Source: an uncultured virus (IMG/VR IMGVR_UViG_3300044638_007755) (Duplodnaviria; Heunggongvirae; Uroviricota; Caudoviricetes). From it: a stretch of 64,000 nt of DNA. The stretch lies in the IMG/VR virus record IMGVR_UViG_3300044638_007755; one strand, 5' to 3'. The notes beneath the pieces are model-generated. The model saw nothing but the letters and a program-made list of their open reading frames with translations, did not search any database and was not told the DNA's origin. Below are positions 1 through 64,000 of this stretch, piece by piece. A program made the translations under genes and the position numbers. Position 1 is the first letter of the stretch, and the number at the start of each line of letters is the position of its first letter.

Positions 1-612
1 AGAGCAGGAAACATATACACAAACCCCGCTAATACAAGAACCCCTCCCAACAATCCTTTTTATTGCGAAGAAAATTTATTAAACCCTAATCCAACCAGTA
101 CAACAGAAGGTCATGATCCTAGAAAAGGTACGATCAGTTATAGTGTAGAATATACAAATAAACTTAATTTGATTAGTGGGGTTTTATCTGAAAATATTGG
201 CATAAACGATACTGGTCCTGCCGACGTATTCGGAGAATCTTTTATTATTGGTCGTAGACTTGGACCTATATTACAGTCTTTAAATGCTAAAACCTCTGCT
301 CGTAAAGACGTATCTATTGATATTACTGTTGTTCCTCCTTCTTCTGCAGCTAATTTGGTTATGACTTCAAGTGGATGTCCGATGTATACGGGTGGAACAA
401 TTTATACATCGATTAATAATCTAATAGAAGCTCTTAGACCATTTGGCGCTCGCACTGCAGATTATTTTGGTACTGTGAGAACCAGCGCAGCTGGACAAGT
501 TTTTGTTAGTCAAGACAACCAAAGCTGGAACCCTAGCGATGGAAGATATAGTAGAAATGTTTCTTGGGTTTACCAGCAATGTGATAATTCAACGAACTAT
601 CTGGACCATTAA
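1..612 (+). CDS. Putative virion structural protein, 5'-truncated by the window edge
   Basis: Frame 1 is open from base 1 (RAGNIYTNPANTRTPP...GTISYSVEYTNKLNLISG), so the gene starts upstream of the listed 169. It is S/T/G/N-rich and sits 3 nt before the next giant ORF. Confidence 0.6.
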   Translation, partial: RAGNIYTNPANTRTPPNNPFYCEENLLNPNPTSTTEGHDPRKGTISYSVEYTNKLNLISGVLSENIGINDTGPADVFGESFIIGRRLGPILQSLNAKTSARKDVSIDITVVPPSSAANLVMTSSGCPMYTGGTIYTSINNLIEALRPFGARTADYFGTVRTSAAGQVFVSQDNQSWNPSDGRYSRNVSWVYQQCDNSTNYLDH

Positions 613-615
613 TTT

Positions 616-3600
616 ATGACGAATACATGTTCGACTGGAAAATCTAGTATCGCGGCACAAACATTATTTTTAGGCGCTAGTATTTCTGACTTTAATGTTA
701 ATATGGCTTGGGGAGGAAGACCTTCTCAGTTAAGCGTTAAGTTAGTAGAGGACACCAACTGTATTAAATCTGATAATAGTGTCGAAAAAGCGCCATTTAA
801 AGCAGCATCATATCCTGATAATCACTTTCATGATTGCTCTAGTAATGAGGATTGTTTTATAGACGAAACTGGTAAAGCCTATGATCTTTCAAAGTCCAAA
901 GAAAAAATAGTACCAGGAAAAGTTTATTATTCTTGGAACGGGAGTGGATTTGTTTCTAAGTATTGGTACGATCCAGATCCTGGATTTTTTGGTAACAAAA
1001 CCTGTTTTACTACAGATGGTGTTTATTCTAGATCTAATTATAGTACGTCTAAAGGCTTTGACATTATCAATACTCCTGTTATGTTTAGAATAGGTCAATT
1101 TTCTTTTACTGGATTAGTGCAATCTTGGGAAAGAAGTTATGACAATGGCGGTTTAACTTATGATGTTACTATTGAGAGTGTAGACGGGATATTAGATCAG
1201 TGTTATATTATTCTTGACAAGTACGCTGGTGCAGTATACGGTAAATTAGCATCTAATACCTACGGCGGTCCAACTAGTCATATAGATGGAGGAAGCGTAG
1301 CGTATAAGGGTAAAATAATACAAGGAAATATCCCAAATGTATTCAATGTTTATGGATTTTTAGAATCTATGGGATTAAGAGATTTCGGAGGATCTCAAAG
1401 AAACGACAATGGCATTAGTGCTTCATTAATAGTTGATGCTTTAAGCGTATTAACATCGTCAGTATCATCAACAGCTGATCCGGCTTCGGCTTTGGATAGT
1501 ATGAACAAAAGAGCATTTTCTCCATTTGGCAGAATACTATTAAAAGTCCCCCAAGAAAATGAAACATATACTAGAGTTCAACCAACTTTTACAAACACCT
1601 ATGGTATGGGATTCCTACCAGTTACATATGATGGTTTAAGTGTAGAAAGATGTCATTTTGCTCTAGATCTATCTGAGTTACCTAAGGTTCCATTAGATTT
1701 TAGAATTTCAGAACCCACAATTAGCATAATGCAATTGATTCAGAGCATCACAACTGCTTCTGGTGTAGATTTTTATTTTGACGTCATTCCGGCAACAATT
1801 AGTGGTGTTGCGTATAATGTTCTAAAAATTAGAACTATTTTTAGAAGCTCTCAACCAGACCCAAAACAAATAGAGAAAACAATAAAGACTTTTGAAGAGA
1901 ACAGTTATAATATCTCTTCTTCCAGAATAGGTAAAGAAAAAAATACAAATGTATCTAGAACAATGTATATTGGGCCAAAACAACAGCGTTTATATCAAGC
2001 TAAATCTTACAGACTAGCTTTTTCTCAATCTAATTATGTTTATGATTCCATATCAAAAACCTTTGTAGAATATTATGGTAATGTTGCAGGGCAGGCTAAT
2101 GCCGGTCAATTGGGTAAAATTCGTGTCCCTAGTGCTCTCTCTACCAGAAATTTTGCTTTTACTTCTAAGATAAATAGTAAATATGCTAGTTTGTTTAATA
2201 TAGATCAAGATATTCATAAAACCATTAATAGTAATTCAGATTTTAATACTCCAGACTCACTCTGGTCAGATACTAATCTGGCTGATAATATAAAATTTTC
2301 AGGAAATTATAAAAAAACCCAAGCATTTACAAAAACAGTTGTAGAACAGGTAATGCCAGGAAGATTCTTTCCTCTATATAAAGATATTATTAGTCCGTTT
2401 TTTGGATACAAGATGGAAGAGAATGTCACGATTAACACCGATAATACTACTAATAATGTTTTTAAAAAGATTCGACCAGTATGGATGGATTCTTGGACAG
2501 GACAAATTGTTGTATTAATGGAGTTATCTGAGTTGCCAAAAACACTATCTGTTAGTTTGACATCACCATTTAGTACTATTTCTAGTCCATCTTCTTTATT
2601 TACTATCACAGAATCAGAAATGAGAGCTTGTTTGAGTAGTTTTGATAGTTATTTAACGTATTGTGTTGGCAAAATATATAAACCAAATTTATATACAATG
2701 CTATTTAAAGCTTATGCTAACTCTGCTAGATTTGTTGTTGGTGACGAAGTCTTATTCGACATGCATGGGCCTCCAGGCAACGCCGCTGGCGAAGCAGGAC
2801 AATCAGCTCCACCAACCCCAGCCCCGTTTACATTAAACATAAACATGAATTTGTTTTTGAATCCTGATTTTTTGAAAGATTTTTATCAACTATTCAAACT
2901 AGTTCAGTCCATTGCACAAAATCATTACGGAAAAAAATATTTAGTTAGAATGCCGTCTGTAGCCTCTTATAAAGATCAACAATATTCAAATATCGCTGTT
3001 CCTGACCAAACCAATATGTATGCTTACCATGGTACTGGTAAAATATTTTATAGCTACGAACCAGCAACAGATGGCGCTTGGGAAGAATTCGGTAATATTA
3101 TTGATGACAATATTGTTGTTGGTAGTCCTGATTGGTATTTATTAACTGATGATGAAGGAAAAATTAAACCTATTTTAGGTTTTAATGCTTCGGATTCTTT
3201 TGATGCTTTAAATCATGCCTTGTGCAACCTAGATTCCGCAACCTTAACATCATTAGGTTATGATCAATACGATTATTTAAATACTATTGAAATAGCCAAA
3301 TCAGGACAGTGTTCAGATCCCTATAATTTTATGTATCCTTCTATAGATATATCAAGTTTGGGTACAGAAGACTATGTTATCAAAAATAGTCCCGTTACTC
3401 ATCCAGATGCTTTTGGTAATCTGAGATCCAATCCAAATAGTTCTCGTCGAATATACCATACTGCCACAGTAGAACCAAGATTAGCTTTTCTTGATCCTGT
3501 AAATTTACGAGATCCTATGGCAATTATGACCATAGGAAAAGAAATCAAACTTAGAACAGCTAGTAAACTATATGAAAACGATCCTAATTTAACTGTTGTA

Positions 3601-6591
3601 GCGACAGCCGCTATGGAAGATTTAACAACTTATTTAAAGCAAGACGCTCTTCATACGTTAGACGATGAATTAGCTACTACTATGTTATACAGAATTTCTA
3701 AAATAAGAGGCAATTCAGAGTTATTATCTTTTAAAAGTAGCAATAATAGTAGTCAATTTCATACTATGGCAGAAAAGGTGGCGCACCCATATTTTGCCGC
3801 AGTTCCTGTCAAACTAAATCAAGCATGTTATGGTCCTTGGGTAAACTATCTAGATTTAGATAAAAATATAATTTTCCCAGATGCTGTATCAGATTCGCAT
3901 TCTGCTAATGCTGTAGAGAATTTAATAGGTGGAATTAAAGTTGAAATGGAAGAAAATTTTGCTCCATGGTCTTATGGAGGTATGGCTTTTTTGGACCAAG
4001 CAGTACTAAATCAAATGTATTCTGAAATACAATATCAACAAATTATAGAAACTGCTACTTTAAGTATCCCTGGTCTGCCAATTTTTGGACTTGGTTCATC
4101 CTTCGAATACAATGCGGACACCAGACCCGAAAACTCAATATCCTATAATGGTCAATTTTATACTGTAGAACAGGTAGTCTTAAAATATAAAGATTTATCT
4201 CTTACTCCACCTCTAACAGAAGGATTACCTCGTGTTGGTATTCCTGTTTATAACCCCGCTGTAGATGAGCCAACACTTGGTTCAACAGATTTAACATATA
4301 ACATTATTACATTAAAGAGAACTAATGACAATACTGTTGCTCCTATAATTAGTAGCATACAGTGCAATATCTCTCCACAGAATGTTGGCACTACATATAG
4401 TTTTAGAACCTATGTGCAAAGACTAGGTTTTTTCAATAAAGAGAATACAGATAGACTAAAGGCTAATGGTCTAAATGCTATTAAAACAAATAAAGAGTTT
4501 GCAAGTATTAGAAACTCATTTATTTTGAAAACTAATCAAGAGCTACTTAAAAATTCAACTGAAAAATTTAGTCAAAATTTTAATGCTGAAAAATTTCAGA
4601 GTGGATTTTTTGGTACTAGCCCAGGAAATCTTCTAATAGGAACAGCCGGGCCATTTGCATATCCTGCATTAAACTACAAATCCGTAGTAAATAATATGGC
4701 CGGTGGCAGTTCTACAACAAATCAACTGGCCACTCAACTCAAATTGGGACAAGATCTTGGAGAGACGAATATAAGAACGAGTTTTGAATCACAGCCTATT
4801 GCTGGTCTAATGAAAGACGCTAGATGGAGAACTTATGTTGGTGCATTTACAGACAAAGAAGCTTTGCCAGAAATAAAAAATCAATATAATCTAAAATCTA
4901 TGATGAGTTTAGATGGTATTTTTTCCCCCATATCTTTTTATCCATCTAAATTTTTATCAACTTATAGTTTACTAAAATATTTTAGAAAACAATGTCCAGA
5001 GTGCAAAGGTACTGGAGTTTTAAATATTCCTGTATATAACTATTCAACAAGAACTAAAGAAACTAAAGAATATTCTTGCCCACACTGCTCTATTAAGAAA
5101 GACGCTATAGGCTCAGCTTCAACAGTAAGTGTAAGCACATCTGAATCATTACCTCCATATATTATTACAAATAGTAATGATTTTAATACTATCTTAGAAT
5201 TTAATAAATCTTCTAGTACGATTAGTTCTTCTAGTTCTTCTAGTAACGTAGACACATCTAAAAAAGCAGGATTAGATATTCCTATTAATTTGATCTCACT
5301 ACAACCTATTGTGGTTCCACAAGGAGACTTTAGAAACTTTAATGTGCAAAATAGTGGAACGAATGTGGATAGATGTAGACATTGTATTGAGGTTGTTGGT
5401 AGAGGCAATGTTCCGCCTCTAGGTACTCAGGGGGTGAATCTCAACAATAATCTTAAAACTTATTATGATCCCACCACCGGCGACTTAATTGCTAATTCTG
5501 TTAATAATAGCGGAGTAAATATTGATTATTATCCCTATGATATATTAGCTAATCATGATAGAGTAAATAAGGATAATTTTAACTACGTAATGAATCAAAG
5601 ATTTTTTGGTATTCGTGGACCAATGGTTTTACACGGGTGGGGATATGATACTCAAGGATATCCTACTCCAAACGCTAGTGACGAACCAAGAATACAAGAC
5701 GAATACGGCAGAGCTGCAAGATTCAATATTAGGATAGAATATGAAACGTCTACAGTACAATATAATAAACTTAAAAATGGAGACACCTTTGTTTTAACAC
5801 GACCAGCTGAGAATAAAGATCTGGTTTATTTTACCAAAAGACCAAGTATACAAATATTAGATGCTAATAATAACTGGATTTTTCCAGCAGATGATTTGGC
5901 TGTAACTAAAATTAAAATTCAGAACGATTTAGATTCTACACCAGCCACCCCTGGTGTGGATGCCTATAAAAATTTGGGAGATATTATAACTAAACAATAT
6001 GAACACAATGGTAGTAAATGGGTCAAAAAAGAGAGATCTAAGCAATTTTATTTGAACTGGGCAGAACGTCCAGATTTATGGCCCGTGGGACCAATCGACT
6101 TGAGATGGGATGAATCTAGAAAAGTTTGGACTATTAATTCTGGTAGTAGTCCATATAAGATGGTTTATATTACATTAGAAGAAGATTTAACAAAAGAGAA
6201 TGATTTTGATGAAACATACCCTGCAAGAGGATTTTTAGACGATATAGAATACAGCAAAGAACCTTTACCTAAAGGATATAGAAGATTAGTTTATGTAAAA
6301 GATAAAACAGGATACACTGCACCCAGAGGTATAAAATTATTATGTAGATATGATACTGATGGAGGTTTTTATGAACCTGTTAGCAAACCAGCAGTAATAG
6401 CACAAGGAACTATTGATGTGGGAGATAAGGCACAAATTAATATGGATTATGCGCAAGGTAATAGGGCTGGATCAGCTCCAACATTTTTAGCATCTTTTGT
6501 AAACCCATTAGAATTTTCTTATACTCAAGGACAAAAGGGAATGTTTACGTTTTTGCGTGGACAATGGACATTAACAACGGTTAAACAATGA
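616..6591 (+). CDS. Large putative tail/baseplate protein (1991 aa) with an internal CxxCxGxG...CxxC zinc-finger-like insert
   Basis: Long uninterrupted ORF rich in N/S/T/Y/G, with ATGA overlap to the next gene. CPECKGTG...CPHC followed by a Ser-rich linker. The structural role is inferred from size, composition and context. Confidence 0.6.
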   Translation: MTNTCSTGKSSIAAQTLFLGASISDFNVNMAWGGRPSQLSVKLVEDTNCIKSDNSVEKAPFKAASYPDNHFHDCSSNEDCFIDETGKAYDLSKSKEKIVPGKVYYSWNGSGFVSKYWYDPDPGFFGNKTCFTTDGVYSRSNYSTSKGFDIINTPVMFRIGQFSFTGLVQSWERSYDNGGLTYDVTIESVDGILDQCYIILDKYAGAVYGKLASNTYGGPTSHIDGGSVAYKGKIIQGNIPNVFNVYGFLESMGLRDFGGSQRNDNGISASLIVDALSVLTSSVSSTADPASALDSMNKRAFSPFGRILLKVPQENETYTRVQPTFTNTYGMGFLPVTYDGLSVERCHFALDLSELPKVPLDFRISEPTISIMQLIQSITTASGVDFYFDVIPATISGVAYNVLKIRTIFRSSQPDPKQIEKTIKTFEENSYNISSSRIGKEKNTNVSRTMYIGPKQQRLYQAKSYRLAFSQSNYVYDSISKTFVEYYGNVAGQANAGQLGKIRVPSALSTRNFAFTSKINSKYASLFNIDQDIHKTINSNSDFNTPDSLWSDTNLADNIKFSGNYKKTQAFTKTVVEQVMPGRFFPLYKDIISPFFGYKMEENVTINTDNTTNNVFKKIRPVWMDSWTGQIVVLMELSELPKTLSVSLTSPFSTISSPSSLFTITESEMRACLSSFDSYLTYCVGKIYKPNLYTMLFKAYANSARFVVGDEVLFDMHGPPGNAAGEAGQSAPPTPAPFTLNINMNLFLNPDFLKDFYQLFKLVQSIAQNHYGKKYLVRMPSVASYKDQQYSNIAVPDQTNMYAYHGTGKIFYSYEPATDGAWEEFGNIIDDNIVVGSPDWYLLTDDEGKIKPILGFNASDSFDALNHALCNLDSATLTSLGYDQYDYLNTIEIAKSGQCSDPYNFMYPSIDISSLGTEDYVIKNSPVTHPDAFGNLRSNPNSSRRIYHTATVEPRLAFLDPVNLRDPMAIMTIGKEIKLRTASKLYENDPNLTVVATAAMEDLTTYLKQDALHTLDDELATTMLYRISKIRGNSELLSFKSSNNSSQFHTMAEKVAHPYFAAVPVKLNQACYGPWVNYLDLDKNIIFPDAVSDSHSANAVENLIGGIKVEMEENFAPWSYGGMAFLDQAVLNQMYSEIQYQQIIETATLSIPGLPIFGLGSSFEYNADTRPENSISYNGQFYTVEQVVLKYKDLSLTPPLTEGLPRVGIPVYNPAVDEPTLGSTDLTYNIITLKRTNDNTVAPIISSIQCNISPQNVGTTYSFRTYVQRLGFFNKENTDRLKANGLNAIKTNKEFASIRNSFILKTNQELLKNSTEKFSQNFNAEKFQSGFFGTSPGNLLIGTAGPFAYPALNYKSVVNNMAGGSSTTNQLATQLKLGQDLGETNIRTSFESQPIAGLMKDARWRTYVGAFTDKEALPEIKNQYNLKSMMSLDGIFSPISFYPSKFLSTYSLLKYFRKQCPECKGTGVLNIPVYNYSTRTKETKEYSCPHCSIKKDAIGSASTVSVSTSESLPPYIITNSNDFNTILEFNKSSSTISSSSSSSNVDTSKKAGLDIPINLISLQPIVVPQGDFRNFNVQNSGTNVDRCRHCIEVVGRGNVPPLGTQGVNLNNNLKTYYDPTTGDLIANSVNNSGVNIDYYPYDILANHDRVNKDNFNYVMNQRFFGIRGPMVLHGWGYDTQGYPTPNASDEPRIQDEYGRAARFNIRIEYETSTVQYNKLKNGDTFVLTRPAENKDLVYFTKRPSIQILDANNNWIFPADDLAVTKIKIQNDLDSTPATPGVDAYKNLGDIITKQYEHNGSKWVKKERSKQFYLNWAERPDLWPVGPIDLRWDESRKVWTINSGSSPYKMVYITLEEDLTKENDFDETYPARGFLDDIEYSKEPLPKGYRRLVYVKDKTGYTAPRGIKLLCRYDTDGGFYEPVSKPAVIAQGTIDVGDKAQINMDYAQGNRAGSAPTFLASFVNPLEFSYTQGQKGMFTFLRGQWTLTTVKQ

Positions 6592-9500
6592 CATTAATTA
6601 ATACTGTAGACAATTGTGAAATCTTTGATAAGTTTTTGATAGACGATTTAATAGGACATTCTATTGAAGAGGATAGTTCTGGACCGTATATTAAATATGT
6701 CGATGGACAAATTGCTAGAGTTGCAATGAGAGATGCTGATTTAGTTTCTCTTAAGAATACTAGCTTGGGCCAATCCTCTATTGCCAATGTCTGGTATCCC
6801 ATATTTATTACAGATGATACTTTCATTTCTACTAAACAGCTGTCGGCTGATGGAGCTATAAAGAATGCAAATCCAGCACTTACCAGTGCTAGACTAGGTA
6901 TCGAAGACTTCATAACATTCAAACCCCAATTTCAAAATTGGCTTACTACAGACTCCTCTTTGATGACTGTTGACTGGATACTCAATCAGGTTTATTTTCC
7001 TTATTCTTTACAGTATGGACTACTTGGTTGGGTCAAAACTATACCTAATACTTCTGTTGATTTTTTAGGAAACGCTGGTTCGATTGACAAGTTTCCTATT
7101 GGAGCAAGACTGCAAACAAATAGCGGAGCATTAAATAATATTCCGTTAATTAAATTAGATAATAATACTTTATATCGAGTAGATAAAGATAATGAGCTTA
7201 TCAAATCTTCCACCACCATCACAGATTTGTTAGATATTTCCTTCGATTCAGTATCATTAGTTAAAGTATCTGATTTGGGATCAAACCCTGTTTTCTATTT
7301 ATCTTCTACAGACATTAGTTCGTCTTCTAATTCTATATTCGGAGGTCCAGACAAAACATTGTTGTGGGTTAGTAATGGTGATTTTTTTTCATATTTCGAA
7401 AATGAACAAGACAGACAGCAAGAACAATTATCAAAAAATATAATTTCTAAATCTTATCTTTCTCCTGCTTTATATAGCACATATACTCAGATATATAATA
7501 TTGTCACAGCAAATGAAATACGTAGACTAGACAGAGGAATGAATCTTAAAAAAGCAAGATTAGTAAAAAAAATATCTTTCATATTAAGTACCAGTCCTCT
7601 TATGACTGATTTTGGTATTAATTCGTTAAATATGCCAGAGATCAGAACATATATAGATAATTATATTAATGGTAATGGAGCAAATACTATTACTAACGAA
7701 ATTTTAGACTTAAAGAATGTAGTTGTTAATATCCATAAATTTTTACAAACATATACAGACAATACGGGCAAAGCTGTCAATTTAGGAAATCCTATTTCAT
7801 ACAAAACTACTACAGACAATATAATATATACGAAAAGTCAGCTATTGAAAAAACTAATAAACAAATATGGTGCTACGTTAAAACTTTCTGGAGATACTTT
7901 TCTAAGATATAAAAACCTATTACCAAATGGAGATAGTGTTTATATTTCTCAGATAGCTAAACATTTTTGTGACAAGTCTTTGGTTGGAACCGCTATATAT
8001 CCTGCTATGTCTCCTAAACCTAGACCAACCACTGTATTTAATAATACTACTATAGAACTAAGTGACATTAAAATTAAAAGCATTATTAGCGACACAGAGA
8101 GCCAAATATCTTTAAATAAATCTAACGAAATTAAAGTATTGCCATTATCGGATATTGGTAAAGAAGTTTTTCAAGATTTTACAATTAATATCGTAATGGC
8201 AGAAACAACAAATGTTAAGAAAAAGTATAGACAAGACAATCAAGATGGAGTTACTATAAACAGATATGTTGCAAATAATTACATTTTTGAAACTGAAAAA
8301 ATAGCAATAACTAACAACGACGGATCAATTAACGATACCAGAATAAAGTTTGCTGCGATCAATATCTCTTCTTTTTTAGAATCTAAAGTATCTGCATATT
8401 GGGAACAAATAGGTGGACCCTGTTTAAAATTTAGCGATTCCAATAAAACTGCTGAAACGTTAAGCGGAAAACCAAACCTGCTTTTCGAACAAGCCAGATA
8501 TGATTCTTCTACACAACTGGATCCATTTGTTTATCTCCGAGATACTGGAGAATATAAAATTCAATGTACAGTATCTACTCCTAATGGTACTTTTGTCAAA
8601 AAGAAAACCTTTTATGTAGTAAACGGTACACAAAAAGATCCTGACAGGAAATTAAGTACTATACCCAGTTACGGAAAATATGCCCCAGAAGGAACAATAT
8701 ATAATGCAGGTATCGGCCAGTTTTGTTATCCTGAAAACCCCAATATTCCTGTAGAAGGATTAAGCCCAGGACCAATTAATACAATAGAAGCCCAACCCAT
8801 TCTAATAACTAGTGATCATTTAAAAATTATTTGTTCGTCTTTATCTGAGATAGCAGTACATAAATCCGGCTTGTTTTGGCCTATGAAGACTTTGTATAAG
8901 TATACTACTATTAATGGAGAATTTACCTTAGAAGGTACTGCCAAATTTTCTTTTGGATCTAGTGTACCAGACACGGGAGTTGGAAACAAAAATAGCCAAT
9001 TAAACATAGCATACAATACGAACAATACTACTATTAAATTATTCAAAGTAGTACTCAAAAATACTAGAAACAATACAGACTGTGGACAGTGTTTAAGTTT
9101 TTTTTATCCGAACTCCTATTCTACTTCTGCTATTATTCCTGGTACTAGACCGCTAGAAAGAAGAGCTGTTGTTTTACGCGGAGAAAAAATTCCAGATGGT
9201 ATTACTCTCAAAAAAATAACCTGGAATAGTCAAACTAATCAGATTTCAAATACAACCGAGTTCGTAAATTTTGGATATCCTCCAATATCAACGCTAAATG
9301 CTCCTCCGATTAAGACTTACGGAGGATATAGTCGAGGAATAATTAATGACATCGGAGTAGTAATTCCTGACCATGTCAGACCTCCATTAAATGCTGCAGA
9401 ATTTTTTCCAGCAGGAGTTGCTGCAGTACCCAACATATTGCCTGTTGTAACAGGGTATAAATTAGACTATAAAGCAGATAGTATTCCAGGACAGCCTATT

Positions 9501-12500
9501 AATAATAGTATTAAATTATGTTATCAACAAGCTACTACTCAAACAGATAGCTATATTGAATTTCATAAAGGAGTTTTTCATCCGTCTAGTGGTTGGATTC
9601 AGGCTCCTTCTGAAGAATTTAATACACATGCTAACTTAAGCAGTGTGTTGAAATTTAATCCTGGAGCCAGAGAATCTTTTAGCTTTACTGGTCCTGGATT
9701 AATTAATCTTAAATCAACTTATAATAGCAATTTTGAGAATATACCAAATGTTTACAAGAGCTCTATTAAGCTTAATATTGCTTCTCCTATACATTGGGAT
9801 CCTTTCAAAAGTAATTGCGTACCTGTAGATCCAGAAGATCTCAAAGAACATGAAAAAAACAATCAAATCAATAAAGAGTTAGCAGACCAATATTCTGGAG
9901 GATCCACATACCTTCATCATGGATATAGATATTTAAATGGAGGATTACCCAAAACAGCAGAGCTTGGTATTTCTACTAATTCTGAAGTTGTTGATGAATT
10001 TGGATTTGAAGCAAATAAAGCATCTTGTCAACCAGGAGAGTCCTTAACAAACATCAATTCAGCTACATATACATATAGTTTTGCTGTAACTGGTCCGTCA
10101 AATCCGATTGGTAGCGATAAAGGTTTAAGAAACCCCAGAATAAATACATTAAATATTCAGGATTTAGAAGTTAAATTAAACTTCTTAAACTATGTTAACA
10201 CTAAAAACTTAGTCATCTGGTTAGATGTATCTCCTTCAGCAGAATCTAGGAAACAGTTAGCTCAATCAAAATCTGGAAAAGCACAATGTCCTATTACTAG
10301 AGCAGATGGTTTTATAGATAAAAAATTTCCTAATGGATTATATGGTAAGCCTAATTTTTATAGCCACTGCGGAGAATCTGTTAAAACAACTATACCAAAT
10401 ACTGGAGTAGCAGAGTATTTATCTGATCTAATAGATATGAATTCTACTTACACATGGGTTGAGCCCTTAAGACTGTATTTGCTCAATAAAGAACACATAC
10501 AAAATAATAAGTTTAATATGTCTATAAAATTCTCAGACCATGCTTCAAAATACAATGTGCCTTTTGACCAAAATTCTCTGACTTCCGAAGGTATTGGATT
10601 ACAACAAAATATTATTAATGATAATTATGAAATTCAACCAACGATAGCGTCTACAGGATATTCAGACATTTCCTCTGTTTTGTATCAAAATATTATCAGA
10701 AATAACCAACTGAATGTGGTAAACAATCACTTTGCTAAATTCAAAAATAGATCATTATTTATTAATCCTCCGGCTGAAGACGATAAATCCTGTCCTATAC
10801 ATCCAACTTATGATTCATCAACTGTTTTTACATTAAACATTATGGTTTTAGACGACTATGATGAAATGAAATTGTATGATATGGTTAATAATAATAGCTT
10901 ATTAACAGGATACGACACTCCAGATGTTAAACAAAGATCAGCAGAAATTTTTAATTCTCTTTGTTCTTGGGAAATTATATTACATACCGATAAAACTCGT
11001 AAATATGTTGCTTCTAAGGGTGGGGATTTAGACGCTTATGGAAATACTGATCCTTTAGCTCTTATTGAATACGGTAAAGAACCAAGATATCCAGGCTATG
11101 GTTTTATTGCGGATATGAGCAATAAAAAACATCTATTACCGAATGTTAATCTAAATGCTCCATATGTGTATATTAACGACTCTTCTCTCTGTGATTTTGC
11201 CGACCCCGACAACAGACCCAAAGCATCTATGATTAGGCCTCCTACTTTCCCGACAGATGCTATACTTAACATTATGGTAGGCACAACATCCGGTTTTGCA
11301 TCAGGAGGAGGAGGTCTGATTGGAGCAACTATGGGTTTTGGAGCCAGTTACTCCAGCGGTTTTAATCAGATTATGGAGTATTTTGCTAGCAACAGATTAT
11401 ATAATAATATCACAGAAAAAGCAAGATTCGCCTATGCTCCAAGATATAGTAATTTCCCTTTTGGTTCTCCAGAAAAGATACTATTAAACGTTAGTAAAGA
11501 TGGTGGTATTTGGTATAAATTAGAAGCTTCTGTCTTTAAGTATAAAAATACTCCAGTTCTTGAACACAATAAATACAAATTTGTTAAGTTAGGCAGAGGA
11601 ACTATGCCGGGACTATCAGAATTTGCTATGGAATCCGTTACAGACGTTGGTCAATTATTAGATAATAATATGTTTATTAACATATCTTTAGGAGAACTAG
11701 ATTTAATTAATGCTCAAGAAGGTACAGAGTCAAATGTATCTTATCTTGCGAGCAAAATCAAAGACATAGATAAAATAAGCAGTCTAGCAGATGGGACATT
11801 GTTTCAATTAACCTGTACAGTTCCTTTGGCACAGGACTACCTTGGTGGGTTTTATATTAAAGATAACGATACTATTTATAGAATTACCAAATCAGGTTCT
11901 CGTGACAGCGATTTACCGTTAGAGCCTGGGCGCTTAGTTAGTTCTAATAAAATTTTATCACACAATAATATATTAAGCTATAAAACAAATATCTTCAACT
12001 CCCCTCTGAATAATCTTGTTCTCTTAGAGGGTAAAATACCATTTTACGTATTTGGTGTTTCAGATACGGTTAATATATATAATGAATCTACAAGAGATAG
12101 TACCGACCCAGTCTCTGTTATTATTAATCAAAAGGGACTCATTATCAAAGACAATAGATACTACACGGTATTAGAGTTGTCAGCTTCTATTAATACCAAT
12201 AATCTTATTAGTCACGTTAGTAATAGTGACACAATTGTAGTATTTAAACCACAAACAACCAAGATTACAGAACAACCAATCAATGTTTGGGGTTTGGAAA
12301 AAGAACAAATACATCAGACAGTACCAGACACTCAATTTTCTACTACTGGACTAGGAGCATATGGTAATGGTTCTCCATTCAAAAACAAAGAAATTTTAAC
12401 CTATAAACTACAAAAGAATCAACTTAAAACAATATATGAACTATTTAATAATCATATTAATGATAGATTTAAATTTAATAATATGACAATATTTACAGAA

Positions 12501-14216
12501 TCATTAACTGAAGATGGACAGACTACAACCACAGTTACTCCTATAGAAAATAATAATGGAGCTTTAGGTTATGCCTGCTCTCTCAAAGATATTAAGAATA
12601 TTTTCTTGAATGGGGGATTCAAATTTATTCGTCATCCTAATATGACAGATGCACAATACGAAACTCTGCTTGAAGCGTTAACGAATACTGTAGCAGATAT
12701 TCCTGACACTGCTATGCAAATTATTTTTATTAAATGTCCTCATTTAGCATCCGAAGAACTATCTAGCGTTAGATATGGAGAAATAATTTTTGATGAAGAC
12801 TACATACAAGCAGCACCAACCAACCATTTAGATCAAGAGACTATTACTACTGTGGTGACTAGGCTTAATTCCTTAGAGTCTAATAATATAGATATAACCA
12901 GCGAGATAGGTAAACCTGCTCGAACTTCAAATATTATCAATGTGGGTAGTATTTCTGACTTAGAAAATCACTATAATTCTTTAGAAGAAGACCCACTATC
13001 GTGCTATCAAAAATCAAATTCTAGTAATAGATCTTCTTGTTATAAAAGATTAACTAAACAAGCAATACTTAATAGATATAAAGAAAGAAATGATCTCATA
13101 AGACTATTACAAAATCAAACGACTAGAACAACAGATGCAGACGGAAATGTTACTTATACAGCCAAAACATCCAATTCGAGTATTTTACCATATACTAGAG
13201 TATCGGTAACACCAGCTAATCAAAACAGTAATAATACTGTAGGAGAAGGTTCTTTATCTATTACATATGAAGACATATCTGATAATTATTATTGGATAAA
13301 TATCGACCCAAAACAATCTTGTAGTATTGCTGAAGAAGACTGTCCTAAAATTTTAATCAAAACTCAATATGTATGTGGATACGCTAATGCTGCTAGTGGA
13401 CCACTAGACAACAATATTTGTCCTGGCAATATGTTAGCTGGTGGTCAAATACCTGTATCTGGTGGGGCTGTTAGTCTCGGAGCGGGATCTATTCCTGGAG
13501 GTTTGTTTGGAAGTGATATGAGGATTACATATGAAATTCCACAAGTTACTATTGACAAACAAAAACAAGAATATGAAACTAAATATCCTAATATCAAATG
13601 GAAAACTAATCATATTGTTGAACGAACTTTTTTTGTTAATGACGATTTCGCCGCCGGTACTCAAGACCTTGTTGTAAGAGCAACAGAAACCTATCTTTTA
13701 GCCGTTCCTTGTCATATTAAAACTGACAACAATCCAATTCCGACTAGTTGCTATAAAAACGATGGGTCTGCGGATGTCAGTAAGGGATTAGCTGGTCCAT
13801 TTGGTTCTAGACAGAATACCCTAACTAGAGTTTACAATATTTTTAATTTAGACGATCAAAATACACTTAAGGTTAGATTCCGAAAAGTTCCTAGACAAGT
13901 TAGATCCATAGATTATTATACTACAGTATACAAATATGGTAGCGCTGGAACTGAGTTTAGACCTAACTCCAGTTTTGAGTCTCCACCGGAACTAAATATT
14001 GGTCAAAGTTTAAATAATTATTTTTATGTATGGCAGTGTTTGCAGAAAGACCAAAATAATCAACTACAATATAGCACAACTCCAGATTTTTTAAAGTTAC
14101 AAAATGAAATGTTGTATAGAGCCTTTTTTGGTAGCGTTGATGGCATAGAGAATAAAACAGATGAGTTAAAGAGTTTGTCTCCATGGGAACTTATTCCATA
14201 TGAATACGACATATAA
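6588..14216 (+). CDS. Giant putative tail fibre/adhesin-like virion protein (2542 aa)
   Basis: Long ORF containing a PKD/Ig-like stretch (YWEQIGGP...DTGEYKIQCTVSTPNG), proprotein-convertase P-domain-like motifs (IQDLEVKLNF...NLVIWL...SLCSWEIIL) and Gly-rich hydrophobic segments. Confidence 0.55.
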   Translation: MTLINTVDNCEIFDKFLIDDLIGHSIEEDSSGPYIKYVDGQIARVAMRDADLVSLKNTSLGQSSIANVWYPIFITDDTFISTKQLSADGAIKNANPALTSARLGIEDFITFKPQFQNWLTTDSSLMTVDWILNQVYFPYSLQYGLLGWVKTIPNTSVDFLGNAGSIDKFPIGARLQTNSGALNNIPLIKLDNNTLYRVDKDNELIKSSTTITDLLDISFDSVSLVKVSDLGSNPVFYLSSTDISSSSNSIFGGPDKTLLWVSNGDFFSYFENEQDRQQEQLSKNIISKSYLSPALYSTYTQIYNIVTANEIRRLDRGMNLKKARLVKKISFILSTSPLMTDFGINSLNMPEIRTYIDNYINGNGANTITNEILDLKNVVVNIHKFLQTYTDNTGKAVNLGNPISYKTTTDNIIYTKSQLLKKLINKYGATLKLSGDTFLRYKNLLPNGDSVYISQIAKHFCDKSLVGTAIYPAMSPKPRPTTVFNNTTIELSDIKIKSIISDTESQISLNKSNEIKVLPLSDIGKEVFQDFTINIVMAETTNVKKKYRQDNQDGVTINRYVANNYIFETEKIAITNNDGSINDTRIKFAAINISSFLESKVSAYWEQIGGPCLKFSDSNKTAETLSGKPNLLFEQARYDSSTQLDPFVYLRDTGEYKIQCTVSTPNGTFVKKKTFYVVNGTQKDPDRKLSTIPSYGKYAPEGTIYNAGIGQFCYPENPNIPVEGLSPGPINTIEAQPILITSDHLKIICSSLSEIAVHKSGLFWPMKTLYKYTTINGEFTLEGTAKFSFGSSVPDTGVGNKNSQLNIAYNTNNTTIKLFKVVLKNTRNNTDCGQCLSFFYPNSYSTSAIIPGTRPLERRAVVLRGEKIPDGITLKKITWNSQTNQISNTTEFVNFGYPPISTLNAPPIKTYGGYSRGIINDIGVVIPDHVRPPLNAAEFFPAGVAAVPNILPVVTGYKLDYKADSIPGQPINNSIKLCYQQATTQTDSYIEFHKGVFHPSSGWIQAPSEEFNTHANLSSVLKFNPGARESFSFTGPGLINLKSTYNSNFENIPNVYKSSIKLNIASPIHWDPFKSNCVPVDPEDLKEHEKNNQINKELADQYSGGSTYLHHGYRYLNGGLPKTAELGISTNSEVVDEFGFEANKASCQPGESLTNINSATYTYSFAVTGPSNPIGSDKGLRNPRINTLNIQDLEVKLNFLNYVNTKNLVIWLDVSPSAESRKQLAQSKSGKAQCPITRADGFIDKKFPNGLYGKPNFYSHCGESVKTTIPNTGVAEYLSDLIDMNSTYTWVEPLRLYLLNKEHIQNNKFNMSIKFSDHASKYNVPFDQNSLTSEGIGLQQNIINDNYEIQPTIASTGYSDISSVLYQNIIRNNQLNVVNNHFAKFKNRSLFINPPAEDDKSCPIHPTYDSSTVFTLNIMVLDDYDEMKLYDMVNNNSLLTGYDTPDVKQRSAEIFNSLCSWEIILHTDKTRKYVASKGGDLDAYGNTDPLALIEYGKEPRYPGYGFIADMSNKKHLLPNVNLNAPYVYINDSSLCDFADPDNRPKASMIRPPTFPTDAILNIMVGTTSGFASGGGGLIGATMGFGASYSSGFNQIMEYFASNRLYNNITEKARFAYAPRYSNFPFGSPEKILLNVSKDGGIWYKLEASVFKYKNTPVLEHNKYKFVKLGRGTMPGLSEFAMESVTDVGQLLDNNMFINISLGELDLINAQEGTESNVSYLASKIKDIDKISSLADGTLFQLTCTVPLAQDYLGGFYIKDNDTIYRITKSGSRDSDLPLEPGRLVSSNKILSHNNILSYKTNIFNSPLNNLVLLEGKIPFYVFGVSDTVNIYNESTRDSTDPVSVIINQKGLIIKDNRYYTVLELSASINTNNLISHVSNSDTIVVFKPQTTKITEQPINVWGLEKEQIHQTVPDTQFSTTGLGAYGNGSPFKNKEILTYKLQKNQLKTIYELFNNHINDRFKFNNMTIFTESLTEDGQTTTTVTPIENNNGALGYACSLKDIKNIFLNGGFKFIRHPNMTDAQYETLLEALTNTVADIPDTAMQIIFIKCPHLASEELSSVRYGEIIFDEDYIQAAPTNHLDQETITTVVTRLNSLESNNIDITSEIGKPARTSNIINVGSISDLENHYNSLEEDPLSCYQKSNSSNRSSCYKRLTKQAILNRYKERNDLIRLLQNQTTRTTDADGNVTYTAKTSNSSILPYTRVSVTPANQNSNNTVGEGSLSITYEDISDNYYWINIDPKQSCSIAEEDCPKILIKTQYVCGYANAASGPLDNNICPGNMLAGGQIPVSGGAVSLGAGSIPGGLFGSDMRITYEIPQVTIDKQKQEYETKYPNIKWKTNHIVERTFFVNDDFAAGTQDLVVRATETYLLAVPCHIKTDNNPIPTSCYKNDGSADVSKGLAGPFGSRQNTLTRVYNIFNLDDQNTLKVRFRKVPRQVRSIDYYTTVYKYGSAGTEFRPNSSFESPPELNIGQSLNNYFYVWQCLQKDQNNQLQYSTTPDFLKLQNEMLYRAFFGSVDGIENKTDELKSLSPWELIPYEYDI

Positions 14217-14604
14217 TATCTTTTGTGAGTTTATAACACTTGATAATATTCACTACGAATGCAAAAACTGTGGAATAAAAATAACTGTTCAGGATCCTAT
14301 CGATTCTCCACCGATGTTTCCGTGTAAAAAATCTTTGCAAAGATCATTAGAGGATAAAATTTCTTTTTCCCAAAAGATTAAGAACTTTGCTGGTGCTGCA
14401 ATTAATCATTTAAAAACAGGAATGCCTACCTGTACAGAAGAACAGATTATTAAAAGACATGACATCTGTATGACTTGTGAATTCTTTAAAGAAGACACAT
14501 GTACAAAATGTGGGTGTCCCTTATTTCGTAACAAAATGTTTGCTAGTAAATTGGCTTGGGCGGATCAAGAGTGTCCAGTTGGAAAGTGGAAAAAAGAGAT
14601 CTAA
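14200..14604 (+). CDS. Cys-rich, probably Zn-binding protein (DUF6171-like C-terminus)
   Basis: CKNC plus RHDICMTCEFF...CTKCGC...KLAWADQECPVGKW. Overlaps the end of the giant ORF. Confidence 0.65.
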   Translation: MNTTYNIFCEFITLDNIHYECKNCGIKITVQDPIDSPPMFPCKKSLQRSLEDKISFSQKIKNFAGAAINHLKTGMPTCTEEQIIKRHDICMTCEFFKEDTCTKCGCPLFRNKMFASKLAWADQECPVGKWKKEI

Positions 14605-14605
14605 A

Positions 14606-14941
14606 TTACTTCTTAGCTTCTTTTCCGTCCGGTACCCACTTGTGCCATCCCTTGTTGGGTAGATATGTTCCTTCGTCATCTTTGCGCTTTGGAAATAAAG
14701 TACCACCCTTTTTGTGTTGACCAAATGATAAGACAGCACTACATTCATTACATCTTAGTTCATAATAGTCATTACTATCAACATTTCTAACTACGAACTT
14801 AAAGTTATTTTTACCACAAGCTCCGCATTTGTCTTCGCTGAAGATTTCTTGTATTAAGGAGAGTTCTTTGAATACTTCCTTTTGTCCAGATCCTTCAAGT
14901 TCAAACTGTAGCTTATCATTAGCCTTATAAGTAACTTTCAT
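14606..14941 (-). CDS. Zinc-ribbon hypothetical protein
   Basis: CGAC...CNEC. Last gene of the long minus-strand block, ending 1 nt from the convergent + gene. Confidence 0.7.
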   Translation of the reverse strand: MKVTYKANDKLQFELEGSGQKEVFKELSLIQEIFSEDKCGACGKNNFKFVVRNVDSNDYYELRCNECSAVLSFGQHKKGGTLFPKRKDDEGTYLPNKGWHKWVPDGKEAKK

Positions 14942-14943
14942 GT

Positions 14944-15684
14944 TTATTTCCAGTCGCTAGAGTAACCTAAAATGTTTTCGGGAATTTCCGATATATTCTG
15001 TTGGAATTTAGATAACTGCCTAATTACTTTAACAGCATCTTCATGCAATAAATTGTAGATATTATCTGTTACCAATTGATTGCTTTCCAACAGCTTAATT
15101 ACACTTATATTAAGTCTTTGTGCCATTACGTCAACAAAATTTATTTGATTATGGCTAATCTTGGATACAGAATTTTGATCAGGATGATCCTCCATGTCCT
15201 TGGCAATTTCTTCTGCTGCCACAACTTTTCTAAGCCTTAGTGCTCGTCTTAGTGCTCTACCTTCAGCCCGAGTTTCTGCAACAGCAACGGGATGATTACG
15301 ATAGATCTTGTCACAATTCCCCCAATAAACGTCAGCAGAGCCACTTACAGACCTGTATTTAAACTCAGACTCCTCTGACGGAACATCTTTTAATACATAG
15401 TCAATGGTGTGAACAACAGTAGCTCTTTTTTCGTTGTCAGGGGCCGGAGATTGGACCACATTAGTAGACGCATTAATTACCAGACAATTTAGAGCAATTT
15501 CAAAAACTCTTCTTAATCCATCTGTTGTTGGATTTCCGGCTATTTTTTCATCATCAGATAATAGACCTAATACATAGTCTGTCCATTCTATATCCGTAAT
15601 AATTGGAATACGGACAGCTTCCTGTTCATGTTCAGTTTCTAACTTGTTTTCAACTTTATCTTTTTTGATCATTTTAGTCCTCAA
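14944..15684 (-). CDS. Rad52/Sak-like single-strand annealing protein (putative)
   Basis: AVAETRAEGRALRRAL helix preceded by ATVVHTI...SGSAD strands, resembling the Rad52-fold core of phage annealing proteins. Confidence 0.5.
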   Translation of the reverse strand: MRTKMIKKDKVENKLETEHEQEAVRIPIITDIEWTDYVLGLLSDDEKIAGNPTTDGLRRVFEIALNCLVINASTNVVQSPAPDNEKRATVVHTIDYVLKDVPSEESEFKYRSVSGSADVYWGNCDKIYRNHPVAVAETRAEGRALRRALRLRKVVAAEEIAKDMEDHPDQNSVSKISHNQINFVDVMAQRLNISVIKLLESNQLVTDNIYNLLHEDAVKVIRQLSKFQQNISEIPENILGYSSDWK

Positions 15685-16471
15685 CTATAATTCTTTGTGG
15701 GGTAGTATTAGAATCTATTTGGCTTATTACTTGAATTAATTTATCGTATAGAATTTGTGATCTGGTAGTAGAAAAATCTCGTAGCTGTTTGATCCTAATC
15801 AGATGCCAGCCTTTTCCTAGAATCAATCCTTCCTTTTTTTGATCATAGGAGATATTTTTTTGTAATGCATTTTCTCCCCAAACCGGCAAAAAATGAGAAG
15901 GTCCATCAATCTCAATCGCTGTGTTTATCTTAGGAAGAAACAGGTCGATTTGCAACTTGGTATTTACAAGAGTTTGTTCTTTGTGGAATTCAACATAATA
16001 ACCATCTGCAAGTAATTGTGTCAAAATAAATTTCTCTAACTTAGATCCTACCTTGCTACTTAATCTTACAGCATTAGTTGCTGCTCTTTGCATGTTCTGT
16101 TTTTCTTCTTCACTCAACTTTTGCCAGTTTTCTTTTGCTTTATCTTTTCTTAACTGAAGTTCTTGATCTGTCAATTCTTCCCATGAACTAAGAACTCCAG
16201 AACCTATTTTCTTTTTTATGTCGGCAGACCTTGGCTTACCCTTTGTTGGATGTTTATGTTTGCCAGAAGATAAGGCATTTTTTTGAGCCTCAGATTTATT
16301 TCTAATTTGAATTTGAAGTCTCTTAGCGTCTCTGCGAACCTTATTAGGATATGTCTCATACGCATCAGCTATATCTGCAAAACTTTGTTGTTGTTGAGAA
16401 TATAGTTGATCTAATATGGTATACTTTTCTTCGTCTGACAAATTAGAGTATAAAATTTTTGATTTCTTCAT
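15674..16471 (-). CDS. Vsr/DUF559-like (EDxHD-type) endonuclease with N-terminal HTH and NUMOD3-like motif; free-standing homing-endonuclease-like
   Basis: SKLE...QIDLFLP...AIEIDGPSHF...YDQKK nuclease motifs. HPTKGKPRSADIKKKI is NUMOD3-like. FADIADAYETYPNKVRR is HTH-like. Confidence 0.7.
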   Translation of the reverse strand: MKKSKILYSNLSDEEKYTILDQLYSQQQQSFADIADAYETYPNKVRRDAKRLQIQIRNKSEAQKNALSSGKHKHPTKGKPRSADIKKKIGSGVLSSWEELTDQELQLRKDKAKENWQKLSEEEKQNMQRAATNAVRLSSKVGSKLEKFILTQLLADGYYVEFHKEQTLVNTKLQIDLFLPKINTAIEIDGPSHFLPVWGENALQKNISYDQKKEGLILGKGWHLIRIKQLRDFSTTRSQILYDKLIQVISQIDSNTTPQRIIVED

Positions 16472-16910
16472 AATGAAAATTCTCCGATATTCCTACTGGT
16501 TGTTTCCAACATATGCTGTATATATCATATAGTTGGTGGTTTGGAACAATAATATCAAGATTACTAGACCCATATAACTTTAACCATTCGGTATACTTAG
16601 TAGTTGGCGAAGTAGCCCATGGAGTGTCTTTAGTATAAAGAAATCGTTTTTTAATATTAGTGAAGCTTTGTGTTAAAAGAACACTAGCCAAATCAAACAA
16701 TATAAGATTCCCATTAAAAAACTTAGCATGGTTAAGGTGTAATATTGGCACAGAATGAGTATCTATTTTATCACAAAAACTATTAAATACCACAATTTGA
16801 TTGTATGGTTGATTATCTATAAATTGTCTTGCTGTTTGTAGTAGATTTTCATAAAAACTAGTATTAGTAAGCTTTAGCGATACAAAACCGATATCTGACG
16901 ATTTAAGCAT
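16443..16910 (-). CDS. Hypothetical protein, possibly a GT-B N-terminal-domain-like fragment
   Basis: Overlap-coupled member of the glycosyltransferase cassette with an alpha/beta pattern (KKRFLYTKDTPW, LDIIVPN). Confidence 0.5.
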   Translation of the reverse strand: MLKSSDIGFVSLKLTNTSFYENLLQTARQFIDNQPYNQIVVFNSFCDKIDTHSVPILHLNHAKFFNGNLILFDLASVLLTQSFTNIKKRFLYTKDTPWATSPTTKYTEWLKLYGSSNLDIIVPNHQLYDIYSICWKQPVGISENFHYEEIKNFIL

Positions 16911-17631
16911 TTAAAAAATTCTCCATAAAGCTTTTATATGTTTGACATTGTTTTTTATGTTTATATTTTTTGGGTTGTATTAGGTCTAATTCCTCTATAG
17001 TCAAAACATCGCATCCTCCAGCCCAAGCTTCAGCAAGATAGTGCTCGTCAATAGTAAGATAATATCGAACCTGTTGCAGCATAGATGCTTTGTCTATCTC
17101 TGATAGAGTTCCTAGGTTTTGATGATGTTTTATGTTACTATTATTAAATAATTTAATTGGTAGCTTTGTCATTGGATATAAATATTGATTTAATGAGTCA
17201 GGAATTTTATCTAAATGATCTATAAAACAAATAATAGAATTATGTCTGTTTGGCGATTGATTGAGACTATTAAAGAGTTCTTCGTTCACTAGTTTAGGTA
17301 GTATAATAGAATTATCTTTAGAGATATGATTCTGTTTGTTTCTTAAGATAAAAGTAACCTTATTCTTATATAGCTCTACTATATTAGGACTTATATAAAT
17401 ATCGCTATATACATAGCATTTAATTTCTGCATGATATTCTGACACAAACTGTAGAGTTTCTTGGTCCAGCATAGAAGCCATGAGTATCAAATGACTAAAA
17501 CGATAATTATAGTATAAACCATATAAATTTTGATTTATAGGACCAAACATTATCTGGTGGTTTGGAATCTGTGTTAATTTTATATTATTAACGAACTTAT
17601 TATCCGAATCCTGAATAAATAATATACTCAT
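16903..17631 (-). CDS. Divergent GT-B glycosyltransferase-like protein
   Basis: C-terminal LSEIDKASML...YLAEAWAGGCDV resembles the GT4 E-A-x-x-x-G donor-binding motif. Confidence 0.5.
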   Translation of the reverse strand: MSILFIQDSDNKFVNNIKLTQIPNHQIMFGPINQNLYGLYYNYRFSHLILMASMLDQETLQFVSEYHAEIKCYVYSDIYISPNIVELYKNKVTFILRNKQNHISKDNSIILPKLVNEELFNSLNQSPNRHNSIICFIDHLDKIPDSLNQYLYPMTKLPIKLFNNSNIKHHQNLGTLSEIDKASMLQQVRYYLTIDEHYLAEAWAGGCDVLTIEELDLIQPKKYKHKKQCQTYKSFMENFLNA

Positions 17632-18302
17632 ATAAATAATTTAGCCCTATTTATGTCTTTTGTACTAGATATTTTAAAAAACTTGCTTCTAGAAAAATAC
17701 TCTTTCTGAAAATCTATATTCAATAATAATAAATCGTTGATTATTTCAAAAATATACATCTGATCTATATTTTTCTGTTCTATTAAAGTTTTCAATCCTC
17801 CGATTCCGGAAAGATCGAAATACACACACTCTGCCCAAGGCTCTGGTAAATCATAAAACAAATATTCAATATTTTTATTGGGATTACATCCTATGTTAAA
17901 ATTATTGGCTGGTTTGTCTAATATAAAAATTCTAGATATATTACCAAAAGAACTTTGCGAAAAAATATTCTCTTTAAAAAGAATACCGCTCCCGATCACA
18001 AATAAATTATCAATATTCGGATTTTGTTGTATGAATAATTTTATACATTTACCATAATTAGTATTTTCATATTGATCATTATATATGATATTAATATTTT
18101 TGTATTTATCTATAGTTTTATTTATTTTGTCATTATCAAATCCTGTTGCAATATTAATAGAGACTTTATTCTTCATAGAAAGCAATAGTTCGATTTGGTG
18201 TTCTATGATAGATTTAGAGTTTTTAATTTTTAACAAAGATTTTGATCCAATGGATTTCATTCCCTTTGTTATTTCTGGTATTAAAACTAAAACATTAATC
18301 AT
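17628..18302 (-). CDS. Nucleotidyltransferase-fold protein (LicC/GlmU/MobA-like), divergent
   Basis: KGMKSIGSKSLLKI...IIEHQIE...IATGF...IIYNDQYENTN pattern. The usual LAAGxG loop is replaced by LIPEIT. Confidence 0.65.
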   Translation of the reverse strand: MINVLVLIPEITKGMKSIGSKSLLKIKNSKSIIEHQIELLLSMKNKVSINIATGFDNDKINKTIDKYKNINIIYNDQYENTNYGKCIKLFIQQNPNIDNLFVIGSGILFKENIFSQSSFGNISRIFILDKPANNFNIGCNPNKNIEYLFYDLPEPWAECVYFDLSGIGGLKTLIEQKNIDQMYIFEIINDLLLLNIDFQKEYFSRSKFFKISSTKDINRAKLFI

Positions 18303-19047
18303 AATAAGCTGTTACTGTTGTTCCTAATTGCTTTATGCCATCTGCTAAGGAAGAGGAAATATGTTTAATAATGTGTTTGTATGTGGCAACAGACATCAAT
18401 AAATTATGGAAATTATCGCTTGATAAGATTTGAGAGCCAACAAAATTACAAACAGGCTGCTCTATATTTACGATATAGTTAATTTTAGATACAATATCAG
18501 ACTCAGCTATATATTGCATATCAGATGATCTATTAATCCAGATAAACTGTGTTTTATCAAGAATAGGACTCGTATCTAAAGCAACCTTTAAAGCAAGACT
18601 ATGATCCATGTCTTTATTTATTAAATTGTGCAGTTTCCACCTTATATCCGAACCAATGTTAGTTTTGATAACTTCTATAAGATCAGCCATATCAGATGCA
18701 TAGGCTAATATAGAAACAAAATCAGGTTTAATCGATAAAGAATTGATATGTAAGCATAATGCTTCAATATTAGTCTCGTCTTCTAAATCTATGACAAGAT
18801 AATATTTTATTAGATTTCTATGTCGAATATAGTTCATCAAATCAATTTCTTCAAACTTATCCTTATTGGCGTAATATGTTTTTTTAGATAGGCCATACTT
18901 ACAGTGATAGTTTGGAATATAGTTATAATTGTCTTTAGTTTCTATATCTCTAGTATTTTTTATACTATCAATAAGATTAAAATCACATGACTTAATAGAA
19001 TTAATTGAATGAGCAAAAACACAGTCCTTACAAGATGTTGCTGTCAT
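18295..19047 (-). CDS. Hypothetical protein with N-terminal Cys cluster
   Basis: TSCKDCVF...C...C at the N-terminus. Coupled to both neighbours by overlaps. Confidence 0.6.
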   Translation of the reverse strand: MTATSCKDCVFAHSINSIKSCDFNLIDSIKNTRDIETKDNYNYIPNYHCKYGLSKKTYYANKDKFEEIDLMNYIRHRNLIKYYLVIDLEDETNIEALCLHINSLSIKPDFVSILAYASDMADLIEVIKTNIGSDIRWKLHNLINKDMDHSLALKVALDTSPILDKTQFIWINRSSDMQYIAESDIVSKINYIVNIEQPVCNFVGSQILSSDNFHNLLMSVATYKHIIKHISSSLADGIKQLGTTVTAYYD

Positions 19048-19457
19048 ATTTTTGTCCTTTGAATAACTACAGAAATAGTATTTTGATCAGTATCGATTTT
19101 CATAATTTGAAAATGTTTAGTGTCTATTAAAGAATATATATTATCTATACTAATAAAATTATTTTTGTCTTTGATTAGTGATAAGAAAACTTGGTTTGAA
19201 ATAGTATTTTGTAAGTACTCTGAGCAAAGTTTTTTTATGTCTAAGATATTTAATATCAGATATCCATTAGGTCGGATTTTGTTTAATATTTCTACAAATT
19301 TTTTAGACAAATCTTCTGCTGCTATAGACTCTAAAGAATCGCAAAAAATAGTATCGACAGACAAATTAACAACACTAGAAATAGTAGATATGTCTACTGG
19401 TTCAGCATCTGATACTTGTTTACTGTGAATATTACACAAATGAATATTACGTTTCAT
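19044..19457 (-). CDS. Degenerate class I SAM methyltransferase-like protein
   Basis: SVDTIFCDSLESI...EILNKIRPNGYLIL matches the second half of Methyltransf_11-like domains. The GxG motif I is not evident. Confidence 0.45.
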   Translation of the reverse strand: MKRNIHLCNIHSKQVSDAEPVDISTISSVVNLSVDTIFCDSLESIAAEDLSKKFVEILNKIRPNGYLILNILDIKKLCSEYLQNTISNQVFLSLIKDKNNFISIDNIYSLIDTKHFQIMKIDTDQNTISVVIQRTKI

Positions 19458-20323
19458 ATTATGAATGGCTCCATTTTGATTCTATTAAATAGTTTTGTCA
19501 TATTATCTATAAAGATGTTCATTGAATAATTCATTATAATGTACTCTTTATCTTTTTCAATTAAATCGGTATTAGCGTTATTAATAATATCCGATAGTAA
19601 TTCTTTTGCGTCTCTAAAATTCTGTGTAACCAAGCAAGACTTAATTGAATCATCACTAATCTGATTAGTTACAGTGAAGCACCCACAAGCTGTTGCACAT
19701 AGGGCGTTGAATGGATGTGCTAAATCTATAACTATTTTATAGTTGGATATTAATTTAAGTGTTTCTTCTAAACTGTTATTTACTAATTTGTTTATTAAAA
19801 TAGCATCAGGGAAAAATGTTTTAATACTAGCAAATAAATTATTTACATTTGTATCATCATTAAAATTCATAAATAAAACAGTATTTCTGTTTTTAAATGG
19901 TATTAATTCATGTTTTATACTTGGTATTCCATAATTAATAGTTATTGATTTTTTATCTTGTATTCCCCACTCGTCTGCAATAACGCTGGTTGGAAATATT
20001 TTATAGGCAGAAGACAAATTGTTTCTTAATATCGTTTTATCTTCTTTTTTAAATACATTTGGGGTTTTTTGATGAAAGATTACAACGTCTTGAGTTTGAT
20101 GATTGTGTAAGAATTTATTTCTATAATTTACATGAGAGAAAAAATTACTGGTTACATAAGCATCATAGTAAAAATACTTAGAAGAAGCTGATTCTGTTCG
20201 TAATATTGTTGCGTCTATTTCAGGAAATACAACATCAAATAAGCTTTGATTTGGTTCATATAATATATTAATATTACTATCTAATAATTTATTAAGCGTA
20301 TTATAGACAAAGTTAGAACTCAT
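19454..20323 (-). CDS. Divergent GT-B glycosyltransferase-like protein
   Basis: ITINYGIP and YKIVIDL...ALCATACGC (degenerate EAxxxG motif). Confidence 0.55.
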   Translation of the reverse strand: MSSNFVYNTLNKLLDSNINILYEPNQSLFDVVFPEIDATILRTESASSKYFYYDAYVTSNFFSHVNYRNKFLHNHQTQDVVIFHQKTPNVFKKEDKTILRNNLSSAYKIFPTSVIADEWGIQDKKSITINYGIPSIKHELIPFKNRNTVLFMNFNDDTNVNNLFASIKTFFPDAILINKLVNNSLEETLKLISNYKIVIDLAHPFNALCATACGCFTVTNQISDDSIKSCLVTQNFRDAKELLSDIINNANTDLIEKDKEYIIMNYSMNIFIDNMTKLFNRIKMEPFII

Positions 20324-21315
20324 AAAAACAATTCCAGAGATTTTGAATTTGGTAAAAACTGACCCTTAGTTGGATTAGATAAAATATTTTGCATAGCTGT
20401 CATTATACTCTGATTAGATGGGACATCGTACCAATGTTTACTAATTTTACTATTTCTTATAGGGGTCATTTGAAACGATAGATTATGGTGTTCAATTGTT
20501 GGCTTATCTAAGGCATACGCATATGCAGAGTTTGCTGTGCTACGAATGTCATCGTTAATATTCAAATACATATCACATATTTTATGACAAGAAACCAGAT
20601 TTTCTATAGTTGGTAAGATTGGTATAATACAAATCTTTTTGAGCGAAGCTATTATATTGAGGCTCTCATATGTTTTATCTATTATCTTTTGTATTTCTTG
20701 TATAGACCCTCCGGAATCTACAACAAATAAAACCAAACATAAGTTTTCATATTTTTGTGTCAAAATAATAAAGTCTATCAAAAGATCGCTATAAAGATCA
20801 GAATTTGCAGCATAATTCGCTATCGTATACATTTTTTTCATATACGAATATGGACCAAAATCATATGTATCATTGCCATAATTAGTATCAACCCCATATT
20901 GAAATAGCTCTATGTTTGAGGTTTGTTCAAGTATGGTAGATAACTTTTGGAAATTTAATGCATTATCAACTAGAATTAAATCACAATTCTTAAGATTGGT
21001 AATAGCTTTATGAGATAAAAATTCACTATCTATAATTGGTATACAAATATTTTTAAGAGATTTATTAGAAACAATATTTTCTGGACGTATATGTTGAATC
21101 AAGCAGTCATATGTTGACTGAATGGTATGTTCTGCTGCCGATATAGCAGAATCGTTATTTCTAGGATTGCGAGTACTTACATTTGATGATTCTAAGTATA
21201 TTGGTCTGCAAGTTACTTGATGGTTTGGATGTTCTAATAGGCTGGATAAAATATTATACGACCACACCCCATTAATTGTATTATCTCTATATGGTCCTAG
21301 ATATATTGTATTCAT
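20320..21315 (-). CDS. Divergent GT4-like glycosyltransferase
   Basis: YLGPYRD...G N-terminus, YDCLIQH and HKICDMYLN...AYALDKPTI. Lacks the EGFG/EX7E motif. Confidence 0.55.
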   Translation of the reverse strand: MNTIYLGPYRDNTINGVWSYNILSSLLEHPNHQVTCRPIYLESSNVSTRNPRNNDSAISAAEHTIQSTYDCLIQHIRPENIVSNKSLKNICIPIIDSEFLSHKAITNLKNCDLILVDNALNFQKLSTILEQTSNIELFQYGVDTNYGNDTYDFGPYSYMKKMYTIANYAANSDLYSDLLIDFIILTQKYENLCLVLFVVDSGGSIQEIQKIIDKTYESLNIIASLKKICIIPILPTIENLVSCHKICDMYLNINDDIRSTANSAYAYALDKPTIEHHNLSFQMTPIRNSKISKHWYDVPSNQSIMTAMQNILSNPTKGQFLPNSKSLELFL

Positions 21316-22976
21316 TTTTGATTCTTCAGCTTTGCGTATAGGATAAAATCTTCGTCAAAAGAAACTTTGTCTTCTTTGACCTTCTCAGCATGGTTTTGAT
21401 TATTAACCAAGATTTGTAAATAGTCTTCTATGTTGTTATATCCAAAAGGAATAATTTGAGTTGGTCCGCCTTGAGCAAATCCATAATCAGCATCTCGTAG
21501 CATACCTAGAATTTTTGCAGATGCTATCATGTCCGGTTTGTTGAAAGGATAGCTACAGGTTGATAATAGTGTTTCGAAATGATCGTGACGATTAATATTT
21601 TGAGATTTTTGTATTGGGCCAATCGTCTGGGCTTTAGAGTCCCAATTTGATCTGAACCCTGATTGGTCTAAGCTATCCAGATACTTTTCCCATGTTTCGG
21701 CTACTTGATCCCAATCATAATATTTTTCTGTCAATTTTCTAATTGTTTGTCTTTTATTGTTTCTAATATCTTCTGGTAACTGTATATAATCTAAGATAAT
21801 ACTGGCCAAGTGATCATTATCTGGATATACTCTTAATGCTTTGGTTTCGAGTTCCTTGAACTTGGTTTTAACCCTGATTGGGAAGGCATCGAGCTTTTTA
21901 ATAACGTCGCACATAGCACTATAATCAACCGTTGCAACGGGTACTCCACAGGCCCCGGCCTCCACTTGAGGCATCCCAAATCCCTCACATATGGAATATT
22001 GAACGTAAAGATCGAACAGATTATATACGTCTGCTAAATTTGATGAGCTAAATCCATCTGTAACAGATGGCATACCGCATGTTTTGTGCAAACATTTTTG
22101 ACAAACTGTTTGAACACCACTATAAACATTACAGCTAGTATTTTTGCAACTTTTGCATACATACGAAAAGAAAACCTTGTTAGCTAATCTAGTATCCTTT
22201 AAGAGTTCGGGAATATCCCATCCCATATCTGGATAGCTGGTATGTAGATATAAAAATAGTCTTGAGCCAAGTTCTGGATTAGTATTTTCAAGATTATCTA
22301 AGACAGAGCGAAAAGATGTTAGCAGTTCTGGAAAGAGTTTCCTTTTTTGATTTCTCATGACAGAACCAATGATAATGTCATTATCTTTGAATCCTGCTGC
22401 TTTTTTTATAGCTGTTCTGTCTTTGATCTTAAATGTATTTAAATCAACTCCTGGAGAAACAGTATCAATATATTTAATCTTGTTGGAGCTTTGTTTTTTA
22501 AGAACTTCTGCACCCCAATCAGAATATGTAAAAATAGCATCTGCCGATAAGAAGGTATCTATCCAGTCCTCTTGTTGTGGTTCAGAATCCACTGTTGGCA
22601 TCAGAATCCAATGAAAATACTTACGCAAAGGCGACGTTTCTTGGTATGCTGTCATCCAATAGTCTCTAATATCAATAACTACATCTGGCTTAAAATCTAA
22701 TAGAACTTTCTCAAATCTCCATCGACCAAATTGGTTATCTCCTCTAGACGTATATTCTTTATGTCTAGGGTCCGTGTCTTTTACAGCGTTTGCGTAGTAG
22801 GTCCACTCAATGTCTTTGTCTCTTGGGTCATTGACAAAACCATAAGAAGCAAATTCTGCAATAACATATTTGTTGGTTTTATGAAGACGAGAGAGTAGTT
22901 CTTTGGTATACGTTCCAAATCCAGAATTTAAAAAACTAGCTTCGGAACACATTAAGATTTTAAGTTTGTTTGACAT
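21312..22976 (-). CDS. GT4 family glycosyltransferase with Cys-rich insertion
   Basis: SGFGTY N-terminal loop, RNQKRK, and YNLFDLYVQYSICEGFGMPQVEAGACGVP (intact EX7E). CKSC...CQKC insert. Confidence 0.9.
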   Translation of the reverse strand: MSNKLKILMCSEASFLNSGFGTYTKELLSRLHKTNKYVIAEFASYGFVNDPRDKDIEWTYYANAVKDTDPRHKEYTSRGDNQFGRWRFEKVLLDFKPDVVIDIRDYWMTAYQETSPLRKYFHWILMPTVDSEPQQEDWIDTFLSADAIFTYSDWGAEVLKKQSSNKIKYIDTVSPGVDLNTFKIKDRTAIKKAAGFKDNDIIIGSVMRNQKRKLFPELLTSFRSVLDNLENTNPELGSRLFLYLHTSYPDMGWDIPELLKDTRLANKVFFSYVCKSCKNTSCNVYSGVQTVCQKCLHKTCGMPSVTDGFSSSNLADVYNLFDLYVQYSICEGFGMPQVEAGACGVPVATVDYSAMCDVIKKLDAFPIRVKTKFKELETKALRVYPDNDHLASIILDYIQLPEDIRNNKRQTIRKLTEKYYDWDQVAETWEKYLDSLDQSGFRSNWDSKAQTIGPIQKSQNINRHDHFETLLSTCSYPFNKPDMIASAKILGMLRDADYGFAQGGPTQIIPFGYNNIEDYLQILVNNQNHAEKVKEDKVSFDEDFILYAKLKNQK

Positions 22977-22987
22977 ATTATAGATAC

Positions 22988-23010
22988 AAAATAAGGGGGC
23001 TTTCGCCCCC
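22988..23010 (-). terminator. Rho-independent terminator downstream of ssb
   Basis: Minus strand reads GGGGGC-GAAA-GCCCCC followed by TTATTTT: a 6-bp GC stem, GNRA loop and U-rich tail. Confidence 0.85.
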
Positions 23011-23040
23011 GTATTCTGCTTTTTCCTGGATGAATTATGT

Positions 23041-23415
23041 TCAGAAAGCTACAGACTCAGCATTTTCTGTTTTACTACTTGGTCGTGATAGCTTAGCGAT
23101 CTTTGAAAAGTTATTTACTCTAACCTTCAAGCTGCTGTGTTTCACACCGTCTTTTTCCCACGAGTCATTTCGTAAAGATCCCTCAATCATTACTAGATCA
23201 CCCTTCTTAAAGGATTCTGCAATCATCTCAGCCCCGGTATCCCAGGCTTCACAGTTAATAAAGGAAGTAATCTTATCCTTATCTCCGCTAGCCTTCACAT
23301 ACTCTCTAGATACTGCAACAGTAAAGTTGACCACAGATGTTTGCTTACCTGAAGTGTTAACAATACGCAATTCTGGATCTCTAGCTAAATTCCCTCGAAG
23401 CAAAGTAATATTCAT
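23041..23415 (-). CDS. ssb: Single-stranded DNA-binding protein
   Basis: LRGNLARDPELR...VVNFTVAV...FINCEAW...KGDLVMIEGSL. C-terminal ...ESVAF tail. AGGAG RBS upstream. Confidence 0.95.
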   Translation of the reverse strand: MNITLLRGNLARDPELRIVNTSGKQTSVVNFTVAVSREYVKASGDKDKITSFINCEAWDTGAEMIAESFKKGDLVMIEGSLRNDSWEKDGVKHSSLKVRVNNFSKIAKLSRPSSKTENAESVAF

Positions 23416-23466
23416 ATGAATATTCTCCTAAAAGTTTAAACTCAAAAAAACTCAAACGCCATGAGT

Positions 23467-23494
23467 ATTATATTTGGAGTCGGGTTGGTGTCAA
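23467..23494 (-). promoter_or_regulatory. Consensus sigma70-type promoter for ssb
   Basis: Minus strand TTGACA (23494-23489), a 16-nt spacer, then TATAAT (23472-23467). The -35 box overlaps the dnaE-C stop codon. Confidence 0.85.
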
Positions 23495-25116
23495 GTGACT
23501 GGGATGAAACATTTTTCTACTATAAGACCGTCTTTGGTCTTGCTTTTATTTCCTACAAAAACGAGAATATTCTCAACAAATAAATGATGTTTATATTTAG
23601 CTAATTGTTCTGGAAAAAAGACAACAGAATCCAATACTCCGTACTGATCTTCAATTGTGAGAAAGGCCATTTCTTGTCCTGGATTTTTACCGTTTTTGGT
23701 TTTGGTAATATTGATATTACTAATTTCGGCAGCTAAAACAATATTTTCTTTGGTAAAAGTAGTTTTAAATGTTTTACAGTTACAGTTTGACATACTAGTA
23801 TCATAAGTATCCAGCTTGGAACAGGTTATTGCTGTGCCAAGTAAAGAATTCTCAGAGTCAGATAACCACTCAATTTTATCTAGCAAAGAATATGGAGGTT
23901 TATCTATAGACTGAATTAAAGCTTGAATATTAGGTTGCCTATTTTTAGTCACTTTTTTGATTAACAACATAGAACCTAATGCTTCTTTGAGGTTCTTGGG
24001 ATTGCTTTCTGATATTATTTCCATTAAAAGCTGTAATTCTTTTTTAGTTAAAGAAGAGCATATATCATATTCAAATAGCATCTCTGTTCTATTCTTTTTT
24101 AAATAGTCCAAAGCCCCAGCAGAGATCAATGCTTTACTTGCTGTTGAATTAATATTGAGCAGTAGTTGAGTTAGGATTTGTAGCCATGTTGCGGTTTTGA
24201 GGTCTATTTCTTTTGTTAAGCTTAATATCTTCTTAAAGACAGATTGACCAACCCCTTTGATATCTGTTAATCCAAAATAAATAATCTTATTCTTGAGAAT
24301 AAAGAATTCGTTTAGATATCGTATATCTGGAATAGAAACAATAATATCCATTTCGGTTGCATTTCTAACCAGCTCTTTTATTTCCTGTTGAGGATCTATT
24401 TTGTCTTTAGCAAATCTTAGATATGATGCAAAAAAGATTCTTGGGAAGTGTGCTTTCGCATATGCTGACATATAAGCATTAATAGCATATGAAATCGCGT
24501 GGGACTTATTAAAACTATATCTCTGAGATTTTTCTATCCAACCGAAAATCTCTTCTGCTTCAGATTCGTCAACAATTTTAACCTTTTTTGCTCCCTCAAT
24601 GAATTTCTTTTTAACCTTAGCCATTTCTTCTGGTTTCTTTTTCCCAATAGCTTTTCTTAACATATCGGCTTCTTGAAGATCAAATCCCGCAATTTTTTGT
24701 GAGATTTGCATAGCCTGTTCTTGGTAGACCATTTCTGAGTAGGTACTCTTTAAAGATTCTTCAAGAGCAGGATGGAAAAAGTCAATTGACTCAGATCCAT
24801 TCTTTTTATCTATATAGTGATTAGATACGCTTTTGCCATCTCTATAGGCTTCCAAACATCCTGGTCTAAGAATACTGATCAGACCAGATAGCTGTTCCAT
24901 ATTTTCTGGTTTAAGCTTACGGGCCATCGTTTGGCCTAACCTAGACTCTAGCTGAAAACAACCTTTTGTATTTCCTTCTGATATCAGTTCCCATGTTCTT
25001 TGGCAATCTAAATTTAGATTCTCTACATTTGGAGTAAAATCAATTTTAGGGAATTCACCAGACTGAGAAATAACAGGAAATTTACAACCGCAATCAAAAG
25101 TATAATACTCAGCCAT
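23491..25116 (-). CDS. dnaE: DNA polymerase III alpha subunit, C-terminal half (fingers, HhH, OB fold)
   Basis: TKGCFQLES, LRPG, MVYQEQAM, ADMLRKAIGKK, YSFNKSHAISYA, FGLTDIKGVG and MAFLTIED motifs. No PHP domain or catalytic aspartates. Confidence 0.93.
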   Translation of the reverse strand: MAEYYTFDCGCKFPVISQSGEFPKIDFTPNVENLNLDCQRTWELISEGNTKGCFQLESRLGQTMARKLKPENMEQLSGLISILRPGCLEAYRDGKSVSNHYIDKKNGSESIDFFHPALEESLKSTYSEMVYQEQAMQISQKIAGFDLQEADMLRKAIGKKKPEEMAKVKKKFIEGAKKVKIVDESEAEEIFGWIEKSQRYSFNKSHAISYAINAYMSAYAKAHFPRIFFASYLRFAKDKIDPQQEIKELVRNATEMDIIVSIPDIRYLNEFFILKNKIIYFGLTDIKGVGQSVFKKILSLTKEIDLKTATWLQILTQLLLNINSTASKALISAGALDYLKKNRTEMLFEYDICSSLTKKELQLLMEIISESNPKNLKEALGSMLLIKKVTKNRQPNIQALIQSIDKPPYSLLDKIEWLSDSENSLLGTAITCSKLDTYDTSMSNCNCKTFKTTFTKENIVLAAEISNINITKTKNGKNPGQEMAFLTIEDQYGVLDSVVFFPEQLAKYKHHLFVENILVFVGNKSKTKDGLIVEKCFIPVT

Positions 25117-25807
25117 TTGCTGTACACGATCCTTTAAATTTTACCTTAGATGATGTGTTCCTAAATAGTCTCATAAACCTAATCAAAAGCTCTGCTGTGT
25201 CTTTAACATCTTTAAGAGCATCATGTGAACCTTCTTTGCTTAAACCAAAGTAATCTCTTACATGGTCTAGTGTGTAATTTTTGAGTTCGTTATTACCTTC
25301 GAACCAATAAAATACAACATTCATTAAATCCACAACGTCTCTTGGATAAAAAAGACTGGATTTTCCTTCCTTATTGATGTTCTTATATTTCTGACTTAAT
25401 CTATCTATGATTTTTAAGTCGAATCTGTTAATATTATATCCAGCAGCAATAGGGGCACTAAAGCAAGATTTTCTATCGGACCTTGTATGATACATATCTA
25501 GGTAAGATACAAACATCTTCCATCCATGCTCTTGTTTCTGATAAGAATGCCAATCTGATAGAATCTTGTCTTTAGCGCACCCCCTTACTTTGGCATGAAA
25601 ATCAAGAACATCGCTATCTTCATAGGCGTATTCTTCTTTTTCTTCCAAAGCTGCTGGTTTTAGTGTGATATTAAACTCTGAATCTTTCACTATTTCTAAT
25701 CTAAAAGGATCTATAATCACAGCAGCAATTTGTACTGGACTACAGACATCTGGATTAGAACCATCTGTCTCTAAATCGAACACACAAAATTTTTGAAAAT
25801 TAGCCAT
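25109..25807 (-). CDS. DEDDh 3'-5' exonuclease (DnaQ/epsilon-like)
   Basis: ExoI FDLETDG, ExoII GYNINRFD, ExoIII HDALKD. Confidence 0.92.
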   Translation of the reverse strand: MANFQKFCVFDLETDGSNPDVCSPVQIAAVIIDPFRLEIVKDSEFNITLKPAALEEKEEYAYEDSDVLDFHAKVRGCAKDKILSDWHSYQKQEHGWKMFVSYLDMYHTRSDRKSCFSAPIAAGYNINRFDLKIIDRLSQKYKNINKEGKSSLFYPRDVVDLMNVVFYWFEGNNELKNYTLDHVRDYFGLSKEGSHDALKDVKDTAELLIRFMRLFRNTSSKVKFKGSCTANG

Positions 25808-25985
25808 TGGTTTCCACTGTTACTAGGGTATTTCCTGGGAAAAAAGTCTTCTCGTTACTGTTAGCCGAAGCAGTTGCGTTGATCGACTTGCAACAACTAA
25901 CTTTAACTTCTACTGCTTTAACATATTGTACGCCATTTACCATAAACTTATCACCTACTGCTAATTGACTGAACTGTTTCTCCAT
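25800..25985 (-). CDS. Small (61 aa) beta-rich protein with a Cys-Cys motif, inside the split dnaE locus
   Basis: GGAG RBS within the dnaE-N 3' end. Its stop overlaps the exonuclease ATG (ATGGCTAA). Sequence includes FSQLAVGDKF...VSCCKSINA. Confidence 0.75.
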   Translation of the reverse strand: MEKQFSQLAVGDKFMVNGVQYVKAVEVKVSCCKSINATASANSNEKTFFPGNTLVTVETNG

Positions 25986-25987
25986 AA

Positions 25988-27853
25988 TTATTCTCCATTT
26001 TTAAGGATATCTGTTATAGTCATAATTTTATCCAACATAGCTATACCAAGAATATCAAATTTAATCACGCCAAGGCTTTCTAAATCTTGCATCTCCATAC
26101 CAGCAATCGACTGCTTGTTCTTAGAATCATATATCATAGGACAAACAAGTTTTAGATTTTCGCTACTAATAACTACACCAGCAGCATGTTTCGATTGGTT
26201 AGATTTTGTTCCTTCTAAACGTATAGCTTGTTCAAATCTTTTAGCAAGAGGGCCTGCTAGTGTATTGTCTTCAGATATATAGCACCATTCTTTGAGTTTG
26301 TCAACATTATTTTCTAAGGCCCATCGAATAATTGATGCTTCTCCAGTATCTTCTTTCATCTCTTGTAGTTCGTCTGCAATTTTAGCTTCATCCGGAATGT
26401 ATTTAGTTATACGGTTCATTTCGTCGAAACTAATATTACCATAGACTCTTAATACTTCTTTTAGGGCTCCTCGACCCTTCATAGTATTAAATGTAATCAT
26501 TTGAGATACTTTATCGTGACCATACTTGTTTTTAATATATGAGATAATCTGTTCTCTTTTATTAATGGGTACGTCAACATCAATATCTGGCATAGAGATA
26601 TGGTCTGATGTGTTTCTACCAGCATTATAAAATCTTTCAAAGATCAAATCATACTTTATAGGATTGATAGACGTGATTCCGATTAGATATGATACTAAAC
26701 ATCCAGCAGCAGAACCTCTACCCGGACCCGGCAACCAACCCTTAGATCTAACGAGATTAACAATATCTTGCACAATTAAAAAGTAACTAGATAATCCGGC
26801 ACCTTGTAAGATTTCTAGTTCAAATTTGATTCTATCTACATACTGTTGATGGTCTTCTTTAGCTATTTGCTTATCTATTTTTTCTCTCCATCCTTTACGA
26901 CATAGTTCTCTTAGATATTCGTCGGGATTAAAGTTTGGCGGACATTTAAATTCTGGAAGAAGAGGTTTGTGTAGAATATCGTATTCTTCACATAATGAAT
27001 TTACATAGTTAGTATTTTCTATTTCTTCGTCTGTATGTAGACTTGCCATTTCTTCTGGACTTAGAATATGGAAATTATCTGACTTAAAAAAACAATCCAT
27101 AGCTACAGATTCATCGTTAAGAATTTTTTTATTGACATCAATTAGTGTTGTTTTAAGATTATTACATAGTAATATGCGTTGATCAATAGCGTCTTCTTTT
27201 TCACAATAATGGGCATCTGGAGTACAGATTACTTTAGTATTAGTTATTTGACCAAGCCTTCTAATATGCTCTGTCATTTCTATTTGTTCTTTAGAATACT
27301 CTCTATCCATTAGTTGTGCTTCTAGAAAGAAATTGTCTTGACCAAAAATATCTTTCATTTGAGCAATGAATTCTGTGCCAGACTTTTCTATGGAATCTGT
27401 GGATTCTTGAATTAGATTAGCTAGACTGGATCCCAAATGACCACAAAATCCTATAATATTACCATCTAATAGCTTGGATAGTGTTTTAAAGTCTAGTCTT
27501 GGCTTATGATAAAAGTTAGATTCTGAGTTAGATTCTGAAACAATATTAATCAAGGTTTTCCACCCAGCATAGTTTTTAGCCAAAACTAAAAAGTGACTTA
27601 GTTTGCTATTTTCTTTGACTTTTAATGAACTATTGTCTTTAGAAATATATAGCTCACAACCTAGTATTGGTTTTATCTTTTGTTTCTTAAGTGCTTGATA
27701 AAACTGTACTGTTCCAGAAATAGATCCATGATCAGTAATAGCACAAGATTGAACTCCAATTTTAGCACATCTAGTTGCTATTTGAGCTGGCTTACTAAGA
27801 CCATCCATAAGACTATAATGAGAATGTACATGCAAAGGGATGTATTGTTTCAT
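25988..27853 (-). CDS. dnaE: DNA polymerase III alpha subunit, N-terminal half (PHP plus palm/thumb), 621 aa
   Basis: Start reassigned to MKQYIPLHVHSHYSLMDG (ATG at 27853, ATGA overlap with the upstream gene). Contains TDHG, GCE, DAHY, GRGSAAG, MPDIDVD, KHAAG and KFDILG. Confidence 0.95.
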   Translation of the reverse strand: MKQYIPLHVHSHYSLMDGLSKPAQIATRCAKIGVQSCAITDHGSISGTVQFYQALKKQKIKPILGCELYISKDNSSLKVKENSKLSHFLVLAKNYAGWKTLINIVSESNSESNFYHKPRLDFKTLSKLLDGNIIGFCGHLGSSLANLIQESTDSIEKSGTEFIAQMKDIFGQDNFFLEAQLMDREYSKEQIEMTEHIRRLGQITNTKVICTPDAHYCEKEDAIDQRILLCNNLKTTLIDVNKKILNDESVAMDCFFKSDNFHILSPEEMASLHTDEEIENTNYVNSLCEEYDILHKPLLPEFKCPPNFNPDEYLRELCRKGWREKIDKQIAKEDHQQYVDRIKFELEILQGAGLSSYFLIVQDIVNLVRSKGWLPGPGRGSAAGCLVSYLIGITSINPIKYDLIFERFYNAGRNTSDHISMPDIDVDVPINKREQIISYIKNKYGHDKVSQMITFNTMKGRGALKEVLRVYGNISFDEMNRITKYIPDEAKIADELQEMKEDTGEASIIRWALENNVDKLKEWCYISEDNTLAGPLAKRFEQAIRLEGTKSNQSKHAAGVVISSENLKLVCPMIYDSKNKQSIAGMEMQDLESLGVIKFDILGIAMLDKIMTITDILKNGE

Positions 27854-28890
27854 GTTCCGGGAGCTTTGTATGATCCAAAGGAGTGATTCGGGTGCTTGTA
27901 TAGCCCTATAGTAGCGTCGATTCCATATAAGTCTAGATCGTGTTTTATTTGTTCGCACTTTGTCATGGTCGTGTCCTTTGAGCACAACTGACCATTTCTA
28001 TACTCGATAACAGGTTCGATACTAGTATTAGCAAAAGTAGTCTTACCAAAATGACACAGTTTACTACACATCCAAGACTTATTAAGTTTAGGTTTAGTAG
28101 TTTGTTTTATTATATCAAATTTTCTACGAAGTATATTTTCTGTTTCAGCAATATCGCTATCATGAAAACAAATAGAAAAAGGTCCACCATCATTAATAAA
28201 ATAGATAGAGAATATAATGTTTTTAATATCAGGATATAAGTGTTTAATGGCATAGTGGTAAATTCTTAGTTGTGGATCGTTCTCAAGCTTTTCTTGGGTT
28301 TTTTCTTGTCCCGTTGCCCAGTCTAATCTTTTACCTGTTTTCCAGTCAATTACCTCGATAGTATCTTTATTAACAAGAGTTATTAAATCAATAGTACCTT
28401 TCATGGCCAAATTACCCTCTAATACAGAACCGTCTGTAAGATTATAAGAGTATTTAGACCATGGTTTTTTTATTTCAAAATCAAAATGTTGTTCTGGCAT
28501 TAAAATATTACGATTTCTAGGATCAAACATGCCATTATTTAATTCGATTGCCTTATAAACCCAGGAATGACAATCCTTATAGTCTTTAGGTGCCCACTTG
28601 TGATGCGGAGATCTCTCTGTGTAGTGCTTGTATACTTTTTGTGTGATAGTATCCAGATTATAATTATTCACATCAATATGGCCAACTACATCATCGTCTA
28701 TTTCGGTCATACCGTCTTGCTGTCCTTTTTTAATGACAGCTAAAATTTCTAAAACCTTATGGACAATAGTTCCTTTATCGGCCTTTTGACCAGACGGACC
28801 TCTCCATCCAAGAACATATTCAATAAAATATTGTTGCTCACAAAGACTGTGGGTATTATATGAACTACTTCGAAAGTATGTGATTATAAT
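27850..28890 (-). CDS. Cas4/AddB-like PD-(D/E)XK exonuclease with putative Fe-S cluster (346 aa; probable ATT start)
   Basis: KGTIDLI...VIDWKTG...QLRIY motifs and C-terminal CSKLC...C. The frame is open upstream of the listed ATG and adds SSSYNTHSLCEQQY...KGTIVHKVLE. GAGGAG lies 8 nt upstream of ATT at 28890. Confidence 0.85.
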   Translation of the reverse strand: MIITYFRSSSYNTHSLCEQQYFIEYVLGWRGPSGQKADKGTIVHKVLEILAVIKKGQQDGMTEIDDDVVGHIDVNNYNLDTITQKVYKHYTERSPHHKWAPKDYKDCHSWVYKAIELNNGMFDPRNRNILMPEQHFDFEIKKPWSKYSYNLTDGSVLEGNLAMKGTIDLITLVNKDTIEVIDWKTGKRLDWATGQEKTQEKLENDPQLRIYHYAIKHLYPDIKNIIFSIYFINDGGPFSICFHDSDIAETENILRRKFDIIKQTTKPKLNKSWMCSKLCHFGKTTFANTSIEPVIEYRNGQLCSKDTTMTKCEQIKHDLDLYGIDATIGLYKHPNHSFGSYKAPGT

Positions 28891-29612
28891 TTTAGTATCT
28901 CCTCTAAAATATTTTTGGTTTCTGTTAGTTGTTCTAATATGGACATATTATCATTATTTAATACAAAATCAAAATTTGTCCAATTATAATTTTCTGGATC
29001 TAAGATGGTTTCGCTAATGTGGTCAGAATGATGCAAATCTCTTGAAAGTCTCAGAATTTTACCATTATTATTTTTAACTATGTCTACTTCATTTGGAAAT
29101 CTGCAGTCTGTAATAATAGCTAACTCTGGTTTATCTTTCTTTATTTTAGTAATCGTAGCTTCCACCCAAACGTCTGGTTTAATTTTACGAAATACGTCGG
29201 TTCCTATATATTGTAAAATATCTCTGGCTGATAGACACTTACCGTCTAATTGAAGGTTCGTTGGCGCATTTTTTTCTTCATCAGAACCATAACATTGATC
29301 ATAGGTTAATCCAAGAATATTCATACAAATATCCCTCTTCAAGACATCTGCAAAATTATATATCTTAATATATGGAGCTAATTTTTCAAACACTTGGGAA
29401 ATAATATAGTCGTTATTACCATAATGATTGGTAGGATCAAATACTCCAGCATAATTAGTATCCCCCAATAAATCAGATACTATAATTTGTCCATACTCGT
29501 TGATATATACTTTATTGGATATGCCAAGATTAGACATATAGATAGAGTATATAAAATTTCCAGTAGTACTTTTACCGGACTGTTTTCTTCCAGATATTCC
29601 TAATATTAGCAT
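28884..29612 (-). CDS. Deoxynucleoside monophosphate kinase (T4 gp1-like)
   Basis: GISGRKQSGKST P-loop, FADVLK, RDILQYIGTDVFR, ITDCRFPNE and HISE. Confidence 0.9.
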   Translation of the reverse strand: MLILGISGRKQSGKSTTGNFIYSIYMSNLGISNKVYINEYGQIIVSDLLGDTNYAGVFDPTNHYGNNDYIISQVFEKLAPYIKIYNFADVLKRDICMNILGLTYDQCYGSDEEKNAPTNLQLDGKCLSARDILQYIGTDVFRKIKPDVWVEATITKIKKDKPELAIITDCRFPNEVDIVKNNNGKILRLSRDLHHSDHISETILDPENYNWTNFDFVLNNDNMSILEQLTETKNILEEILKL

Positions 29613-30724
29613 TTGATATGGCTTTCAATTAATGGTTTAATATCTTTTATTACTTTTTCCAAAGGCATTTCTGCAACATCTGGATAGTCGGTGAGTTGAA
29701 TATGTTTAACATTATACGTTCTTTGACATTTTTGTAGAATCTGATCTGCTGCTTTTTTACCAGCTTCGTCGTTATCCATTAAGGTTACAATAGTCATAGC
29801 GCCAGAAATATCAAGAAGCATTTTTTGTTTATCTCCCAACGAAGAACCAAATATAGCAACAGAGTTGTGTATTCCTGCTTCTTCAAGTCTCCATACATTA
29901 CCAGGGCTTTCCACCAAAACTACTCCACCGAGTGCTTTAATGTGTTCTTTAGCATACCAGAAATTATACAAAGATTCATTAGCAGAAAATCCTTTGCTGT
30001 GTCTCCATTTTGGGTTTTCATTATTAATTGTTCGCCCAGTACATCCTATCATATGCTTATGGTCTTGATCATAGATCGGAACCACAGCTCTGTTGTACAT
30101 CTCTCTGCCGCTAGTTGTACATTCTCCAACATCGTATTTTGTTAGAATCTTCTTGCTAAAGTTCCTAGTTTGAAAATAAGACGATGGGATTTGTAAAGAC
30201 TTCACCACTGTTGAACGAGCTATTTGATTGGTAGCTTTGGTATTATTCTTGGTGATATAGTTAACGGTATTAACAAATGTATGTTTTTCTTGATCTTTTT
30301 TAGGTGTAGATATTGCACGAACGTTGTGATTACTAAATTGTACAGCATACTCTACGGCTTCATTAAAAGATATCATATCATCGCCTGGTTTTGTCCAGTT
30401 TTTTTTGATTCTGGATAAACATCCACGTATAAAACCAATAATAGAAGATTTAAAAACACCCTCACATTGATGTGTTCTACATTTCCAGTTTCCTCTATAA
30501 GAATCTCCTTGGTAATAAAGATTAAAAGCAGAAGCATTATCCCCACTGTGAATGGGGCATGGCATAATAACCATTTTATCAAGAATCTTATAGTCTTCAA
30601 TACCCAAAGTAATTAACAAATTTTCTATGTCATCACAAACAGCATCAGACAATTCTTTTAACTGATACTGATTATACGAAGGGAATGTCTTCTTTATTAT
30701 TTTCGTCATCAACGATAAATCCAT
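29606..30724 (-). CDS. dnaG: DNA primase (Zn finger plus TOPRIM)
   Basis: CPIHSGDN...CRTHQC Zn finger, VVLVES and MDNDEAG TOPRIM motifs. The start could instead be ATG 30709. Confidence 0.9.
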   Translation of the reverse strand: MDLSLMTKIIKKTFPSYNQYQLKELSDAVCDDIENLLITLGIEDYKILDKMVIMPCPIHSGDNASAFNLYYQGDSYRGNWKCRTHQCEGVFKSSIIGFIRGCLSRIKKNWTKPGDDMISFNEAVEYAVQFSNHNVRAISTPKKDQEKHTFVNTVNYITKNNTKATNQIARSTVVKSLQIPSSYFQTRNFSKKILTKYDVGECTTSGREMYNRAVVPIYDQDHKHMIGCTGRTINNENPKWRHSKGFSANESLYNFWYAKEHIKALGGVVLVESPGNVWRLEEAGIHNSVAIFGSSLGDKQKMLLDISGAMTIVTLMDNDEAGKKAADQILQKCQRTYNVKHIQLTDYPDVAEMPLEKVIKDIKPLIESHIKC

Positions 30725-32132
30725 CTTGGTGTTGTTTATTATTACTCAATAGTTCTAGTCTAGTCTTACCCTCTGTAATTTTAGCGCACCAGCCCTTCAT
30801 ATTACAGTTGATATAGTCATTGTCATCCAAACCTCCTCCGTGACGAGCGATCAAAGTAATAAGTTTTCTATTACCTCCCTCAACCCCGTCTTCTGCTATT
30901 TCTTCATCAGACTTTCGTTTGAAGATGCTGAAATTGCTACACAACCATATAATACGATCAGAACCACTAGCAGAATCTGTACTTTCTTTAGTAATACCAT
31001 CTCGATTCAATTGAATAAAAGCCATGATTGGAACTTGATACTTTACAGCAAAGTTATGAAGTGCTGTCATCATAAAGCCTAGTAGCTGATACTCTTTGAG
31101 ATCTTTATCCATTCCTGCCGTATCCATAAGCTTAAGATAGTCATAAAAGATAACACAATCTTTAGCTGTACCGTCGTCATTTAATCCTACTTCTTTAACT
31201 ATCCATCTTCTCATAATGGATAGCTGTTCTTCAAAAGGTTTTCCTGCTATTACCTTATGATGTATAGGCATATTTTTTAGTTCTGTCACAGCTTCTAGTA
31301 TTTTTGCTTTATGTACTGGAGACTCTGTGAATTTTCCAGTTTCAATTTTAGCTATTTCTATTTCTGATGACATAGCTAGTAGTCTATGTATATGGTCTTT
31401 TTTGCTCATTTCGGTATCCATGTTTAAAACAGGTATACCTAGTTTAGCTATATTTCTACCCATATTGTCAGACAATAGTGTTTTACCAGTTTTTGGTCTA
31501 GCTCCAATAACATTAACAGTACCCTTTCTCAATCCTCCTCCGATAGCTTGATCATAAACCGGAAAGCCAGTAGGAATACCAACCTGATCAATAGTATTGG
31601 TTTGTAGATATTCTATGTATTCTTCTAAGCCTTCTCCCATTAAGGACGGAGCATTATCGTTATCATTATTAATAGAAGAAGCAAAATTAAAAACACTATC
31701 TTCAGCAATACCTATGATAGAGGAAATACTTTCGCTACCATTAACGTCTAAGATTTTATCTTGAGCGGTTTTGAGTTGCTTATGTAGAAGTCTAGCAATT
31801 TCAAGTTTTCTGATTTTTGCAGCAAATTTGCGAATGTTTTCTAGATTAACAGGAAAATCACTAATAGCCTTTAAATGTAAAGCTTCTTCTTTCTTTGTGA
31901 GAATATGTCCAATTTCTAGTTCTTGTGCAGTAGAGTAGATTAGTGCCAAGTCTATGTTGGGTTTTTGGTGCTTTTCACATATTGTTTTTAAACACCGAAA
32001 AATAAGCTGATTACTATCTACTGTAAATGTAGACTCTTGTATAAGATCACTAACGTCTAAAAAAGCATCTTCACCATATTGAAGAATGCCACTTAATACG
32101 GCTCTTTCTGCCGAAGGATCGCATAAAATCAT
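30672..32132 (-). CDS. dnaB: Replicative DNA helicase
   Basis: AERAVL N-terminus, Walker A GARPKTGKT, DTEM, FYDYLKLM, QLNR and ARHG. Confidence 0.95.
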   Translation of the reverse strand: MILCDPSAERAVLSGILQYGEDAFLDVSDLIQESTFTVDSNQLIFRCLKTICEKHQKPNIDLALIYSTAQELEIGHILTKKEEALHLKAISDFPVNLENIRKFAAKIRKLEIARLLHKQLKTAQDKILDVNGSESISSIIGIAEDSVFNFASSINNDNDNAPSLMGEGLEEYIEYLQTNTIDQVGIPTGFPVYDQAIGGGLRKGTVNVIGARPKTGKTLLSDNMGRNIAKLGIPVLNMDTEMSKKDHIHRLLAMSSEIEIAKIETGKFTESPVHKAKILEAVTELKNMPIHHKVIAGKPFEEQLSIMRRWIVKEVGLNDDGTAKDCVIFYDYLKLMDTAGMDKDLKEYQLLGFMMTALHNFAVKYQVPIMAFIQLNRDGITKESTDSASGSDRIIWLCSNFSIFKRKSDEEIAEDGVEGGNRKLITLIARHGGGLDDNDYINCNMKGWCAKITEGKTRLELLSNNKQHQDGFIVDDENNKEDIPFV

Positions 32133-32150
32133 ATTTAATAAACCTTAAAA

Positions 32151-32579
32151 TTAACCTGATTGTGTAGCGCAAGTATTACATTTATAACGAGAGATTGAAT
32201 CAAAAATTAACGAGGGACTGACACTCTCTTTTTTTCCACATATTCTACAAACCACATTCACCGGCTCGGCTTCGTCTCTTGTTCTAGCAACCGGTGGAAT
32301 TTTAGACAAAACTTTATCTATTGCAGAATCCTCTTTATGCATACCAAATTCAGACATACTTTCAAACTTATTAAGACCATCACCACTGTTAGACTTACGG
32401 CGCTTTTGTCCTCCGCGTGTCTTGATTGTGGATGTTGATCTAGTTGAGTTTTTACTCTTAATTTTACTTGTTGCTACAACAGACTCTGTATTTTCTTGCT
32501 CTTTTGGTAAAAGAGCTTGCAGAACCTCTATGAGACTTTTAATTTGATCTGGATTTTTTATTAGGTCATTAAGATCCAT
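32151..32579 (-). CDS. Hypothetical protein with C-terminal zinc ribbon
   Basis: CRICG...CNTC, preceded by a low-complexity basic middle region. Confidence 0.7.
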   Translation of the reverse strand: MDLNDLIKNPDQIKSLIEVLQALLPKEQENTESVVATSKIKSKNSTRSTSTIKTRGGQKRRKSNSGDGLNKFESMSEFGMHKEDSAIDKVLSKIPPVARTRDEAEPVNVVCRICGKKESVSPSLIFDSISRYKCNTCATQSG

Positions 32580-33054
32580 GTTTCACCTTTGTTTTCTGTA
32601 CTGCTAATATAATATCGGATAAGTTTTTAATATTGTTCGCTAAATAGGATAATCTGTCCATTCTTTGTTTTGCATATTTTTTTATACGATTTAATCCACT
32701 AGCCTTATCGTTATGCTTAATAGCCTGAAGAGATTTTTCTATATACCCATATCCCTTATAGTTATTAATTTCGTCAGCGATAGATTCCTTAATTGATTCT
32801 TCGGCCCAGTTATGTCTAGCTATTTCTCTATTAATAGTTCTTTGTAAGAACAAAGCATATTGGGCTAATCTCAAGGAGATCTGTGCACAATCTTCTGGGG
32901 TTAATTTTTCTATCACATCCCGTGACATAGAGAAGTAGGAATTTAATTCTTCTTCTGTAAAATTATGAATATCAGAATATGTTCCTAGACCAATAGATTT
33001 TTCATATTCGTCTAATATACGATCCCATTCTTCAACTTGTTCTTTAGTATTCAT
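32569..33054 (-). CDS. Helical protein, possibly a UvsY-like recombination mediator
   Basis: Size, long amphipathic-helix pattern and position just downstream of recA. Function is inferred only. Confidence 0.45.
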   Translation of the reverse strand: MNTKEQVEEWDRILDEYEKSIGLGTYSDIHNFTEEELNSYFSMSRDVIEKLTPEDCAQISLRLAQYALFLQRTINREIARHNWAEESIKESIADEINNYKGYGYIEKSLQAIKHNDKASGLNRIKKYAKQRMDRLSYLANNIKNLSDIILAVQKTKVKHGS

Positions 33055-33458
33055 TTCCCTGTAATCCTATTTAGCCATTCTGAATCAGACTCATTAAAGG
33101 GTAGTTCTATATATTTAATACCGTTTAATTCACACCATTCCAGTTTTTCTTTATCTCTCTTTTTGTGCTTCATGAAGCCTAGAGCATTATTATGATAATG
33201 ACCAACGAATTTATAGTGTTGTTCTCCATGAACTTCCACACAAGTTCTATTAAGAGGCATATAAAAATCTAAGTACAAAGTCTCAGACTTACGCAATATA
33301 ATTGGAATTTCTTCCAGCAATTGTAGTGTTGGAAACTGAGTAGATAACAAGGCTCTGGCTCTTATATGCAAAGAGGACTTATTAGTAGTCTTTCCATGAG
33401 CCATATTTCCTGTCAAGTTCCAAGTGTGAGCAATGCCATCCAAGTCCTTTACTAGCAT
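33051..33458 (-). CDS. Small PD-(D/E)XK / Vsr-like endonuclease
   Basis: LEE...LYLDFYMP...VEVHGEQHY...RDKEKLEWC. Confidence 0.8.
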   Translation of the reverse strand: MLVKDLDGIAHTWNLTGNMAHGKTTNKSSLHIRARALLSTQFPTLQLLEEIPIILRKSETLYLDFYMPLNRTCVEVHGEQHYKFVGHYHNNALGFMKHKKRDKEKLEWCELNGIKYIELPFNESDSEWLNRITGK

Positions 33459-34477
33459 TTGATTCCCATGGTACTCTTGATTGATGCGTTGAGTTTACTA
33501 TATGTTTCCGGATTGTCAAGCAAAAACTGCCTGATTTTTTCGGTGCCTTGCATCTTTGGTTTTTTCTCTGTTCCTTCATCAACAAAGTCTAAAGTATACC
33601 AAGCTCCGGCCTTATTGATTAGACCAATATCACAAGCCAACATGATCGATTCAGTATATTGATCAATACCTTGACCATACCTAATATAACTAGTGATAGA
33701 AGCTCCCGGAGGACCGAGAGCGGAACATAGAACTTGCCATTCTACTTCTTGGCCTATTTGAGTAGCATCTGTTCCGATAATCCATGGCTTAAAAGTCTTA
33801 GCCTTTATCTTAACATCCGTCTGATAAGCAATAGCCTGCCCAGACTTCTCCTTAAATTCTGCCCCATATCCCGTTGGATTACCCATAAGATGAGTGATAC
33901 CAATTACAATATTTTTATTAACAGGTATTACATTTGCTACCTTACGACAAAACTTTGCTAATAATTTAGCGCCGTCTGCGCGTTGCATTTTATCCATATC
34001 ACTAGTAATTTCTGCTTCTGTACATAGTGCAGAATATGAGTCGATAATTAATATAGAACCAGGAATTTCATTAATGATTCTTTCTCCAATTTGCAGATAT
34101 TCTTCTGCATGAAGAATTTTACCTTGTTGAGATCCTATAACATCAATCCTATTAAGATCTAATCCTGGAATACCTTCAAGATCTCTCTTTTTTAATCTAC
34201 CCTCAATATTTAGGTAATACACATGACGATCTTTCGCTAAGTCTCCCTTGTACTCGGGCCTTTGTGCAGTAGCGGCGAAAGAAAGAGAGGTCGTGGTTTT
34301 TCCACATTTGGGTTGTCCTGTGAATACCACAAAACTTCCTTCTGGGATACCTCCATTTAAAACCATATCCAACGATGGGCTTACGGGTATGATAATAGAC
34401 TTTCTATCTACTATAGCATTACCTGATAAGATAATTTCATTTCCAAAATTTTTAGCAACATCTTCTTTAAGACTCAT
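33452..34477 (-). CDS. recA: RecA/UvsX-like recombinase
   Basis: SLDMVLNGGIPEG, Walker A GQPKCGKTT, YLNIEG, Walker B IIDSYSAL and GLINKAGAWY. Confidence 0.92.
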   Translation of the reverse strand: MSLKEDVAKNFGNEIILSGNAIVDRKSIIIPVSPSLDMVLNGGIPEGSFVVFTGQPKCGKTTTSLSFAATAQRPEYKGDLAKDRHVYYLNIEGRLKKRDLEGIPGLDLNRIDVIGSQQGKILHAEEYLQIGERIINEIPGSILIIDSYSALCTEAEITSDMDKMQRADGAKLLAKFCRKVANVIPVNKNIVIGITHLMGNPTGYGAEFKEKSGQAIAYQTDVKIKAKTFKPWIIGTDATQIGQEVEWQVLCSALGPPGASITSYIRYGQGIDQYTESIMLACDIGLINKAGAWYTLDFVDEGTEKKPKMQGTEKIRQFLLDNPETYSKLNASIKSTMGIKC

Positions 34478-34889
34478 CGTCTAGTTCCTTTAGTTTTGAT
34501 AGTAGACTAGTTTTGGGTTGTTCTTTTCTGTAAGTTTTAACTTCTTTACGTTCTATATCTTTGGTAAATTCTGTATTTTCAGAGTCTACTATGGACTGGT
34601 ATTGGTCTATAATAGCCACAAGGTGAGGTGCTCGCAAAGAATAGATTTTTTGTGCTTTGTTGTCTTGTAAAGCTTTGATAATCGCTTTAGGACTGTATTT
34701 CTTTAATAGTTGATTAGCAGTCCCTATTTGATTTCTATAGTATTTGGACCACTCTGGGTTCAACCAAAATCTATGATGTAAATCTAATTTATCTTGCTTT
34801 GCTTTATTTTCACATATTAATTCAGTAATATACTGAGCAGCCGAAACCTTCTTACCATTAGAATACCTAGATGGATAAATATTACTCAT
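34467..34889 (-). CDS. Hypothetical protein
   Basis: 140-aa ORF coupled to its neighbours by overlap. No motif recognised. Confidence 0.7.
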   Translation of the reverse strand: MSNIYPSRYSNGKKVSAAQYITELICENKAKQDKLDLHHRFWLNPEWSKYYRNQIGTANQLLKKYSPKAIIKALQDNKAQKIYSLRAPHLVAIIDQYQSIVDSENTEFTKDIERKEVKTYRKEQPKTSLLSKLKELDDES

Positions 34890-35212
34890 TATTGTTTTGG
34901 TCGGAAAATTCCTGTTTGATGTTTTGGTGTTGCTTTTTGATTTTTCTTGATATGGTCACTGAGCATAGATGCTTCACCAGTCATAATAGCAACGTTGTTT
35001 GTTTTCTTAACACTTGTTTGTGTTATCATAAGATTTTTAGGTGTAATTTTGGGTGGTTCTTCTGGACTAGTCTGAACTGGTTGAGGCAGGTCTGTGTGGG
35101 CCTCTACCTGCTTTTTAGAAACAGACAGTTCGTTAGCTATAGATTCTATATCATGTCCCTGACTACTTAACCATTTGATTGCATAAATTGTTGTTTTATT
35201 AATACGAGACAT
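34889..35212 (-). CDS. Hypothetical protein with N-terminal HTH-like motif
   Basis: GHDIESIANELSVSKKQV. TAATG coupling on both sides. Confidence 0.6.
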   Translation of the reverse strand: MSRINKTTIYAIKWLSSQGHDIESIANELSVSKKQVEAHTDLPQPVQTSPEEPPKITPKNLMITQTSVKKTNNVAIMTGEASMLSDHIKKNQKATPKHQTGIFRPKQ

Positions 35213-35595
35213 TATGTTAGTTCCCTTTCGGCATTATATAGCCATGAAGAATTTTTTGTTCTAAGAAAATTCAGATATAATTCAAACGCTTTTAGATTTA
35301 CATCGATAAATCTATCATTAGCTCTACATACAGTATCCAAAAACGAAGAGTCTTTATCTTTTCCATAAATAGACAGAGGATTTAATAATTTATTGTTAAT
35401 TCCTATCTTAATAGAATATTTAGGCTGAGCGTCTAATTTAGTAATTTTTTTAGCCACTATATGCTTATTATTTGGATTGTTCGTTCTTGGTAGCCCGCTC
35501 ATGTCTACAAAGTCTTCTTGATCTGGAGCAGTATAGTATTCTGTTTCGATTGTCTCTTGTTTGTTTGGTTTTTGTTGAAATATAAAACTATCCAT
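35212..35595 (-). CDS. Hypothetical protein, paralog of 36299-36706
   Basis: Shares QEDF.D...PR...AK...Y.IKI..N....NP...TVC...F..V...F..Y..FL...ER with the paralog. Confidence 0.75.
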   Translation of the reverse strand: MDSFIFQQKPNKQETIETEYYTAPDQEDFVDMSGLPRTNNPNNKHIVAKKITKLDAQPKYSIKIGINNKLLNPLSIYGKDKDSSFLDTVCRANDRFIDVNLKAFELYLNFLRTKNSSWLYNAERELT

Positions 35596-35947
35596 TATTA
35601 TCCTCGTATGCTGCTTGGGTAGATGCTAATATACATTTTTCAAGATGTGTGAAAAAAGTTTTCATGAACAGTTCATATTCTTTATCAATAGGAACTGGTA
35701 TATGAAATTTCTTTGTACAAATTTCTTTTGTTCCAACAAGCTCTCCTTTTGTGTTTTCTTCAAATACAGAAGCAGTAATATCAAATACTATTTCATGAGG
35801 AGAATTAGTAAGTTTAGTAGTACTATTATAGTCTATCAGTTCTTGAAATGCTGTGTAGGATTCTTTTGCTACTGTATGTTCAATAGCGTCTGTTAGATCT
35901 TTTAGCTGTTCAAGTGTTTCCGGTTGTAACTTTATTTTTTCTACCAT
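35588..35947 (-). CDS. Hypothetical protein
   Basis: 119-aa ORF in the operon. No motif recognised. Confidence 0.65.
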   Translation of the reverse strand: MVEKIKLQPETLEQLKDLTDAIEHTVAKESYTAFQELIDYNSTTKLTNSPHEIVFDITASVFEENTKGELVGTKEICTKKFHIPVPIDKEYELFMKTFFTHLEKCILASTQAAYEDNNG

Positions 35948-35948
35948 A

Positions 35949-36296
35949 TTATGTCCATTTAATTTTCTTTTTGGGCTTTTTTATTCTGTTCATACCCTTG
36001 GGAAGTTGTTTTTCTAATTCCGTATCTTTATATTCGTTATGCTTTTCTTGTAAATATTGCTTATGATCATTGCTCATTTTGTCTCTATTACGATTAGCTA
36101 AGTCTCCAATCGTTTTTAGTTCACTGTCTGATTTTTTTACAGAGCTAGATATTGTAGACATATCGTCTTCATAAGATCTGTTTGTTTTTTTAGACTTACA
36201 AGACGTACATAGGGGGTGTTCATCGTATTTGTTCATCGTAAAAAATAATTCAAATTTTACTTCACATTGTTCGCACTTATATGTGTATGTTGGCAT
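35949..36296 (-). CDS. FmdB-family zinc-ribbon protein
   Basis: MPTYTYKCEQC...FE...CTSCKS. Confidence 0.85.
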   Translation of the reverse strand: MPTYTYKCEQCEVKFELFFTMNKYDEHPLCTSCKSKKTNRSYEDDMSTISSSVKKSDSELKTIGDLANRNRDKMSNDHKQYLQEKHNEYKDTELEKQLPKGMNRIKKPKKKIKWT

Positions 36297-36298
36297 AA

Positions 36299-36706
36299 TT
36301 ATTTGATTTGTCTTTCAAGATCCTTAAGACTTTGAGCATTTTGGTGTTTCAGGAATGCTACATATTTATCGAATATTGATTTGTCTACTTCTTTAAAAAT
36401 CCAGTCATTTTTACATACAGTATTAATATGAGAAAATTTTTTCTTGTCTTTAATAGAAGAATGTAGATTAATTGGATTATATATTTCTAGATTTGGATTT
36501 ATTTTAATGTAATATCTATATTGATTAGATGAGTCTTTAAAGTGTTTAGGTTTTTTATTTTGCACAGCTTTAGCCGTTACTCTATTGTCTTGTTCTTCTT
36601 TGACTCTGGGATTATTTTCATTATCGATAAAATCTTCTTGACCAGAAAGACAATAAAACATACTTTGAGTATCTGGATTTTGTGTTCTAAATATATGTTC
36701 AGCCAT
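36299..36706 (-). CDS. Hypothetical protein, paralog of 35212-35595
   Basis: Same conserved pattern as the paralog. AGGA RBS upstream. Confidence 0.75.
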   Translation of the reverse strand: MAEHIFRTQNPDTQSMFYCLSGQEDFIDNENNPRVKEEQDNRVTAKAVQNKKPKHFKDSSNQYRYYIKINPNLEIYNPINLHSSIKDKKKFSHINTVCKNDWIFKEVDKSIFDKYVAFLKHQNAQSLKDLERQIK

Positions 36707-36716
36707 TTATCCTATC

Positions 36717-37301
36717 CTATTTAAAATTAATGAACGGTTTCCAAGTCTCTAGTTCTTGTGTCTGGTATATCTTAAGAGCTTCGTTGTGCCAAGGCAAGTA
36801 TTTATCCGAATATTTTGGTTCACATGGCATTGTTGCTAATGTCATACCAGCTTCTTCCGGGGTTCTATTGCCCTTTTTAAAGTTACACGTAATACAAGAT
36901 GTTACAATATTGGTCCAATTAGTACATTTTTTTTGTAAAGAGGTTTTATAACGAGACTTAGGAATAACATGATCATATGTTAACTGATTAGGATGAAAAT
37001 GATTTTTACAATATTGGCAAGTATGATCATCTCTTAAAAATAAATTACGTCTAGAAAAATGAATTCGCTTATTGTAATGATTAAAAAATCTTATAGTTCT
37101 GGCAACAGAAGGAATTTTGTATTTTCTTCCTCCTGTGCCAATAACGTATTGTTCTTTATGAAAATCTAAAATTTCAATCCCATATTTTTTCTGATCATTA
37201 TATGACCTCAAAGACCATATAATAGCTTTTTGCCAATCAACTATAGTCATAGGAGTATAATCAGAGTTTAATAATAAGCATTTATGTTTTGTCTGACTCA
37301 T
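36717..37301 (-). CDS. HNH endonuclease (McrA-like)
   Basis: LLLNSDY, RDDHTCQYC, LTYDHVIP and NIVTSCITCNFKK. Confidence 0.92.
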   Translation of the reverse strand: MSQTKHKCLLLNSDYTPMTIVDWQKAIIWSLRSYNDQKKYGIEILDFHKEQYVIGTGGRKYKIPSVARTIRFFNHYNKRIHFSRRNLFLRDDHTCQYCKNHFHPNQLTYDHVIPKSRYKTSLQKKCTNWTNIVTSCITCNFKKGNRTPEEAGMTLATMPCEPKYSDKYLPWHNEALKIYQTQELETWKPFINFK

Positions 37302-38007
37302 AACTATCTAATCTTTGAAGAATCTTGGATATAATAGGATTTCTAACTATATCTGAAAAGTCTAAACGACTTATTGATATACCCTCTATGCCTTCAAGAC
37401 TGGTCATCATTTCAAAAAATCCCCCACGCATATGTCTTAGTAGGTCTGACTGGCTAATATCTCCTGTCAAGACCATTTTACTATTATTTCCTATTCTTGT
37501 CAATAACATTTTAAGCTGATCATAAGAAGCATTCTGACACTCATCGGCAACAATAAAACAATCGTGAAAATTCCTACCTCTCATGAGTCCCAATGGAACA
37601 ATTTCGATTTTATTGTTTGTCTTTAAACCAGCATATTGACCACCAGAGATAAAGTGGTGCACTTCATCTAGTAGTGGTAATAAATATGGATGTAATTTTT
37701 CTTCTGCTGTTCCTGGTAGATATCCTATTTTTTCACCAGATTCTACCACGGGTCTGGTGATAATTATTTTCTTAACTTTCTCTTCTAACAAATATTCTAA
37801 TGCCATTCCAACAGCTATATGCGTCTTACCACTTCCGGCAGCACCTTGGCAAAATGAAATAGTGTTTTCTGCTATATTTCTAATATACTGTTTTTGATTT
37901 TCACTGCGAGGTCTTAGTCTGTTTCTATAAAGCTGAGGTACAACCAAATCATGAGTAGCGTCTATAAGCTTTGCTTTTTTCTTTACGTTTTTATTATTTT
38001 TTCTCAA
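37282..38007 (-). CDS. phoH: PhoH-family ATPase
   Basis: GAAGSGKT, ITRPVVE, GYLPG, MRGRNF, DECQN, TGDISQSD and DIVRNP. TTG start. Confidence 0.95.
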   Translation of the reverse strand: MRKNNKNVKKKAKLIDATHDLVVPQLYRNRLRPRSENQKQYIRNIAENTISFCQGAAGSGKTHIAVGMALEYLLEEKVKKIIITRPVVESGEKIGYLPGTAEEKLHPYLLPLLDEVHHFISGGQYAGLKTNNKIEIVPLGLMRGRNFHDCFIVADECQNASYDQLKMLLTRIGNNSKMVLTGDISQSDLLRHMRGGFFEMMTSLEGIEGISISRLDFSDIVRNPIISKILQRLDSYESDKT

Positions 38008-38030
38008 GTGTTACCCTTTACGAATAGTAG

Positions 38031-40223
38031 TTAAATTAGACAGGCGCCGCCAGCGCAACTAATTTCCTCTATTCCTACGGTATTGTCTTCAGTCTCAGCC
38101 AGTTGCGTATAATCAACCTTCTTAAAGCTTTCGAAAAGATCGCAATAGATTTTCCAATTATAAACATCTTTCATACAGTATGTTAACCGTCTAACATCTG
38201 CATTAAAATATTTACCAGCAAAGTTTTTCATTTTTGTGGCAAATAATAGTTTATCTTCTGAATCACCGTCTTTGTATTGGTTCATGGATATATAATCACA
38301 TGCTGCCCATAAGTTATTATTAAAGCTATTTAGTCCTAATTCAATCAATCCAGAGCACCATAGTGCTGCGTCTCCATATTCTTTAACAATTTCACGACTA
38401 GTATAAACTGTTGTAAATGGAGCTTGTGGATAGTCTTTATCTCCACTTTGAGGAATAAGACTAATACCAGCAAAATACTTACGATTATCATAAATATATT
38501 TGGTAACGTCATCCCATTCATCAGGCTTAACAGTTACTGTGTTGCTAACGTTATGACTTAAATATTCCTGTGTGCATAATGCTCTATTTTTACCAGAATG
38601 AACCCAATTCTTCTGGGTATCCTTTACAATAGACAACATTTCTACTGCTGGTAACTGATTCTTAAGCTTGGCACCATCTGGAACTTCAATTGGAAACTTA
38701 ACAACTTCATCAGTATTGTTTGCTGACCACGAAGATTTCTCACAAGCCTGTGGGTTTAGTTTCTTAAAGTGTTGGTATGGGGCTTCTAAAACATTGGCCT
38801 GTACATGGCGTATGTATCGTTTAGCGTGATGAGGATGTATACCTGACGATGTTCCTAGCATACTTGAAGACGTTCCTTCTGGCTTTAAACAGGTGACTCT
38901 TGCTGCTTGGTTAATATTGATTTTCTGAGCAATTTTCTTATTTGTCTCAACAGCAATTTTTGCTCCCTTTGTCAATACCTTTTCAGATAATACTAGGTCA
39001 TGTTTTTCCATGGTTCCGGTAAGAGAAACTCCTAATAAAGCCTCTCTCTCAAAAATACGTTGACTAATGTCTCCTAGATATGCTAGTGTTGTAAAGCCAG
39101 CCTGTAGAGTACCTATTATTGCTGCTGCTCTACATCTTTCATAAAAATCTTCTTCGTCCATCACACTCGAACAATTAATTGTTGACAGATTACATCCCTG
39201 CCATCCGCTCTTTTGTGTTTCTTCATCAACAGGCCACATACCAATCTCTACACATGGATTGAAGATCATTTCTGTTGATTCGCTCCAAATAAATCCAGGC
39301 TCACCAAATTCCTTCACAGATTGCATAAGGGTATTAAATTCATTAAAAGTTGTTTCTTGCTTTAGTAGCAATGCCGAGTTATTACTTCGTGCTCTCTGTG
39401 GATTATCAAGATACCAATTGCCTGTTTTAGCCTTGGCCATTTCTTCATCATCATGACTAAACAATGCTAAAGAAGCACTTCTACGAACACCACCAGACAG
39501 CACAGCATCACTACTATGCATAACAATATCATAAGCATCGATTGGACGTAATTTCTTTTGACCACCAGCCACACAACGATCTAATAAAGCTCTGATTTTT
39601 TCTAGACCATTTGCTAGTGGTTCGTATCCAGGAGCTTTGCCTACTCCAGAAGCTAATGAAGAACCCTTTGGGCGAATATTAGAATAATCAAATGCTATAT
39701 GACAATTTTTGTATTGTTTAAATTCTTCTACTGGCTTACTGAAATATGAACTTAGTAAAACCCCGAGCGCATCTGACCAACCCTCTATAGAATCGTCTAT
39801 AACATATTTTGTACAAATACCTTCTTCCACATTGTGTTCGAGAGACGGTAGTTTTGCAACATGATGCTTTTGTACGCTAAATCCTGTTCCACTACCGCAT
39901 AGCAATAGCCAAAAACACTCTTGGAAAAATCTTAATCTATCACAATAAGAGCTAGTACAATTATATATTTTGGCATGTCTCTTTAGTATTGGATCTCCTC
40001 CAAATTGAAGTGCTCTTTGACTCCCAAGAACCTTCTTCTTATACATCGCATCATATGCCCAATTAATTTCGTCGGCAATATCTTTATCAGCATACTTTGT
40101 ATGCATCATATTTTTAACACGTTCAACTGCTTCTTTCCATGTTTCACGACGATTTTGATTTTCTAACCAACGAGCATATTTGCTAACAAATGTATAATTC
40201 TGCAATTCTTGAAGAGCCGACAT
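38031..40223 (-). CDS. nrdJ: Class II (adenosylcobalamin-dependent) ribonucleotide reductase, monomeric RTPR-like
   Basis: IYNC, GGVRRSA, NPCVE (thiyl Cys), CNLS, KPEGT and C-terminal CAGGAC. No NrdB beta subunit nearby. AGGAG RBS. Confidence 0.92.
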   Translation of the reverse strand: MSALQELQNYTFVSKYARWLENQNRRETWKEAVERVKNMMHTKYADKDIADEINWAYDAMYKKKVLGSQRALQFGGDPILKRHAKIYNCTSSYCDRLRFFQECFWLLLCGSGTGFSVQKHHVAKLPSLEHNVEEGICTKYVIDDSIEGWSDALGVLLSSYFSKPVEEFKQYKNCHIAFDYSNIRPKGSSLASGVGKAPGYEPLANGLEKIRALLDRCVAGGQKKLRPIDAYDIVMHSSDAVLSGGVRRSASLALFSHDDEEMAKAKTGNWYLDNPQRARSNNSALLLKQETTFNEFNTLMQSVKEFGEPGFIWSESTEMIFNPCVEIGMWPVDEETQKSGWQGCNLSTINCSSVMDEEDFYERCRAAAIIGTLQAGFTTLAYLGDISQRIFEREALLGVSLTGTMEKHDLVLSEKVLTKGAKIAVETNKKIAQKININQAARVTCLKPEGTSSSMLGTSSGIHPHHAKRYIRHVQANVLEAPYQHFKKLNPQACEKSSWSANNTDEVVKFPIEVPDGAKLKNQLPAVEMLSIVKDTQKNWVHSGKNRALCTQEYLSHNVSNTVTVKPDEWDDVTKYIYDNRKYFAGISLIPQSGDKDYPQAPFTTVYTSREIVKEYGDAALWCSGLIELGLNSFNNNLWAACDYISMNQYKDGDSEDKLLFATKMKNFAGKYFNADVRRLTYCMKDVYNWKIYCDLFESFKKVDYTQLAETEDNTVGIEEISCAGGACLI

Positions 40224-40224
40224 A

Positions 40225-40362
40225 TTATCTCCTATTAATTAGTACTAGTAGTCCAGTGAGAGTGGCAACTTCAAAATGATGATTGATCATATTTGTGTCA
40301 CCAGTAAAAGAATGATAAAAATACAGTATATATAATATGTAAAAACATGTTCTTGTAATCAA
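40225..40362 (-). CDS. Small unannotated hydrophobic ORF (45 aa)
   Basis: TTG overlaps the deaminase stop (TTGA). Translates as MITRTCFYILYILYFYHSFTGDTNMINHHFEVATLTGLLVLINRR and ends 1 nt before the nrdJ ATG, filling the gap exactly. Confidence 0.55.
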   Translation of the reverse strand: MITRTCFYILYILYFYHSFTGDTNMINHHFEVATLTGLLVLINRR

Positions 40363-40826
40363 GATACACCACAAAGCTGTTTCAGCCAAGAAAGATCTGG
40401 AGAAATTTTTTCCACAGAAATTCCACTCATTTTAACAAATAAGTCAAATTTTTCTGAAGCTTCAGCATCAAACAACTTTGTACCATGATCATTTGACATA
40501 ATTACTTTGGTAATTCCTTCTTGCCATAAGGCCATTATACAGTCATTACAGCATTGGCCTGAGACATAAGCGATTCCATTATCTGGACGAACAACACAAT
40601 TTGATAAAGCATTACGTTCAGCATGGATCATCCAATGATATTTTTCTGGTCTGGTTTTAGGTAATAATGAGTCATCTAGCCCTCTGGCAAATCCATTGTA
40701 TCCTACTCCCAAAATTCTATTATGATTGTCTGTTATTACGCACCCATGTTGAGTATGTATATCATGACTTCGTTGAGAAACAACTTTAGACAATCCCAAA
40801 AAATAATCCGTCCAAGATGGTCTCAT
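40359..40826 (-). CDS. dCMP deaminase
   Basis: GYNG, IHAERNA and CCNDC Zn ligands. N-terminal RPSWTDYFL. Confidence 0.92.
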   Translation of the reverse strand: MRPSWTDYFLGLSKVVSQRSHDIHTQHGCVITDNHNRILGVGYNGFARGLDDSLLPKTRPEKYHWMIHAERNALSNCVVRPDNGIAYVSGQCCNDCIMALWQEGITKVIMSNDHGTKLFDAEASEKFDLFVKMSGISVEKISPDLSWLKQLCGVS

Positions 40827-41680
40827 TTTGATCCTGTTTCCTTTGAGTTTACATGGTCTATCATACTGGAGTTGTACTTTTTGTCAAGCTCGCATAGTAT
40901 GTTTGTGTACAATAGATCGTATTCTGGCATATCCGAGGAGATCAGGTATTTTTCTTGTTTGTTTTTCAAAAAATATCCATAAACATCTTCTATGCTGTGT
41001 GAACATTTTTGGTGATGTTTAATAGCATTTTTTATATAGTTAAGCTGAATATTCTTAAGTAAAAAAAATATATGTATAGCTCTTTCATGAACATACGCGC
41101 TCATAGGTTCATATTTAAATTGTTCTATCATCGGCATATACCAGTCTACAAATGAGCGCAGAGTATTTTGATGCATCATCATGTTTGTGGTGGTGAGCCA
41201 GTATTTTTCTTGAGATCCATAATTATTTATAAAATTTAATAGATCAATATTATATGTTTTATGAATTGCTAGTTCTAGTATTGGTGTGCTTCTATAGAAC
41301 ACACGATGGTTAACAGGAGCTATAGAATATCCATAAATAGATGGTTTGGTTTCATTGGAAATAGCAAATGTATTTTTATTATGTAGTTCTTGAGAATACT
41401 CGATATCATATTCTAATAAACATAAATGATTAGAATTGTATAGTTTATTTTTAGAAATAGCGTACCATGCTGTAAAGCTACATAGATTGGCACATTCTTC
41501 TATATTTTTTGGTAATTTATTACAGACAATTACGTTAGATAGTGGTTTAAGTTGATTAGTTTCTCTGTTACCAACAAATAGAAAACGATAATTAGGTAGC
41601 GTATTAAATTTTTTTGTATCCAAAAATTCAATAATAGATTCTTGACTATGACAAACTATAAAATAGTCTATACTAGACAT
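40823..41680 (-). CDS. Glycosyltransferase-like protein (GT-A-like)
   Basis: Start reassigned to MSSIDYFIVCH (TAATG overlap at 41680). Contains FTAWYAI, LLEYD and HER. Confidence 0.55.
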   Translation of the reverse strand: MSSIDYFIVCHSQESIIEFLDTKKFNTLPNYRFLFVGNRETNQLKPLSNVIVCNKLPKNIEECANLCSFTAWYAISKNKLYNSNHLCLLEYDIEYSQELHNKNTFAISNETKPSIYGYSIAPVNHRVFYRSTPILELAIHKTYNIDLLNFINNYGSQEKYWLTTTNMMMHQNTLRSFVDWYMPMIEQFKYEPMSAYVHERAIHIFFLLKNIQLNYIKNAIKHHQKCSHSIEDVYGYFLKNKQEKYLISSDMPEYDLLYTNILCELDKKYNSSMIDHVNSKETGSK

Positions 41681-42534
41681 TACCAGTAACATCCTTTTTC
41701 TACAGACATATAAGATTCCGGAGTTTCTTCGGGCAAAGGTCGTGTCCAGTATTCGTTGTGGAACCTCATAATACCGCTGTTGGTTTCCCATCTCCTGCCC
41801 ATAACACCAAATAATATCTGAACTGGACCTCCTAAATGAATCGCTGTTTTTTTAACTACTTCCTTAATAAAAGATCCTAAAGGCAACCCAAAAGCGCCAC
41901 ACCCAATAATCGCTATATCAAAATCTATATTTAGTATTTCATTCTTCATTTTATCTAAGCTCTCAAACCAATCAGCTTGTTTACCATAATTTTGGTCGGC
42001 TTTTAAGGTTGTAAGATAGAAATTTGGTAAAATTTTTGTCTCTCTAAAAAGATGTTCTCTTTTAAGAAAATTATTTTGTATGCTATTAACAAATGGATGA
42101 ATAACTAGAATTTTCTTGTCCTGTAAAAAAGCACTCCATGGATTATCTGGGAAATAATAAGGCTCTAGACTAGTTAATCTAATATAATCTGCTTCTGGAC
42201 AAAAGGTATCTACTAACCAATCGTAACCAATAACACCCCAAACTCCAACAACGTCAAGAGTTCTAATTCCTCTTATATATGTATCTACAAATTTTTGGTA
42301 ATTATCATCTGTTAAAGGATATATTCCTGCTACTTTAAATGCTCTCTCTCTAACGTGGTGTGGAACTTTTTCTTTATATCTATAAATTTTTTGAACGATC
42401 TCACACTCTGTTCCACCAGATCTACCAGCGAAAAATATTTTATCAGATTTTAATTTATCTATTAATAGATTATTACCATCTACAGCTGTGGGTATAGGCT
42501 TGCTATAGTTTTGATCTGCTATTTTGGTTTTCAT
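41680..42534 (-). CDS. Polysaccharide-biosynthesis-associated protein (GT-D-fold-like, putative)
   Basis: AGRSGGTE, KKILVIHPF and FDIAIIGCGAFGLPL...AIHLGG. Confidence 0.6.
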   Translation of the reverse strand: MKTKIADQNYSKPIPTAVDGNNLLIDKLKSDKIFFAGRSGGTECEIVQKIYRYKEKVPHHVRERAFKVAGIYPLTDDNYQKFVDTYIRGIRTLDVVGVWGVIGYDWLVDTFCPEADYIRLTSLEPYYFPDNPWSAFLQDKKILVIHPFVNSIQNNFLKREHLFRETKILPNFYLTTLKADQNYGKQADWFESLDKMKNEILNIDFDIAIIGCGAFGLPLGSFIKEVVKKTAIHLGGPVQILFGVMGRRWETNSGIMRFHNEYWTRPLPEETPESYMSVEKGCYW

Positions 42535-43229
42535 AATTTTAGTTGTTTTAAGTCTTTGATCAGATTCATGTGAGAATAGTGTTCGGCATTATTGGTAAAT
42601 TGTAAAAAGTGACTAAAGATGGTGTCTAATACCTGATCAGATATATGCCAAGGAGATCTATTATGCTCATTTTTTTGATTTTCTATTATCATCTCCCACT
42701 CTGCCGAAAAATAGTCGAGAAGATCAATATATCTAATATGACTAGGATTATCAGATATAATTGGATCAATAATTTTAGCTTTATATTTTTCTCTATTTTG
42801 TAGGAATTTGGTTTTATCTATTGTGCTGTCCTCTAAGTTTAGATGTCTATGGATAGCTGCTGGCATATCAATGATCATAGTTGGTATCGGCTTATTATCT
42901 GGTCCTCTGACCTCTAATATGTTTCTTAAAATAGCTGACCAAACATAAAATAGCGTAGTATGAGACTTAGCAACCATAGCAGAATTAGCCCAAGAGTTAA
43001 TAATCAGTATATTATCGGGCCGCATAGCAGAGAATAAAAAATTCACACCACACCAGCCCCACTTGGTTCTGAACTGGAATAGCCTTCTATTATTCTGTTT
43101 AAAAAGATATTCTAGTCTATTAAGATAGCAATATCCAAGAGCTAGAGTATATCCACCGTTAAGATGAATTGCTTCATCATAATCAGAAGACAGCCGCCAT
43201 TCGTTAGTGGGTTCTTTAGGTTCTTTCAT
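42531..43229 (-). CDS. Hypothetical protein
   Basis: ATGA-coupled on both sides. C-terminal IRYIDL...SPWH weakly suggests an SGNH-like fold. Confidence 0.6.
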   Translation of the reverse strand: MKEPKEPTNEWRLSSDYDEAIHLNGGYTLALGYCYLNRLEYLFKQNNRRLFQFRTKWGWCGVNFLFSAMRPDNILIINSWANSAMVAKSHTTLFYVWSAILRNILEVRGPDNKPIPTMIIDMPAAIHRHLNLEDSTIDKTKFLQNREKYKAKIIDPIISDNPSHIRYIDLLDYFSAEWEMIIENQKNEHNRSPWHISDQVLDTIFSHFLQFTNNAEHYSHMNLIKDLKQLKL

Positions 43230-43990
43230 GAAAGATAATACTTATAAAAGTTAGATATTTCTGTATCGCTATAAAAATGACGAATTTTTTTATTATCATA
43301 TACTTTATCCAAGATTTCTTGAGAAAATTTTATATTTTCTAATAGCTGTTTGTATAAGTCATAGTACCACTTGGTTTTGGATTCATTTTCTGACACCAGC
43401 AAAATATCGCTTGTGTTCAACCAAGAATTAACCATTTCATGATTATCTCTTAAGTTTTCCTGCCTATATACTAGAGTTTTATATTTATCTTGATTAATCA
43501 GAATATATCCTTGGTTGGTATTGAATGAATAATTATATATATCTATATCAAAAAAATTACGAATATTATTATTGAACCAACAGTCTTTTTGATCAAACAT
43601 ATTATCGTTAGACAAACAGTTTAAAAGTTTCTGTATTATCAAATTAATATCAAGCTTTTTGATTTCTTCTTTATTATGGCCTAAAAAGTACTTACCTCCT
43701 CCAGAATACTGAGTTAAATTATTGAGTCTGCCTTCTTTGGTGATCCATGTAAAAAGAGCAGATATTGTTCTGGCTATAGGGTCGCGTACCCCCGTGACTA
43801 TATAGATAGATTCCTGAGAAGATAATAGTTGTTCTATATTAGTATAATTATTTGTTGTATTCAGATGGTTGTCAAAATATGGTTTGAAATTATGAAAATG
43901 ATGAGCATCTGTTTTATTAGATATGCTACGAAATAAACTTGTAGATCCTATCCTACCATAAGTATATATGAATGCTAATTTTTTGTTCAT
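43226..43990 (-). CDS. Sulfotransferase-fold protein (NKWYS / capsular polysaccharide synthesis family-like)
   Basis: YTYGRIGSTSL (5'-PSB-like), VRDPIARTIS (3'-PB-like) and NESKTKWYYDLY. Confidence 0.75.
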   Translation of the reverse strand: MNKKLAFIYTYGRIGSTSLFRSISNKTDAHHFHNFKPYFDNHLNTTNNYTNIEQLLSSQESIYIVTGVRDPIARTISALFTWITKEGRLNNLTQYSGGGKYFLGHNKEEIKKLDINLIIQKLLNCLSNDNMFDQKDCWFNNNIRNFFDIDIYNYSFNTNQGYILINQDKYKTLVYRQENLRDNHEMVNSWLNTSDILLVSENESKTKWYYDLYKQLLENIKFSQEILDKVYDNKKIRHFYSDTEISNFYKYYLS

Positions 43991-45321
43991 TATGTGTTAA
44001 TAATTTGTTTACCTAAAGAATACAACCACTCCTCAAATTCTACTAAGTGGTTCTTAATACTGGTATGCTGGTCCGTGATTGTTCTTATCTCTTTTACATT
44101 ATCTGGTTTGGTAAGGTCGCCATTAAATAGTTTATTGCAGTCATGAGGGGATAATATGCGCCCCATACAATAAAAGTCGTCTGGGAAAAATCTTGTTTTA
44201 GCTAAAATAAACATTGGTATACTATATAATACTGGTAAATTACATCCTGAACAGTTCGTTCCTATAAGACCGTAGCAATGTTCATTATAAAAAATTACTT
44301 GTTCTTCTAAGTTTTTTGCTATTATTATAGGATCATCTAATGTTAATAATTTACAAATATCTTCTTCTCTATTATCACAAGCTATGATGACTGGTTTAAA
44401 ACCTTGATTCTTAATAGCTTCACATATTTCTTGTATTTGAGATGTTGTTTCTAGTCCAGCTCTGCTCGGATAATCATTTCTAATTAAAATTGCTAAATAC
44501 TTGCCATCAATTAATCTATTCTTGTTATCTCTTAGCTCTCTTTTTGGGACGTATAATAAGTCTTTAATTGGTTTGGTTCCTTGTTTCATCGGTCCTGGTC
44601 TTTTTGAGACAGCCTCTGTTTCATTATCTCTATAACTGTCTAGTGCTTGAGTTAGACTATAGGATAGGTTTTTTATATCATTCAAATTATTATCGTTTTC
44701 CCCCAACATATAATACCAATCCATTTTATCATTCCAATCATTAACAACCCATATTTCATCAATGCCCTCTAGTTTTGATACTGGGTTCTTACAAATATGC
44801 ATATTAGGTTGCATAATTAATATTTTATATGATTCTTTTTCTTCTAGTAATCTTTCTTTCATTCTCACAATCGCCCTGAAAGAATCCTGAAAGTGTTTAG
44901 TGTTGATGGCATTAGCAATAAAAATAGAAGTATTAGCATCAATATTTTTATTAGATATTTTTTCTTTAGTAATATTTATTTTATTATAATCAGAACCTAT
45001 GCCTAAAATAATTTTTTCAAAACCTTTCCTAGCGTTAGCGTATTGATTAATTTCATGAGTATCCTTAGCCGTAGTATTAATATTATCAATCCACTGATTT
45101 TGTTGAGAATATGTTCCTATATATCGATTAATTTTCCACCTATAAGAGCCGCAACCATGATGTTTAAAATTATCTTGAAATTTTGAATATAGATTTTCTA
45201 CAAACACATGAATAGCCAAACAATGTTTGCATTGATAAGAAAAATCTGAACCTAAGAAGATTATTCTTTGCTTATCATCATTATGACAGCTTGGGCAGAC
45301 GTAGTCGTCTTTAGAAATCAT
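43990..45321 (-). CDS. Hypothetical protein: N-terminal Zn ribbon plus possible GT-B-like C-terminus
   Basis: CPSC...CKHC, then YLAILIRND...LIGTNCSG...LYSIPM. Confidence 0.55.
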   Translation of the reverse strand: MISKDDYVCPSCHNDDKQRIIFLGSDFSYQCKHCLAIHVFVENLYSKFQDNFKHHGCGSYRWKINRYIGTYSQQNQWIDNINTTAKDTHEINQYANARKGFEKIILGIGSDYNKINITKEKISNKNIDANTSIFIANAINTKHFQDSFRAIVRMKERLLEEKESYKILIMQPNMHICKNPVSKLEGIDEIWVVNDWNDKMDWYYMLGENDNNLNDIKNLSYSLTQALDSYRDNETEAVSKRPGPMKQGTKPIKDLLYVPKRELRDNKNRLIDGKYLAILIRNDYPSRAGLETTSQIQEICEAIKNQGFKPVIIACDNREEDICKLLTLDDPIIIAKNLEEQVIFYNEHCYGLIGTNCSGCNLPVLYSIPMFILAKTRFFPDDFYCMGRILSPHDCNKLFNGDLTKPDNVKEIRTITDQHTSIKNHLVEFEEWLYSLGKQIINT

Positions 45322-45334
45322 TTTTTGTTCCTAA

Positions 45335-46096
45335 TTAATCGTACTTAATAGTAGTAGTATCGTAAGCTACAACAAGCTCTTTAAGCGCTTCAAGACTAGA
45401 CTCTATTTTTTCCTGATTGTATGTATTAATAATTTGATTAAAAAAGGTTTTTCTTAACGGATTTCCACGACCTATGTGTCTCAAGTATTGATTTTGTTTC
45501 CGATCATTAAACATCCAGTCGTTTATTACTTCAAATTTAGAACTTTTGATTAAGTAACTCTGTAGGCAGTGCTGTTCCCATGGATGATTAAGATTATACT
45601 TGTCGTCTTGATTTTGTTGATACCAAGTTTTGAAAAAATCAAGAGCTTTGGAATTGGGCCTAAACAGAAAAAAACCGGAGCATGGCAAGAAGCGATGCCA
45701 TGGTTGGTTGTTCATGAAAAACACATCAAACTTCATGTTCAAATTTTTATTCAATACATTCTTGCTTCGGTCAATGTAATCAGTTAAAGAAGTTTCGTGA
45801 TGACTGAAAACACAATCCGAGTCCAGATATACAACAAAATCGTATTTGTAACCTTCTTCTATGGCCTTAATGCAAGAAAGAATTTTAGACCATGCCGCAT
45901 GTCTGGGTTTTTTAGTTGGAGATAGACAATTAGCCAACTCAACTTTGCCTTTTATCAAAGGCCTAAAGTACTTGAAGTCATATTTGTGCAGACAAGAATA
46001 CTCGTAATTTATTATTGCAGATAATGTGTTGTATTCGCATTTTTCCAAATCAAACTCAACATCTCTATTGTCGGACATGATAACTTGCATATTCAT
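45335..46096 (-). CDS. GT34-like (GMA12/MNN10) glycosyltransferase
   Basis: WSKIL, YDFVVYLDSD (DxD), CSGFFL and WEQ. Confidence 0.75.
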   Translation of the reverse strand: MNMQVIMSDNRDVEFDLEKCEYNTLSAIINYEYSCLHKYDFKYFRPLIKGKVELANCLSPTKKPRHAAWSKILSCIKAIEEGYKYDFVVYLDSDCVFSHHETSLTDYIDRSKNVLNKNLNMKFDVFFMNNQPWHRFLPCSGFFLFRPNSKALDFFKTWYQQNQDDKYNLNHPWEQHCLQSYLIKSSKFEVINDWMFNDRKQNQYLRHIGRGNPLRKTFFNQIINTYNQEKIESSLEALKELVVAYDTTTIKYD

Positions 46097-46677
46097 TATT
46101 TGATATCCACATACCAGCAGGATCGAGATTCTTTAAAAACTTTAGCCGAATCGCCAAAGGTCTCTCCTACCGCAGTTGAAACTCCCGCCGCTTGATAGTC
46201 ATGTCCAGAAATAATACCACCTTTTTTAATTTTGGGCAACCATGCTTCTATATCTTTTTTTACATAATCGTACCAGTGGTTTCCGTCTATAAAAACAAAA
46301 TCTAATGATTCATTTTCAAACAACGAGGCGGCAGCAGAACTATCGCTTTTTATAAGTTCAACAAAATGATTACATCCAACTTCATTTAATCTATTGACAA
46401 CGAAATTATACTTGTATTCACCAAGTTTTTCCAATCTATCTTTGTCAGACAAGCCTTTTATGTCATACAAATATTCAATTTGTTCTTTTCCCGCCCAAGT
46501 TTCAAATAAATCAACTCCGTATATTTTTACGCCATCTTTGCTTTTGACTTTTTGGGCTAAAAAACTAATTGACAAGCCAAAAAATACGCCAACTTCAACA
46601 AAAGTTTTAAAATTTTGCTCTGCTATAAACTCGTAAAAATTAGCATAATTGAACCAATTGGTTTCGTTTTTTATCAT
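46096..46677 (-). CDS. Class I SAM-dependent methyltransferase (Methyltransf_24-like)
   Basis: FVEVGVFFGLS, LDFVFIDGNH and KKGGIISGHDY. Confidence 0.9.
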   Translation of the reverse strand: MIKNETNWFNYANFYEFIAEQNFKTFVEVGVFFGLSISFLAQKVKSKDGVKIYGVDLFETWAGKEQIEYLYDIKGLSDKDRLEKLGEYKYNFVVNRLNEVGCNHFVELIKSDSSAAASLFENESLDFVFIDGNHWYDYVKKDIEAWLPKIKKGGIISGHDYQAAGVSTAVGETFGDSAKVFKESRSCWYVDIK

Positions 46678-46678
46678 T

Positions 46679-47416
46679 TCAATCCTCCTCCTTAAATCTC
46701 TTTATTAACCACTTTTCGGTCGTCTTATTGCTTGAGGGACCAACTAGGTTGCACCTGACTAAACTCTTTTTGTCAAGCACATATCTAGGTATGACCTTTT
46801 GTTGCATCTGGCTTCTCAGTATGCACTCTGCGTGTCCTCCGTCTTGTACCCACGGCTTTCGGTCGTCTGCTGCGAAGAATTCCTTGCTATAGATCGTGTC
46901 TAAGAATTTGACATTTGCAACGAACGCGGCGTCATCAAAATGCCATATCTTAGGATCGGACTTCACCAGATCGTGGTTGGTGGTGTTAAATACATTGAAG
47001 TTGTTTCTACTCTCCAGAACCTTGTGTTGCTCGGGATTTCCTTCATATTCCAAGCACATCATATCGTGCGAAGAATTCTTGATGAAATCAACCAATTCCT
47101 CATAAAATTCACGATCTTTCTGGACACTAAATACATCATCGTGAAAAAAAATAAACTTGGTGAAGTTATTTTCCTTCACATAGTCTACGATTCTCTTAAT
47201 ACATTCGGCATACAAAATTCCATTAAAAATTTTTATCTCTTTGAAAACATTGTATTTTTTTAATATTTCTTTTCTATACTCATCAGGAGAATTATGAAAT
47301 GACATTATGGAGTGATCAAATTGGCTGATGAAAAAGTTAAGGTTCTCATCTCTAGCCTTCCAATCATAAAGCTTTGATCTTTTGTCGCCATGGGTTTGGG
47401 TAAAAACACATATCAT
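46679..47416 (-). CDS. Glycosyltransferase-like protein (GT-A)
   Basis: FIFFHDD motif. AAAGGAG RBS. Confidence 0.55.
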   Translation of the reverse strand: MICVFTQTHGDKRSKLYDWKARDENLNFFISQFDHSIMSFHNSPDEYRKEILKKYNVFKEIKIFNGILYAECIKRIVDYVKENNFTKFIFFHDDVFSVQKDREFYEELVDFIKNSSHDMMCLEYEGNPEQHKVLESRNNFNVFNTTNHDLVKSDPKIWHFDDAAFVANVKFLDTIYSKEFFAADDRKPWVQDGGHAECILRSQMQQKVIPRYVLDKKSLVRCNLVGPSSNKTTEKWLIKRFKEED

Positions 47417-47443
47417 AAGTTTCTCCTTTCTTTATACTATAGT

Positions 47444-47626
47444 TTAGGTTATATCTTGCCAAGAATGATAGGCGCTTTGAGTATACTTCTTCTCTTGTCT
47501 CCAATCAACATGTATCAAATCTATATGTTCAAATCTTTCATTAGAAAGGTTTTGATACAAACAGTAAAGATTGTAGGATAGAACTTCGGGCGTGGTTTTG
47601 AACCATTGTGTGAATAATATTTTCAT
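47444..47626 (-). pseudogene. Internally deleted paralog of 48936-49586
   Basis: The first 31 aa and the LIHVDWR tail match the 216-aa gene. About 149 codons between them, including SNSDVYFD, are missing in frame. Confidence 0.8.
47534..47626. repeat. 93-bp imperfect direct repeat, copy 1 (copy 2 at 49494-49586)
   Basis: Manual alignment gives 11 mismatches in 93 nt with no gaps. Confidence 0.9.
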
Positions 47627-48252
47627 AGTTTAAGAATCTCTCTCATAGCTTCAAGTTTGGTCCTTTTGTTTTTTAAGCACGCATCTTGAGGACAATGAAC
47701 AAGTGGAGCCGTTTTTGGGTAATCAACAACATAATTAATTTTATTAAATTGATCTTCTTTAAATCCTCTGGCTATCATCATCATGTCTGATGTGTGCGGT
47801 TTTTTATAATTATTGTCTATGCATTTTTCATTGTCTCTTAATTCGCAGAAAATTTTGCACACCCCGAGATATTGTTCCGCTGTTCCTGAAACAACACATG
47901 GAACGTGTCCTTGAAATCCTGTAATAATTTTTTGTTGAAAAATAGAATCGTCTGTTAAACTCAGATTAGCAACATCGTAATCTATCATTATACCGCCGCC
48001 AATTTTAGACATAGCTAGCCATCTAATATAGCAGTGATAATCATAGAAGGCTGGATTAACAGAAGGCAATTGTTTAATAACTTCAGAATAGCTTGAATAA
48101 AAATCATGCGATTTGGCTAATTCATAATTTAAAACTACAAGTTTCCAACCATTTTTCTCCCAAGATTCTGCACAAATTTTAATTAGATCTTCTTCTGCGT
48201 AATTTCTACCCATCCCCAGAGGCTCATAATATGTGTATACTGTTTTGGTCAT
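47623..48252 (-). CDS. GT-A-like protein with DxD motif
   Basis: CYIRWLAM...GGGIMIDYDV (GT32-like pattern). Confidence 0.55.
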   Translation of the reverse strand: MTKTVYTYYEPLGMGRNYAEEDLIKICAESWEKNGWKLVVLNYELAKSHDFYSSYSEVIKQLPSVNPAFYDYHCYIRWLAMSKIGGGIMIDYDVANLSLTDDSIFQQKIITGFQGHVPCVVSGTAEQYLGVCKIFCELRDNEKCIDNNYKKPHTSDMMMIARGFKEDQFNKINYVVDYPKTAPLVHCPQDACLKNKRTKLEAMREILKL

Positions 48253-48255
48253 TTG

Positions 48256-48939
48256 TCAAATCAACTTATCTAGGGTTATAATTTCATCGAAAGTCGGATA
48301 TACATCAAGAATATTTTTTACAACTTTTGGGAAATAGCTATCGTATTTGAAATGATAAACATTTATTTTAGTGTGAATCTGTTCTACTGTTGGTCCCACC
48401 CATCCTTCAAGACAATGATGTCCATCAGAAACGCGCATATCATGAACATAACAAACTTTTGCTGATGCTCGGAAAGTATTTATGTGACCATCAGGTATAT
48501 CTGTTGTGCTTGAATATTTGAATTGATCAAATAGGCTCTTATCTCTTTCTACTTTAGATAGAACCACTTTATCGTTCACTACATTAAATCTTTGTACCAA
48601 TTCGCCAACATTACATTTATTTTTTGGACAATCAAAAAACTCTTCATTAAACTCAATGAATTCATCGTGATCTGCTATTAAGCTGACTCTATCATCAAAA
48701 CTAATTAATTCATTTATATATTTTGTTTTGGCATCCTCAGTAAATTTTTTATCCCAAAATTGTATATTCCTTTTATTTTGTGGTACCATTTCATAAAAAG
48801 AATCTAATATATCTTTATTTTTATAATTAAACACTAAAGAAAATTCGTCAACATATGGGTTATAATAGTTTATGAAATGATAAAATAGATCTATGTCTAC
48901 AATTTCCACTCCTATTACTGATATTAATTGTCTCTTCAT
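48256..48939 (-). CDS. GT2-like glycosyltransferase (Glyco_tranf_2_4-like)
   Basis: HFINYY, IADHDEF, GHH and VYHFK. Confidence 0.65.
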   Translation of the reverse strand: MKRQLISVIGVEIVDIDLFYHFINYYNPYVDEFSLVFNYKNKDILDSFYEMVPQNKRNIQFWDKKFTEDAKTKYINELISFDDRVSLIADHDEFIEFNEEFFDCPKNKCNVGELVQRFNVVNDKVVLSKVERDKSLFDQFKYSSTTDIPDGHINTFRASAKVCYVHDMRVSDGHHCLEGWVGPTVEQIHTKINVYHFKYDSYFPKVVKNILDVYPTFDEIITLDKLI

Positions 48940-49586
48940 TTTTCTATATATGGCAAGTTTGGGCGTTCTTTATAAATTATATATTGTTCTTGACTGTATA
49001 TTTTTGAACCTCTCCAGTCAACATGTATCAATTCAACATTATCAAAAAGACTAAATACTTCTATTCCAAATTCTTGAGCGCTTATTCTGAAACTATTTTC
49101 GCAATGCATTACTCCAAGATTATAATTGAAATCTCCCCCTAGTTTGTTTTTGTATATCCAAGCGTCTTGACAATGCTGAGGGCTGGTTTGCTCTGTGTTA
49201 TTTGGATTATACACTAAAGAGGAGGGAATTATATTCCCATCTTTTGTCAAATCTTTTCTTGTTAATACGTATAATCTATTTTCCCACTCATTTATTTGAT
49301 CCAAAAAAGATAATGATTCATCAAAATAAACATCAGAATTAGATAGTATTTTTATGTCTTCTGGATATTCTTTATCGGCATAGTCCATCCACATTTTATA
49401 GGAAAGTCTTATTTGTATTGGAACAACAATCAGCTTTTCATTGAAAATATTACTGAACTCACAATTGTCAACAAATAGAACTAGTTTGTCTATTCTTTCA
49501 TTAGAAAGGTTTCTATACAAGCAATACAGATTGTATGTTAAAACTTCGGGCGTGGCTTTAAACCATTGTGTAAATAATATTTTCAT
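48936..49586 (-). CDS. Glycosyltransferase-like protein (GT-A)
   Basis: ILSNSDVYFD, LTRKD, CQDAWI, LGVMHCEN and LIH. Confidence 0.65.
   Translation of the reverse strand: MKILFTQWFKATPEVLTYNLYCLYRNLSNERIDKLVLFVDNCEFSNIFNEKLIVVPIQIRLSYKMWMDYADKEYPEDIKILSNSDVYFDESLSFLDQINEWENRLYVLTRKDLTKDGNIIPSSLVYNPNNTEQTSPQHCQDAWIYKNKLGGDFNYNLGVMHCENSFRISAQEFGIEVFSLFDNVELIHVDWRGSKIYSQEQYIIYKERPNLPYIEK
49494..49586. repeat. 93-bp imperfect direct repeat, copy 2
   Basis: Matches 47534-47626 with 11 mismatches. Confidence 0.9.
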
Positions 49587-49649
49587 GATAAAAGTTTTTT
49601 TATAATTTCAAAGACTTTCTGTGGACATTCTTCTGAAAATTCTTTCAGA

Positions 49650-50390
49650 TTAGCGAGATCTTTTTTCATGCATGTTTTTTTCCCAAGATACAGACAAATC
49701 TTTTTCTTTGTAGTTTTCTGTCCTAAAGTAGTCGCCATGTGGGATATGAAAAATTGGTACAAAATTTTTATCAAATTTAAGTCGTTGTCTATTTAATCCT
49801 AATTTCTCTAGTCTTGAGTATAAATCACAATCATCATAACCATAACCATGCTGATTTCCTTGGTATAATCCGGCATTAATTATGTGTTCTTTTTTTGCAC
49901 ACAAAAATCCATTTAAATATTTCAAGAACCCCAAGGAATTGTCCAACGATCCATCTCCCCAATGCCCGGTAAAAAACTCAGATTCCAAATCAAAACTTAG
50001 CCAATCGCACAAATCAATATAAGGATTCAAGATGTAATCGACATCTAATTTTAGAATATTTTCATAAATACAATTTTCAATTCCAATATTATAAACTTTA
50101 GACTGATTAAAGTATTCTTCATCATGCGATCTTATAATTATGATTCGTTTATCTAAAGATTCAAAGTATTTTGAATTAAAATCAGAAGAAGAACAATCGA
50201 CTATTACTATTTCTTTAATTTCTGGTTTCATTAGCCAAGAATTTATGGAAGTTTGTAAAACTCTGGACCTGTTTTTCAAACCAACCACAACAGATAAGTT
50301 TGAAATGGGAGCATATGACAATGGATTTTTTTTTGTTATTTCTAATTGATTAGCTCCTATGATACTTGGAACTTGGCTAAAAGTGCTCAT
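49650..50390 (-). CDS. GT2/GT7-like glycosyltransferase, C-terminus probably frameshifted
   Basis: KNR, EIVIVD, FNQSKVYNIG, LDVD and GYGYDDCDLYSRL (Glyco_transf_7C-like). Confidence 0.8.
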   Translation of the reverse strand: MSTFSQVPSIIGANQLEITKKNPLSYAPISNLSVVVGLKNRSRVLQTSINSWLMKPEIKEIVIVDCSSSDFNSKYFESLDKRIIIIRSHDEEYFNQSKVYNIGIENCIYENILKLDVDYILNPYIDLCDWLSFDLESEFFTGHWGDGSLDNSLGFLKYLNGFLCAKKEHIINAGLYQGNQHGYGYDDCDLYSRLEKLGLNRQRLKFDKNFVPIFHIPHGDYFRTENYKEKDLSVSWEKNMHEKRSR

Positions 50391-50462
50391 TTTTTTCTCA
50401 CCTTGTTAAGTTTATTATCGAGCATAAATTACTATAGTTGTGTTCTAGAAGGTATTTTTTTG

Positions 50463-51023
50463 CTACAAGTATTTAAACCAGCAACTATTTTCTACCTTAT
50501 CCGGTTTTCCAAAAAATTCATTTACGGCTTTCATTACTCCTGGCCAACCTTCTGTGTAATCATGGCCGGAAATTATGCTATTTTTTTTCATTTTTGGATA
50601 CCAACATTCTATATCTTTTTTTACTGATTCGTAGGAATGTCCTGCGTCTATGAATATAGAATCGACCGAGAAGTCGTCAAATTCTTTGGCAGCTTCATGG
50701 CTTTTTGATATTATGTAGTTCAAGTTATCTTTTACTGGGGTCGTATTTTTAATAAATTGGTCTAGTATGTTCTTATCTTGTTTGTTGTAAACACTCGTCT
50801 CGGCAATATCTGATAGTTCCGAAGTTCCTTCAAACGTGTCTATCGTATAAAACTTTAGGTTTCTTTTTTGTTTTATAATTTCTGTTGCTATGAAGCATGT
50901 GCTTTTCCCTTTCCACGCCCCTAGTTCAACGAGAGTTCCACCATCCGGGCAATGGCTGAGTAATTCTAGATATTGTTTTTCCATGTTGAACCACCCATCA
51001 ACTTTTTGATAAAAATGTTCCAT
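50463..51023 (-). CDS. Class I SAM-dependent methyltransferase (Methyltransf_24-like), paralog of 46096-46677
   Basis: LVELGAWKGKS, IFIDAGHSYE and IISGHDY. Confidence 0.9.
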   Translation of the reverse strand: MEHFYQKVDGWFNMEKQYLELLSHCPDGGTLVELGAWKGKSTCFIATEIIKQKRNLKFYTIDTFEGTSELSDIAETSVYNKQDKNILDQFIKNTTPVKDNLNYIISKSHEAAKEFDDFSVDSIFIDAGHSYESVKKDIECWYPKMKKNSIISGHDYTEGWPGVMKAVNEFFGKPDKVENSCWFKYL

Positions 51024-51065
51024 TTTTTCCTTGCGTTATTTTAAAAGGTTTTTTGTGAGATCTTT

Positions 51066-51620
51066 TTATATTTCGTAAACCATTATAGTCTTTTTGAACC
51101 AACTTAAGCTACTTTTCTCTCTTAATTCTTTTTCTTTTTCTTTATTTCTTTTCCATCCTTTGTCTAAAAAAGTTTTTTCTATGTAGTCATTATCTCTTTC
51201 GTTTACATGACCTCTTCCTCCTTGCCCCACCACAGCCCAAGATAAAATTATCAGTCCTTTTGAGTGTTTTATTATATTATCTATAAATATAGATTCAAAT
51301 TCTTTTGGGATATGTTCTCCGACCTCTAAAGAAACGACACAATCATATTTTTTATTTAAATCGATTTCTTCCGCAAGGTTGATCTCTGAGCAGAGCCCTC
51401 CGGTAAGCTCTTTTGTGTTGGGGTTTCCGTCGTAACAATCGCATGAAAAACCTTCTTTTTTAAATTCTTTGGAATAGCTTCCGTTACCACAACCAAGGTC
51501 TATTATAGAATTTATTTTTTCCTCTCTTAAAAACTTAATCATCTCAGAATTAAGGTTTATGTCGAAGTAATGGCCGTCTGAATTCATATCTAACCAAAAT
51601 CCATTTTTGTGAATGTTCAA
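51066..51620 (-). CDS. Class I SAM-dependent methyltransferase
   Basis: IIDLGCGNG, SLEVGEHIP and GQGGRGHVNE. TTG start after AAGGGGG. Confidence 0.9.
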   Translation of the reverse strand: MNIHKNGFWLDMNSDGHYFDINLNSEMIKFLREEKINSIIDLGCGNGSYSKEFKKEGFSCDCYDGNPNTKELTGGLCSEINLAEEIDLNKKYDCVVSLEVGEHIPKEFESIFIDNIIKHSKGLIILSWAVVGQGGRGHVNERDNDYIEKTFLDKGWKRNKEKEKELREKSSLSWFKKTIMVYEI

Positions 51621-51732
51621 TTGTCCCCCTTTTTATATTTTGTTTTGTTTTGTTTTTTTAACTTTGTTTTTAACTTCGTCTGGAGATGATATTTTTCTCA
51701 TATTTGTAGATTAGAAACCCATGTTTTTCTGC

Positions 51733-52536
51733 TTATGTTGAGAAATATTGGATTACTTTATTGTTAAAACTTTCTTTTCTATTGTATTGATGAACTATCG
51801 AATACACCCTATTAAGGTTGTCTGTGATTTTGATCCCGTCAATATTAATTCCGTGACTATTGATGAGTTTATCAAAAAAACCAAAACCAGCAGCTAACAT
51901 TAAACTAAAATTACTAGAAGCAAATTGATAGCTATAAGGATACTGTTTAGAATAGATTATTTTCATTAATATTCCTTGGTCTGATCCGGTAAAACAGCGC
52001 CGTGTTTTATTGTGCTCGGAAACAATGAGATCACAAATAGCATCTAAAGAAGCTTGGTCTCCTGAAATTATGCCACTATTGATTACCATTTTTTCTAAAA
52101 ACTGATCAGCTATTTGATAATTATATACGTTTTTAATAATGTCATAATTCCACCGTATATCTTTAATTAGAGCATTTTCAGAAGATAAAACCAACCCCGA
52201 TTGATAGGTTTCTAAGTCTAAGAAAGGATCTTTTTGTAAATAAACATCTGTGCAATCACTCAGTATTATATGCTGATACGTGGTTTGACTAAGGTATTCT
52301 TTATATGCTTGAAATCTATCTATATAAAGACTATCAATTTGTTTGTTGATTTTGACAATTGAAACATCGTTTTTTTTTGCAAATTCTGTTATCTCCTCTC
52401 CAGAACCATCGTCAGAAGCGTCTAGCAAAACAGTATCGAAGCTTTTGTTTTTTAAAGAATAAGCGCTCTTTATAAACACCTTGATTCCTTCAATAGACTT
52501 TACATTATAAAAATAACCAATCAATAAGTTTTTCAT
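51733..52536 (-). CDS. GT-A-fold glycosyltransferase-like protein
   Basis: DRF, ILSDCTDVYLQKDPF, INSGIISG, SDQG and IVHQYNR. Confidence 0.65.
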   Translation of the reverse strand: MKNLLIGYFYNVKSIEGIKVFIKSAYSLKNKSFDTVLLDASDDGSGEEITEFAKKNDVSIVKINKQIDSLYIDRFQAYKEYLSQTTYQHIILSDCTDVYLQKDPFLDLETYQSGLVLSSENALIKDIRWNYDIIKNVYNYQIADQFLEKMVINSGIISGDQASLDAICDLIVSEHNKTRRCFTGSDQGILMKIIYSKQYPYSYQFASSNFSLMLAAGFGFFDKLINSHGINIDGIKITDNLNRVYSIVHQYNRKESFNNKVIQYFST

Positions 52537-52551
52537 AATTCACCAATCCGA

Positions 52552-53592
52552 TCATCTAAAACCTGTTAAATAATAGTTTGGAAATTTTTCTTTAAAAGAA
52601 TCACATTGTCCTAGTGCAGATAAAAATGAATCTAGCATTCCTTGTTTATTTTTGGGATTAGAATTCTTTCTCCACCAATTCCAGGCATTAAAAGAAACGA
52701 AGTCATAAAAATCTTTAGATTGTAATTTGTCATATGCTTCTTTAAAAGATTCTGGTTTTTCTAAATCAAATGCCACGTAATGATAATCTGGAATCAATGG
52801 GTCCGCGTACCTGACTTCAAACTCGGGAGCTATACATGGAATACATTGGGCAAAATATTCGTATTCTCTGTAACAGGCAAGGCCAAGTCCGGGCAGGCTT
52901 AATCCAATCCTAGTCCTAGAAAGCTTATTTTGATAATCTTCGTATAGGCTTTTAATGATAATATTAGAATACACATTATCTATCCCATTTGTTATGCTAA
53001 ACGGAACGGTGTGTAGTCCTAGATAGGACATTGGTGGTAGATATTTTTCTATGGTCCTGCATATACTAGATCTTAAAATCTCAGTATCTCTATTCCTTCG
53101 GTCTGTACCAGTAAATATTAGATTTATGTCTTTATCAAAATTGGAAACCCAAGTTTCACATGGTTTGGTTTTCCATCTTCCATATTCCCAAGCATGACCG
53201 ACCCATGGTACAACCTTATGTCTACATCCTCCAAGGTTTTTACTTTGTTCATCATTTTCAATCCCAATACCTCTATTATTATAAAAGCCTTCTTTGTCTC
53301 TATATGCATATTTGACAATAAACCAAGCATCAAAGTCATTGATGACTGGAGTAATATAAGAAACCTCTCTTTCATCTATTACAATTGGTTTACATCCTTC
53401 TATTCTTAGAATAGTATGATGTTGCCCATGTGGATTTCCAAACTGTTCTTTGACGCATGGTCTTGAGTTGAGTGTAATTTTCCATCCAAGTTTGGACTCT
53501 AGTTCTTTGAAAAGTATACGATACATCCAATCTACATAAGGGAAAAAAGTATTCTCTGCGGATCCCCTCATTGCTTGAATAGTAACTTTCAT
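52552..53592 (-). CDS. GT-B glycosyltransferase-like protein (exostosin GT47-like C-terminus)
   Basis: LIFTG...R...YQNKLSRTRIGLSLPGLGLACYREYE...CIP. Confidence 0.6.
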   Translation of the reverse strand: MKVTIQAMRGSAENTFFPYVDWMYRILFKELESKLGWKITLNSRPCVKEQFGNPHGQHHTILRIEGCKPIVIDEREVSYITPVINDFDAWFIVKYAYRDKEGFYNNRGIGIENDEQSKNLGGCRHKVVPWVGHAWEYGRWKTKPCETWVSNFDKDINLIFTGTDRRNRDTEILRSSICRTIEKYLPPMSYLGLHTVPFSITNGIDNVYSNIIIKSLYEDYQNKLSRTRIGLSLPGLGLACYREYEYFAQCIPCIAPEFEVRYADPLIPDYHYVAFDLEKPESFKEAYDKLQSKDFYDFVSFNAWNWWRKNSNPKNKQGMLDSFLSALGQCDSFKEKFPNYYLTGFR

Positions 53593-54317
53593 TTAGTAAT
53601 CTCTCTTAGAACACCTGTTTTATAATAGTCCCTAATTGCTTGGGAATAATCATCTTTAGGAGGAAGTCCTCCTTTGTAATACTTGTTCCTTAATTCTGCT
53701 GGGTGCCATTGATGATAGATATCCACATCGGTCTCACGATAAACCCTTAGTTTGGACTTTAAGCAGTTATACAAAAAGATTGTGTCTTCTCCTCCCCAAC
53801 AGTTCATATTAATCCACGGAGGTATACTTAATAAGTCTTTGTTTCTTATCCATAGATTACCAACGCTGTCAACTCTACGAATTTTACTTCCGTCTTCTTC
53901 TATGTAGATAGGCGCTAAAAAACCAACCGAATCACATGATTGTTCAAGCCTGTGCTCTATTCTATTTATTGCGTTCTTGGTTATTTGATTGTCGGCATCT
54001 AGATAAAATATAAAATCCTCATGATTAAAAATACTCCTAGATATATTTAATCCAATACCCTTATCAAAAAATTTGCGAGATATTTTAATAATTTCATAAT
54101 CCAATACGCCTTTTAGTTTTTGTGGTAGCCAGTCTTCTAAAGGGAAGTCATTAGATTCAAAGTCACAAATAGTAATTTTATATCTAATCTTAGACCCTTC
54201 TATACTATTCAGAATAGAGTCTATACAATTAGGATATAAATACAGCAAATTTCCATTTGGAGTTATTATTTTTGATCTATTTTTAATAACCTGAAAAATA
54301 TTGATAGTTTGTGTCAT
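53589..54317 (-). CDS. GT2/GT7-like glycosyltransferase
   Basis: KNR, ICDFES, FDKGIGLN, YLDAD, WGGED and YHQWH. Start taken at ATG 54317. An alternative ATG at 54389 would add a hydrophobic leader. Confidence 0.8.
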   Translation of the reverse strand: MTQTINIFQVIKNRSKIITPNGNLLYLYPNCIDSILNSIEGSKIRYKITICDFESNDFPLEDWLPQKLKGVLDYEIIKISRKFFDKGIGLNISRSIFNHEDFIFYLDADNQITKNAINRIEHRLEQSCDSVGFLAPIYIEEDGSKIRRVDSVGNLWIRNKDLLSIPPWINMNCWGGEDTIFLYNCLKSKLRVYRETDVDIYHQWHPAELRNKYYKGGLPPKDDYSQAIRDYYKTGVLREITK

Positions 54318-54321
54318 AAGA

Positions 54322-54570
54322 CTACCAATTATAACGAACCCAGCTACCAAGAAAATCTGAGGTTTTATTTTTGATACTTTCGATTTCATTTAATAGAGTT
54401 GATTCTACTTTTTCGATCTTTAATATCTTTTCTACTAATTCGCCGTTCTGCGTGTCTAGTCTCATTATAGTCTGAAAACACAAAGAAAGCATTTGTTTAA
54501 TTTTTGTATCCTGCTCCAAATTGTTTGTGGGCTCATAGTGTTCTAATAAGTTTTTTAGATCTTCGTACAT
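54322..54570 (-). CDS. Small coiled-coil hypothetical protein
   Basis: AAAGGAG RBS and TAATG coupling to the upstream gene. Confidence 0.6.
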   Translation of the reverse strand: MYEDLKNLLEHYEPTNNLEQDTKIKQMLSLCFQTIMRLDTQNGELVEKILKIEKVESTLLNEIESIKNKTSDFLGSWVRYNW

Positions 54571-55775
54571 TAAATTTCTCCTTTATTATCATAAGATAGA
54601 TCAGCGATGCATAACTCACATTTTTTTTTGTTATTATGAATAATCAGTTTTATTTCGGATAGCATAAAATCTGAAAAGTCTGTTTGTTCTGACACTAAAC
54701 CCGCAACTATATCCTCGGGAGAGATTTCGTATTGCTCAACATAATTTACACTTATTTGTTGCAATAGAATTCTGTTTGATTCATAGTCATGATTATTCAG
54801 AGTGAAAGAGAATTTAACTTCTACAGGGACGCTATTGTTTTTAAAAAATAGTGTTAGGAGTAAATTCTTTAAAATATTCACAGGCTTCGTAAGTAGAATA
54901 GTGGCACAAGAATAATCGTAGGATGGATCATTATCTATAGACAGATATCTTATACCACTGCTATCTTTAACTAAAATTTTTGAATACGTGCTATTATAGC
55001 AGATTGATTCTTCGTAGTATCCATTCGGATATGCCCCCGGTCCAAATATTGTGTTTGGTTTATTTTCATAAGTAGGTTCGGGTAGTATTATTTGACACCT
55101 ATTGATAGTTTTATTTCTCTCACTAATAAAATTTGGCCTAGTAGAAATTTTTGTATCTGCTTCTGCTGGAAGCTCCTCATATCCGTTTATATCTGGAATT
55201 GGTATTACTAGTGGTTTTTTACCAAAATAGTTTGTTGAAATATAACTTAATAGTATGTCTTCTGCGTTTAAACATATGTCGGTATCGTAGAATACGATGT
55301 CGGATAGTCGAAGATACTCTGCTGCTAAATTTTTGTCAAAACACGTAGCTCTAGTTAAACATATATCAACTTCAGTAGGAGATGAAACTTTTTCTATTCT
55401 GCCCGGACCAGGAATATTGGTATATAAATTATTGACTAAATTTCTACCCTCATAAGTATATACTCTACAATAATCAGAAGTGAAAGCATCTACTAATCCT
55501 TTGATATTTAGTTCAGAGAGAATCAGGTCATCATCATGAACAACTACGCATCTATTTTTACACAGTAGGGCAGCACTAAATCTTGAGTTTAGTCCTAGAT
55601 CTTTATTTGTGTTTATGGTTTTAACCTTAGGCAAATTGCTATTAATCAAAAATAAACTATTATTGTTCCATACTATAATTTCTTCAACTATAGAATAGTT
55701 ATTATATTTTTCGATTATGCTATTTATATTTTTAGGCCTATTCCATGATAGTATAACTATTGAACATTTTGTCAT
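54570..55775 (-). CDS. GT64 (EXTL2/exostosin C-terminal)-like glycosyltransferase with extra C-terminal domain
   Basis: ILSWNRP, EIIVWNN, LNSRF, VVHDDD, NAEDILLSY and ERN..I.RC. Confidence 0.7.
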   Translation of the reverse strand: MTKCSIVILSWNRPKNINSIIEKYNNYSIVEEIIVWNNNSLFLINSNLPKVKTINTNKDLGLNSRFSAALLCKNRCVVVHDDDLILSELNIKGLVDAFTSDYCRVYTYEGRNLVNNLYTNIPGPGRIEKVSSPTEVDICLTRATCFDKNLAAEYLRLSDIVFYDTDICLNAEDILLSYISTNYFGKKPLVIPIPDINGYEELPAEADTKISTRPNFISERNKTINRCQIILPEPTYENKPNTIFGPGAYPNGYYEESICYNSTYSKILVKDSSGIRYLSIDNDPSYDYSCATILLTKPVNILKNLLLTLFFKNNSVPVEVKFSFTLNNHDYESNRILLQQISVNYVEQYEISPEDIVAGLVSEQTDFSDFMLSEIKLIIHNNKKKCELCIADLSYDNKGEI

Positions 55776-56574
55776 TTCTTACCTCTTGAAACATTGGACA
55801 CTGTATATTACTCCATGGTTTGTGGTTATGCCAATAGTGAACTATGTGCATGGGTTCATTATTTTTATATGCTTCCCATACGCCATTATTATTTTTAGAG
55901 AATTCAACACCAAAAGAACAGGGATTATATGAGCTATCTATTTCTTCGTGCCTATAGTCATACTGTATAAAATCTAGGTAAGATTTTAATATAGCCTGAT
56001 CTGTTCCTGGAATGATTTGTTTTGAACCCTTAAAATAAAACATAAATCTGTGTCTAATACCATAGTCATATATTTTATTCCAGTTAATAATTTCTTTTTG
56101 CGGGTCATTAATCAACATAACACCAGAATTAATGAATGGTGGATAGTTTGCTGTTTTAATTTGTTCATCTTGTTCATGATCTATGCAAATAATGGGTTTC
56201 GACTGATTATTATGAACCTCTCTTATTTTATTGATGTCGGACACTATAATAGCATCAGCATCTATGAAAATAAAAGGAAAAGAAATAGAGCAAATAACAA
56301 AAAATTTATAGGTGAAATTTGTTCCACGAGACTTGAAGGATCCAGCAGGAAAATTAATTTTTTGATCAAAACCATTATGTATGGTATTTTTAAATTTACA
56401 AGTTTTTGAAGATCTCATTTTGTCTAGCAATATTTTAGGTAGAAGATCCCTAGAAAAGATAATACAAGTATCTGTTTCTTTAAGCCAAAGCTCGGCCTGT
56501 TTAATCCACAGGTAGCATAATGCCACATTATTCTTATTATTCCAATCATAGTTCATTACCGTGACTATATTCAT
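55738..56574 (-). CDS. GT8-like glycosyltransferase
   Basis: YKF, FIDAD, INSGVML, TDQAIL, YN and IVHYWHNHKPW. Confidence 0.85.
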   Translation of the reverse strand: MNIVTVMNYDWNNKNNVALCYLWIKQAELWLKETDTCIIFSRDLLPKILLDKMRSSKTCKFKNTIHNGFDQKINFPAGSFKSRGTNFTYKFFVICSISFPFIFIDADAIIVSDINKIREVHNNQSKPIICIDHEQDEQIKTANYPPFINSGVMLINDPQKEIINWNKIYDYGIRHRFMFYFKGSKQIIPGTDQAILKSYLDFIQYDYRHEEIDSSYNPCSFGVEFSKNNNGVWEAYKNNEPMHIVHYWHNHKPWSNIQCPMFQEVRNDKMFNSYTIME

Positions 56575-58891
56575 TTTTTGATGTAAATCCCATATGATAG
56601 GCTATGGAGCTTGGATATTTTTTACCTAGCTCTGCGATGCTTATACTTGTGTTCTGTATATGTTCATCATAGCTGGTATTTCTCTGTTTGTCTAGGCACC
56701 ACCAGGCTGGAAAGAAATGCTTATGATCTAAGATGCTGATATCTATACCAGAAATACTATCTAAACACGACTGAACAAAATCAGGTCCACTACAAATAAC
56801 CGCACCCTCATTTTGATTGACTCCATAAGACTCTCTCATTTGACCAATAATAAATGCTATAATAGGATTGCTAATTGTAGATCCTAAAAACCCATTCGCC
56901 ACTCTAGTAGTATCTTTGTCTAGAAATCTGCTCCCTGTTTTTGTTCCATTTTTTTCATAAGATATAATAAAGCCATTTTTAACTACAGATATTAATGAAG
57001 ACAGAGGCTTGTCTCCTAGCCAAACAAAGTCAGAATCCAAGTACCAACCGCCAAACCTATTTAAAATTTCTAGTCTAGCAATATCTGATTTAGCGTCATA
57101 TTTCTTTTCTTTCATAAAAAGGTCTTTATTGATCATATCTAAATTATTAAGTTTTTCTTCTGTCCATAAAATATATCTCCAGCCGGGATACTTATTTGTA
57201 TATTCTTTGGAAAAAGTCTCCATCATCATTTTAATTTCTGAAGAAATTTCCCCAAACCAAATCTGATGAATAATAGGTGGAATCAATAGTCTAAAATCTC
57301 TAAAATAATTAGGGGCAAATTTTAAAAATTCTTCTGCTGTCATATTAGCAATATCTATATCCATTTTTTCTAGAATATAAAGCTCTGGGACACTAATAGG
57401 ATCATCGTATTTTGTAAAATATATTGGCCAGCGTGTTTCATTCTTGTTTCTTTTATCGTCAAAAAAAATATCTGGCAAAGATGCGTATTCTAGAGTATTA
57501 GCGCCAGGAATATTAAATTGCATTTTTTTTCTGATTTTATACATAGCTTTATCGCTAGCTCCAAAAACTAAACTTTTTAAATACGTATTGTCATCAGACA
57601 TGTCTAAATGCTGAGCGATATCGTGCCGTATAATCTGTTTATTAATCCTAATAATCTTTCCTAATTTATAGGCTATTTGAGTAAATTCATCATCACAAAA
57701 ATACCCCTGATAACTAGTATGATATATGTAGTTAAATCTTTCATAGTATTTTTTACCGACTATACTCAAAGTGTCTGTTTTTTCGTTGTCTCCTGTGTCG
57801 AACCAAAGAACCCCGTCTAAATCTGTAAAATATTTATTCATACTTTGTGCGATAATTCTATCGTAATGTTTTTCTGTAACTATCATGTCATCTGAAGCAG
57901 CTACTACTATATCGAAATCGAATCGATTAATGTCCGCATTATATGCTTCTATTTTGGTCTGGTGGTTATCGAAAAAAATATGAACATTTGGAAATGAAAG
58001 AATTTTATTTATTGTGCTTTTATTGTTTATTGTTGTATCATTTGTATTACCAGATATACAAAATGCTATATCTTCTATACTATATGCGTTGGTCTGAAAA
58101 GATTCTAGTGTTCGCAATAGTTTACTCTCTCTACCTAAAGTAGGTATTTTTATTAAAAGCTTACATTTAATCTTGTCTTTATTTTCATTACTATCCTGTG
58201 TAAGATGTTTTTGTTTATGGTAAGAATAACTAGATTTAGTTACTAAATATTTTTTTTTATGAGAAGATGTTTTTTCGATATGAATACTATAATATTTTTG
58301 ATTAAATCTTAGATAATGATGATAGAGTCTTTGTCTTTTAGAATAGCCATTTTCTTCAGCCCAAGGCAGATAATAATTCTCTGTTTTTGGATATCGGCTC
58401 AGATAGTCCTCTTCGTTAAACTCTATGTCTACTGGTTGTAGCCATAGTTTTTGATCGTCGTTTAAAAATCTATAATAGAACAATAGAAAATGGTGATAGA
58501 TTCTTTGACGATCTGAAAAACCCATATTTATAGCGTCTGGCAAATAGTAATTGGCTACTTCAGGATTATTTTTTAGATATTGTTGTTCATCAAAATTTTC
58601 TGGTATGTCTATTAACCAGGCTACGGTATCATTAAAGATATTATCAAAATTATCTAAATTATTATTGTTATAATAGAGAAGATTAATATTTTCAATGGGT
58701 ATTAATTGACTATCTAGTGGTCTGTCAGACACTAAAAGTTTAACATAGCTAGAATCATTAATAAGCACATCTTTTACTGATGTGCTAATAAATAAATTAT
58801 TTACTAAAAAAGAGTTATCTGTTATAGTTTCGTAATAATAAAAGATATTTTCTATATTATTTTTTATTTTGCTTAAAATATCATTAGGCAT
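56546..58891 (-). CDS. Multidomain glycosyltransferase: two helical repeats plus GT2-like plus GT32-like (781 aa)
   Basis: Start reassigned to MPNDIL (58891). GT2-like IPTLGR...ASDDM...FCDDE. GT32-like IPPIIHQIWFG...KSDIARLEILNRFGGWYLDSD...SGP. Confidence 0.85.
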   Translation of the reverse strand: MPNDILSKIKNNIENIFYYYETITDNSFLVNNLFISTSVKDVLINDSSYVKLLVSDRPLDSQLIPIENINLLYYNNNNLDNFDNIFNDTVAWLIDIPENFDEQQYLKNNPEVANYYLPDAINMGFSDRQRIYHHFLLFYYRFLNDDQKLWLQPVDIEFNEEDYLSRYPKTENYYLPWAEENGYSKRQRLYHHYLRFNQKYYSIHIEKTSSHKKKYLVTKSSYSYHKQKHLTQDSNENKDKIKCKLLIKIPTLGRESKLLRTLESFQTNAYSIEDIAFCISGNTNDTTINNKSTINKILSFPNVHIFFDNHQTKIEAYNADINRFDFDIVVAASDDMIVTEKHYDRIIAQSMNKYFTDLDGVLWFDTGDNEKTDTLSIVGKKYYERFNYIYHTSYQGYFCDDEFTQIAYKLGKIIRINKQIIRHDIAQHLDMSDDNTYLKSLVFGASDKAMYKIRKKMQFNIPGANTLEYASLPDIFFDDKRNKNETRWPIYFTKYDDPISVPELYILEKMDIDIANMTAEEFLKFAPNYFRDFRLLIPPIIHQIWFGEISSEIKMMMETFSKEYTNKYPGWRYILWTEEKLNNLDMINKDLFMKEKKYDAKSDIARLEILNRFGGWYLDSDFVWLGDKPLSSLISVVKNGFIISYEKNGTKTGSRFLDKDTTRVANGFLGSTISNPIIAFIIGQMRESYGVNQNEGAVICSGPDFVQSCLDSISGIDISILDHKHFFPAWWCLDKQRNTSYDEHIQNTSISIAELGKKYPSSIAYHMGFTSKNEYSHGNEL

Positions 58892-59663
58892 AAAAATTAA
58901 TTTTAGTTGTGGGAAGATTAGATATATGGACGGCAACGCTTGAAAAAGAGCTTACCATTCCAAAGATTTTTATACACTTAGATAGTAATATGATATTAAT
59001 AAATCCGCATATTATGCCTCTTTTAGAGTTTCTATTATATGGGCATGAACCTAATATAATCAGGTTTTGTTTATCATATCTATTAGTAAAAAGTTCTTCA
59101 TCTTCTAGGTTTTCGCATGACAAAAGGAATTTTTGATTATTGTTATGGTTTAAAATGTCATCAATAGTCGAGAAAAAAGCCTCCGGAGACACATATTTTC
59201 TCTTATCTCTTGGGTCTATATTTCCAACTTTTATATCTCCACCGCGAACATGTATACCAAAAGTGTTTTCTGGGATATTAATATTATTAATCTCATCAAT
59301 AATACTTGGATGAAGTTTGATGTTGTTGAATGTTTCAGCTAGGTCAGGGCTGTGGGAGCTATGTTCAAGTCTAGCAGTAAATGGGTGTACCCAGTGAATC
59401 TTTTGTTGGAGTTCTGTATTTGTAATCATAGAGTTTCGTATCTCAAGCCTATTATTATATAGCTCGGCCCTGTCTTGAATCATAACCAATCTCTCATCGT
59501 CAAACAGATCATTAAAACCGCAGCCGCTACCAAAATCGTCATGCCAATAATACTTGAGAGGTAAGCCGTAATGCATAGTAAGGTAGTGCGCACTATAGAG
59601 AGTGTGTAGTCTGTTACCAAGGCCGCCTGCTAAGCTTACGATAATATCTGCGTCTTTATACAT
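58884..59663 (-). CDS. Fucosyltransferase-like protein (GT11/GT23/NodZ-type GT-B)
   Basis: GGLGNRL, GIHVRGGD and LLSKC...SSFS. Confidence 0.75.
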   Translation of the reverse strand: MYKDADIIVSLAGGLGNRLHTLYSAHYLTMHYGLPLKYYWHDDFGSGCGFNDLFDDERLVMIQDRAELYNNRLEIRNSMITNTELQQKIHWVHPFTARLEHSSHSPDLAETFNNIKLHPSIIDEINNINIPENTFGIHVRGGDIKVGNIDPRDKRKYVSPEAFFSTIDDILNHNNNQKFLLSCENLEDEELFTNRYDKQNLIILGSCPYNRNSKRGIICGFINIILLSKCIKIFGMVSSFSSVAVHISNLPTTKINFYA

Positions 59664-60448
59664 TTGTTAATATCCTTTTTAATATTATATTTCATCTGTT
59701 GAAATATTTGTTTAAGCTTTGATTGTTCTCCATGAATTTTATTAAAGTAAAATTCGTAGTTATTTAATATATTTTTTGTTGCATCTACTATGGACCCATA
59801 CGGGCTCCAGATGACATATTCATGATAAGGAACAGCTTCCTTCAACGGACTATCCTCTGCAACAACCACCAATCCATTTAATAATGCTGGAATTACTCTA
59901 ATTTCTTCAAATGTATGATGATATTCTGTTTGATGAACATTCACTAGAATTTTGCCTTGTTTGTATATATCATACAGATTTTGGTCAAAAGTATTTTGAA
60001 TATTTATATAACTAGAAAAACCATTATTTAGATTGTTAAACAATACCTGTCTTCTACCATAAACATGATAAAAACAAGTTAATATATCAATATTTTTTTT
60101 GTCGTTTTTAGGACTATACTCACACAATAGTGGAGGAATATAAATTATTTTATTAAAATATTTACTGTATATTGAGTTTTTTATATTAAGAATATTAGGC
60201 TGACTATATTCGATATAGATATCAGAATTTACAAAACCTTTGAAGTTTTCTATTCTAACTAAGTAATTGTCTTTTTTGTTTGGGAGTGGTATTGTTCCTT
60301 TTTGAAAATCATGATTCTGAGTAAATTCAGGACAAACTAGATTGTGTTCACAATTAATACAGATATTGGGATTAACTGTATAGTTTACGAGATCACTTTG
60401 ATCTAGTTCGTTTTGAATAAAATTAATATAATCTGTTAGATATGGCAT
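59636..60448 (-). CDS. Glycosyltransferase (Glyco_trans_1_2/CgeB-like)
   Basis: KILVNVH...FEEIRVIPALLNGLVVVAE. Confidence 0.65.
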   Translation of the reverse strand: MPYLTDYINFIQNELDQSDLVNYTVNPNICINCEHNLVCPEFTQNHDFQKGTIPLPNKKDNYLVRIENFKGFVNSDIYIEYSQPNILNIKNSIYSKYFNKIIYIPPLLCEYSPKNDKKNIDILTCFYHVYGRRQVLFNNLNNGFSSYINIQNTFDQNLYDIYKQGKILVNVHQTEYHHTFEEIRVIPALLNGLVVVAEDSPLKEAVPYHEYVIWSPYGSIVDATKNILNNYEFYFNKIHGEQSKLKQIFQQMKYNIKKDINKCIKTQILS

Positions 60449-60451
60449 AGT

Positions 60452-61240
60452 TTAAGAGATCCATCCATAATTATTATTTGCTTCGTTAGTAAAGTGTTGA
60501 ATAATATTAGTTGAGGATCCCCTATATAAAGATGCCCAATAACCACAATTACCGGAATGAGTTATCATAATGTTACATCGAGACACAACAATGACCGCTG
60601 CTATAAAATCAATCGCAAAATTTATTCTATTATTCACATCAAGTAAGGCAGTCACAGATGTGGATGGTCGGTTTATTGCTGGTAGTTCTGCGATGTGAAT
60701 AGAATTTTCAAATTCTGCTAAAAAAAGTTGCAAAAAAACCAGATCGTCTGTTTGTACTAAAAACCTAATATTACGATTTAAATTTTTAACAATTTTTGCT
60801 CTTTTAATAAAGTCATCATGGGTCGCTAATTTGCATTCTAATGCTTTATCGTTGCCCCGATAGAATACTGAGCAAAGATTGCTGTATTGTATATTATATT
60901 TATTTTCAAAATACAAAACTTTTTTTGTGACAAAATTACTTGGGAAAAAATATTGATTAATGATTGGACTCAAAATATTAAAATTAAGCTTGGAATAATC
61001 AGTAAACTGATCGGTAAAATCGATATGCTCTGTATACGAGAGCTCTTGTGGAATATCTTGATCTAGAAAAAAATTAGTTATATCATTGTCTTGATTTTGT
61101 TTATATAACATAAATTGCTGGGAGCTATCGACAATTTTAGGGAATATTTTATGCTCATTAGCATAAACAATTATTGCCCTTAATCTTTGACTCATACAAG
61201 AAAATAATCCTGCGTTGTGTGTTACTATTAATTTATTCAT
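60452..61240 (-). CDS. Fucosyltransferase-like protein (GT23/NodZ-type)
   Basis: AGLFS, VFYRGNDK, LVQTDD and SRCN...SGN. Confidence 0.7.
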   Translation of the reverse strand: MNKLIVTHNAGLFSCMSQRLRAIIVYANEHKIFPKIVDSSQQFMLYKQNQDNDITNFFLDQDIPQELSYTEHIDFTDQFTDYSKLNFNILSPIINQYFFPSNFVTKKVLYFENKYNIQYSNLCSVFYRGNDKALECKLATHDDFIKRAKIVKNLNRNIRFLVQTDDLVFLQLFLAEFENSIHIAELPAINRPSTSVTALLDVNNRINFAIDFIAAVIVVSRCNIMITHSGNCGYWASLYRGSSTNIIQHFTNEANNNYGWIS

Positions 61241-61272
61241 ATTTTATGTTGCTATAGAATTAATGTTAGGCG

Positions 61273-62532
61273 TTAGGATTTTTTATGTATAATATAGTAG
61301 TTATAAATATTACTGATTTGTTCTAAACTAATAATCGTATCCTTAGTTGTGCTAAAATTACCAATAATTTTATTTGGTAAATATTGGCGATTAAGAAATT
61401 TAGCGACTAGGATATCTTCAGGGTTTTTAATATTAGCGTTTGTTATATGGTCTATATACATTTTTATACCAACATCATAAGCTAGTACTGCTAAGCCTCC
61501 TTTGATCTGTTCTATCAAAAAGACTTCGCACTGACCCATGAATAATCGACACGTTTCGTTTCCGGTAGCATATAATCCTACTCCTCCATTGATATGAGTT
61601 GATAATGCTGATCCTGCTGCGTTTGGAACTAATCCGTCATAAAGAGCCCCAGATATCCAAAAGCCGTTTGAATGATTAACAAAGTTTTTGAGTTTTTGTA
61701 GCCATGTTTCTCTAAAAAAACAATCTGTTTCCAGAAATAATGTGGTATTATAGTTTTTGCAGACCTCTATGGTTCTATAAAACATTATATTTGGCCCAGA
61801 TTTTCTTCCATATGTTGGGATTTTTTCTAACTTGCGGGCATCTTTCAAATACAAATCTTCTTCTTCAGTTAGATTAAGATTGATAATATTTACATTAGAA
61901 AAGATGGTTTGTATAGTTTTGGTTTCTATACAGCAGTTTATATTGTTAACAATTATGTTGAAGTGTATGTTCTGGGCTTCTTCTTTGGTTGTATTGTCGA
62001 TTAAACGATTAATTAATTCTATATATTGACCATTTTGTATTTCATTATCCGTTACCAATAAAGCAATACATTCTAGATTATTTGTAAAATGTTTCAAAGA
62101 AGACCGTGGTATAATTTTACTAATATTTAGTGTTTTTATTTTATAAGCATATTTTTGTTGTTGATTTATATATCTTCCTTCTATTTTACCAAACTGATAA
62201 TAATGATTAAACAGTCTTTCTCTCAATGATACTTGAGACAAATAAGCACTAAACTCAATAGTTTCAGGATATTCTGCAAGATAAAATTCATGATCAAAAG
62301 CATTATCTATTTCGTCTTCTGAGACCCATACTTTTTTGAGCTGTTCTTTATTAAAGAGTCTATTTTCTTTATATCCACATTTAGTATAATGGTTTAGTAG
62401 TTTCTGATCTAATAAATCCTTACTAATTGAAGCATTAGCAGGAGTAAGGAGATGTTTGGCTATGTCTGGATTATATTTTATATAAATATCAGGATCAAAT
62501 AGTTTAATATCTATTTCAGGTTCATCTTTCAT
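61273..62532 (-). CDS. Protein with two FDxxxY...P...HY...G..E.R repeats and a GT-A-like C-terminal domain
   Basis: FDPDIYIKYNPD...HY..CGYKENR and FDHEFYLAEYPE...HYYQFGKIEGR, followed by GPN, LETD, HING..LY and AYD. Confidence 0.65.
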   Translation of the reverse strand: MKDEPEIDIKLFDPDIYIKYNPDIAKHLLTPANASISKDLLDQKLLNHYTKCGYKENRLFNKEQLKKVWVSEDEIDNAFDHEFYLAEYPETIEFSAYLSQVSLRERLFNHYYQFGKIEGRYINQQQKYAYKIKTLNISKIIPRSSLKHFTNNLECIALLVTDNEIQNGQYIELINRLIDNTTKEEAQNIHFNIIVNNINCCIETKTIQTIFSNVNIINLNLTEEEDLYLKDARKLEKIPTYGRKSGPNIMFYRTIEVCKNYNTTLFLETDCFFRETWLQKLKNFVNHSNGFWISGALYDGLVPNAAGSALSTHINGGVGLYATGNETCRLFMGQCEVFLIEQIKGGLAVLAYDVGIKMYIDHITNANIKNPEDILVAKFLNRQYLPNKIIGNFSTTKDTIISLEQISNIYNYYIIHKKS

Positions 62533-63439
62533 TTATTTTATATTTTCTTATTTGATTTGGTGTTGTGTGTTTCCAGTCTACTACTATTCCAGATTTATCT
62601 TGAGAAAGAATTTTACCATAAACATACATATTATCTCGATAATAACAGTCTCCGTTGTACATTATAACTATATTAAATATTTGATTAGGACTGTCATGTC
62701 CAAAGATATCAATATTTATTTCGGAACACTGGAGAATCTTTTGGTTGTTATAGGATACTAGATATCCGAACATTCTTTCTAGAGTATGACAATATGTTCC
62801 GTCTTTAGAATCAATCACTCTACCGCACTCTGCTTTAAATAGGTCATTCAGTTTTTGTATGGTTGATTCATTAAAATATTGTCTAAACAAACTAGTTCTG
62901 CCAAAAAACATATTACCAGAAGGAAAACTACCAGAGTTGACAATGGAATAGTCTATATTCATCATTTGGCATAATTGATTTATTTTCTTAGTATTTGCCC
63001 TTTCTCTATTTGACAAGATTAGATTTTGACTAGACAACATGCCAATATTTGGCTGATTAAACTTGGTTATATTGGATACGAAATTTTCTCTATTTCCAAT
63101 CAAACTATTAAGCAGAATGGCTCTCCAGTTCATGCCTGGGACTATCTCGCTCTTTTTCCCGTGTATTTTTAAAAATACGTCATCAGAGTTCTCTGTGTTT
63201 AAAAAACTCATCTGATGAAGAAAAGGGAGAACATCAACTCCCTTGTTCGGGTGCAAAGTAATTGACCCAGTAAAATGACTATAGAAGTCTTGAGAGATAT
63301 GATCTATATTATTCTCTACACATAATCCAAGACGCAAATCAATCAGATCACCGATTGGCCTTAATAGCTCTAGAAATTCTGGCCAAAGATCATTATGATA
63401 TAGCCATAATAATACCGGAATTTTTTGATGAGATTTCAT
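62522..63439 (-). CDS. Rhamnan synthesis protein F (RgpF)-like glycosyltransferase
   Basis: LYHNDLW, NKGVDVLPFL, LKIHGKKS, WR, FPSGNMF and HTLERMFG. Confidence 0.85.
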   Translation of the reverse strand: MKSHQKIPVLLWLYHNDLWPEFLELLRPIGDLIDLRLGLCVENNIDHISQDFYSHFTGSITLHPNKGVDVLPFLHQMSFLNTENSDDVFLKIHGKKSEIVPGMNWRAILLNSLIGNRENFVSNITKFNQPNIGMLSSQNLILSNRERANTKKINQLCQMMNIDYSIVNSGSFPSGNMFFGRTSLFRQYFNESTIQKLNDLFKAECGRVIDSKDGTYCHTLERMFGYLVSYNNQKILQCSEINIDIFGHDSPNQIFNIVIMYNGDCYYRDNMYVYGKILSQDKSGIVVDWKHTTPNQIRKYKINER

Positions 63440-63454
63440 TGCATAATCAAGTAT

Positions 63455-63703
63455 CTATACTTTGATAGCTTTATTGTAAAGTATCAAACTAATTACAGAT
63501 CCTACAACACCCATAAATAAACCAGCTGGAGAAACTGCTTGGTATGTTCCGAGCATATATAGGATTGCTCCTCCCATATAGGAACCAGCAACACCTAGAG
63601 CTATGGTTTGAAAAAAACCTAGATGTTCTTCTCCCGGAACTAAACTCTTAGCAATGCTACCAACAAAAATTCCATACACAGACCACATTAATAAATTAAA
63701 CAT
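63455..63703 (-). CDS. GlsB/YeaQ/YmgE (transglycosylase-associated) membrane protein
   Basis: Three hydrophobic Gly-rich helices: GIFVGSIAK..VPG...TIALGVAGSYMGG...GVVGS. Confidence 0.85.
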   Translation of the reverse strand: MFNLLMWSVYGIFVGSIAKSLVPGEEHLGFFQTIALGVAGSYMGGAILYMLGTYQAVSPAGLFMGVVGSVISLILYNKAIKV

Positions 63704-64000
63704 TAGCCGCCTCCATTAGAGTAAATGTTTCCTCTTCCGTGAGAGTTTCTCCTGTATCAAGAATAGCTTCTAATAAAGCTTTATTATAAAGTCTATAATT
63801 TTCTGAAGTTAATTCTTTTCTAATCAATTTTTTAATTCTCATTTTAGTAAACCAGCCCCTGGTATTAGTAAGAGCTTTAATTTCTTTAGAATATTGAGCT
63901 TGATCCATAGGGAGTACTTTATTTTTATCGCATTCTTGTAGAATCCTTACGCACGTTAAGATGATACTAATTACCATTAAAACCGTAACAATTGCAAATC
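63696..64000 (-). CDS. Hypothetical protein with hydrophobic segment, probably 5'-truncated by the window edge
   Basis: The frame stays open upstream of the listed ATG to the window end (FAIVTVLMVISIILTCVRILQEC). Confidence 0.65.
   Translation of the reverse strand, partial: FAIVTVLMVISIILTCVRILQECDKNKVLPMDQAQYSKEIKALTNTRGWFTKMRIKKLIRKELTSENYRLYNKALLEAILDTGETLTEEETFTLMEAANV

Follow-up and report, generated by a model that had tools for sequence, protein, structure and literature searches.

The α subunit of DNA polymerase III (Pol III) is the textbook single-chain bacterial replicase. In the uncultured water phage studied here, however, a DnaE-type polymerase is encoded by two minus-strand genes, with the gene for a proofreading exonuclease lying between the halves. 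Are the two products joined at the level of RNA or protein, do they act as separate chains, or is the locus decaying? Evidence from the window (the whole 64,000-nucleotide stretch of DNA that was analysed) and from related loci makes it very probable, in our view, that a replicative C-family polymerase (DnaE, Pol III α type) is made as two polypeptides, cut at the border between palm and fingers, which reassemble without being covalently joined.

Results

Adjacent genes encode complementary halves of one DnaE

The features of the locus are listed in Table 1. The 877 nt between the DnaE-N stop (...KNGE) and the fingers are occupied by two genes, and DnaE-C itself starts with MAEYYTFDCGCKFP. The DnaE-N ATG at 27853 overlaps by 4 nt the stop of the upstream PD-(D/E)XK nuclease gene, whose reading frame is open further upstream to ~28881, with no ATG, GTG or TTG in that extension. 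The promoter candidate lies at the end of the DnaE-C gene, before the SSB gene, and the total of promoter-like sites equals that expected from shuffling.

Table 1. Coordinates of genes and other features at the split polymerase locus
Feature	Position	Strand	Description
PD-(D/E)XK nuclease gene	27850-28710	minus	Directly upstream of DnaE-N; PF12705
DnaE-N	25988-27853	minus	621 aa; PHP, palm (PDIDVD and KFDILG aspartates), thumb; C-terminal end ...DILKNGE
s61 (61-aa ORF)	25800-25985	minus	SH3-like beta-barrel mini-protein (predicted); invariant Cys-Cys pair
DEDDh (DnaQ/epsilon-like) 3'-5' exonuclease	25109-25807	minus	232 aa; PF00929; phrog_192
DnaE-C	23491-25116	minus	541 aa; leader, fingers, HhH, OB fold
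DnaE-C leader (aa 1-31)	25024-25116	minus	Y-x-F-x-C-G-C-x-F ... I-x-F
Promoter candidate, sigma-70-like	23467-23494	minus	TTGACA, 16 nt spacer, TATAAT; 12/12; consensus scan alone
SSB gene	23041-23415	minus	Downstream of DnaE-C; PF00436, E 5.5e-25
Terminator-like GC hairpin and T run	22995-23010	minus	After SSB; consensus scan

Collectively the two products display all the features of a C-family, DnaE-type enzyme (PHP domain, a palm with three aspartates, fingers, HhH and OB) except that they do not form a single polypeptide. DnaE-N carries an N-terminal PHP domain (PF02811, residues 7-180, E 8.4e-38) and matches the whole of the DNA_pol3_alpha profile (PF07733, positions 1-260 of 260, E 2e-73); none of its catalytic residues, D423 and D425 (PDIDVD) and D600 (KFDILG), varies among 47 sequences. 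DnaE-C matches the fingers profile (PF17657) from position 21 (E 1.5e-44) and HHH_6 (PF14579, E 2e-9). Its OB match (PF01336) is weak, at 24.8 bits against a cut-off of 27, and the AF2 model (mean pLDDT 84) contains a beta barrel at 459-540. The protein ends with this OB fold and thus lacks the tau-binding C-terminal domain. The halves were aligned to solved DnaE structures from Taq (2hpi/3e0d), Escherichia coli (2hnh/5fku) and Mycobacterium tuberculosis (5lew). Residues 4-609 of the N-half correspond to Taq 7-627 and residues 32-339 of the C-half to Taq 646-947, while in M. tuberculosis DnaE1 the N-half extends to residue 591 and the C-half resumes at 607. The two genes are thus complementary and do not overlap, as the preliminary description of this locus had claimed, and its placing of the break just after the last palm aspartate was equally sound: the alignments locate the cut at the palm/fingers border, just past the third palm aspartate. 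The alignment to E. coli DnaE that it called for matches the C-half to residues 587-898. Around the break ~12 residues after the last Taq-aligned residue of the N-half and ~31 before the first of the C-half are unaligned, a net excess of ~25.

The exonuclease, the leader and the 61-residue protein

The exonuclease encoded within the break belongs to the RNase_T family (PF00929, E 2e-10) and to phrog_192, the DNA polymerase exonuclease subunit family of PHROGs. The residues of Exo I (DxE), Exo II (D) and Exo III (HxxxxD) are all present; across 53 sequences E13, D130, H195 and D200 never vary, and the conservation of D11 is at least 90%. The C-terminal tail displays the conserved motif K-x-K-F-K-x-S-F.

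The leader of DnaE-C had been singled out as novel. Indeed nothing in continuous DnaE corresponds to it, and the ~25-31 residues specific to the break are absent from the continuous relatives P0011, P0098 and P0121; it is, however, missing from two split forms (L031 and L055). Where present it is well conserved, with C9, G10, C11, F13 and F27 each conserved to 90% or more across 56 sequences, and AF2 models residues 1-30 as a small beta sheet (pLDDT 81-86).

The small protein s61, in which F14, C31 and C32 are invariant (54 sequences; dN/dS 0.17-0.24), is modelled by AF2 as an all-beta SH3-like barrel (pLDDT 92). The best VIA match of the model was domain I of EF-P (Z 5.2), followed by FeoA, CarD, Tudor and KOW; scores of Z ~5 denote generic SH3-like barrels. 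The protein belongs to no Pfam or PHROG family, Foldseek returned nothing from the PDB at E <= 0.001, and Atlas contained it in viral hypothetical clusters only. A search for fusion partners, longer proteins that contain the s61 domain, found none, which is weak evidence. Theta/HOT, the epsilon-stabilizing subunit, was considered as an identity for s61 and rejected, as there was no Pfam match and the model is all-beta and SH3-like; the Theta fold is helical. In the split lineage L094 s61 is absent between the N-half and the exonuclease, in L082 and L158 it is replaced by longer forms with an acidic tail, and in L090 and L126 unrelated ORFs lie in the gap. Thus s61 is accessory, and a fixed four-subunit enzyme, with the 61-residue protein as a constant component, is not supported. 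We infer that s61 serves one subclade as an accessory adaptor and is not needed for the split. As the leader, too, is missing from some split forms, neither element is a general assembly device.

The split is widespread and continuous forms lie inside it

Eighty relatives, sharing 54-100% identity in the C-half, were retrieved from IMG/VR. In all 80 the exonuclease gene lies directly upstream of the C-half, and the order PD-(D/E)XK, N, s61, exonuclease, C, SSB is retained down to 54% identity. Such recurrence, which the preliminary description had suggested looking for in phage metagenomes, shows that the arrangement reflects neither chance nor misassembly. By tblastn s61 was detected in 79 of the loci. 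Of the N-halves, 69 are undivided, 10 are divided in two and one is truncated by the end of the contig; the 10 loci with a divided N-half carry a second intein-less break in DnaE, with a LAGLIDADG endonuclease gene inside it (located in L005, L039 and L081). The genes overlap or abut, in agreement with the coupled operon first envisaged; among 74 complete loci, spacing is -26 to +4 nt between the N-half and s61 (68 loci), an 8-nt overlap between s61 and the exonuclease (52 loci), and -17 to +22 nt between the exonuclease and the C-half (all 74). In a collection of GenBank phages that may lack near-identical records, blastn gave only three matches, of ~100 nt each. The C-half used as a tblastn query matched 1309 records, all at <60% identity (~30% for the best among the matches listed), and the four inspected among the matches listed all lie within continuous DnaE genes.

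Of 150 cluster representatives at 50% identity, 145 consist of the C-half alone and five are continuous across the junction; the split is therefore not peculiar to this assembly. The continuous forms occupy two places inside the split radiation, and in them the N-tail and the region of the C-half just past the leader make up one loop of an unsplit enzyme. In the continuous locus L081 the exonuclease gene has been relocated downstream of SSB; for the continuous form P0089 no locus was found in IMG/VR.

It could be argued from these two positions that the same loop was split repeatedly and independently, instead of a single split being followed by re-fusions. DnaE breaks readily in this lineage, as the second break in 10 of 80 loci illustrates, and an AU test rejected the tree with a single split and all continuous forms outside it only at p 0.033, on a 47-row subset of 144 rows and with a constrained group named after the tree had been seen. 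P0002, on a branch of 10.0, was removed before the AU analyses; in the FastTree analysis a 70% coverage filter dropped nine representatives and three outgroups, the outgroups being restored for a later tree. Against repeated splitting, however, every split form examined, including the distant L082, L094 and L158, has the same break point and the exonuclease in the gap. Furthermore, only split forms occupy the basal branches when the tree is rooted with the outgroups, the fewest changes on the tree are two, and the N-half tree likewise nests the continuous P0084 and P0089 inside the split L094 and L082. We therefore regard independent origins as unlikely, and re-fusion as the likelier source of the continuous forms, given their positions inside the split radiation.

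The locus is intact and under purifying selection

A quite improbable alternative is that the split locus is decaying or non-functional, with replication carried out by the host or by a phage polymerase outside the record. The 92-kb record from which the window derives is just 66% complete, and jumbo phages that carry a split minimal Pol III alongside PolB have been described (Iyer et al. 2021, PMC7824862). Several lines of evidence argue against decay. The ORFs are intact in every locus examined, the catalytic residues vary little or not at all, and the split genes are under purifying selection, with dN/dS of 0.05-0.12 for the N-half, exonuclease and C-half in all comparisons with an estimable dS, several dS values having reached saturation. 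The locus also sits in a full replication module containing DnaB, primase, SSB, a UvsX-like recombinase and RNR (Pfam, PHROGs), and no member of the PolA, PolB or DnaN families was found in the 92-kb record.

The break contains no recognizable intein or intron

In Pfam searches, DnaE-N, s61, the exonuclease and DnaE-C matched none of the Hint, intein or endonuclease families (E <= 0.01), and thus no intein N- or C-fragments were seen to flank the break. Nor was a mobile or homing endonuclease gene identified there with Pfam or PHROGs, the gap in the window being filled by s61 and the DEDDh exonuclease. The ~25 extra residues are too few for an intein. The sequence RYSFNKSH is uninterrupted at C-half residues 199-206, so the break is not at the Y/CFNKSH motif, which we take to be the cyanobacterial split-intein site. 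An intein-less split at a different site, as originally described, is thus borne out. Inteins are rife in this DnaE family.

A highly improbable alternative is that the halves are joined after translation by an unrecognized splicing or ligation element located at the break, for example an atypical and very short split intein. Intein_splicing domains occur in relatives at four other sites of the C-half, around query positions 83, 130, 150 and 204, and the leader has conserved Cys residues. The absence of Hint or intein matches, the existence of leaderless split forms (L031, L055) and the size of the unaligned segments (just ~12 and ~31 residues) all argue against such joining; we know of no inteins as short as these. 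Least credible is joining by an intron, trans-splicing or ribosomal bypass of the 877-nt gap, for which group I introns in phage genes and the translational bypass of T4 gene 60 are precedents, as the gap is filled by two conserved genes under purifying selection, is variable in length and content (extra unrelated ORFs in L090, L126, L082 and L158), and matches no Rfam family at E <= 1, joining at the RNA level being set aside only by lack of room and of Rfam matches. Across 22900-28900, at these permissive thresholds (E <= 1), no intron was detected; two sub-threshold sRNA matches lie outside the break. The palm/fingers split is real, and lacks a recognizable intein or intron.

Discussion

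The genes most likely specify an enzyme assembled from separate parts, although we infer physical assembly from their sequences. The N-half (PHP, palm and thumb) and the C-half (fingers, HhH and OB) would come together again across the extensive native interface of palm and fingers, probably aided by the beta-hairpin leader of ~25-31 residues found only in split forms, and the separate DEDDh exonuclease encoded in the gap would provide proofreading. The overlapping or abutting stop and start codons suggest that translation of PD-(D/E)XK, N, s61, exonuclease and C is coupled on one mRNA. A more ambitious and doubtful reading is that the palm/fingers break is ancestral in a huge clade of phage DnaE and reversible, re-fusion having undone it on one or more occasions with expulsion of the proofreader gene. 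The position of this gene within the break would then reflect assembly of the enzyme, in gene order, from a single mRNA. Fingers would be locked to palm, beside the exonuclease, by a metal- or disulfide-linked clasp made up of the CGC-containing beta-hairpin leader and, in many lineages, the SH3-like mini-protein with its CC pair. If so, a PolC-like built-in proofreader would have been reached through gene order and not domain fusion.

Reassembly of unjoined halves would make this a widespread, evolutionarily stable natural two-chain Pol III α, in which the palm/fingers hinge tolerates a break. The two-chain form would offer a ready system for studying fingers closing, proofreading hand-off and subunit assembly in C-family polymerases, and a naturally occurring blueprint for polymerase modules that are split or exchangeable. 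It would also take the concept of 'genes in pieces' beyond single phages, to aquatic phages numbering in the thousands, and suggests that gene splits may stay fixed for long periods and then be reversed.

Compared with the single-chain DnaE of Taq, E. coli and M. tuberculosis, the phage enzyme shares the domain order, the catalytic aspartates and a separate epsilon-type exonuclease. It differs in comprising two polypeptides, in the extra leader at the break, in lacking the tau-binding C-terminal domain and in having the exonuclease gene inside the polymerase locus. Cyanobacteria also encode dnaE in two genes; there, however, the halves are in separate loci, whereas the phage halves are in one locus, at a different site, with FNKSH intact and no intein halves. 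A literature search of non-subscription sources found no description of the DnaE-N/exonuclease/DnaE-C arrangement.

Other parallels come from phages and phage-like settings. The 'fractured' dnaE of Dassa et al. 2009 (PMC2677866) shares the environmental, phage-like setting but has a free-standing homing endonuclease gene between split-intein halves; there is no endonuclease in the break described here. In the T4-like jumbo phages of Iyer et al. 2021 (PMC7824862) the split minimal Pol III α lacks PHP, is encoded by distant genes and occurs alongside PolB, in contrast to the full-length DnaE reported here, which is cut once, encoded by adjacent genes and the sole polymerase seen in the 92-kb record. 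Intein-less split phage enzymes that reassemble are already known. The B-family polymerase of PhiKZ, like the phage DNA polymerase here, is encoded in two parts, and DNAP-N and DNAP-C form a stable 1:1 complex (PMC13648687). The nrdA gene of Aeh1 is split by mobE, and the NrdA-a/b enzyme works, its break-derived tails being essential (PMC3045599). In Aeromonas phages 25 and 44RR gp43 is split into 43A and 43B, and those of phage 25 co-purify and polymerize (PMC2988022). With NrdA and gp43 the present system has in common an unspliced, split and essential replication enzyme, tails unique to the break and, in 10 of 80 relatives, a LAGLIDADG gene in a second DnaE break, reassembly being known there and predicted from the genes here. 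In contrast with those single-phage cases, the enzyme here is a C-family polymerase, the gap gene is its own proofreader rather than a mobile endonuclease, and the split is common to a very large clade. This study adds to these systems continuous representatives inside a split radiation, the relocation of the exonuclease in L081, the predicted fold of s61 and a second, LAGLIDADG-bearing break.

The halves and their junction

Alignments to Taq, M. tuberculosis and E. coli DnaE bear out the preliminary description of DnaE-N and DnaE-C as complementary, non-overlapping halves of one DnaE. By Pfam, the N-half comprises PHP and the entire DNA_pol3_alpha model (positions 1-260 of 260), and the C-half comprises DNA_pol3_finger from position 21, HHH_6 and a sub-threshold OB match; of the proteins encoded between them, the DEDDh exonuclease (exo) matches RNase_T, and the 61-residue protein (s61) has no Pfam match. 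Against solved structures, N-half residues 4-609 align with Taq DnaE 7-627 and C-half residues 32-339 with Taq 646-947, leaving 12 N-half and 31 C-half residues unaligned at the break, versus 18 in Taq; in M. tuberculosis DnaE1 the N-half extends up to 591 and the C-half starts from 607, and in E. coli DnaE the C-half alignment begins at 587. The PHROGs DnaE families with profiles reaching the junction (phrog_405, 11165, 12219 and 21652) match both halves, and these profiles therefore run across it. The break lies ~20 residues past the third catalytic aspartate, at what we take to be the palm/fingers border, assuming the domain limits of Lamers et al. 2006.

It is unlikely that protein splicing joins the halves, as none of the four proteins matches a Hint, intein or endonuclease family in Pfam at E <= 0.01, and the C-half runs without interruption through RYSFNKSH, where the cyanobacterial split-intein site lies; the earlier claim of an intein-free break with an intact FNKSH site thus stands. 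Joining at the RNA level is also improbable, Rfam at E <= 1 giving no match to an intron or any other RNA family within the break.

Locus organization

From the PD-(D/E)XK nuclease through DnaE-C the genes of the window form a minus-strand chain in which neighbours overlap or abut. The start of DnaE-N (27853) overlaps the nuclease stop (ACATGAAACAA); a longer GTG-initiated ORF was rejected as the DnaE-N start, having no homology support. The s61/exo (25800-25807) and exo/C (25109-25116) junctions share, on the minus strand, the word AATGGCTRA and an 8-nt overlap. This word is an overlapping stop-start (..N G stop / M A ..), and in relatives, too, 8 nt is the spacing seen most often at either junction. 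Upstream of its called ATG the nuclease frame continues (…IIITYFRSSSYNTHSLCEQQY…), matching the N-termini of relatives, and this extension lacks ATG, GTG or TTG; the 286-aa call is therefore probably too short, or an unusual start is used. At the extreme end of the C-half gene, before SSB, a consensus scan found a perfect 12-of-12 sigma-70 consensus, the overall number of promoter-like sites equalling shuffle expectation. Together with a strong, terminator-like GC hairpin after SSB, this suggests that SSB may have its own transcription unit.

Coordinates of features in the window and in related IMG/VR loci (L-numbers)
Feature	Position	Strand	Remark
PD-(D/E)XK nuclease	28710 down to 27850	-	ORF call
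Upstream frame extension of the nuclease	28710-28884	-	
DnaE-N	27853-25988	-	621 aa
s61	25985-25800	-	61 aa
Exonuclease	25807-25109	-	232 aa
DnaE-C	25116-23491	-	541 aa
Sigma-70 consensus	23467-23494	-	12 of 12
SSB	23415-23041	-	75-nt spacer after DnaE-C
Terminator-like GC hairpin	22995-23010	-	
PhoH-like ORF with the HNH endonuclease gene after it	36717-37806	-	PhoH-like ORF 174 aa
Two giant ORFs	616-14216	+	1991 and 2542 aa
phrog_2675-matching ORF	46096-46677	-	193 aa
phrog_2675-matching ORF	50463-51023	-	186 aa
Second N-half break	L005:2140-5133		
Second N-half break	L039:2126-5119		
Second N-half break	L041-L043, L045-L047, L049, L062		
Second N-half break	L081:4977-9451		
Enlarged PD-(D/E)XK nuclease	L005:38-2026		661-662 aa
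Enlarged PD-(D/E)XK nuclease	L039:141-2129		661-662 aa
Enlarged PD-(D/E)XK nuclease	L060:1281-3266		661-662 aa

The window comes from a 92-kb virus record of IMG/VR that CheckV rates as 66% complete, and Pfam and PHROGs place the polymerase locus within a replication module with DnaB helicase, primase, dNMP kinase, a UvsX-like recombinase, ribonucleotide reductase, dCMP deaminase, PhoH and several HNH endonucleases. This 66% complete record yielded no match to a PolA, PolB or beta-clamp family. The PhoH-like ORF covers no more than positions 110-281 of the 323-position profile, with an HNH endonuclease gene immediately after it; possibly a mobile endonuclease has split PhoH as well. Elsewhere, two giant plus-strand ORFs lack any PHROG match, and two short ORFs separated by five without PHROG match both correspond to positions 308-463 of the DNA methyltransferase family phrog_2675.

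Conservation of the split

Similar layouts recur widely. Among the best 80 of 480 C-half relatives from IMG/VR (54 to 100% C-half identity), exo lies directly upstream of the C-half in every locus and tblastn detects s61 in 79, the remaining locus having a 69-aa ORF at the s61 position; the N-half is undivided in 69, divided in two in 10 and truncated by a contig end in one. In the 74 loci carrying all four genes, the s61/exo overlap is 8 nt in 52, exo-to-C spacing is -17 to +22 nt throughout, and N and s61 are separated by -26 to +4 nt in 68; the other six (~1.83-1.85 kb) probably reflect measurement from the wrong N-half piece in two-piece loci. Among 1.84 billion representative proteins, 4574 were hit at E <= 1e-30; in the best 150 clusters (50% identity), 145 are C-half-only, many with inteins at other sites, three are full-length continuous DnaE (P0084, P0089, P0121) and two (P0011, P0098) begin within the palm and extend through the junction. 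The split is thus shared by relatives, as the preliminary description required, and on these comparisons the layout is conserved and not an artefact. No close relative was found in the GenBank phage collection.

Pseudogenisation of the locus is also unlikely. Against four relatives, where dS was estimable (several values are saturated), dN/dS is 0.05-0.12 for the N-half, exo and C-half and 0.17-0.24 for s61; in the alignments the palm aspartates D423, D425 and D600 are invariant, as are E13, D130, H195 and D200 of the exo DEDDh residues, D11 being at least 90% conserved.

In more distant relatives the four-gene order is not constant. Their split forms retain N ... exo ... C, and the remaining genes vary: exo begins 6 nt past the N-half, without s61, in L094; in L082 and L158 the s61-like protein is longer (126 and 189 aa) and carries an acidic tail, the L082 gap also holding a 341-aa zinc-finger ORF; L090 and L158 have additional ORFs between exo and C; and in L126 a 231-aa ORF separates N from s61. 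What stays constant is thus the exo-containing break and not a cassette of four genes.

A second break and inteins in relatives

In 10 of the 80 loci the N-half has a second break beside PDIDVD, with a free-standing LAGLIDADG gene (236-283 aa) in the gap; the ~87-aa head of the second piece (N2) belongs to no Pfam family, and no intein domain was found at this break. Such an arrangement follows the classic pattern of 'genes in pieces' created by an endonuclease, and indicates that the polymerase tolerates intein-less cuts. Three loci encode an enlarged PD-(D/E)XK nuclease with an in-frame insert of ~320 aa that has a LAGLIDADG match; it looks intein-like, with no splicing-domain match seen. 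Inteins, many with LAGLIDADG domains, occupy at least four different C-half sites in relatives (P0002, P0005, P0006, P0009, P0010, P0014, P0017, P0042, P0148, P0149), and one of these sites, FNK|S(H), lies three residues away from the classical DnaE intein site of cyanobacteria.

Direction of change

In both C-half trees, one from FastTree (142 rows) and one from IQ-TREE quick (145 rows; outgroups the DnaE of Streptomyces phage Nanodon, Bacillus phage Anath and Moorella phage MTATph1), the five junction-continuous proteins fall in two separate positions well inside the split radiation; all basal branches are split, and a minimum of two state changes is needed. In the N-half tree P0084 and P0089 nest within split L094 and L082 (support 0.98-1.0), and P0121 is basal, its split neighbours being unsampled there. 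On a subset of 47 rows, and with the grouping chosen after the tree was seen, the AU test disfavours placing all continuous forms with the outgroups (delta lnL 86.6, p 0.033). One old split followed by at least one later re-fusion seems likelier than repeated identical splits.

Across the junction P0011 reads ...KLDILGVAMLDKVMCVRDLLKVKG-IDFNLDIEEIPLDCERTW..., joining the N-tail of the window directly to the part of the C-half that follows its first 31 residues; this leader is therefore an addition of split forms. The P0011 locus (L081) has the order PD-(D/E)XK, N1, LAGLIDADG endonuclease, fused N2+C, SSB, glycosyltransferase, exo, and its 28-kb record yielded no s61. With a continuous junction, the proofreader gene is placed elsewhere.

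The leader carries the motif Y-x-F-x-C-G-C-x-F, a variable loop, then I-x-F, with C9, G10, C11, F13 and F27 at least 90% conserved (n=56), and AF2 models it, without any partner, as a small beta sheet (pLDDT 81-86). In s61, F14, C31 and C32 are invariant (n=54), and the AF2 model is all-beta with five strands (pLDDT 92). This model has no Foldseek match at E <= 0.001; with VIA-align, EF-P domain I and the FeoA, CarD, Tudor and KOW domains score Z 5.2-4, and s61 is predicted to be a generic SH3-like barrel, a kind often serving as adaptor. No fusion partner was found for s61, and a theta-like identity was rejected. A link between its Cys pair and the leader CGC is suggestive, without strict co-variation, as the split forms L031 and L055 have CC and no leader.

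Mechanism and relation to known systems

We consider it probable, with good confidence, that the enzyme is a non-covalent N:C heterodimer restoring the DnaE fold. A separate epsilon-like proofreader would be tethered via its conserved C-terminal K-x-K-F-K-x-S-F tail, and all components would be produced from one coupled mRNA. Working precedents are phage Aeh1 split NrdA, in which break-derived tails are essential (PMC3045599), phage 25 split gp43 (PMC2988022) and PhiKZ DNAP-N/C (PMC13648687).

The present analysis contributes evidence for re-fusion, the gene context of L081, the varying content of the gap and a predicted fold for s61. A full-text literature search found no published description of the window's split-DnaE layout. 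It differs both from the environmental dnaE loci broken by split inteins and endonuclease genes (Dassa et al. 2009; PMC2677866) and from the minimal split Pol III of PolB-bearing jumbo phages (Iyer et al. 2021; PMC7824862). The DnaE of the window belongs among the intein-less split phage enzymes.
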